Shown: positions 1 through 30,199 of the stretch, piece by piece
How positions within the stretch are numbered: position 1 is the stretch's first letter
How the letters are laid out: each line of letters starts with the position of its first letter
Source: a virus
Lineage: Duplodnaviria > Caudoviricetes
IMG/VR virus record: IMGVR_UViG_3300032274_000034
Coordinates: 1-30,199 of that record
DNA length: 30,199 bases
Strand: one strand, 5' to 3'
Notes under the pieces: generated by a model
The model's database searches: none
What the model was told of the DNA's origin: nothing
What the model saw: only the letters and a program-made list of their open reading frames with translations
Position numbers and translations under genes: made by a program

Positions 1-830
1 GTGCCACCCGTGACAGACCCGTCATCGGTTCCGTTGGTGGCCACCAGGCTGTCCAGGTCCATGCCGTCCGAGTAGGGGTCACCCATGGCGTCCGGGTCCG
101 TCTCGCTGGCCAGGCCGTCCGCCTGGCCCGTGTCATCGTACATGGCCACATACCCGGCGGGGCTGGTCTCCAGCGTCAAGTCCAGCGTGTACGTGATGCG
201 CATGTCATGGGTGATGGGGTTCCGGCCCAGCTGGTCTTCAGGCAGGTAGCAGACCGGGAAGAAATCCCGCCACCTGACCATCACCGGCTGGGCCGCCCCG
301 TAGTTGTAAATCACGTGCTGGGCTGACTTCAGGGTCAGCCTGTTGCTGGCCGGGGGGCCGTCCAGCCTGTTGTACTCACGCAGCCCTTCCGGGTTGGGGG
401 ACTCAATACAGATGATGTCATCTTCGGCCAGCGTGGCGCTGGGGGACCAGGCGCTGAAGACGTTCCCCTGCGTGGTCAGTGTCGTATCCCCCCGTGATGG
501 TGCGGACGGTACAAAGCTGGCCCACAGCTTGTCACGGTCCAGGCAGAACCCCACGGCCCCGCCACGCTCCAGATGGGCCATCATGGATTCCAGCTTGTGG
601 GGCAAGTTCTCGCGTTGGCTGGACCCCGTGGCGTTGAAGGGGCCCACAATGACGCTGAAGCGCAGCCGCCCCGTGTTCACCACGGAACGCATCCGGCCAG
701 ACAGGGACCAGGCTGACCGCCTGTCACGCAGCGGGGTGACTTGAAGGTCTGACAGGGGCCGGGGAATCTCAAGGATTTCAGCCCCTGACCCCCGGCCACC
801 TGGGTAGAACACAAAGCACGGATTACCCAC
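1..830 (-). CDS. Minor tail protein (distal tail/Dit-position), 3' truncated by window edge
   Basis: Translated by hand: GTG start at 830 (MGNPCFVFYPGGRGSGAEILEIPRPLSDLQVTP...), GGGAG upstream, open to base 1. Lies immediately after the tape measure. Not in the ORF track because there is no stop in the window. Confidence 0.7.
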   Translation of the reverse strand, partial: MGNPCFVFYPGGRGSGAEILEIPRPLSDLQVTPLRDRRSAWSLSGRMRSVVNTGRLRFSVIVGPFNATGSSQRENLPHKLESMMAHLERGGAVGFCLDRDKLWASFVPSAPSRGDTTLTTQGNVFSAWSPSATLAEDDIICIESPNPEGLREYNRLDGPPASNRLTLKSAQHVIYNYGAAQPVMVRWRDFFPVCYLPEDQLGRNPITHDMRITYTLDLTLETSPAGYVAMYDDTGQADGLASETDPDAMGDPYSDGMDLDSLVATNGTDDGSVTGG

Positions 831-833
831 GGT

Positions 834-3092
834 CTACACTCCCGTCAGCATGGGGCTGGTGGCGCGTCCGAACGGACCATAGACCCGCTCAATTTGGCGC
901 ATCAGCGCCGGGATGGCATCCGGGTCCATCACCATGGTGGACACGTTGATGTTGGGGGCGCCACCCCCACCCATGCCGCCCATGGCGGACTTGGCGGACT
1001 GTGTGGGGCGTCCGCCCCGCTGGGTGATGCGTTCGCCCTGGTGGACCAGGGCCAGCTGGGTGCGCGGGATGTAGCCGCCGGACTGGCGGAACCCCAGTGA
1101 GCTGCCCACGTTCTTGAAGAACCCCCCGATTTTCTCCCCCACTTCCTTGAAGGGCTTCCCCACCTTCTCACCGAACTCTTTCAGGTCATCTTTCACGCTG
1201 AACACGTCCTGAATGAAGGACTGGATGTTCAGCCACACCCTGGTCCACCACATCCGCATCCCGTCAGCAATGGCGACCATCAGCGCCAGGGGCAGCTTGA
1301 CCACTATCCCCAGCAGCATCTTGCCAATGGCGGTCACCAGGCCGGACCCGGACCCATCAAACAGGTTCTCCACAAAGCCCACCAGGATGCCTTCCAGGGC
1401 CCCGGCCAGACCTTCCACCAGGCCGATGATGAACTCATCCACCTGAAACAGACCTTCAAAGAACGTGGTCACCTTGTCCCACAGGGCTTCAGCCGTCTTC
1501 TCTCCACCTTCAGCCAGACCGCTGATGGCACCCACCAGGCCCCCGATGACCCCCATGATGGTGCCCATGAAGCCACCCATCTGGGAACCCCACCTGGTCA
1601 GCAGCTCACCCCCGGACGTGTTCATGGCGGACACCAGGCCGTCCACCACGGCGGACTGAAGCCCCCCGCTGGACTCGGACAGCCTGGCGGACGTGCTGGC
1701 GGACTGTTCGGCCTGGCCGTCAGCTGATGCCTGTTCGGCCCGCTTGATGGCTTCCTGTACTGTGTCCACCCCTTCGGCGTACTCCGTGGCGCTGATGGTG
1801 TTCCTGGCCAGCGCCAGGTCCAGGTCCAACAACAGCACCTTGTACTGTTCCAGGGCGGACATCCCCAGCCCCAGCTTGTCCGTCAGGGTGGCCAGGGAAT
1901 CTCTCAGGCCGTCCGCCCTGGTGGCGTTGTTTTCGACGGGGGCCACGCTGGCTTCAAACAGGGCCGCCACGTCCGCCATCCGTTCATGCAGGGCGGCCAG
2001 ACTGTCCACGGCCTTGTCTGTTTTGGATGACAGGCCACCCATCCCGCTGCCCAGCCCCTTCAGCCGGTCTTCCAGGCTTCCCCCGGCCTCTCTCAGCTCT
2101 TTCTGTTCCCGGCGGAACTTGTTGGTTTTGTCAGCCGCCTTGTCCAGCCCCGCGTTGAACTCTTCCAGGCTGAAGGCCAGGGTTTCATCCTTCCACTCAC
2201 GGAAGTCAGACACGGACCCGGTCAGCAGGATGGCCAGGCCCTGAAGAGCAGTCATCCCCACATTCAGGGACGCCACAAACAAGTCCCAGCTGTTGGTCAG
2301 GAAGACCACGCCAGCCGCCAGGTCATCAATGATTCCCGTCAGGCCGTTGCCTTCACCCCCGGCGCCGGTCAGGGCCGCGAACATCTTTCCGCCAGCAGCT
2401 TCAGCGACCATCCCCAGGTCCGCCATGGCGCGTTCCCATTCGCCAGCCGCAGCTGATGCAGCTGGGCCCACGTCCGTGCCGAACTCATCAGCAAAGTTGA
2501 TGAAGTCCTGAAGCTGGCCGGGGTCACCCAGCGCCTGCAACATCCTGGTACCAGATGCACCCAGCAGGTCCGTGGCCCTGACGGCCCGCTGGCCAGCGTC
2601 CGGTATGGCGGCCAGGCCCAGCATGATTTTCTTGAAGACCTCGTCAGGGCTGGCCCCTTCCAGCTCTTTGGCTTCGATGCCCACGCCCCTGAACGCTTCG
2701 ATGGTCTTGACTGTACCGCGTTCGGCGTCCGCCATCAGCTGGGGAATCTTGGACAGGTTGCGTGACAGGGACTCGAATGACAGCCCGCTGCCCCTGGCGG
2801 CCAGGCGCAACCCGGCCAGGGTCTTCACGTTGATGCCCGTCCTGGTGGACATGTCCGTCAGCAGGTTGTTGACATCCGCCATTTTCTGAGCGAACCCGAC
2901 CACAGCCGTACCAGCGGCCAGCAGGGCCCCGGCCATCTTCACGGCCATGCTGGCCAGGCCGTCAAATGACCGCCCCGTCTCATCTGCTGCCTTGCCGGTC
3001 TTCTCAGCCTGTTCCCCGGTCTCTTTCAGGGCGGGGCTGGCCTTGTCATCCATCAGCAGGACGTACTTGACGATGGGGGAGTTACCAGCCAT
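834..3092 (-). CDS. Tail tape measure protein
   Basis: 752 aa, Ala/Gly-rich and helical; N-terminal 'MDDKASPALK', C-terminal 'RQSGGYIPRTQLALVHQGERI' typical of TMP ends; follows the tail chaperone genes. Confidence 0.93.
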   Translation of the reverse strand: MAGNSPIVKYVLLMDDKASPALKETGEQAEKTGKAADETGRSFDGLASMAVKMAGALLAAGTAVVGFAQKMADVNNLLTDMSTRTGINVKTLAGLRLAARGSGLSFESLSRNLSKIPQLMADAERGTVKTIEAFRGVGIEAKELEGASPDEVFKKIMLGLAAIPDAGQRAVRATDLLGASGTRMLQALGDPGQLQDFINFADEFGTDVGPAASAAAGEWERAMADLGMVAEAAGGKMFAALTGAGGEGNGLTGIIDDLAAGVVFLTNSWDLFVASLNVGMTALQGLAILLTGSVSDFREWKDETLAFSLEEFNAGLDKAADKTNKFRREQKELREAGGSLEDRLKGLGSGMGGLSSKTDKAVDSLAALHERMADVAALFEASVAPVENNATRADGLRDSLATLTDKLGLGMSALEQYKVLLLDLDLALARNTISATEYAEGVDTVQEAIKRAEQASADGQAEQSASTSARLSESSGGLQSAVVDGLVSAMNTSGGELLTRWGSQMGGFMGTIMGVIGGLVGAISGLAEGGEKTAEALWDKVTTFFEGLFQVDEFIIGLVEGLAGALEGILVGFVENLFDGSGSGLVTAIGKMLLGIVVKLPLALMVAIADGMRMWWTRVWLNIQSFIQDVFSVKDDLKEFGEKVGKPFKEVGEKIGGFFKNVGSSLGFRQSGGYIPRTQLALVHQGERITQRGGRPTQSAKSAMGGMGGGGAPNINVSTMVMDPDAIPALMRQIERVYGPFGRATSPMLTGV

Positions 3093-3101
3093 GGGGCCTT
3101 C

Positions 3102-3347
3102 CTACTTGGGCATGTCCGTGAGCGGCAAGGTGGGGAACACCCATGCGTCACGGCTGTTGTGCATCAGAATAGCCTGTTGCATCCGCCGGTCTGCCGCTTC
3201 GATGCAGCCCCACGCCAGAATCCAGTCAAACCAGGCCCTGGCCGTGGGGTGCAGATGGTCAGGCGCCACCCAGTCACCGGGGGTCTTCCCGGTGTAGCGC
3301 CTGGCCATGGCGTCAAGCATTCCCATCATCATCGGGTCCGCCACGAA
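3102..3347 (-). CDS. Tail assembly chaperone C-terminal extension (gpT-like frame, reached by frameshift)
   Basis: Open frame overlapping the end of the chaperone gene and ending 10 nt before the TMP start ('..LDAMARRYTGKTPGDW..AWFDW'); classic G/GT position. Confidence 0.7.
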   Translation of the reverse strand, partial: FVADPMMMGMLDAMARRYTGKTPGDWVAPDHLHPTARAWFDWILAWGCIEAADRRMQQAILMHNSRDAWVFPTLPLTDMPK

Positions 3348-3906
3348 AGGTGGCGGCCAGGTCCGCCGCCTCCAGATAGTGCCGGACGGCGACAAACGCC
3401 AGCTGTCCGATACTGTCAGGCTGAAGCGAACCACCCAGGAAGACCACGCCCCGTTCAGCATCCTGTTCATCGTAGTTCCGGGTGAACTTCACGGGGTACC
3501 ACTTGCGCTTTGTGGTGGAGACAGCCACCACGCAGTTGCACACCACCACTTCCATGTGGTCCGCCGCTTCCGTTTCAGCCACGCCCTGGCTGGCTTTGGC
3601 GTCATGGGTGCGCTGGGCCCTGTCCATGGCCAGGGGAACCCCGGCGGGGTCCACGGGGCCGCCCACCAGGGCCACGCTGGGGTCCAGGTGGGACTTGCTG
3701 ACAGCGGCGCCCACGGCGGCCTGGCGCGCGGCTTGCGCGTCCTGTACCGCGCTGACCACCAGGCCCACGGCCACGGACAGCCTGGCGGCCTCGGAAGGGG
3801 TCAGGTGGCGCACCTTGTACCACAGCCCTTCAACCTGAACATCATCTGTAGTTTTCGCCACCAGCGCCCTGATGGCTGGGTTGGACTTCTGGCCATTGCT
3901 GGACAT
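3313..3906 (-). CDS. Tail assembly chaperone (gpG-like)
   Basis: Between tail tube and TMP; GACAGGAGAG RBS at 3913-3922; ends '..ATFRGGPDDDGNA' over a candidate slippery site. Confidence 0.8.
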   Translation of the reverse strand: MSSNGQKSNPAIRALVAKTTDDVQVEGLWYKVRHLTPSEAARLSVAVGLVVSAVQDAQAARQAAVGAAVSKSHLDPSVALVGGPVDPAGVPLAMDRAQRTHDAKASQGVAETEAADHMEVVVCNCVVAVSTTKRKWYPVKFTRNYDEQDAERGVVFLGGSLQPDSIGQLAFVAVRHYLEAADLAATFRGGPDDDGNA

Positions 3907-3957
3907 CGTTTTCTCTCCTGTCTGTTATTTGCGTATACGTAATATGATGACCCGGAT

Positions 3958-3992
3958 TCAGGCGGCCCGTGGCATACCCACGGGCCGCCTGA
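3958..3992 (-). terminator. 15-bp perfect hairpin after the tail tube gene (terminator or RNA stability/processing element)
   Basis: TCAGGCGGCCCGTGG-catac-CCACGGGCCGCCTGA; no clear U-tract on the minus strand. Confidence 0.6.
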
Positions 3993-4024
3993 TGGGTCAG
4001 CGTCTGACTGGCGGCCCCGCCGTG

Positions 4025-4990
4025 CTACCAGTCGTAGGAAGCCCCACCCAGCGTGTTGGACAGGGCGATAAGCACCCCCTTGTCCGTGCCAGGCGAGTAG
4101 TCCGCCAGGCCCTTCAGCGTGACGTTCTGCGTGATGACATCCACGCTGCTGATGGGCTTGCTGGCCTCGGACACAAACGCATTATGAAGCGTGGCCGTCA
4201 GGGAGTTGCCGCCGGTCCCAGTCCAGGCCAGGGACGCGTCTGACTTGGTGCCCTGGTACAGCCCCCCGGTGAAGTGGGCCTGGTCCCAATGAAGCCCCAG
4301 CTTCAGCTGGGCCGTCCGGCGGCCACTGAAGTAGGCTTCATCAGCCAGCAGACTGCCCAGGTACTGGGGGCCTGCCAGGGCGTTACTGATGGTCAGCTCC
4401 CAGCTGGTGACCCGCGCAAAGTTCTGGCTGTTCCAGGCCAACAGCCCCGCCTGGTGGTGGATGACCCGCTCAAACGTGGACAGGTAGGTGGGCGTACCGG
4501 CGGCCACCTCTCCACCGTTGGTGATGCCCACATAGGTGGCCTTGACCCGCAGGTAGTCCCCGGCGGACTGCGACAGGACCAGGGTATCCACCTTCATGCC
4601 GGTGAAGACTTCCCCCCGGCCGCTGTTCCCCAACAGCTGTTCAATCGTGTAGCTGGGGATGGTATCGCCAGGGGTGATGTTGTGGTTGAACGTCGGCCCC
4701 CCGCTGCTGACGGCAGACCCCAGCGCGGCCCACAGCAGGTTCCCGAACGCTGGTGCGTCATAGGTGCCCAGGATGGCCAGGTCACCCCCGGCGTTGTCCG
4801 CCTGGTCATGGACTTCCTGGTCAAATCCAGCGCTCACGCTGGCCAGAACGGGGGACATGGGCCGCTCCACACTCCTGGCCAGGTTCGCTTCCACGGCCCG
4901 CATCCAGTTGGAGCGTGCCACGGCTGTGCCGGGGGTGGTTTCAACACCCCATCCAAGGCCAGCGCCTTGTCCGGTGAAGGGAAGAGACAT
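4025..4990 (-). CDS. Major tail (tube) protein
   Basis: 321 aa with 'LGWGVETTPGTAV', 'PSYTIE', 'FTGMKVDTL', 'WELTISNAL', 'GRRTAQLKL' motifs typical of siphovirus tube proteins; position fits. Confidence 0.88.
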   Translation of the reverse strand: MSLPFTGQGAGLGWGVETTPGTAVARSNWMRAVEANLARSVERPMSPVLASVSAGFDQEVHDQADNAGGDLAILGTYDAPAFGNLLWAALGSAVSSGGPTFNHNITPGDTIPSYTIEQLLGNSGRGEVFTGMKVDTLVLSQSAGDYLRVKATYVGITNGGEVAAGTPTYLSTFERVIHHQAGLLAWNSQNFARVTSWELTISNALAGPQYLGSLLADEAYFSGRRTAQLKLGLHWDQAHFTGGLYQGTKSDASLAWTGTGGNSLTATLHNAFVSEASKPISSVDVITQNVTLKGLADYSPGTDKGVLIALSNTLGGASYDW

Positions 4991-4993
4991 GAC

Positions 4994-5770
4994 TTACTCC
5001 TGAACGGTTTGAACCTTGATGATAGCGCGGGGGTTGATGGTGCGGCCCCTGGTGGTCCGAACCGTGAGAGAAGCGGTATAGTCCTGGCCGCTGGTTCCAG
5101 CGTGGACTGTGGTGCGAATCAGGCCCCGGCCCACCATCCGGGTAAGGGACTCCGTGTACAGCGCGGCCTGGTCAACCCCGCCCTGCAACACCTGGAAGTT
5201 GAGTGACTCCACCTCTTCATCCAGCGTGGACCCGTTGTGCTTGTTGCGGCGCTGTCCGAGCATCCGCGACACGTCCCACCACACGTGCATGGTCTCAGTG
5301 GCTTGCTTCACCAGGCGCTTGCGGGGCTTGGTGGCCCCCCGGCGCTCTGGTGACCAGCGGACCACGTTGGTGTACGGGCCGCTGGCCGCATACAGGCGGC
5401 CATTCAGGGGGGACACGGGGGTGTTGGCCACCCAGGCGCTGGCCGGGGTGCCTGTGTGCATGTAGTACCCCCACAGCACGTTCAGCGCCCCGCTTTGTGG
5501 CAGGGACATGCTGGCCATGTCCAGCGTCCCCGTCTTCAGGGCGTGGTCCCAGCCGGTCACAGTGAAGCCCAGCGGGCTGTGGCCGTCCGCTTCCGTGACC
5601 CGCAGGTCATTGCCGGATGACAGCACGTTGTCCCAGAAGCTGTCAGGCAGGTGGGACAACTCAGCACGGACATACTGGGGGTTGGCCCCGGCCAGGAAGT
5701 CCACCGTGAAGGGGAAGCGGCGCAGCCAGCGCCCAGCCCCGGCCCCCGTCGTTGGTTGAATCCAGCTCAT
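4994..5770 (-). CDS. Virion protein with DUF2341-like N-terminus and a C-terminal beta-rich adaptor-like domain
   Basis: 'WLRRFPFTVD..FWDNVLSSGNDLRVTEADG..LWGYY' resembles DUF2341. 'LVKQATE..WWDVS..AGTSGQDYTASLTVRTTRGRT' resembles a small stand-alone phage virion protein family. Confidence 0.6.
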   Translation of the reverse strand: MSWIQPTTGAGAGRWLRRFPFTVDFLAGANPQYVRAELSHLPDSFWDNVLSSGNDLRVTEADGHSPLGFTVTGWDHALKTGTLDMASMSLPQSGALNVLWGYYMHTGTPASAWVANTPVSPLNGRLYAASGPYTNVVRWSPERRGATKPRKRLVKQATETMHVWWDVSRMLGQRRNKHNGSTLDEEVESLNFQVLQGGVDQAALYTESLTRMVGRGLIRTTVHAGTSGQDYTASLTVRTTRGRTINPRAIIKVQTVQE

Positions 5771-6241
5771 CTAAACCCCTGTAAGTGAAGGGTAGTAGCA
5801 CTCAAGCCGCGCAACCGCGACAGGGTTTGAAGAGCCCCCGCCTTCAGCCCTGGCCACAAACGGCTTGATGGACAGCATCACATCCATCACGGTGCCACCC
5901 AGCTGGCGGTCAGCTTCCACGGCCCGCAGGATGTCGTTGGCCATGTTGTTGGCCGCTTCCTGTCTGGTGTCCTGGTCTTCCCCCATGGCCGGGGCCCAGC
6001 CCACGATGGTGAAGACCAGGTCACGGCGCCACACGCCCAGCTCCGGGTCTTGACCGCCTTCCACCTCTTCCAGCACCACGGCCACATACGGGGTGTGGGG
6101 CGGCCTGGGTATCCTCGACTTCTTGACGCGGACCTGGCCCCCGGCCTGGTCACTCAGGTCATGGGTGTACACCCCGGTTCCGTCAGCCGCCTTCAGCGCG
6201 GCCACCAGGTTGTCATGGATGGTGTTGATGGTGGCGGCCAC
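5771..6241 (-). CDS. Tail terminator / tail completion protein
   Basis: 156 aa; 'ILRAVEADRQLGGTV' motif typical of gpU/gp17-like terminators; position upstream of the tube genes. Confidence 0.75.
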   Translation of the reverse strand: MAATINTIHDNLVAALKAADGTGVYTHDLSDQAGGQVRVKKSRIPRPPHTPYVAVVLEEVEGGQDPELGVWRRDLVFTIVGWAPAMGEDQDTRQEAANNMANDILRAVEADRQLGGTVMDVMLSIKPFVARAEGGGSSNPVAVARLECYYPSLTGV

Positions 6242-6843
6242 TATGCTGCCCTCCTGTGAAGCAAGGATACACGCCAGACATCAATCATCAGGGGGGACAT
6301 TTCGCCCACAGCCATGTTGAACGCGTCCCGTAGAAAGTGATGGGCTGGCACAGTCACCCGGTCCACCAGCTTGTACCAGGGTTCCAGCCCGTTGCCATCA
6401 CGGTGCGCCAGGTACAAGTCCCCGTCCTTGGACCTGAACGGGAAGAACAGACCGGCGCCGGTAGTCCGCAGCCGCCCCCCGTACCTGTCCACCCCGGCGG
6501 CTGTCAGCGCCGGGGACAGGGGTATCCGCAGGTAGTCACTGACCTTCGGCGTGATGATTCCGCCGAACTCCTGAATCCCTGCATAGATGACCTCGCCCCC
6601 ACTGACCCGGCCACCAGCTTGCAGCATGACCATGGGCGCGCCCTGGTCATCCACCACCATGCCCCGGACGGACTGCCACAAGCGGCCTGAACGCACGCGC
6701 ATCCGGCTGCGTGCGTTGCGTTTGGCCATGCTGTCCATCTTCAGGGACACGGCTGTCAGCTGGACCAGCAAGCGGCGCCGGAACTCCAGCGCGCCTATCT
6801 CCTGAATCCGCGCCGTCCACTGGTCCAGTGTCTCTTCAGACAT
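6241..6843 (-). CDS. Neck protein, HK97 gp10-like
   Basis: 'VRSGRLWQSV', 'YAGIQEFGGIITPK', 'VTVPAHHFLRDAF' motifs; ATG at 6843 chosen as the start. Confidence 0.8.
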   Translation of the reverse strand: MSEETLDQWTARIQEIGALEFRRRLLVQLTAVSLKMDSMAKRNARSRMRVRSGRLWQSVRGMVVDDQGAPMVMLQAGGRVSGGEVIYAGIQEFGGIITPKVSDYLRIPLSPALTAAGVDRYGGRLRTTGAGLFFPFRSKDGDLYLAHRDGNGLEPWYKLVDRVTVPAHHFLRDAFNMAVGEMSPLMIDVWRVSLLHRRAA

Positions 6844-6951
6844 GGGCCACCATAGCCGCCAGGCGGCCACAGGCGGCCCGCTGCCCCATCAGGGTGGGAC
6901 TACCACTGCGAACAGCCAGCGCCACGGCCACGGCCAGCTGGTGGCCCCCGC

Positions 6952-7566
6952 TCACGTCAGCCAGCTACCGGGGCAGCGGTAGTCCCTGATGAGTTCCTTG
7001 ACGTTCCCCGGCATCTTGGGCAGACGCCAGCGCACACGCATGGGGCCATCATCGGCGTTTTCGTGGACCAGCGCCCCCTTGCGCGCTTCATAGGCCACGG
7101 CTGAGAACCTGTACACGGCTTCCAGCAGGGCCCCCGGCGGGTCCGCCGGGTCATAGCCCACGGTGCCCACCACCTTGATGGACCTGGTGGTGGTGGACCA
7201 GCTGCTGGTGGCGCTGGGCTTCAGCCAGACCTGGCCCCGCTTGACCACCACCACCCTGTCCGCCGCTGGCTGTTCCGTGTCGGAACCGTATTCCCAGTCA
7301 TCGTCACAGTGGATGGACGTGATGGACACCAGGGGCTTGTACGGCGTCTGAAGCATCCGGGGCTCAGATGCTGAAGGGCCATCCTGGTACCAGGTGTACA
7401 CCTGCTGGGCCAGCTGTCGCTTGCTACTGTCATCGGAAGGCAGGTTCAGGTATCCAGCCAGGGCGTCTTCCACCCTGTCCAGAATCTCTTCCATCACCGT
7501 GTCAGCCCCGCCATCCAGCCCAGCGATGTAGGGATACAGACCGGTAGCCGTTCCGATGCGTGCCAT
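6952..7566 (-). CDS. Head-tail adaptor (gp6/gp15-like)
   Basis: 'PLVSITSI', 'IKVVGTVGY..PPGALLEAV', 'MPGNVKELIRDYR' typical of head-tail connectors. Confidence 0.85.
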   Translation of the reverse strand: MARIGTATGLYPYIAGLDGGADTVMEEILDRVEDALAGYLNLPSDDSSKRQLAQQVYTWYQDGPSASEPRMLQTPYKPLVSITSIHCDDDWEYGSDTEQPAADRVVVVKRGQVWLKPSATSSWSTTTRSIKVVGTVGYDPADPPGALLEAVYRFSAVAYEARKGALVHENADDGPMRVRWRLPKMPGNVKELIRDYRCPGSWLT

Positions 7567-7569
7567 GAC

Positions 7570-7836
7570 TTACCCCGCGTCCTGGTCCGCCGGGGCGGCC
7601 TGGTCATCCTTGGGCGCCTTCACCAGCTGGTACGTGTCCGGCTTGCCCTTCTTGCCCTTGACGGTCTTGACCGTGTCGCCGTGGGCCGCCCCGTCAGGGG
7701 CCGCCTTCAGCTGGCCGCCGGTCAGCAGCTGACCCGCCTTGCTGGCCGGGACTTCCACCACGGCCCCCGGCTCAAACACCCCGGACGTGGTGACCATCCT
7801 GTGGGCGTCCGGGTTGAACAGCGCGCGCCTGGCCAT
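7570..7836 (-). CDS. Small hypothetical protein of the head module
   Basis: 88 aa, 'FEPGAVVEVPASKAGQLL'; translationally coupled to the upstream gene. Confidence 0.7.
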   Translation of the reverse strand: MARRALFNPDAHRMVTTSGVFEPGAVVEVPASKAGQLLTGGQLKAAPDGAAHGDTVKTVKGKKGKPDTYQLVKAPKDDQAAPADQDAG

Positions 7837-8156
7837 CAGCTGTCACCCTGGTCCGACTTCGGCGCCGGGGCCTTCATGGCCTTGGTGTACTGGGCCTTGG
7901 ACAGCTCACGGAAGCCCAGCTGGGCCGCCTTGCGGGCCCCCAGGTACTTGAAGGTGTCCGCGTCCGGGCCGAAGTCGCGGATAAGCTGGTCCGCCGTGGC
8001 GTCCGCGTTGAAGGTGATGACCTCTTCACCCTTGCCGTTCTGACCCTTCCGGGTCTCCAGCGTGCGAATCTCGCCAGGGGCCCAGCCCCTCAGCGTCTTG
8101 TGGGTGCCGTTGTACTTCCGCCCATCGGGGAAGCCCAGGAACATGATGTAGCGCAT
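7836..8156 (-). CDS. Hypothetical protein (head module)
   Basis: 106 aa, GAGGA RBS, GC3-biased codons. Confidence 0.7.
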   Translation of the reverse strand: MRYIMFLGFPDGRKYNGTHKTLRGWAPGEIRTLETRKGQNGKGEEVITFNADATADQLIRDFGPDADTFKYLGARKAAQLGFRELSKAQYTKAMKAPAPKSDQGDS

Positions 8157-8250
8157 GAAATGTCCTCTTCAGGATGATGGTGAAGCGGACATGTGGGGCA
8201 GGGTGCGCCAGGACGGCCCGCTATCGCCCTGGCGCAGCCCCGTTCAGGAA

Positions 8251-8676
8251 CTACGCGGACGCGTCCCTGTAGAACACGGTCAGCTGGAAGTCCGAGACCT
8301 GGCCCGTGCCCTGGTGGTCCGCCGCCACGCGGATGGGCTGGTTGGCGCCGTACTTCAGCTTGGACTGGTCCAGACCCGCTTCCCAGTCCTGGTCAGAACC
8401 AGGGCTGGACCCGTACGGGTTGGGGTCGTTGCCCACGGTGTCACGGGCCGCCAGGGCGCCTTCCGCAGCCGTTTGGGTGCTGTACTCCCAGGCCAGGGTG
8501 GTGCCGTCGTTGCCGTACAGCTGGAACTTGACGTAGTTGGACGCGTGGTCGGAAATCCCGGCCTCGCTCACCCCGGCCACACCCAGGACTTCCACGGGGC
8601 GGCCCAGCGTGCGGCTGATGTCGATGGCGGCCCCGGCCAGGCCAGCCAGGGAGACGATGAAGAACTTGACGGACAT
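8251..8676 (-). CDS. Putative capsid decoration/cement protein
   Basis: 141 aa, beta-rich, directly after the MCP; ACAGGAG RBS at 8683-8689. Function inferred from position only. Confidence 0.55.
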   Translation of the reverse strand: MSVKFFIVSLAGLAGAAIDISRTLGRPVEVLGVAGVSEAGISDHASNYVKFQLYGNDGTTLAWEYSTQTAAEGALAARDTVGNDPNPYGSSPGSDQDWEAGLDQSKLKYGANQPIRVAADHQGTGQVSDFQLTVFYRDASA

Positions 8677-8744
8677 GCTGAACTCCTGTTCGGCGTTGTG
8701 GGCAACTGGTCAGTCATGCGGACCAGGCGCACCAGGTAGGCGGT

Positions 8745-10262
8745 CTACAGGTTGTAGCCCAGGTGGACGTTCTTGGTGGTGCCGCTGTCCGGCGTGTCCA
8801 TGACCTCACGGGCCGTGGCCACCAGCTTGATGGCGCCACTCTCGATGTCCTTATCTGTCTCCACCGTGGCACCCCGGCGGACGTAGCGCTGGAAGGCGTC
8901 ACGGTCGAACACGGCACAGCTGGTGGTGGACCCGGACCCGGTGTACTTGCCCGTGGCCGCCATGTCCGAGGACAGGAAGCGGGTCAGGACCAGGGGGATG
9001 CCCAGCAGCTGGGCCAGGGCGCCGGTCAGGATGGTGGCGCCACCCCCGTAGTTCTGGATGGTCAGGACTTCCGACAGAGTCAAGAAGTCGGTCACCAGGG
9101 CTTCCGGGGACACCAGGCCCACCAGGTTGCCCACGGCCCGCTCACCCAGGTCCGCGAGCATCCCGGCCCACTTTGCCACGCTGATGGACCCGGCCAGGTC
9201 CGTGGCCGCGCTGGTCTCGAACGCGCGATGGCGGAAGCCGGTACCCAGCTTGCGGTGGTCATCGGCGCCACCCAGGCCCACGCTGCCCCAGCGGCCCCGC
9301 GTGTTCCAGCTGGACAGGGCGCTGTCCGTGCTGGTGGAGCCCTGGCCGTTGACCATGTAGTCCTCAAAGCCGTCATCCAGGGCGTTGACAATCTCCCGGC
9401 GCAGCACGGTGGCCGCCGCGATGGCGGAATCCTCCACAGCCGCGTCATCCGCCATCACCAGGACGGCCAGGCCCTTCAGGTTGATGGTGGCGTTGTCCGT
9501 GGTGATGTCCCCGGCCTTGTACTTGCGGGGGTCGTTGGTGGTGACCTGGCCCTTGATGTAGGGGCGCGCGCCCCTGGTCAACTTGGGGCGCAGCACCACG
9601 TTGCTGTTGACCCGGACTTCCGGCAGCAGGGCCCGCAGGCGCCGGGGGACCATGAACTCCTGGTAGAGCGTGGGCAGGAACTCATCGGGAATCCACTCGG
9701 AACCCGCGTTGGTGCCGTCGTGGAAGGTCTTCTGGACGGCCTTGAAGTGGGCTTCCAGCGCCTGGCGCAGCGGGGCGCTGGGGCAGCGCTCCATGTGGAT
9801 GACCAGGTCCGCGTCCAGGTTCGGGGTGTGGGGCGTGGCCTTGCTCATCCGCTGGGCCAGGCGCGCCAGGTTGCGCATGGTGTACATGCGCACCAGGTCC
9901 GCGTGCCACTGGTCCGCCGGGAAAGGGTCCGTCAACAGGCCCCACTGGGTGGTCTTCACCACCTCGTTGTTGGGCAGGGTGATGGACCGCGCGCCGCTGC
10001 CCAGCCGGACGTGTCCGGGGTCGTCGGACTTGTGCCCCCCGTTGATGTAGCTGCGCAGCTTGGAGTCACCACCGTAGGGCTCCGGCTCCGTGAAGTTGCG
10101 CTCAGTCAGAACGCGGTGGGCCGCCTTGACGGCCTCCACCTTCTGGTCCAGCTGCTCAAAACGGGCCGTGGCCGCGTCCGCGCGGTCGGCCAGCTCCTGC
10201 TGGCGCTTGACCACCTCGTTGAACTTCTTCTGGGCTTCGGCGCGCTGGGCATCAGTGGCCAT
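8745..10262 (-). CDS. Major capsid protein (HK97 fold) with long N-terminal delta domain
   Basis: N-terminal coiled coil, 'GSEWIPDEF', 'DDAAVEDSAIAAATVLRREIVNAL..FEDYMVNG', 'LLGIPLVLT'; GAGGAG RBS. Confidence 0.93.
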   Translation of the reverse strand: MATDAQRAEAQKKFNEVVKRQQELADRADAATARFEQLDQKVEAVKAAHRVLTERNFTEPEPYGGDSKLRSYINGGHKSDDPGHVRLGSGARSITLPNNEVVKTTQWGLLTDPFPADQWHADLVRMYTMRNLARLAQRMSKATPHTPNLDADLVIHMERCPSAPLRQALEAHFKAVQKTFHDGTNAGSEWIPDEFLPTLYQEFMVPRRLRALLPEVRVNSNVVLRPKLTRGARPYIKGQVTTNDPRKYKAGDITTDNATINLKGLAVLVMADDAAVEDSAIAAATVLRREIVNALDDGFEDYMVNGQGSTSTDSALSSWNTRGRWGSVGLGGADDHRKLGTGFRHRAFETSAATDLAGSISVAKWAGMLADLGERAVGNLVGLVSPEALVTDFLTLSEVLTIQNYGGGATILTGALAQLLGIPLVLTRFLSSDMAATGKYTGSGSTTSCAVFDRDAFQRYVRRGATVETDKDIESGAIKLVATAREVMDTPDSGTTKNVHLGYNL

Positions 10263-10274
10263 GTCTTACTCCTC

Positions 10275-11165
10275 TCAGTACAAGATTCCGGCCCACTGGT
10301 CATCAGTGGACTCGGAAGTGGTGGCCGCCTTGTTGGGCGCCGGGGTGAAGTTGGGGTCAGGGGCGGCCATCTTCAGGGCCTTGTTGAGCTTCAACAGCTC
10401 CTGACGGGTAGGGGTGTGGGTGCGCAGCGCATGGCACAGCGCGTCCATGAAGACCTGGCGGGACATGCCCTTGCCAGCCGTGACCACCAGGAAGTCATCC
10501 TGGTCAGCCGGGGCGGACCCGTTGACGTTGACCAGGCCACGCTGGCCTGGGGGCAGTCCCATGGCTTTGGCGGCCAGCGCTTCCTGTTGCACGGGAACCG
10601 GGGCCGTGGACAGCTCCAGAAGTTCAGCCGTCTGGATGAAGAACCCATAGTCCGACTTGGCAGGGTGCCCATCTTCCAGCGCGCTGCGCATGGCCCACGA
10701 CAGGGGCCGGAAGCCCACGGACGTGCCCCGGACGTATCCGCCGCCGTAGCTGGCCGCCCAGTCTCGCCCCGCCTGGGTGCGCAGGTTCCAGTGAATGGTC
10801 ATCGTCAGGGCGGGGCCCTTGACGGCTTCCAGGTTGTCATGGATGACCAGGTCCAGGCCCTTGCCCACGGGGGGCACGCTGTAGTCATGGGCTGGCTGGA
10901 TGACCGGGTTGGCCTTGAAGTTGTCCAGCTCCCATCCGGCTTGCACGATGATGTCATCGTACCGGTCAGCGGCTTCCGTGGAAGCAATCACGTCCGTGGA
11001 CTTGGGCAGGTCATCGGGGTCATCGTCACCCCCGGCGCCGGACTCATCGTCATCACCATCATCCGCCTTCACGGCGGGGCCTGGTGACCTGGTCCACATC
11101 GTGATGGCGCCGGTTTCAGCCAGGCGCAACACAATCAGACGCTCTTCCATGGTCAGACGTTGCAT
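10275..11165 (-). CDS. HK97-family prohead protease
   Basis: 'ASTEAADRYDDIIVQAGWELDNFKANPVIQPAHDYSVPPVGK', 'GTSVGFRP', 'ELLELSTAPVPVQQEAL'; AAGGGAG before the ATG at 11165. Confidence 0.92.
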   Translation of the reverse strand: MQRLTMEERLIVLRLAETGAITMWTRSPGPAVKADDGDDDESGAGGDDDPDDLPKSTDVIASTEAADRYDDIIVQAGWELDNFKANPVIQPAHDYSVPPVGKGLDLVIHDNLEAVKGPALTMTIHWNLRTQAGRDWAASYGGGYVRGTSVGFRPLSWAMRSALEDGHPAKSDYGFFIQTAELLELSTAPVPVQQEALAAKAMGLPPGQRGLVNVNGSAPADQDDFLVVTAGKGMSRQVFMDALCHALRTHTPTRQELLKLNKALKMAAPDPNFTPAPNKAATTSESTDDQWAGILY

Positions 11166-11218
11166 GACGCTCCCTTGAATCGGTGTAGCACGACACATCT
11201 TGACGTGTCGAGTTTCGG

Positions 11219-13327
11219 TCAGATTTCCGGCACGCTCATCACGTGGGTTTCCACTGCACAACGGCAGTTGATGTCCTCTTCAGGGACACCGAACCCACCA
11301 GGGTGCGCGGCCTGGTGACCGTCGCCAGAAGTGAAGACCCCGGACACTTCAGCGCGCTGGCCGTCCATGGCCGTGTGGGACTCCCTGGTGGCGTCATCCA
11401 CAGCGGACAGCCACCCCTTTTGGATGTCCAGGCCCCGGCTCTCAGCCTCTTCCTGTGCTGCCTGGGTGCCCATGGACACGGCCACCGTGGCTTCCGTCCG
11501 AGCGATGGTCAGTGACCTGGCGGGGCTGAAGGCGTTGGCCTTCAAGATGGCCTCTTGCATGGCCCCCACGCTGGCCCCTTCAGCCAGTCCGAGTTCCACC
11601 AGCACGCGGATGGCGTCTGTTTGCGTCCTGGTGGCGTTCTTGACCAGGCCCTGAAGCTGGCGCACCACTTCCGGCCTGGCCGGGTTGAACTCCAACCCAT
11701 CCACAGGCAGCTGGGACGCTGTGCTGGTGGCGGCCAGCACCCAGGTCCGGCGCCAGGCGGGGCCCACGGCGTCCAGCATCAGCTGGCGTTCAGCAGCTTC
11801 ATCCACCACGTCTTCCAGGTTGACGGCCTTGACCATGGCCTTGCCCCCGGCGGCTTCCGCCAGGCGCTGGCTGTACCGCTGGGCAGCGGCCCGCAGGTAG
11901 CCGCTGATGGTGGCCTTCAAGCGCTTCTCAGCTGGCTTGTGTGACTTGACCAGCCAGGCTTCCCACACAGTCCGCCTGTCCACGGACTTGGACATGGCCA
12001 TCATGTACAAGGCGTCCGCCTTGTCATCGTCATCCACTTCAGCGTCCGAGGACTCCACAGGGTCTTCAGCCGCGTCCGCCCCGCTGTCATCGTCCGCCGG
12101 GGCCGCCGGGTCCGGCGCCGGGGCCAGCTCCACCACCTCTTCACTGACCGGCGCCCCGGCCAGCCCTTCATACGCGTACGCTTCCGCCGGGGTGGCCCCG
12201 GCCTCCATGTGCATGTGGGCCCGCTTCACCTGTTCCGTCCGCTCGCCTTGCAGGGGCAGCACCCCGCTGAAGTCATGGCGGATGTACAGCCGCTTCCCCT
12301 TGTACCTGGGGTACAGCCAGGCCAGGGACTTTGTCAGCCTGGCGTCCAGCAGGGCCGCTTCCTGCTTCAACCCACGCCAGTACACGGCGTCCTGTTGCCT
12401 GGCCGTGGCGTAGTTGGCCACCTCCATGCCCAGGATGACAGGGGGTGTCTGACCGGCGGCCATCATGCCCTGGCGGATGCTGGCGTCCAGCTTGGCGTAC
12501 TCCATGTCACGGGGCTTCAAGTTCAGGAATGTGGGCTTGACCGCCCCGGACAGCACCAGGGGGCCGCCTTTCTTCACCATCCCCTTCCACGCGTCCAGCA
12601 CTTCCTTGCGCGTCTCTTCATTCCACATGTCCCCACCTTCCGCCGGGGCCAGGGTCACGTCAGGGCGCCCCTGTGTGGACAGCTTGCGCTGATGGTTGCG
12701 GCTGGCCATCTTGGTGGCCAGGTCATCAGACAGGGCCCGCACCATGCCCACCCCATACAGACCTTCCGGCCCCCGTATCCAGCTGGTGTTCTTGACGTGG
12801 ATGACCAGGTCCGGGGCGTACGGCTTCCGCCCATCCCCCATGTCATGCTCATACGCCTTGACCGCACGTCCGTGCCTGTTGGGGATGATGCGCATGTCTT
12901 CCGGGTGAACGCGCATCATGCTGACCGGCGGGGTGAGGCCGTCTGACCCCACCTTCACCGCGTAGTAGTTCCCGTCCAGCTGGAAGTCCACGAACAGCTG
13001 GCGCCGGAACTCCACCCCCGTGGTGTCACTGCTGGGGTCTTCCAGCAGGTCCAGAAGGTCATGGGTGGTCAGCTGTTCAGCTTCCGGGTCCATATCGGGG
13101 TTGCCCGCGTACAGCCTGATGGGAAGGCTGGCCAGGTCCGCGCCACGGCGCTGAACCATGGCGTACACCAGCGGGAACCGAGAAAACGCGGACATGGCGT
13201 ACGCGCTGGGGTACGGCTTCTCACGTGCGAAGTCCCCCGCTGAATCAGCCCCGTGGTCCGGCTCTTCCAGCAGGGTGACCAGGTCCAGCAGGGCCTTGCC
13301 AGCCCACATCAACGGGTTCCAACGCAT
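11219..13327 (-). CDS. Portal protein fused to a Mu gpF/SPP1 gp7-like head morphogenesis domain
   Basis: Portal motifs ('DLLEDPS', 'QLDGNYY', 'VIHVK', 'GLYGVG', 'PPVILG..NYATA'), an acidic linker, then 'IARTEA..KGWLSAVDDATRESHTAMDGQ..HPG..EEDINCRC'; GACAGGAGG RBS before the ATG at 13327. Confidence 0.92.
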   Translation of the reverse strand: MRWNPLMWAGKALLDLVTLLEEPDHGADSAGDFAREKPYPSAYAMSAFSRFPLVYAMVQRRGADLASLPIRLYAGNPDMDPEAEQLTTHDLLDLLEDPSSDTTGVEFRRQLFVDFQLDGNYYAVKVGSDGLTPPVSMMRVHPEDMRIIPNRHGRAVKAYEHDMGDGRKPYAPDLVIHVKNTSWIRGPEGLYGVGMVRALSDDLATKMASRNHQRKLSTQGRPDVTLAPAEGGDMWNEETRKEVLDAWKGMVKKGGPLVLSGAVKPTFLNLKPRDMEYAKLDASIRQGMMAAGQTPPVILGMEVANYATARQQDAVYWRGLKQEAALLDARLTKSLAWLYPRYKGKRLYIRHDFSGVLPLQGERTEQVKRAHMHMEAGATPAEAYAYEGLAGAPVSEEVVELAPAPDPAAPADDDSGADAAEDPVESSDAEVDDDDKADALYMMAMSKSVDRRTVWEAWLVKSHKPAEKRLKATISGYLRAAAQRYSQRLAEAAGGKAMVKAVNLEDVVDEAAERQLMLDAVGPAWRRTWVLAATSTASQLPVDGLEFNPARPEVVRQLQGLVKNATRTQTDAIRVLVELGLAEGASVGAMQEAILKANAFSPARSLTIARTEATVAVSMGTQAAQEEAESRGLDIQKGWLSAVDDATRESHTAMDGQRAEVSGVFTSGDGHQAAHPGGFGVPEEDINCRCAVETHVMSVPEI

Positions 13328-13413
13328 GGGGATGACCTCCTGTCCGGTCGCGGACCTTCCTGACGAGAGTAGCGCAGCACTCAAGCCAGCGCGAGTACAG
13401 CCGGACCTGGCTG

Positions 13414-15027
13414 TCAGCTGCTGGCCCCGGCGCCCCGCTGTCTGTCCAGCATGTACAGGATGTACCTGAGTGCATCCATAGCGTGGTCATTCGCCTTCAG
13501 CGGCTGTTCCGGCTGGTCCCCCTTGGACGTGGTGGTGTCCCAGATGTAGCCCTCAAACTCATTGATGAGTTCCACACAGCAGTCATGCACCACCAGGTGG
13601 GGCTTGCTGGACAGGTCATGCTGGCCCTTCTTGATGGCCAGCCTGGCCGCCACGGCGTTGATTCCAGCACGGACATCATTGCGGGCCCTGGACAGGGCCA
13701 GGCCAGCCGCTTGCGCCTGGCGTATCAGGTCCGGCCTGGCCGGGTCCGCCCACCTGGAACGGATGCTGGGTTCCGTCCGGCCTGGGTGCGCCTGGCAGGT
13801 CTCACAGGCCACCTGTACCAGCCATTCAGCCCCGTCATCGTCCGCCTCACAGGGCAGCATCACAGTCATGGTGCCGGACGTACCATAGGCTTTGACCTCG
13901 CGTTCCCTGTGGTAGTCGGCTGACTCCAGACGTTCCCAGCCGTCATCAGGGTACGGGCCCACCAGGCCCCGGACTGGGTGGCCGTGACAGCTGGGGCAGC
14001 TCTCAATCTGCTGGACGGCCAGGACGTGGTCAGCCAGCAGGACGTTGGACTGGTACCGCTCCCTGTACACGTGGACCACGTCATCATGGGGGTCAACGGC
14101 CACCCACAGGATGGCTTGGGGGTTGCGATAGCCGAAGTCCCAGCCCTGGTACCGCTTCCAGCCCAGCGGGATGGGGAAGCTGGGGACCACGTGGCTGTGG
14201 CGCTGGAAGTCGCTGTACACCCTGCCTTCCAGGCTGGTGAACTCGCCCCGCTCGCGTGCTGCCCTCTCATGCGCCCCGTACTGGGCCAGCAGGGCCTGTA
14301 AGACGTGCTGGGGCATGTAGGGGTTGTGGGTGGAGTTCAGCGCGTACACGCCGCTGTAGGCTTCCGGCTTGTTTTCAAACCGCTTCCACACCCAGGTCCG
14401 CCCCTTCAGCGGAGTCATGGTCATCAGGACGCGTCCGGCCCTGTCAGCGCAGCGCATCCGGCCCTCATTGAAGACGGGCTCACTGTGCTCTTCATCCATC
14501 CACAGGAAGTTCCAGTCAGCGCCCTGGAAGGCTTCACGGCCCTGCTGGTCCGACTTGAACAGGATGATTCCGCCACCAGGCAGACGCGCCACGGCGGGGC
14601 CGCGTCCGTCCCTGTTCAGCCAGGTGGTCCCTTCTGGCAGGAACTTTTCACACTTCGGACGCATCACGTTGACGCTGTCTTCCGAGCGCTTGGCAGATGC
14701 GCACACCACGCCAGGGCCTGGCTGGATGGCGGACACGTCCAGCCCGTTGCGAGTAGCCCACAGCTGGACGGCTGGGTGGTCCCTACCCAGCGCCCACGCC
14801 ACACACAGCATGGCCCCGGCTTCCGTCTTCCCTGACCGGTTCCCGCCCTTCAGCAAGAACACCAGCAGGTCCGGCGCCAGGGCCTGCTGGACAGCCACGC
14901 GCTGGCTGGTCATCGGGGTGGGGTTGTGCCACAGGTTCACCCCGGCCAGGGGTACACGGCGCACCAGCTCACGCAGGGCCGCCAGGGCGGCCAGGCCCCG
15001 GCGGACCTTGTCAGACCTGGCGGTCAA
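13414..15027 (-). CDS. terL: Terminase large subunit
   Basis: Walker A 'GGNRSGKT', Walker B 'FLWMDEE', coupling motif 'MTMTP', nuclease motifs 'GWDFGYRNP', 'ADPA', 'NDHAMDALRY'. Confidence 0.95.
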   Translation of the reverse strand: MTARSDKVRRGLAALAALRELVRRVPLAGVNLWHNPTPMTSQRVAVQQALAPDLLVFLLKGGNRSGKTEAGAMLCVAWALGRDHPAVQLWATRNGLDVSAIQPGPGVVCASAKRSEDSVNVMRPKCEKFLPEGTTWLNRDGRGPAVARLPGGGIILFKSDQQGREAFQGADWNFLWMDEEHSEPVFNEGRMRCADRAGRVLMTMTPLKGRTWVWKRFENKPEAYSGVYALNSTHNPYMPQHVLQALLAQYGAHERAARERGEFTSLEGRVYSDFQRHSHVVPSFPIPLGWKRYQGWDFGYRNPQAILWVAVDPHDDVVHVYRERYQSNVLLADHVLAVQQIESCPSCHGHPVRGLVGPYPDDGWERLESADYHREREVKAYGTSGTMTVMLPCEADDDGAEWLVQVACETCQAHPGRTEPSIRSRWADPARPDLIRQAQAAGLALSRARNDVRAGINAVAARLAIKKGQHDLSSKPHLVVHDCCVELINEFEGYIWDTTTSKGDQPEQPLKANDHAMDALRYILYMLDRQRGAGASS

Positions 15028-15580
15028 GGGGCATCCCCAGCGCCAGCATCAGCCCCGCCACCACGGCGGCCTGGTCCTGGTTTGCGTCCACCTCGTACAC
15101 GGGCAACTCCCTGGCCTTGACCAGCTGGGTGAAGTTCCAGGCCCTGGTCCGCGCCCCCTTGCGCCAGCTGACGTTCTGGCCTGTCCCCCTGGCCAGACAC
15201 CTGGCGTCCAGCTGGGCCTGGTCAGCCACCACGTGGGCCAGGCGGATGTCCGCCTGGACATGACAGCCCTGTAGCCAGTCCAGCGTGGGCCTGGTGGCCA
15301 TCCTGGCGCCGTCCAGCAGGGTGTACCTGTAGTCAGCTGCCAGGTTGTCCGCCCAGTACCTGATGGCCTCCCTGGCGCCTGAGTACGGGACGGTGTCACC
15401 ACCGTCATGGACAGCCCCGGTGTAGTGGCCCACGGCGCAGATGGAACGACCACTGGCCAGCGTCCACTTGGGGCGCTGGTTCAGGGTGTGGAACTCCCCC
15501 AACAGCCGCCTGACAGCCGTTGTCTTCCCAGCGCCTGGTGGTCCCACGATGAACAATACGATGGGCTTCCTACTCATCAT
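15011..15580 (-). CDS. P-loop nucleotide kinase-like protein
   Basis: 'IVLFIVGPPGAGKTT', 'VGHY..DGGDTV', 'LLDGARM', lid 'LDARCLARGTGQNVSWRKGARTR'; NMP-kinase-like architecture. Confidence 0.75.
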   Translation of the reverse strand: MMSRKPIVLFIVGPPGAGKTTAVRRLLGEFHTLNQRPKWTLASGRSICAVGHYTGAVHDGGDTVPYSGAREAIRYWADNLAADYRYTLLDGARMATRPTLDWLQGCHVQADIRLAHVVADQAQLDARCLARGTGQNVSWRKGARTRAWNFTQLVKARELPVYEVDANQDQAAVVAGLMLALGMPLDRQV

Positions 15581-15800
15581 CCGGCCTGTACAGGTGTGCT
15601 CTGCGACACATAGCCACAGGCTTGAAGCACTTCCCACCGTCCTTGTGAAGCCGTGAGCGGGGTTCGGCCTGGGGGCCGCGTCCGGTGAAGTTCAGGTGTC
15701 CGGCCAGGTCATGGCACAGCTGGCGCTGGGCCCACACAGGCAACCCCAGCACCCTGTTGCAGAACTCCACGTAGTCCTTGTCTGAGAAGTCATCCGGCAT
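15570..15800 (-). CDS. Hypothetical protein
   Basis: ATG at 15800 (MPDDFSDKDYVEFC...) with AAGGCGG upstream; stop overlaps the kinase start. Confidence 0.55.
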   Translation of the reverse strand: MPDDFSDKDYVEFCNRVLGLPVWAQRQLCHDLAGHLNFTGRGPQAEPRSRLHKDGGKCFKPVAMCRRAHLYRPDDE

Positions 15801-15886
15801 GTCATCCGCCTTTATCGTATACGTTAATCCATCCCAGCCACCAGGGTGTCCGCTGGGCCACCACGCACAACACGGGCCGCTGACAG

Positions 15887-16231
15887 CTACCTGACAGCCG
15901 CCAGCTTCAGGCAGAACGGAACCCAGCACCACGCCACCAGGCACAGCACCACGGCCCACGTGGGCAGCACGCCCAGCACGCGCCCCCAGAAGGGCCTGGC
16001 CGCCACCTGCTGGTCCGTGACTTCCGGCCCCATCACCACCAGGGGGCCCACCACCCAGCGCGTCCGCCATGTGCGGACCCTGGACTGGATGCTGAAGACT
16101 TGCGCCCCGCCGTCCGGCCTCGGATGGACGCCCACGCTGACCACGTCCGCCTTGGTGTAGACCTTCCCGCTGGTCACCTTCCAGCCCAGCCACAGCCAGG
16201 ACCAGGCCAGGGTGTACCCACGAATGGTCAC
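15887..16231 (-). CDS. Hypothetical membrane protein
   Basis: 114 aa with a C-terminal hydrophobic segment; GTGA overlap with the upstream gene. Confidence 0.6.
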   Translation of the reverse strand: MTIRGYTLAWSWLWLGWKVTSGKVYTKADVVSVGVHPRPDGGAQVFSIQSRVRTWRTRWVVGPLVVMGPEVTDQQVAARPFWGRVLGVLPTWAVVLCLVAWCWVPFCLKLAAVR

Positions 16232-16710
16232 AGGTTCAGCACCAGCTCTTCAGCTGGCGTCCCTTCTGGGGCTTCACGCACCAGGGCAAACCCCATCATC
16301 ACCTGGTTCTGGATGCCGCCAGTGGCCTGGTGGACAGCCAGCTGGTCAGGACTGGCCAGAACAGGCGGGGGGACAGGGACGGGGACCACCACCACGTTGA
16401 CCGTCAACGCCTTCCAGCCGTCAGCCAGCATCCGCACCAGCACGGCGTTGGCATGGGCTGACGGGGCGATAAGCGCCATCTGCTGGCGCCCCCCGCAGTC
16501 CTCCGCCGGTTTGGGCAGGTACTTTTCGCGCATGGCCCTGGCCGCCCCTTTGGCTTCTTTCTCCAGCCGCTTGCGCTGTTTCCTGTTGGGCCTGGCCTGG
16601 TCCAGCAGGGCGTCCGCCGCCTTGCCGTTGACCTTCTCTTGCAGCGCCCTGGCGGACGCTTTGGCCAGCAGGTCACCCACGGGGTTGTTGTCGTTGTTGT
16701 CGGACTGCAT
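16228..16710 (-). CDS. Hypothetical protein
   Basis: 160 aa, 'PNRKQRKRLEK' motif, ACAGGAG RBS; coupled to the TerS-like stop codon. Confidence 0.7.
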   Translation of the reverse strand: MQSDNNDNNPVGDLLAKASARALQEKVNGKAADALLDQARPNRKQRKRLEKEAKGAARAMREKYLPKPAEDCGGRQQMALIAPSAHANAVLVRMLADGWKALTVNVVVVPVPVPPPVLASPDQLAVHQATGGIQNQVMMGFALVREAPEGTPAEELVLNL

Positions 16711-17297
16711 CAGGACTCCTGTGTAGGCTTAAACGCCACGTCAATCAGCTGGGCTGGTTCCAGCCCTGCCATGTCTGCTATCTCGGGAAGGGCGGCCATC
16801 AGGTCCGCCAGCATGACCCGTGGGTCCGTGCTGCTGGCACCTTCCAGCAACACGTCCACCTTCAAGGGCTCATCCAGCCCCAGCAACTTAATCCGCAGGG
16901 CGTGCAAGTCAGCGACCACAGCGGCCATCCTGGCGTCCGGGGCTGTCCTGGTGACGATGACTTCCACTTCCCCATCATCGGCTTCATCACCTTCCGACGC
17001 CACCACCCGTTCACTGATGATGGCCCCGCCTATGGCGACTTGCGCACACGCACCCAGGAAGGCTTCCAGCTGGGCCAGGGCTTCAGCCCGCTTTGTGGTG
17101 CGGTCTGTACCCTCGAATGAGCGGCGCCAGGACTCCATGATGCTGGCCCTGTCTCGCTCAATCTGGCGGGGGGTGACGTTCCAGTGTTCGGACAGCTCAC
17201 GGCACACCTTCCGGGTCCAGCTGCCTGACAGCATCTTGAACTCAACAGCGTCCAGCCTGGCCTCCACCTGGCGCTTGGTGTGCTTGCGTCCTGCCAT
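16710..17297 (-). CDS. Putative terminase small subunit
   Basis: N-terminal HTH-like 'RKVCRELSEHWNVTPRQIERD' and C-terminal 'RIKLLGLDEPLKVDV' typical of TerS-like proteins; upstream of TerL. Confidence 0.7.
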   Translation of the reverse strand: MAGRKHTKRQVEARLDAVEFKMLSGSWTRKVCRELSEHWNVTPRQIERDRASIMESWRRSFEGTDRTTKRAEALAQLEAFLGACAQVAIGGAIISERVVASEGDEADDGEVEVIVTRTAPDARMAAVVADLHALRIKLLGLDEPLKVDVLLEGASSTDPRVMLADLMAALPEIADMAGLEPAQLIDVAFKPTQES

Positions 17298-17524
17298 CAG
17301 GGGCCGATGTTCTTCAAGGACTCACGGCCCACCCGGATGACCAGCACGATGATGACCACCATCATGATGAAGGCCAGCGCCAGGACCAGGCCGATGACCA
17401 GGGGGTCCACGTTCAACAGCTGCAACACCCCGGCTGTCAGCGCCAGGGGCAGCACCACGGCCACCCCCACGCTGAACAGGGCCGCGCTGATGTTGGCCAC
17501 CTTGCGCCGCTGGATGGGGCTCAC
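17297..17524 (-). CDS. Small two-TM membrane protein
   Basis: 75 aa with two hydrophobic stretches; overlaps both neighbours. Confidence 0.65.
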   Translation of the reverse strand: MSPIQRRKVANISAALFSVGVAVVLPLALTAGVLQLLNVDPLVIGLVLALAFIMMVVIIVLVIRVGRESLKNIGP

Positions 17525-17721
17525 GACCCACCCCCGGCATCCGTCAGCACCACCAGCTCACGGCCAGCCATGCGCCCCAGCGCCCTGATGGCTTCCGCCA
17601 CCTCTTCAGGGGTGTGGCCGTCCTGGCACACCATGTCGATGACCACGGCCAGCTGGCCCGCTGTGGCGTACTGGTACAGGGAAGCCAGGATGGCGGCCTG
17701 TTCCTTGGTGATGCTGTCCAT
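17521..17721 (-). CDS. Hypothetical protein
   Basis: 66 aa, tightly packed between neighbours. Confidence 0.65.
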   Translation of the reverse strand: MDSITKEQAAILASLYQYATAGQLAVVIDMVCQDGHTPEEVAEAIRALGRMAGRELVVLTDAGGGS

Positions 17722-17724
17722 GGT

Positions 17725-19008
17725 TCAGCCCCGCTTAGTGGTCATCGGCGGGGGGCCACCCAGGCGCGACAGCTGGCGCCTGGCGTCCGCCAGGGCCTGG
17801 TCCGTCCGCGCCATGGCGTCCGCCACCCGGTCACGGTTGTCCGTGGCCCTGGTCAGCTTGCGAGACACGGCCACCAGGTCCGCCGTGGTGGTCTTGATGT
17901 CCTGGCTGTGGCGCTGATACTCCAGCTCCTGGTTCCGGCGCTGGTCCACCAGCGCTTCAATAGTGGTGTTCAAGGTGTTGGTGTTCATGTCGGTCCTCTT
18001 CGTGACGCAGCCCAGATAGTGATAGCGCAGCGCATCCGGGGGGCCGCTGACCCCGAACGCGGCTGATGATGGCGGGTCCGCCCCGTGGTCCACAGCCAGA
18101 TACACCCCGCTGTCCAGCGTGCCCTTGAAGGCTTCTGACCAGGTCTTCAGCAGCTGGGCCGTAGTCAGCCCACCAGGGGGCTGGCTGAACTTCGTGTGGG
18201 CGTCCCTGGCCTCCAACTCGGACAGCCAGCCCATGTCAATCGGGCGCTGCTGGCGGAAGTCATGCTGGGCGCCATCCAGCCAGCGCTGGAAGTCCACCAG
18301 CTTGGTGGTGGCCTGGTCATCAAGGTGGAGTTCATAGCGGACTGGCTTGTCCAGCCACGCGGCCAGCCGTTCCTTGACTTCCGCCACGATGGCGCCGGGG
18401 TCCGTGGGGGGCTCTTCATCGAACCACACCACGAACTCAGGGCCGCCAGGCGGAACCACGGCCTGGTCCAGCGTCTTGAAGCGAATGTGACAGCCTGGCG
18501 CCTGGTCATCGTCCGGCGCCGGGGGCAGGGCTTCACCAGGGGTCCGGTTCAGGGCCTGGTTCAGCGTGTCCATGGCGTCACCCACCAGGCCGTCCGTGTC
18601 CAGGGCGTCATCAAAGGACGCCAGGCTGTCCAGGGCGTCCATCACGTCCGTCTGGACCCCCACCAGGCAGTCCAGCACATCTTCCCTGGTGGGCGGGTCC
18701 ACGTAGTCCGCCAGGCTGAAGGGCCTGACCGTCCGGCTGACCGGGGTTCCGGTCACCCACTCAGGCGGGATACCCAGCGGGGGCTTGACGTGGTCGCCAG
18801 GCTTCCAGCTGGGCGGGTTCTCCATGGGGGCCACCTGCCACGTGGCGCCCCGTTCAGGGTGGGCCGCGTCTATGGTGCCCCCGCCTCGGATGACGTACCA
18901 GCCTGGCCTGGTGCCATCCAGGTACAACACGGCGCCCTGTTGGTGGGGCTGGAAGTCCTGCTGGTACACGATGGACTGGCCGAAGTAGTAGCGCGCTGTG
19001 AGAGTCAT
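17725..19008 (-). CDS. Multi-segment hypothetical protein (possible separate C-terminal coiled-coil product from ATG 17988)
   Basis: ATG at 19008 overlaps the upstream TGA; internal in-frame ATG at 17988 has a GAGGA RBS. Confidence 0.6.
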   Translation of the reverse strand: MTLTARYYFGQSIVYQQDFQPHQQGAVLYLDGTRPGWYVIRGGGTIDAAHPERGATWQVAPMENPPSWKPGDHVKPPLGIPPEWVTGTPVSRTVRPFSLADYVDPPTREDVLDCLVGVQTDVMDALDSLASFDDALDTDGLVGDAMDTLNQALNRTPGEALPPAPDDDQAPGCHIRFKTLDQAVVPPGGPEFVVWFDEEPPTDPGAIVAEVKERLAAWLDKPVRYELHLDDQATTKLVDFQRWLDGAQHDFRQQRPIDMGWLSELEARDAHTKFSQPPGGLTTAQLLKTWSEAFKGTLDSGVYLAVDHGADPPSSAAFGVSGPPDALRYHYLGCVTKRTDMNTNTLNTTIEALVDQRRNQELEYQRHSQDIKTTTADLVAVSRKLTRATDNRDRVADAMARTDQALADARRQLSRLGGPPPMTTKRG

Positions 19009-19256
19009 CAGTCCGCCAGATGCGCGGCCCTGAGACCGTCCACAGCACTGCCCAGCAACTTCAGCGTGGTCACAGCCTGGACCTTGACCGGTTTGCCATC
19101 GACGTTGACGGTGAAGCTGATGACCACAGCGGGATTCCCCCCCGTGGTTGCGTACGGCTTGCTGGCAATGGCCAGGTCTCCACACTCAGGAACACCAGAA
19201 TGTACAGCCGCGTCAAAGGCCCCCGAATTGTTGGGGTTCAACTTGATTCCTTCCAT
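19008..19256 (-). CDS. Hypothetical protein
   Basis: 82 aa, ACAGGAAGA upstream. Confidence 0.7.
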   Translation of the reverse strand: MEGIKLNPNNSGAFDAAVHSGVPECGDLAIASKPYATTGGNPAVVISFTVNVDGKPVKVQAVTTLKLLGSAVDGLRAAHLAD

Positions 19257-19798
19257 CGTTTCTTCCTGTGCTTTGAAGCGTTAGGGCAGTCAGCGAAGTG
19301 GGACAGGAACGTGGGGCGCAGCAGGGCGCGCACCCTGGTGGGGTCTGGATGGCCGCCAGGGAAGCGGACCCACCTGTCTTCACGGGTCGCCAGGGACAGG
19401 GGCATGGGACGCCCTGATGACGGGGTGGCGCCCCGCTTGTACGTGGTGCCCCAGATGATGCCAGCCCCGCAGGACTCACAGCTGGCCGTGTCCCCCAACT
19501 TGGGCCTGGCCCCCTGTTGGGGTTCCGTCCCTGTTTCCGTCCCTGATGGACAGTCATGCGCGCTGAAGGTGGGCACCCTGGTGGTCATCCACTCGCCTGG
19601 CCGCCCCACCAGCACCCAGCGCCACGTGGCGGTCAGCACGTCCAGCGCCACCCCGTCACCCTGGTACACCTTGCCCCCGTGGGCCTTGCCCACCAGGACA
19701 GGGACATCCGCCCTGATGACCGGCATGTCACAGCCCTTGCATGGCCGCCCAGTAGCGGCCAGGGCCTGGACAGCCCTGTCCCTGGCGTTGCGTGTCAT
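19238..19798 (-). CDS. Protein with two tandem CxxC...H..C zinc-finger-like units
   Basis: 'CKGC...AHDCP' and 'CESCGAGIIW...GRPMPL...SHFADCP'; GACAGGAGAG RBS at 19807-19816. Confidence 0.75.
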   Translation of the reverse strand: MTRNARDRAVQALAATGRPCKGCDMPVIRADVPVLVGKAHGGKVYQGDGVALDVLTATWRWVLVGRPGEWMTTRVPTFSAHDCPSGTETGTEPQQGARPKLGDTASCESCGAGIIWGTTYKRGATPSSGRPMPLSLATREDRWVRFPGGHPDPTRVRALLRPTFLSHFADCPNASKHRKKRWKESS

Positions 19799-19828
19799 CC
19801 GCGTTCCTCTCCTGTCGCGCGAGACATA

Positions 19829-19857
19829 GATATGTCATGCAAGGAAGCCCCTGTCAA
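19829..19857 (-). promoter_or_regulatory. Putative leftward promoter
   Basis: Perfect TTGACA (complement at 19852-19857), 17 nt spacer, then CATATC overlapping the palindrome GACATA-GA-TATGTC. The -10 match is poor. Confidence 0.45.
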
Positions 19858-19900
19858 CGTGACCCTGGCGCCACCAGGTCCAGGCCAGTACACTGGTCAC

Positions 19901-20030
19901 GGTTCGCGGTCCTTTGTACTCTCCTGTCGGGGGTCGCGGGCCACGGCCCAGCCAGGACGCGCCGCAACTTCCTGGCTGGGCCACCATCATGGGGCTGGGT
20001 GGCTGGTGGGCCGCCCAGCCCCAACTTTTT
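19901..20030 (+). ncRNA. Candidate three-hairpin small RNA with anti-RBS loop
   Basis: TACACT at 19889-19894. Stem 1 19901-19914/19929-19942 (14 bp, 6 G-U). Stem 2 19945-19957/19970-19982 (13 bp perfect). Stem 3 19990-20003/20010-20023 followed by ACTTTTT. Confidence 0.6.
19990..20030 (+). terminator. Intrinsic terminator
   Basis: 14-bp GC-rich stem followed by ACTTTTT. Confidence 0.75.
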
Positions 20031-20109
20031 GGGGTCCAGTCTTCACACACGCCCATCTGGCGCTACTGGTGTGTGTCGGCGCTGATGCCGACCTTGACGG
20101 GAGAATCCC

Positions 20110-20310
20110 ATGTCTGAAGAGCTGAAGGCCCTGGCGGCCACCCTGGTGGATGTTGAGTGCAAGTTGCGGGCCCTGGCCGGGAAGGCTGGTCGGGGGCCCA
20201 TGGGGCTGGCGCTGAACGCCAGCGCCACCAGCCTGTGGAGCGTCCGCGCTGGCCTGGTGGCGCTGGCCGCCGGGGGGTCCGCCGGTCAGCCGTGCATCCC
20301 GCCCAGCTGA
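20110..20310 (+). CDS. Small hypothetical protein (only plausible plus-strand gene)
   Basis: GACGGGAGA RBS at 20096-20104 preceded by hairpin GTCGGC-N6-GCCGAC; GC3-biased codons; sits in a gap between minus-strand genes. Confidence 0.6.
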   Translation: MSEELKALAATLVDVECKLRALAGKAGRGPMGLALNASATSLWSVRAGLVALAAGGSAGQPCIPPS

Positions 20311-20311
20311 C

Positions 20312-20340
20312 TTGACCGTCCTGTGGACCTGGTGTACAAC
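20312..20340 (+). promoter_or_regulatory. Putative sigma70-type promoter
   Basis: TTGACC-N17-TACAAC. Confidence 0.55.
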
Positions 20341-20439
20341 ACCTGGGACTCAGCGGTCACCATGCCGCATAGCCAGCGTCATCTTAGTCGAGGTGGGAAG
20401 GCGCCATATCCCATAGACTGGCGGAAACAGGGTGATTCA

Positions 20440-20465
20440 GGCCCCGCATCCTTTGATGCGGGGCC
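20440..20465. terminator. Hairpin terminator between convergent units
   Basis: GGCCCCGCATC-cttt-GATGCGGGGCC, about 10 nt beyond the stop of 20475..20747. Confidence 0.65.
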
Positions 20466-20474
20466 GTCTTACGT

Positions 20475-20747
20475 TCAGATGGAAGAGCCGAACAGCCCCG
20501 CCTTGTCGATGGCCACATACTGGGCCACGGCGTCCCACTTGTCCCTGATGTTCTGGGGCAGGTCTTCCCACATGGGGCAGGGCTCACCCCGGAAGTTCAG
20601 TCCCGCCGTGTCCGGGTCTCCCCCCGAGTTGTAGGCGGCATACAGGGCCGCCCCGTGGCCGTTGTCCGGGTTGTGGTAGCAGCAGGGCGGATAGCTGCCC
20701 CCGGCTTCCTGGCTGGCCAGCTCTTCAAACCGCTTGCCGGTCTTCAT
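20475..20747 (-). CDS. Hypothetical phage protein
   Basis: 'LYAAYN..GLNFRGEPCPMWEDLPQNIRDKW' resembles a common small phage family; ACAGGAGAG RBS. Confidence 0.75.
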   Translation of the reverse strand: MKTGKRFEELASQEAGGSYPPCCYHNPDNGHGAALYAAYNSGGDPDTAGLNFRGEPCPMWEDLPQNIRDKWDAVAQYVAIDKAGLFGSSI

Positions 20748-20808
20748 GGTCACTCTCCTGTTGGTGTCCGCCTATACGTAGCATCAGACGCCAGAAGTGT
20801 GTGGTTTT

Positions 20809-21144
20809 CTACTTGGGCAGACGGCTGGCCAGCAGCTGGGCCCTGACCTTCCGGCGTTCAGCTCTCAGCATCAGCCGGACCAGCATCCAGTACGGGGGCA
20901 GGCCATCAGGGGCCGGGGCGCCTTCCAGCACCATGGCCACGATACGGATGAAGGGGGCCAGGGTCCGCCGCTTGCGCCACACGGCTTTCTTGCACGCTTC
21001 GGAACACGTGCTGGGCGGCTGGCCACCCTGTGGGCCCGTGGTCATCCTGGCGCCGCAACGCAGGCACAAGCTGACCGTGGGCTGGTCATCGTGGCCCAGC
21101 ACCAGGTCCGCGTCCTGTAGTGGGGCTGTCTCGCTGAAGTTCAT
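20809..21144 (-). CDS. Zinc-ribbon protein
   Basis: 'CLRCG...GQPPSTCSEACKKAVWRKRR'; GACAGGAGA RBS. Confidence 0.75.
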   Translation of the reverse strand: MNFSETAPLQDADLVLGHDDQPTVSLCLRCGARMTTGPQGGQPPSTCSEACKKAVWRKRRTLAPFIRIVAMVLEGAPAPDGLPPYWMLVRLMLRAERRKVRAQLLASRLPK

Positions 21145-21749
21145 GGTGTGTCTCCTGTCTCACGTGGTGGGTCATCCCCCAGCTGGCACCACTCGCACAC
21201 GGTGATGCAGCCTTCACAGGGGACAGCTGGCCCACAGCCATGGTGTTTCATGTACCAGTCCGCCAGCTTGATGCAGCGCCAGGCCCAGCGGATGGCGCCG
21301 TCCGACTTGAAGCCGTTGTGGCCCTGCTGGGACTCGGAAGCGGCCACCACCAGGTCATACGCTTCCCCCCAGCTCCCGGCCCTGTGGTCCGAGTAGAACG
21401 CCCCACAGCCATAGCAGCGCTGGGCATCCACCCAGCCGCCTGGCGCGCTGGGTTCTGGGATGCGTCCGTTGACGGCCATCCCTGACCAGCGCCGCTTCCT
21501 GGCCACGGTGGCTTCAAACACCTGGCGCGCTGGAAGGCTGACTGTCCAGGTCTGGACATCCCCCCGCCGGGGGGGCGGGATGTTCAGCGCCCCCAGCTTC
21601 TCACCCATCAGCGCGCTGATGCGCACCGTGGTCCGCGACTTCCCCAGCCTAATGGGCAGCTCCACAAACGGGACAGCGGCCCGCTGGTCATTCACCAGCA
21701 AGGCCACCAGCTCACCCAGCGTCCGCGCGCTGCCCCACGGCCTGGCCAT
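21141..21749 (-). CDS. Cys-rich hypothetical protein
   Basis: CYGC, HHGC, CEGC, CEWC; coupled to both neighbours. Confidence 0.7.
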   Translation of the reverse strand: MARPWGSARTLGELVALLVNDQRAAVPFVELPIRLGKSRTTVRISALMGEKLGALNIPPPRRGDVQTWTVSLPARQVFEATVARKRRWSGMAVNGRIPEPSAPGGWVDAQRCYGCGAFYSDHRAGSWGEAYDLVVAASESQQGHNGFKSDGAIRWAWRCIKLADWYMKHHGCGPAVPCEGCITVCEWCQLGDDPPRETGDTP

Positions 21750-22387
21750 CAGGCCAACTCATCGGGGGGCTTGGGGGTCCAGGCGGTCATGGCGTCCGCC
21801 AGGCGCAGCTTGTCCGGGTCCGGCGCCGGGTCAGCCAGCGGGGGCCTGGCCTTCACTCCGTGCCCCATCAGCGCCCTGGCGGCCCTGTGGGCTTCCTGGT
21901 GGCCCGCTTCAAAGGCGCCGCTGATGGCCATGATGTCACGCAGCGCGTCCGCAGCTGACAGCCCGTTCCGGGGCAGCTTGCAGACAGGGGCAGGTGGGTC
22001 ACCAGGCGCAAACACCCACCAGGCGCTGGCCGTCACCTTCACGTGACACTTCCAGCGGATGCACAGCCGGACCAGGGCCTGGTGGGGCAGTGGGTCCAAC
22101 TGGTCCACCAGGTGGTACTGGACCAGGGCCTGGTCAGGGCCATCCGGCTGACTGACCACCAGGGGCGCCGGGGTGGTGTCGCTGATGTCGGGGTCCGTGT
22201 CGGTATCCGCATCAATAAACGTATACGTAAACCCCAAGTCAGTGGCGGGGGCTTCCGCCGGGTCAAAGAGCGGGGGCCGGGGCTCCACAGGCTGCGTGAT
22301 GGCCGGGGGCCGGGGCGGCTGGCGGGGCGGCTGGGCGCACCAGGTCAGCAGGGCCCACAGGCCACGGATGGCGTTGATGAACATCAT
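21749..22387 (-). CDS. Hypothetical protein
   Basis: 212 aa, Pro-rich N-terminus, coupled to the downstream gene. Confidence 0.65.
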   Translation of the reverse strand: MMFINAIRGLWALLTWCAQPPRQPPRPPAITQPVEPRPPLFDPAEAPATDLGFTYTFIDADTDTDPDISDTTPAPLVVSQPDGPDQALVQYHLVDQLDPLPHQALVRLCIRWKCHVKVTASAWWVFAPGDPPAPVCKLPRNGLSAADALRDIMAISGAFEAGHQEAHRAARALMGHGVKARPPLADPAPDPDKLRLADAMTAWTPKPPDELA

Positions 22388-22391
22388 GGGG

Positions 22392-22703
22392 TCACTCGGT
22401 GGGTTGGTAGTTGATACAGGCTGGCATGGTGGCGCGGACCAGCACCAGGTCCACGGCCAGGCACAGGATGGGCTTACCCACCTGGCGCCTGGCGCACGTA
22501 CCGCAACGCGAGCGGGCCGCCTTGGTGCCCTGGTCCGGCATGGGCTGGCCCGTGGGATGCAGACCCCTGGCGATATTCACCAGGTGGCCGCTGGGCAGAC
22601 CGGCGCCAAAGGGGTGGGGCTTGCGCTTCACCGGGGCCTTGCCGGACCTGGCGCCACACATCAGGCACCCAGCCCCACGGCAGAACAGGCAGGGGTCAGA
22701 CAT
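22392..22703 (-). CDS. Cys-rich hypothetical protein
   Basis: Start at the ATG overlapping the upstream TGA; 'CLFC..CLMC', 'CGTC..C..C'. Confidence 0.65.
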   Translation of the reverse strand: MSDPCLFCRGAGCLMCGARSGKAPVKRKPHPFGAGLPSGHLVNIARGLHPTGQPMPDQGTKAARSRCGTCARRQVGKPILCLAVDLVLVRATMPACINYQPTE

Positions 22704-23005
22704 CAGCTGGCCTTGTCGTGGTAGGACCAGATGATGGGCGGCCCCCACGCCACGCGGTACCGTTTGGCGTTGTTCTTCATCACGGCGGACAGCGTGGCGT
22801 CAGGCCCGTGCATAGCCAGGATGTCCCCTGCTTCCAGCGGGCCCCGCGTCCGCGCCACCACCACATGCAACAGCCGGGGCATCCTGGTGGGCACCTTGCG
22901 CTTGCTGGCCGTGGTCTCATCGTCATACACGCAGCGCACCCACACGTTGGGCTTCTCACGCTTGCGCTTCGGCTTGCTGTAGTCGCCAGGCAACTTGTCA
23001 GACAT
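22703..23005 (-). CDS. Hypothetical basic protein
   Basis: 100 aa, GAGGAG RBS. Confidence 0.7.
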   Translation of the reverse strand: MSDKLPGDYSKPKRKREKPNVWVRCVYDDETTASKRKVPTRMPRLLHVVVARTRGPLEAGDILAMHGPDATLSAVMKNNAKRYRVAWGPPIIWSYHDKAS

Positions 23006-23008
23006 GGT

Positions 23009-23710
23009 CTACTCCTCTTCCTTGGGGGTGCCTTCCAGCGTGTGGGTGTGGGTGACCAGCGCCTTGCCCACGTCCAGCAGGGTGACCGCCACCACCTGGC
23101 CGTCCGCCAGGTCCAGGCGCAGCAGGTTGCTGCGCTGGTTCACGGCCACGCTGGCCACGCTGGCCTGGCCGCCCATGACCAGGTCCGCCAGGGCCGTGGG
23201 CTTCATCAGGGGCAGGGGGTCCGGGTACCCGGACCAGCTGGGCCAGTAGTCGCCGGGGTAGTAGTCCCCCGGCTCCAGCCACGCGTCCGGGTTGTCCACC
23301 ACCTTGTCATCCGTGGGGTGGACCACCAGCAGGGACAGCGGCATGTCCGCCGGGTCATGGACCATGTGGTGACCCACCTGGCCCACCTGGTACGTGTCCA
23401 GGGCGCCGTCCGCCGGGTTGGGGATGTGGATGTACTCATCCACGCGGGGCAGCTGGGCCACCAGCATGTTGGCCTGACCCATCAGAGCCATGGTGTCCCT
23501 GTCGCGAGCGTGGACCATCACCGGGATGGACGTAGTGGCCGCCAGGGCCTTGAAGTAGCTGGCCGCGTTCAGCAGGTTGCGCAGGTCCGCCAGGTCCACA
23601 GCGCCTTCCCAGCTGGCTTCACCAGACGCCAGGGCGTCCAGCTTGCTGACCAGGGCTTCCGCCGCGTCAAGGGCTTCCGCCGCGTCCGCGTAGTTCATCA
23701 GTCTTGACAT
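23009..23710 (-). CDS. Hypothetical protein
   Basis: ATG at 23710 after GACAGGAGA (MSRLMNYADAAE...). Confidence 0.75.
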   Translation of the reverse strand: MSRLMNYADAAEALDAAEALVSKLDALASGEASWEGAVDLADLRNLLNAASYFKALAATTSIPVMVHARDRDTMALMGQANMLVAQLPRVDEYIHIPNPADGALDTYQVGQVGHHMVHDPADMPLSLLVVHPTDDKVVDNPDAWLEPGDYYPGDYWPSWSGYPDPLPLMKPTALADLVMGGQASVASVAVNQRSNLLRLDLADGQVVAVTLLDVGKALVTHTHTLEGTPKEEE

Positions 23711-23738
23711 GTCTATCTCCTGTCGAATGAAGTCCCGC

Positions 23739-23755
23739 TGGCGCCATATGCACCA
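23739..23755. promoter_or_regulatory. 17-bp operator-like palindrome
   Basis: TGGCGC-CATAT-GCACCA; member of the TKGYRC-N5-GYACMA family. Confidence 0.55.
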
Positions 23756-23777
23756 GCGGGCCGGGGTTGTCTGTCTG

Positions 23778-24701
23778 CTAATCGCTGTCGTGCTTGAACA
23801 GGGCCGCCACGGCGTCCATGGTGGCCAGCTTGTTGGCTGAGTTCGGGATGGGGTGGCCCCCGGCGCTGGCCACGCTCTTGGTGGTGCGCATGTCCAGGCC
23901 CTGGCACACCTTCCAGACGCCACGGTGGCCACCACACACCACGGCAGCACGGCGCCAGGCGGCCCACACCTGGTCAGGGGTGCCCCCTCTCAGGAGCTTC
24001 CCGGCCTCCATGGGGTCATTGTCAGCCAGCGCCCTGGCGGCCCTGGCGGTAAGGGGTTCGGCGTTCAGGACTTCAAGGTCCGTCTTCCCGTCCACCAGAC
24101 AGGCAAGCCAGCCGGGGGGCTCCAGCGGCCCCGTGGTGTCCACCAGGGACCGGGCAGCGGCCCCGAACGCGGCCGGGGCATCCCCACCCCGCTGGGCCGC
24201 CTCGGACATCCCCTTGACCGCCTGGTCCAGCCTGGCCCTGGCCGCCAGCATGTCCGGCGGGGCCGGGGGGCCGTCAGGGACCACGCTGTCCGCCCCGGAC
24301 GTGGCGGCATCAGCCAGGGCCAGCTGGGCCTGGCGCCATTCGCGGATGCACTCCAGCTTCAGCAGGGCCGCTTCCACCCTGGCCCTGTACACGCCCTGGT
24401 AAGCCATCACGGCGGGGCGGCTCTCACACAGGGCGTCCAGCTCCAGCCAGCTGACCAGGCGCAGCCTGGTGCTGCGCCGGTTGAACAGGTTGACCAGCAA
24501 GCGCTGGGTGGGGCCGTACGCCGTACCCACGGCCAGGCCCCGCCAGCTCTCCAGCGGGCCCCGCCCACCCAGCTTCACTTCCAGGGGCAGCTGGGTGTTG
24601 TCCGTGGTCTCCACCAAAGCCGTGTCCGCCGTGCTGGTGCTGATGTTCTCCTGGTTCCACTTCCCCTTCAAGATGGTGGGGGTGACCGCTGGCATGACCA
24701 T
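23778..24701 (-). CDS. Hypothetical protein
   Basis: ATG at 24701 after GACAGGAGAG (MVMPAVTPTILKGKW...). Confidence 0.75.
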   Translation of the reverse strand: MVMPAVTPTILKGKWNQENISTSTADTALVETTDNTQLPLEVKLGGRGPLESWRGLAVGTAYGPTQRLLVNLFNRRSTRLRLVSWLELDALCESRPAVMAYQGVYRARVEAALLKLECIREWRQAQLALADAATSGADSVVPDGPPAPPDMLAARARLDQAVKGMSEAAQRGGDAPAAFGAAARSLVDTTGPLEPPGWLACLVDGKTDLEVLNAEPLTARAARALADNDPMEAGKLLRGGTPDQVWAAWRRAAVVCGGHRGVWKVCQGLDMRTTKSVASAGGHPIPNSANKLATMDAVAALFKHDSD

Positions 24702-24738
24702 GATATCTCTCCTGTCGTTGTTGATGTCCGCCCATCTA

Positions 24739-24755
24739 TGGTGCATCACGCACCA
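24739..24755. promoter_or_regulatory. 17-bp operator-like palindrome
   Basis: TGGTGC-ATCAC-GCACCA with perfect arms. Confidence 0.6.
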
Positions 24756-24757
24756 CG

Positions 24758-25327
24758 TCACGTCAACTCACACCAGATACCGCAGGGCTGGTCCGTCACC
24801 CAGATGCCGCTGTCATCCTGGGTGAAGTGGAGCGGCCCGCAGTCATACCCCGGCGGGTCCGGCCAGTCCGGGGTCCAGCACAGCCACAGCACGGTGGTCC
24901 GTTGCAGGGGCGCTTCACGCCAGGCGCTGGGACACGGCGCGTGAAGGGCCTGGCCCCTGGTGATGCTGCTACAACGCGCCCACGTCTCAGCATCCGCCAC
25001 GGACCCACTGGGGGGCCACCAGGTCCACGGGTCGTCACCATCACCACCTGGGGGCTTCCGGCGGAAGGTTGGAGCCAGGTACCTGGCCACCAGGTGGGGT
25101 TCCGGCCAGGGTGGACCCCACGGGAACTTCTTACGGGCCAGCTGGCCGTTGGCCCTGGCCCAGCGCTTGAAGACCCCCAGCCAGACCGTCAGGGCCGCCA
25201 GCACTGCGTCCGAGTCAACGCCCTGGAACGCATAGTCCCAGCTGGCCGCCTCTCTTGACATGTCCAGGCTGTCCGGGGGCCGATGACCAGCAGCACGCAG
25301 CGCCTGGAACAGCTTCTGAGCACTCAC
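24758..25327 (-). CDS. Possible helicase loader/inhibitor-like protein
   Basis: N-terminus 'SWDYAFQGVDSDAVLAALTVWL...PWPEP' resembles SPP1 G39P/lambda P-like loaders; two genes downstream of the initiator. Confidence 0.45.
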   Translation of the reverse strand: MSAQKLFQALRAAGHRPPDSLDMSREAASWDYAFQGVDSDAVLAALTVWLGVFKRWARANGQLARKKFPWGPPWPEPHLVARYLAPTFRRKPPGGDGDDPWTWWPPSGSVADAETWARCSSITRGQALHAPCPSAWREAPLQRTTVLWLCWTPDWPDPPGYDCGPLHFTQDDSGIWVTDQPCGIWCELT

Positions 25328-25611
25328 GGTGTCACCTCGTACCCAGCGTCCAGCAGGGCCTGGCGCGCGTCCGCCCAGCGCATGGGCATCCGCACCAGGC
25401 GCACCCCGGACTCATCGGCCAGCCTGGCCGCCTGGCGCAGCTGGGGCGTGCTGGTGGCGAACACCAGCACCAGGGTGACCCCCGGCGGAACCTTCCGGCG
25501 CACCGTGGTCCAGTGGTCCACCACGACCAGGTCAGCGACCTGGCTGGTCTGGCGCATGATGCGCAAGCGGGGCCTGTGGTGTCCTCCAACGGTCAGAACT
25601 CGAATCGTCAT
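25324..25611 (-). CDS. Hypothetical protein
   Basis: 95 aa alpha/beta pattern; GACAGGAGAG RBS. Confidence 0.7.
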   Translation of the reverse strand: MTIRVLTVGGHHRPRLRIMRQTSQVADLVVVDHWTTVRRKVPPGVTLVLVFATSTPQLRQAARLADESGVRLVRMPMRWADARQALLDAGYEVTP

Positions 25612-25644
25612 GCTCTCTCTCCTGTCATGGCCCTGGTGGGGGCC
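25608..25644. repeat. 37-bp dispersed direct repeat, copy 1
   Basis: TCATGCTCTCTCTCCTGTCATGGCCCTGGTGGGGGCC; 36/37 identical to 29912-29948. Confidence 0.9.
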
Positions 25645-25647
25645 TGG

Positions 25648-26433
25648 TCAATCAAGGGGGTAGTCATCCCAGCCGCTGGGCGCGCCGTCCGCCGGGGCCT
25701 GGTCAGGCACCACGCTGGCCGCCCCCTCTTCAGCGGCTTCCAGGTACTTCACGAAGTTGCCGGGGGACAGCCAGTTTTCAGGGGCCGTGTAGCCCTGCTC
25801 TCTCAGCCACTGGGCGTTCCTGGCGGGGCTGGTCAGCACGTATTTGACCACCACCAGAACCGAGTCTGGCCCGTGTTCATCGATGCGCGCGCCCAGCGCC
25901 TTGCGCCGAACTTCAGGAAGGCGCAGCGCCCTGGCGCCTGGCACCACGGACTTGCGGAAGGTGTTCACCTGGTCCCACACCAGCTTCATCTGGACCAGGC
26001 GCTGGGCTTGCCCAGCTCTCTTGTTCTTCCTGTTGCTGTTGTCTGTTCTTGTTGGTGTTCTTGTTAACTCCGCGCCCACGGTGGGTGATTTTTGGGCGGA
26101 TGGTGGGGGAGTTTGGGCGCCAGTGGCAGGTGAACCCCCTGTAATCACAGGGTCAGGTTGGGCGGATTTTGGCGTGGCGCTGTCAGGCTTTTGGGCGAAC
26201 CAGTCAGCCAGGTCCGACTTGACCCGCTCCAACAGCTTGCGCGCCCTGTGGCGCTTCCAGCCCAGCCTGTCCGCCAGCTCACGGCTGGGCGTGGGGACTC
26301 CCTGGCGGATGTCTTCCCACGTCACCAGGTACGCCACCAGGTCCGGCGCCGGGTTGTCCGGCGTCCACCTGGTCCTGTCTGCCTGGCGTATTAGGTCGGC
26401 TGGGCCAGGGGCCCATGTCCAGTCAACTGCCAT
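25648..26433 (-). CDS. Phage replication initiator (replisome organizer)
   Basis: N-terminal HTH 'PSRELADRLGWKRHRARKLL', low-complexity linker, C-terminal 'RRKALGARIDEHG..WL..PENWLSPGNFVKYLE'; RBS before the ATG at 26433. Confidence 0.8.
   Translation of the reverse strand: MAVDWTWAPGPADLIRQADRTRWTPDNPAPDLVAYLVTWEDIRQGVPTPSRELADRLGWKRHRARKLLERVKSDLADWFAQKPDSATPKSAQPDPVITGGSPATGAQTPPPSAQKSPTVGAELTRTPTRTDNSNRKNKRAGQAQRLVQMKLVWDQVNTFRKSVVPGARALRLPEVRRKALGARIDEHGPDSVLVVVKYVLTSPARNAQWLREQGYTAPENWLSPGNFVKYLEAAEEGAASVVPDQAPADGAPSGWDDYPLD
26020..26197. repeat. Iteron-like repeats and T-rich tract (probable replication origin)
   Basis: TTGGGCG at 26092, 26113, 26158 and 26191 plus TTTGGCG at 26168; adjacent T-rich tract 26020-26068; all inside the initiator linker. 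Confidence 0.6.
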
Positions 26434-26456
26434 CTGGGTGTCTCCTGTCCCGTGGC

Positions 26457-26473
26457 TTGTACCACATGCACCA
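26457..26473. promoter_or_regulatory. 17-bp operator-like palindrome
   Basis: TTGTAC-CACAT-GCACCA upstream of the initiator RBS. Confidence 0.55.
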
Positions 26474-26501
26474 GGGGGCGCGCCACCCCCTGCTGTTAGC
26501 G

Positions 26502-26762
26502 TCACTCCATGGCGGCCAGCTCATCCACCAGGTCCAGCTGGTCCGGGTTGGTGGCCGGGGGCTTGGTGGCCGGGGGATACCAGTCATCCAGACCCACCTG
26601 GCCGCCTGTCCTGTCTCGGATGTCCGCCATCATGGCGCCCCCCGGCTTGCGCTTGTCGTAGTACAGGCTGGTGAACGTGTCGTAGGCAAGGCCCAGGTCA
26701 TCGGCCAGCTGGGCCAGGGTGGGCTTGGGGTCCAGGGTCTCATGGTAGTCACGCAGCTTCAT
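26502..26762 (-). CDS. Cro-like helix-turn-helix regulator
   Basis: 'TLAQLADDLGLAYDTFTSLYYDKRKP..MADIRDRTGGQVGLDDW' is a typical Cro/Xre pattern. Confidence 0.82.
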   Translation of the reverse strand: MKLRDYHETLDPKPTLAQLADDLGLAYDTFTSLYYDKRKPGGAMMADIRDRTGGQVGLDDWYPPATKPPATNPDQLDLVDELAAME

Positions 26763-26877
26763 GGCTGTTCTCCTGTCAGCGCCCCGTCAGGGGCTTGGTT
26801 CAAGTTCTAAGGGTCAGGGCAGGGGGCAAGACCAGCGGCGCCAGCTGTGGGCGCCTGGCGGCCAGCGCGGGCCGTTT

Positions 26878-27444
26878 TCAGGCTGCGCTGTCCGGGTCAT
26901 CGTCCGGCACCACCAGGAACGGACTGGGTGGCATGGTGGGCCGTCCGCCGGACTCCGGGGGCAACACAGGCACCCTGAGAGGGGGCGGGGGCTGGGTGGG
27001 CGGCATGGACTCACGGCCAGGCAGGTAGCCGCGCACCAGGTGGAGCCTGGCCGGGTCCACCGTCTCTTCCCGGCTGTTGCTGGTGCCCACGGGGGCTTTC
27101 TGGAATCCGGGGATGATGATGTCCCTGGCCCCCACGGGGACAGACCCGTCACAGTAGTACACCACCCGGTCATGAGTGCCCGTCGGGTCCATGATGGCCA
27201 GCCTGGCCTTGGTGGGCTGGTCCGACCACAGCCGCCTGACAGGGACACGGTGGCCCCTGGCGACATGCCAGAACCCATCACGGGTCAGCTCCACCTGGGC
27301 CAGCCAGGGGGCGCCGCTGGACACCATCCAGGGGCAGGGGGCCACGCGGACCCCCAGGTAAATCAGGCCGTCAGCCGGGGCCACGGTATCCATGGCGGAC
27401 AGCAGGTGTTCCACCAGGTCATTCAGCACCATCAACTCAATCAC
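26878..27444 (-). CDS. Hypothetical protein
   Basis: GTG at 27444 after ACAGGAGAG; Pro-rich C-terminus. Confidence 0.65.
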   Translation of the reverse strand: MIELMVLNDLVEHLLSAMDTVAPADGLIYLGVRVAPCPWMVSSGAPWLAQVELTRDGFWHVARGHRVPVRRLWSDQPTKARLAIMDPTGTHDRVVYYCDGSVPVGARDIIIPGFQKAPVGTSNSREETVDPARLHLVRGYLPGRESMPPTQPPPPLRVPVLPPESGGRPTMPPSPFLVVPDDDPDSAA

Positions 27445-27459
27445 GGGGTCTCTCCTGTT

Positions 27460-27483
27460 TGGTACGTGATGCACAACGTACAA
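27460..27483. promoter_or_regulatory. Operator-like palindrome(s)
   Basis: TGGTAC-GTGAT-GCACAA (27460-27476) overlapped by TGATGC-ACAAC-GTACAA (27467-27483). Confidence 0.55.
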
Positions 27484-27511
27484 CACCCTGGCCGTTGTGG
27501 CCAGGGTGTTG
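27481..27511 (-). terminator. 13-bp perfect hairpin after the DUF932-like gene
   Basis: CAACACCCTGGCC-gttgt-GGCCAGGGTGTTG. Confidence 0.6.
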
Positions 27512-27541
27512 GTGGTCGCGGGCGGTCAGCGGGTCAGCGGG

Positions 27542-28909
27542 TCAGCTGTCCAGCGCCACGGGGGGCGCCACCCGCAGGACGCGCCCCGTGGGGGTGGCCT
27601 CGGAACGGTTCAGGCCGTGGTCCATCAGCTTGCTGGCGGCCCGCTCCATGGCTTGCTGGACATAGATGTCCGGGTGAAGCTGGGACGCCCTGGTCACGGC
27701 GTCCGTCACCCCGGCCAGGGTGTTGATGTCCGCCAGGGTGTCATGGCCCAGCAGGTTGGTGGCCGTGGCCACCTGGTGGTCCGTGAGCCCCACGGCCTTG
27801 CTGTTCTCCCCCAGCCACTGGGCCGCGAAACTGGCGCCGCTGGCCAGGCTGTCCGAGACAAGGCCGTCAATCGCCACATCCAGCGCCGCGTTGTACTTGT
27901 CCACCAGGCCAGTGGAGTACACGCGGGCCTGGTCCAGCGCCCCCTTGACGCCCCGGCGGATGCGCTCCGTGTTCCCGCTGTGGCGCCAGTCCCAGCGGCT
28001 GTCAGTGGTCCAGCCCACCATCCCGTTGGTACAGATGAGGGTCCACATGCCAGCGTGAAGCCCCACACCCCGGCAAGCCGTCTCACTGTTCCAGGCTTCC
28101 ACCATGGGGATGGGCTTCCCGACTTCCGGCGCCTGGCCCCGCTTGAACTTGGGGTCCAGTGAGAACCGGACCCGCATCCCGTCATCCGTCCTGTGGTACG
28201 CCACCACGGCCATGTTGCGGACATCCGGGTCCGCCAGCATGTCCGTGATGAAGGCCAGGTCATCATACAGGCTGTAGGACTGGGACATCACGGCGCGGAC
28301 CATCACGGCCCGCTGGCCGCCGGGGTCCGCCGGGTCCACCACGTTGACCAGACGCAGCATCATGGGGGTCTGGCCGTGGGTCTGCACCAGTTTGGCCAGG
28401 CTGGCCGTGGCAATCTGAGCCCCCTTGTCATCGATGCTGGCCAGCCGTTCCAGCATGGCCCTTGCGGACAGCCCACGGCCCACCAGACTGCACAGCTGGG
28501 ACAGGGCCCGCTTGCTGACCAGCTGGCCAACCCCCAGCCGGGGCACCCCGCTGACCATCTGCCAGCGCTGGGCGGACATCCGGCCACGGGCCAGGCCAGC
28601 GTTGCCGTTGTAGCTGAAGTGGAACAGGGGCAGCGCCACCTCAACTTCACGGGGGTCTTCCAGCTTCACCCTGGCCGCCACGTCATCGTACACGTCACCC
28701 AGCGTGAGCGGGGCCCACTCGGCGCGCGGCATGTCGTAGCGCGACAGGACGCGCGGACGGACGGTGAAGGGGGCCCAGCTGTCCGGGGCCTGGTCATCCT
28801 GGCGCCGCTGGTTCTGGTCATCGTCAGCCAGGACCAGGCCGGGGTTGATGATGACGCCAGGGCGCCGGGTAGTCAGCGCCTGGCTGGGGGACATGGTGGT
28901 GTCAGACAT
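27542..28909 (-). CDS. DUF932-family protein
   Basis: 'VRAVMSQSY', 'AWNSETACRGVGLHAGMWTLICTNGMV..WRHSG', 'DAVTRASQ' match the DUF932-like signature; GACAGGAGAG RBS before the ATG at 28909. Confidence 0.8.
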   Translation of the reverse strand: MSDTTMSPSQALTTRRPGVIINPGLVLADDDQNQRRQDDQAPDSWAPFTVRPRVLSRYDMPRAEWAPLTLGDVYDDVAARVKLEDPREVEVALPLFHFSYNGNAGLARGRMSAQRWQMVSGVPRLGVGQLVSKRALSQLCSLVGRGLSARAMLERLASIDDKGAQIATASLAKLVQTHGQTPMMLRLVNVVDPADPGGQRAVMVRAVMSQSYSLYDDLAFITDMLADPDVRNMAVVAYHRTDDGMRVRFSLDPKFKRGQAPEVGKPIPMVEAWNSETACRGVGLHAGMWTLICTNGMVGWTTDSRWDWRHSGNTERIRRGVKGALDQARVYSTGLVDKYNAALDVAIDGLVSDSLASGASFAAQWLGENSKAVGLTDHQVATATNLLGHDTLADINTLAGVTDAVTRASQLHPDIYVQQAMERAASKLMDHGLNRSEATPTGRVLRVAPPVALDS

Positions 28910-28948
28910 GGTGTGTTCTCTCCTGTCCCCGGCTACAGCGCCGGGGTG

Positions 28949-28984
28949 CTGTACAGGTAGTACACAGCGCACCCAGCCGTCAAC
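28949..28984 (-). promoter_or_regulatory. Putative promoter with overlapping operator-like sites
   Basis: TTGACG on the minus strand near 28978-28983; CTGTAC-N5-GTACAC (28949-28965) and TAGTAC-N5-GCACCC (28958-28974). Confidence 0.45.
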
Positions 28985-29091
28985 CCCTTCCGCCTGCTAT
29001 GCGGTCAGCTTCTGGCGCCCATGTTTCCGCATACGCAAACGGCCCCGCCGGTCAGGGCGGGGCCGTGGGGTGGCTGGGGTGGCTGGGGCGG

Positions 29092-29592
29092 TCAGCGGGG
29101 CAGCTGGCCCCGGCTCAAAATCTCCATGATGCGCGCCAGCATCAGGCGCCGCTGGGTGGCCGTGGCGCCCATGTAGGCTTCCGTCACAGGCGCCAGGTGG
29201 GCCACCAGCTGGTCCTGGCTGGCGTCCTTGCGCCTGGCCAGGGCCAGACTGTGGCAGTCCTTGTCGGCCCAGTGGGTGGCCGTCCACTCAGCCGCCAGGG
29301 CCTGGTCCACTCGGACCCCGGTGAACGTGGGCACCTTCTCACCCCCGTACACCACGGCGCCGCTGTCCACATCCACGTGGACCGTGTACACCTGGCCGAT
29401 GCCAGCGCCGCTCACGATGGGCTTCCCGGCCCACAGGTAGCTGTGGGCCTTGTCCCACTTGGGCCCCATCGGCTGGCCGTCAGCGTCCACACGGACCCAC
29501 AGCTGGGCCAGCTTGCTGCGCCCCTTGGTGACCAGCTGGCGCTGTCCAGCGTACGCCAGGGGCGTGGGCTGGTAGTTCTTGGCGCCGCTCAC
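29092..29592 (-). CDS. Hypothetical protein
   Basis: 166 aa, GTGA overlap with the upstream gene. Confidence 0.7.
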   Translation of the reverse strand: MSGAKNYQPTPLAYAGQRQLVTKGRSKLAQLWVRVDADGQPMGPKWDKAHSYLWAGKPIVSGAGIGQVYTVHVDVDSGAVVYGGEKVPTFTGVRVDQALAAEWTATHWADKDCHSLALARRKDASQDQLVAHLAPVTEAYMGATATQRRLMLARIMEILSRGQLPR

Positions 29593-29915
29593 GCGACACC
29601 CAGCGCAGCCATCAGGCTGAAGGCCATGGCCCTGATGACCTCCAAGCGCTTACGGTTCTTCGTGCGCAGCTGACTGCCCCCGCTGGCCAGACTACCCAGC
29701 CTGGCCATGTCGTGGACCGTCATCTGTCCCAGCATGGCTTCAGCGAGTTCAAGCCGCTGGGCCGGGTCAAGGCGGACCCTGACAGCCGTAACAGCGGCGC
29801 CCATCTGGGTGGTGATGACCACCTCCGAACCGTCAATGACCATGTAGCCGTCCGCAGCCGCATCCGGCTCCATGCCCGGCGCCCTGGTCAGCCTGTACTT
29901 GATGTCCAACATCAT
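29589..29915 (-). CDS. Hypothetical protein
   Basis: ATG at 29915 after GACAGGAGAA-type RBS (GACAGGAGAG at 29921-29930); MMLDIKYRL... Confidence 0.7.
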   Translation of the reverse strand: MMLDIKYRLTRAPGMEPDAAADGYMVIDGSEVVITTQMGAAVTAVRVRLDPAQRLELAEAMLGQMTVHDMARLGSLASGGSQLRTKNRKRLEVIRAMAFSLMAALGVA

Positions 29916-29948
29916 GCTTTCTCTCCTGTCATGGCCCTGGTGGGGGCC
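29912..29948. repeat. 37-bp dispersed direct repeat, copy 2
   Basis: TCATGCTTTCTCTCCTGTCATGGCCCTGGTGGGGGCC. Confidence 0.9.
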
Positions 29949-30175
29949 GGGTTGTTGAAGGCGCGCCAGGCCCTGGCGGCCAGGGCCTGGGTTCGACGCT
30001 GGTACCTGGTGGCCACCCGGTGGCCGCCGGGGTCCAGCTGGGTGGCCTGGTGGAAGCCGTGAGCCCTGGCCAGGACCAGGAAGCCCATGATGAAGGCGTC
30101 CACATCCCGCCACAGCCTGGCGTCCAGCTGGGCGGCCCTGGCGGCCATGACGGCCTGGTGGCGCTGGGCGTTCAT
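29912..30175 (-). CDS. Hypothetical protein
   Basis: 87 aa, ATGA overlap with the next gene; weak RBS. Confidence 0.5.
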   Translation of the reverse strand: MNAQRHQAVMAARAAQLDARLWRDVDAFIMGFLVLARAHGFHQATQLDPGGHRVATRYQRRTQALAARAWRAFNNPAPTRAMTGEKA

Positions 30176-30199
30176 CGGTGCGCACCCAGGCCCCGGACG

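Follow-up and report, generated by a model that had tools for sequence, protein, structure and literature searches.

A predicted phage small RNA presents, in a hairpin loop, the complement of a ribosome-binding motif found at 12 gene starts

The DNA analysed here, referred to as the window, is the whole 30,199-nucleotide stretch of a Caudoviricetes virus record, and its features are collected in Table 1. Almost all genes at 19008-30175 are without a family, and homologues in relatives were found for three of them. The element of interest lies on the nearly gene-free plus strand, bounded on one side by the minus-strand gene that starts at 19798 and on the other by a plus-strand ORF at 20110. 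The runs listed for the region include no RNA run. One contig of run X1 (possibly the source of the window DNA) is identical to the window over 12000-20626, and no variant was found in the element in the DNA contigs of runs X1 and X2, the latter spanning only 19934-20084 of it. In both runs a joint leads from 27186 back to 26911, possibly a short repeat or a genome end. A terminase relative with 51% identity and the same structural module (L132) sits in a contig of an Acidimicrobiaceae genome bin, which is a weak host hint at best because the binning may be wrong.

Table 1. Coordinates of the element, its predicted targets and neighbouring features in the window, with the Adephagia hairpin for comparison
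Feature	Position	Strand	Remarks
Window	30,199 bases		Virus record, 84% complete; sequence present in two microbial-mat DNA runs
Terminase, portal, protease, capsid, connector and tail genes	834-15027	-	Every gene in this orientation
Sole full motif copy in the structural module	3914..3922	-	Gene starting 3906, tail region, upstream of the tape-measure gene
Target RBS motif of the gene starting 19798	19807..19816	-	Cofold gain -7.7, largest among five leaders tested
TTGACA of a divergent promoter-like site	19852..19857	-	Before the gene at 19798, towards the packaging genes; from sequence
-10-like hexamer TACACT	19889..19894	+	Without -35 and without TG extension; from sequence
Predicted small RNA, ~130 nt	19901..20030	+	Extent inferred, with the -10 box and the U-tract as markers
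Hairpin 1, G-U-rich	19901..19942	+	14 bp including six G-U, 14-nt loop
Anti-RBS seed CUCUCCUGUCG	19919..19929	+	Complement of the phage RBS motif; UCUCCU is the predicted open loop
Hairpin 2	19945..19982	+	13 perfect bp, strand-neutral, z -5.2; relatives' units without counterpart
Hairpin 3 and U-tract, intrinsic-terminator-like	19990..20030	+	Hairpin 19990-20023, 15 bp, 2 G-U; from terminator scan
66-aa ORF	20110..20310	+	Downstream of the terminator; gene-like codon score +0.23
Ten more start-linked motif copies	20754, 21151, 23716, 24708, 25618	-	Non-structural region (20754..29929)
Ten more start-linked motif copies, continued	26441, 26769, 27451, 28919, 29922	-	Non-structural region
Adephagia anti-SAS hairpin	L183:30660-30725 = record 58659-58724

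Folding of the element as a whole favours the plus strand (-89.4 kcal/mol, z -5.9) over the minus (-74.4 kcal/mol, z -4.4), and on the plus strand, as the initial annotation had described, TACACT precedes three hairpins, the last of them a terminator with a U-tract, here five T at 20026-20030. The first stem likewise has the length, wobble content and loop size first given for it, and in the predicted fold it closes further, to 17 bp around a 6-nt loop UCUCCU at 19920-19925 whose unpaired probability is at least 0.99; opening the whole 10-mer in hairpin 1 costs 4.3 kcal/mol. In line with the earlier description of this stem as a plus-strand one, hairpin 1 is stronger on the plus strand than on the minus (-23.0 against -12.9 kcal/mol; taken alone, z -3.1 against -1.6). 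Hairpin 3 also prefers the plus strand (-34.7 against -28.6), and hairpin 2 shows no preference.

The earlier description gave the unit a weak -35. At 17-nt spacing from TACACT stands TGGCGC, which is no -35 at all, and a promoter scan of 15000-30199 listed zero sites. The hexamer falls within an inverted repeat, CCAGT-AC-ACTGG (19885-19896), and lies 31 nt from the divergent TTGACA. Three promoter-like -10 regions in the neighbourhood are each set within such a short inverted repeat, the other two being GACATA-GA-TATGTC (19824-19837) and GGTGT-ACA-ACACC (20334-20346), and the repeats are possible operators. At the other end of the unit, CCCCAA-CTTT-TTGGGG (20020-20035) would form an alternative hairpin over the terminator 3' arm and the U-tract, which could permit read-through into the gene at 20110.

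ORFs overlapping the element have codon scores of -0.15 to -0.34, which are non-coding values when set beside four real small genes (+0.03 to +0.40). A comparison with the Rfam covariance models returned 0 matches in the whole window at the gathering threshold, the best sub-threshold match being asX1 with 30.4 bits against the 70 needed. Of the features by which a trans-acting base-pairing sRNA is recognised, the element has a non-coding, stable structure ending in a terminator and, by prediction, an accessible seed complementary to initiation regions; of a promoter it has the -10 only.

Positions 19919-19928 are the complement of the RBS motif at 12 gene starts, 11 of them non-structural. TCTCCTGT occurs 13 times in the window, always on the plus strand, against an expectation of 0.69, and 12 of these copies, read in reverse complement, give a motif that precedes a start codon by 5-9 nt; at six of the starts the motif is exactly GACAGGAGAG, and at the other six it gives 9-nt matches. 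Only the copy at 19920 has no start codon at the spacing of an RBS, so that the counts of the initial annotation, including its single orphan, were borne out. All but one of the start-linked copies (11/12) lie within 19798-29915. Pairing with the 16S tail leaves the bases flanking GGAG in the motif unaccounted for. Two of the leaders, at 25608-25657 and 29912-29961, share a 50-nt stretch with 88% identity, and this likeness suggests that leader cassettes have been copied.

Predicted targets were ranked over 42 hand-picked start regions by duplex energy plus opening costs, with sRNA windows of up to 16 nt (two of the starts, 15033 and 11168, were placed a few bases off). Eleven of the 13 best predicted targets among these 42 carry the full motif, with net energies of -9.0 to -15.2 kcal/mol, and the twelfth motif-bearing start (26433) reaches -6.4 kcal/mol. 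The gene at 20110, which is probably real, had been put forward as a further target, and its RBS GACGGGAGA can indeed pair with the seed through one G-U; a longer duplex (-33.5) can also be drawn. Nevertheless, it ranks only 20 of 42 and its cofold gain is 0, the RBS being taken up by pairing within the gene's own start region (0.6-0.8 in the read-through RNA, against about 0.1 for the loop), and our modelling indicates that it is probably not a main target. No family was found for its protein, for which an Atlas search gave scores under 0.8 only, and no homologue of the gene was found in 149 terminase-linked loci. For these reasons we regard it as very improbable that the element is a leader or antitoxin-like RNA controlling this plus-strand gene and nothing else, and the type I toxin-antitoxin pattern is likewise not seen, the adjacent gene being a poor predicted target.

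Single-protein scans found no close relative of the phage, and neither scanning viral contigs for exact 18-nt matches nor a blastn search of annotated phages found anything. Relatives were gathered through a terminase alignment of 20 proteins, which led to 149 loci besides the window's own, with 19 viral records taken whole; the best terminase identity is 56%, for several of the nearest relatives by terminase the available upstream DNA is too short, and there is no nucleotide similarity to the element across these loci. A first scan that required the anti-RBS within a loop missed the relatives' units because most of them carry it between hairpins. Listing strong hairpins revealed a unit that recurs immediately upstream of a RusA-like gene, in the orientation opposite to the genes. 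It begins with a TAnnnT box and a short hairpin, followed by a pyrimidine tract and a terminator-like hairpin, usually with a T-rich tail. Besides the window's there are 15 comparable units, 14 upstream of a RusA-like gene and one in G001, and two of the 15 are weak examples (G006, L038). In the initial set the unit was present in 9/9 distinct RusA lineages with upstream DNA (one further locus was incomplete), and further RusA-linked units were found in G004 and L182.

In G001, the closest complete relative, the unit is divergent from the promoter of the small terminase gene (terS), carries the seed in the loop and has the same back-to-back layout, with TTGACA 30 nt from the -10 where the window has 31 nt; its U-tract is absent. 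In the 14 other relatives the unit is flanked within an operon by RusA on one side and, upstream, by a gene that is Gam-like or of another kind. The window has no RusA match, and its element differs from the RusA-linked units in having an extra hairpin and in holding the seed in the loop, as G001 does, whereas theirs lies between two hairpins; with the tail included, the tract is predicted to be mostly paired in G004, L079 and L047. In several RusA-linked units (L042:2740-2846, L047:3722-3835 and L070:3705-3816, minus strand) bases that follow the terminator are complementary to the 3' half of the tract and can pair with it (CTG with CAG, CGTG with CACG), a possible switch that would make seed access dependent on the 3' end.

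A TAnnnT box occurs at the equivalent place in 16/16 units, against a chance of 0.01-0.08 per 9-nt window, with the units having been anchored on this box. The -10 has a TG extension in 11/16, and G at -14 is missing from the window's alone among the 16. In 15/16 the fold of the antisense strand is the more stable one. On the gene strand the copy is not followed by a conserved start codon: among 12 units checked, five have no start codon within 20 nt after the GGA, and the other seven vary in offset and ORF length. As a hold-out check, seven loci were taken later through a replication-gene alignment, after the pattern had been defined: an automatic descriptor found the unit in 1/7, and reading the DNA upstream of RusA found it in 4/7 (L215, L216, L218 and L219, three lineages). 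The remaining loci, L213, L217 and L220, have no unit upstream of RusA and have another gene order. In RusA loci of other phage groups the unit was found in 0/9, among the matches listed.

Run over 58 sequences with 1,301 sites, the descriptor gave 15 matches, 10 of them on nine units, namely the window element and eight relatives' units, and five in the background. This background, and the window GC of 66%, at which hairpins are common, are what speaks for mere chance, in which a pyrimidine run would have arisen by accident at a terminator of GC-rich DNA. We find this barely credible in view of z-scores of -3 to -7, a 10-nt exact match placed in the only large gap, and the recurrence in relatives. 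A covariance model (R1) was built from 12 RusA-linked units and is weak, with only 4 base pairs; the 14 places it found are all training members or near copies, and it missed G001, L038, G006 and the window, with no match to the window at E up to 5. We therefore describe the window element as the same kind of unit and make no claim of homology. The consensus that RNAalifold derived from MAFFT alignments of the divergent units was poor and was set aside, and pair-level covariation is therefore not claimed for the relatives' units. Also discarded was a 20-nt match between window 20389-20408 and G001-type loci, which lies antisense to coding sequence and was judged to be chance.

In these units the tract follows the local RBS. 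It matches ACACGGAG in G004, L079 and L047, CACAGGAGGACA in L042, AACAGGAGG in L118, CACAGGAGA in G008 and L070, GACAGGAGC in G001, CGACAGGGAGC in L218 and GACAGGAGAG in the window. In a seed-by-genome matrix with a first definition of the seeds (12 genomes), the diagonal was reached in 0/100,000 permutations, and with lineage representatives in 2-3 of 40,320 (eight) or 1-2 of 120 (five). With a second definition the corresponding figures are 0/100,000 for 15 genomes, without L182, whose sequence is too short, and for nine lineages 2 of 362,880. These numbers are to be read with seed patterns that were defined by hand and tuned after the sequences had been seen, with genes called by a crude rule, and with kin that share both seed and RBS, relatedness being treated only by the choice of lineage representatives. 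A genome's own seed ranks first or second in 9/15 genomes and poorly in L047 (12th), G006 (14th), L216 and L091. A sister group (G003, G005, L085 and L077) has another standardised RBS, AAGGAGCGAC, and no anti-RBS unit was found in it; G003, which is 97% complete, has 10 start-linked AAGGAGCGA-type sites, and G005 has its standardised RBS at eight starts.

Such RBSs without a partner unit favour a reading in which the gene strand is the functional one, the orphan GACAGGAGAG being a protein site or decoy, or the relic RBS of a lost gene or of a 21-codon ORF, and the co-variation reflecting a shared protein specificity or copying between leaders. The context of the orphan does resemble the neighbouring 19798 leader, with a GTG (19900) 18 nt downstream and AAAGGA 9 nt before this GTG, and the motif contains ANGGA, the CsrA-type core. 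However, the -10 boxes, U-tracts and G-U pairs indicate the opposite strand, and the 21-codon ORF scores as non-coding (-0.23, outside the range of the four real small genes). Furthermore, the orphan copies of L216 and L218 have lost GGAG itself and yet pair through G-U. All three differences between orphan copy and RBS consensus (3/3) are A for G, which fits antisense pairing via G-U and, with three cases, is only suggestive. Overall, we consider a functional gene strand quite improbable.

A real plus-strand RNA could also act in cis, on a minus-strand transcript reading through the locus in the manner of OOP, or could pair with the RBS motifs to stabilise, process or activate messages. In 14 relatives the unit is inside an operon and would therefore be fully complementary to any transcript running through it, and in the window read-through is possible too, since on the minus strand no U-tract follows the hairpin at 20440-20465; moreover, the sign of regulation is not readable from the sequence. 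On the other hand, the tract follows distant RBSs, a match that pairing in cis would not require, and pairing directly over GGAG represses in known cases such as c4 RNA, as described in the cited passages (PMC12197685). An RNA of this kind is in our judgement unlikely.

We consider it probable that the element is a stand-alone trans-acting RNA that blocks translation of an RBS-defined, mostly non-structural gene set. Since the loop complements the RBS of 12 genes and the relatives' units follow their own RBS, a joint turn-down of genes is likely. What is established is the sequence, its predicted fold, the agreement with 12 start-linked motifs and the way in which the relatives' tract follows the local RBS; from these we infer the following mechanism. 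The RNA would be made from TACACT, and its loop UCUCCU would nucleate on AGGAGA, whereupon the pairing would extend to 9-11 bp over ACAGGAGAG. The resulting duplex would compete with the 30S subunit and so block ribosome loading on motif-bearing messages, and the bases flanking GGAG would give selectivity for phage over host messages. The trans-acting RNA of the initial annotation thus gains from the relatives' 15 units and from the leading rank of RBS-bearing genes among the targets, and loses two of its proposed parts, the control of 20110 and a role in immunity. The latter is not favoured because no tyrosine integrase is present in 8/8 near-complete relatives, a check that covered tyrosine integrases; the window itself is 84% complete.

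RsaE, RNAIII and GcvB are host multi-target sRNAs with C-rich loops that act on G-rich initiation regions. The element resembles the small phage RNAs c4 (P1/P7), P22 sar and lambda OOP in its predicted pairing with phage mRNA, and c4 is described as acting at and near the RBS through complementary stretches that probably sit in loops, as far as the cited passages go (PMC12197685). As presented there, c4, sar and OOP control one locus each (ant or cII), whereas the window has its predicted target motif before 12 genes. In 6C RNA, too, a pyrimidine-rich loop pairs with the G-rich initiation regions of many messages, according to the sections cited (PMC6486639). These host sRNAs are chromosomal with heterogeneous targets, in contrast to the standardised targets of the window and a seed that differs between phages together with the RBS. 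The T4 endoribonuclease RegB silences a class of early messages at GGAG in Shine-Dalgarno regions, but in the passages cited it is a protein nuclease working with ribosomal protein S1 and no RNA guide, so that the analogy is functional only (PMC3014915). Judged by its modelled structure and pairing, the element would work like the loop-seeded antisense RNAs c4 and 6C, outside any Rfam family, and we found no description in the open-licence literature of a phage RNA matched to a phage-wide RBS.

A close parallel is the start-associated sequence (SAS) of cluster K mycobacteriophages, in whose description, in the parts cited, the question of an RNA or a protein binder is left open and one opposite-orientation SAS site is given for each of four K1 phages (PMC3203893). 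In both systems an over-conserved RBS occurs phage-wide, mostly before non-structural genes, with one copy off the starts, as far as the cited descriptions extend; the sequence and the host are unrelated, the cluster K consensus being GGGATAGGAGCCC and the window motif GACAGGAGAG. Cluster K also has 17-bp ESAS inverted repeats. The opposite-orientation site of Adephagia lies in the 92-93 gap, in the predicted 10-nt open loop of a long hairpin, and reads anti-SAS, CCUCCUAUCC. In the relevant passages of a later study, late transcription appears to begin in this same gap and the role of SAS is given as not known (PMC11373665). The Adephagia loop is on the gene strand, in the late leader, whereas the window has a terminated unit on the opposite strand.

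Among 14 cluster K phages examined, the loop is exact in 4, variant in 3 and absent in 7; TM4, Pixie and Marshawn have no reverse SAS copy genome-wide, and in Amohnition and Bryler the loop has drifted and the SAS has not. In the seven loop-bearing phages, which were chosen for the loop, 92.9% of stem cells pair and three pairs change on both sides. The main text of an SAS survey of 188 genomes is without the terms "antisense", "hairpin" and "small RNA" (PMC12699233), and a similar unexplained motif is reported, in the passages cited, for Microbacterium cluster EF (PMC7302621). In the cited portions of the cluster K papers, SAS function is left open and the hairpin is not proposed as its partner (PMC3203893, PMC11373665, PMC12699233).

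Because the unit stands back-to-back with a promoter towards the packaging genes and has this parallel in Adephagia, a turn-down of early genes suggests itself: early protein synthesis might be reduced when the genes for packaging and structure are switched on. We guess at this timing from analogy with Adephagia and T4 RegB, and a simple early shut-off fits imperfectly, one target being in the tail region and another being the divergent gene at 19798. More generally, phages might standardise their RBS beyond what 16S pairing needs and encode one sRNA with a co-evolving seed, giving a protein-free, RNA-addressed regulon; we advance this tentatively and lean slightly towards doubt. If true, one short RNA and a shared RBS address would control a whole gene class, as an RNA counterpart of T4 RegB, and this would explain why some phages keep over-conserved RBS motifs, including the cluster K SAS, open since 2011, by way of the K1 late-leader anti-SAS loop. 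Naturally co-varying seed/RBS pairs would then supply translational control with orthogonal parts.

Another possible small RNA lies at 20314-20470 on the plus strand, where TTGACC-17-TACAAC is followed by a stretch of weak structure (z -2.1). At 20440-20465 comes a hairpin of 11 perfect bp, and after it GTCTTACGTT. No anti-RBS tract, Rfam match or conserved copy was found for this candidate, and a duplex of -12 kcal/mol can be drawn between it and the loop of the first RNA.
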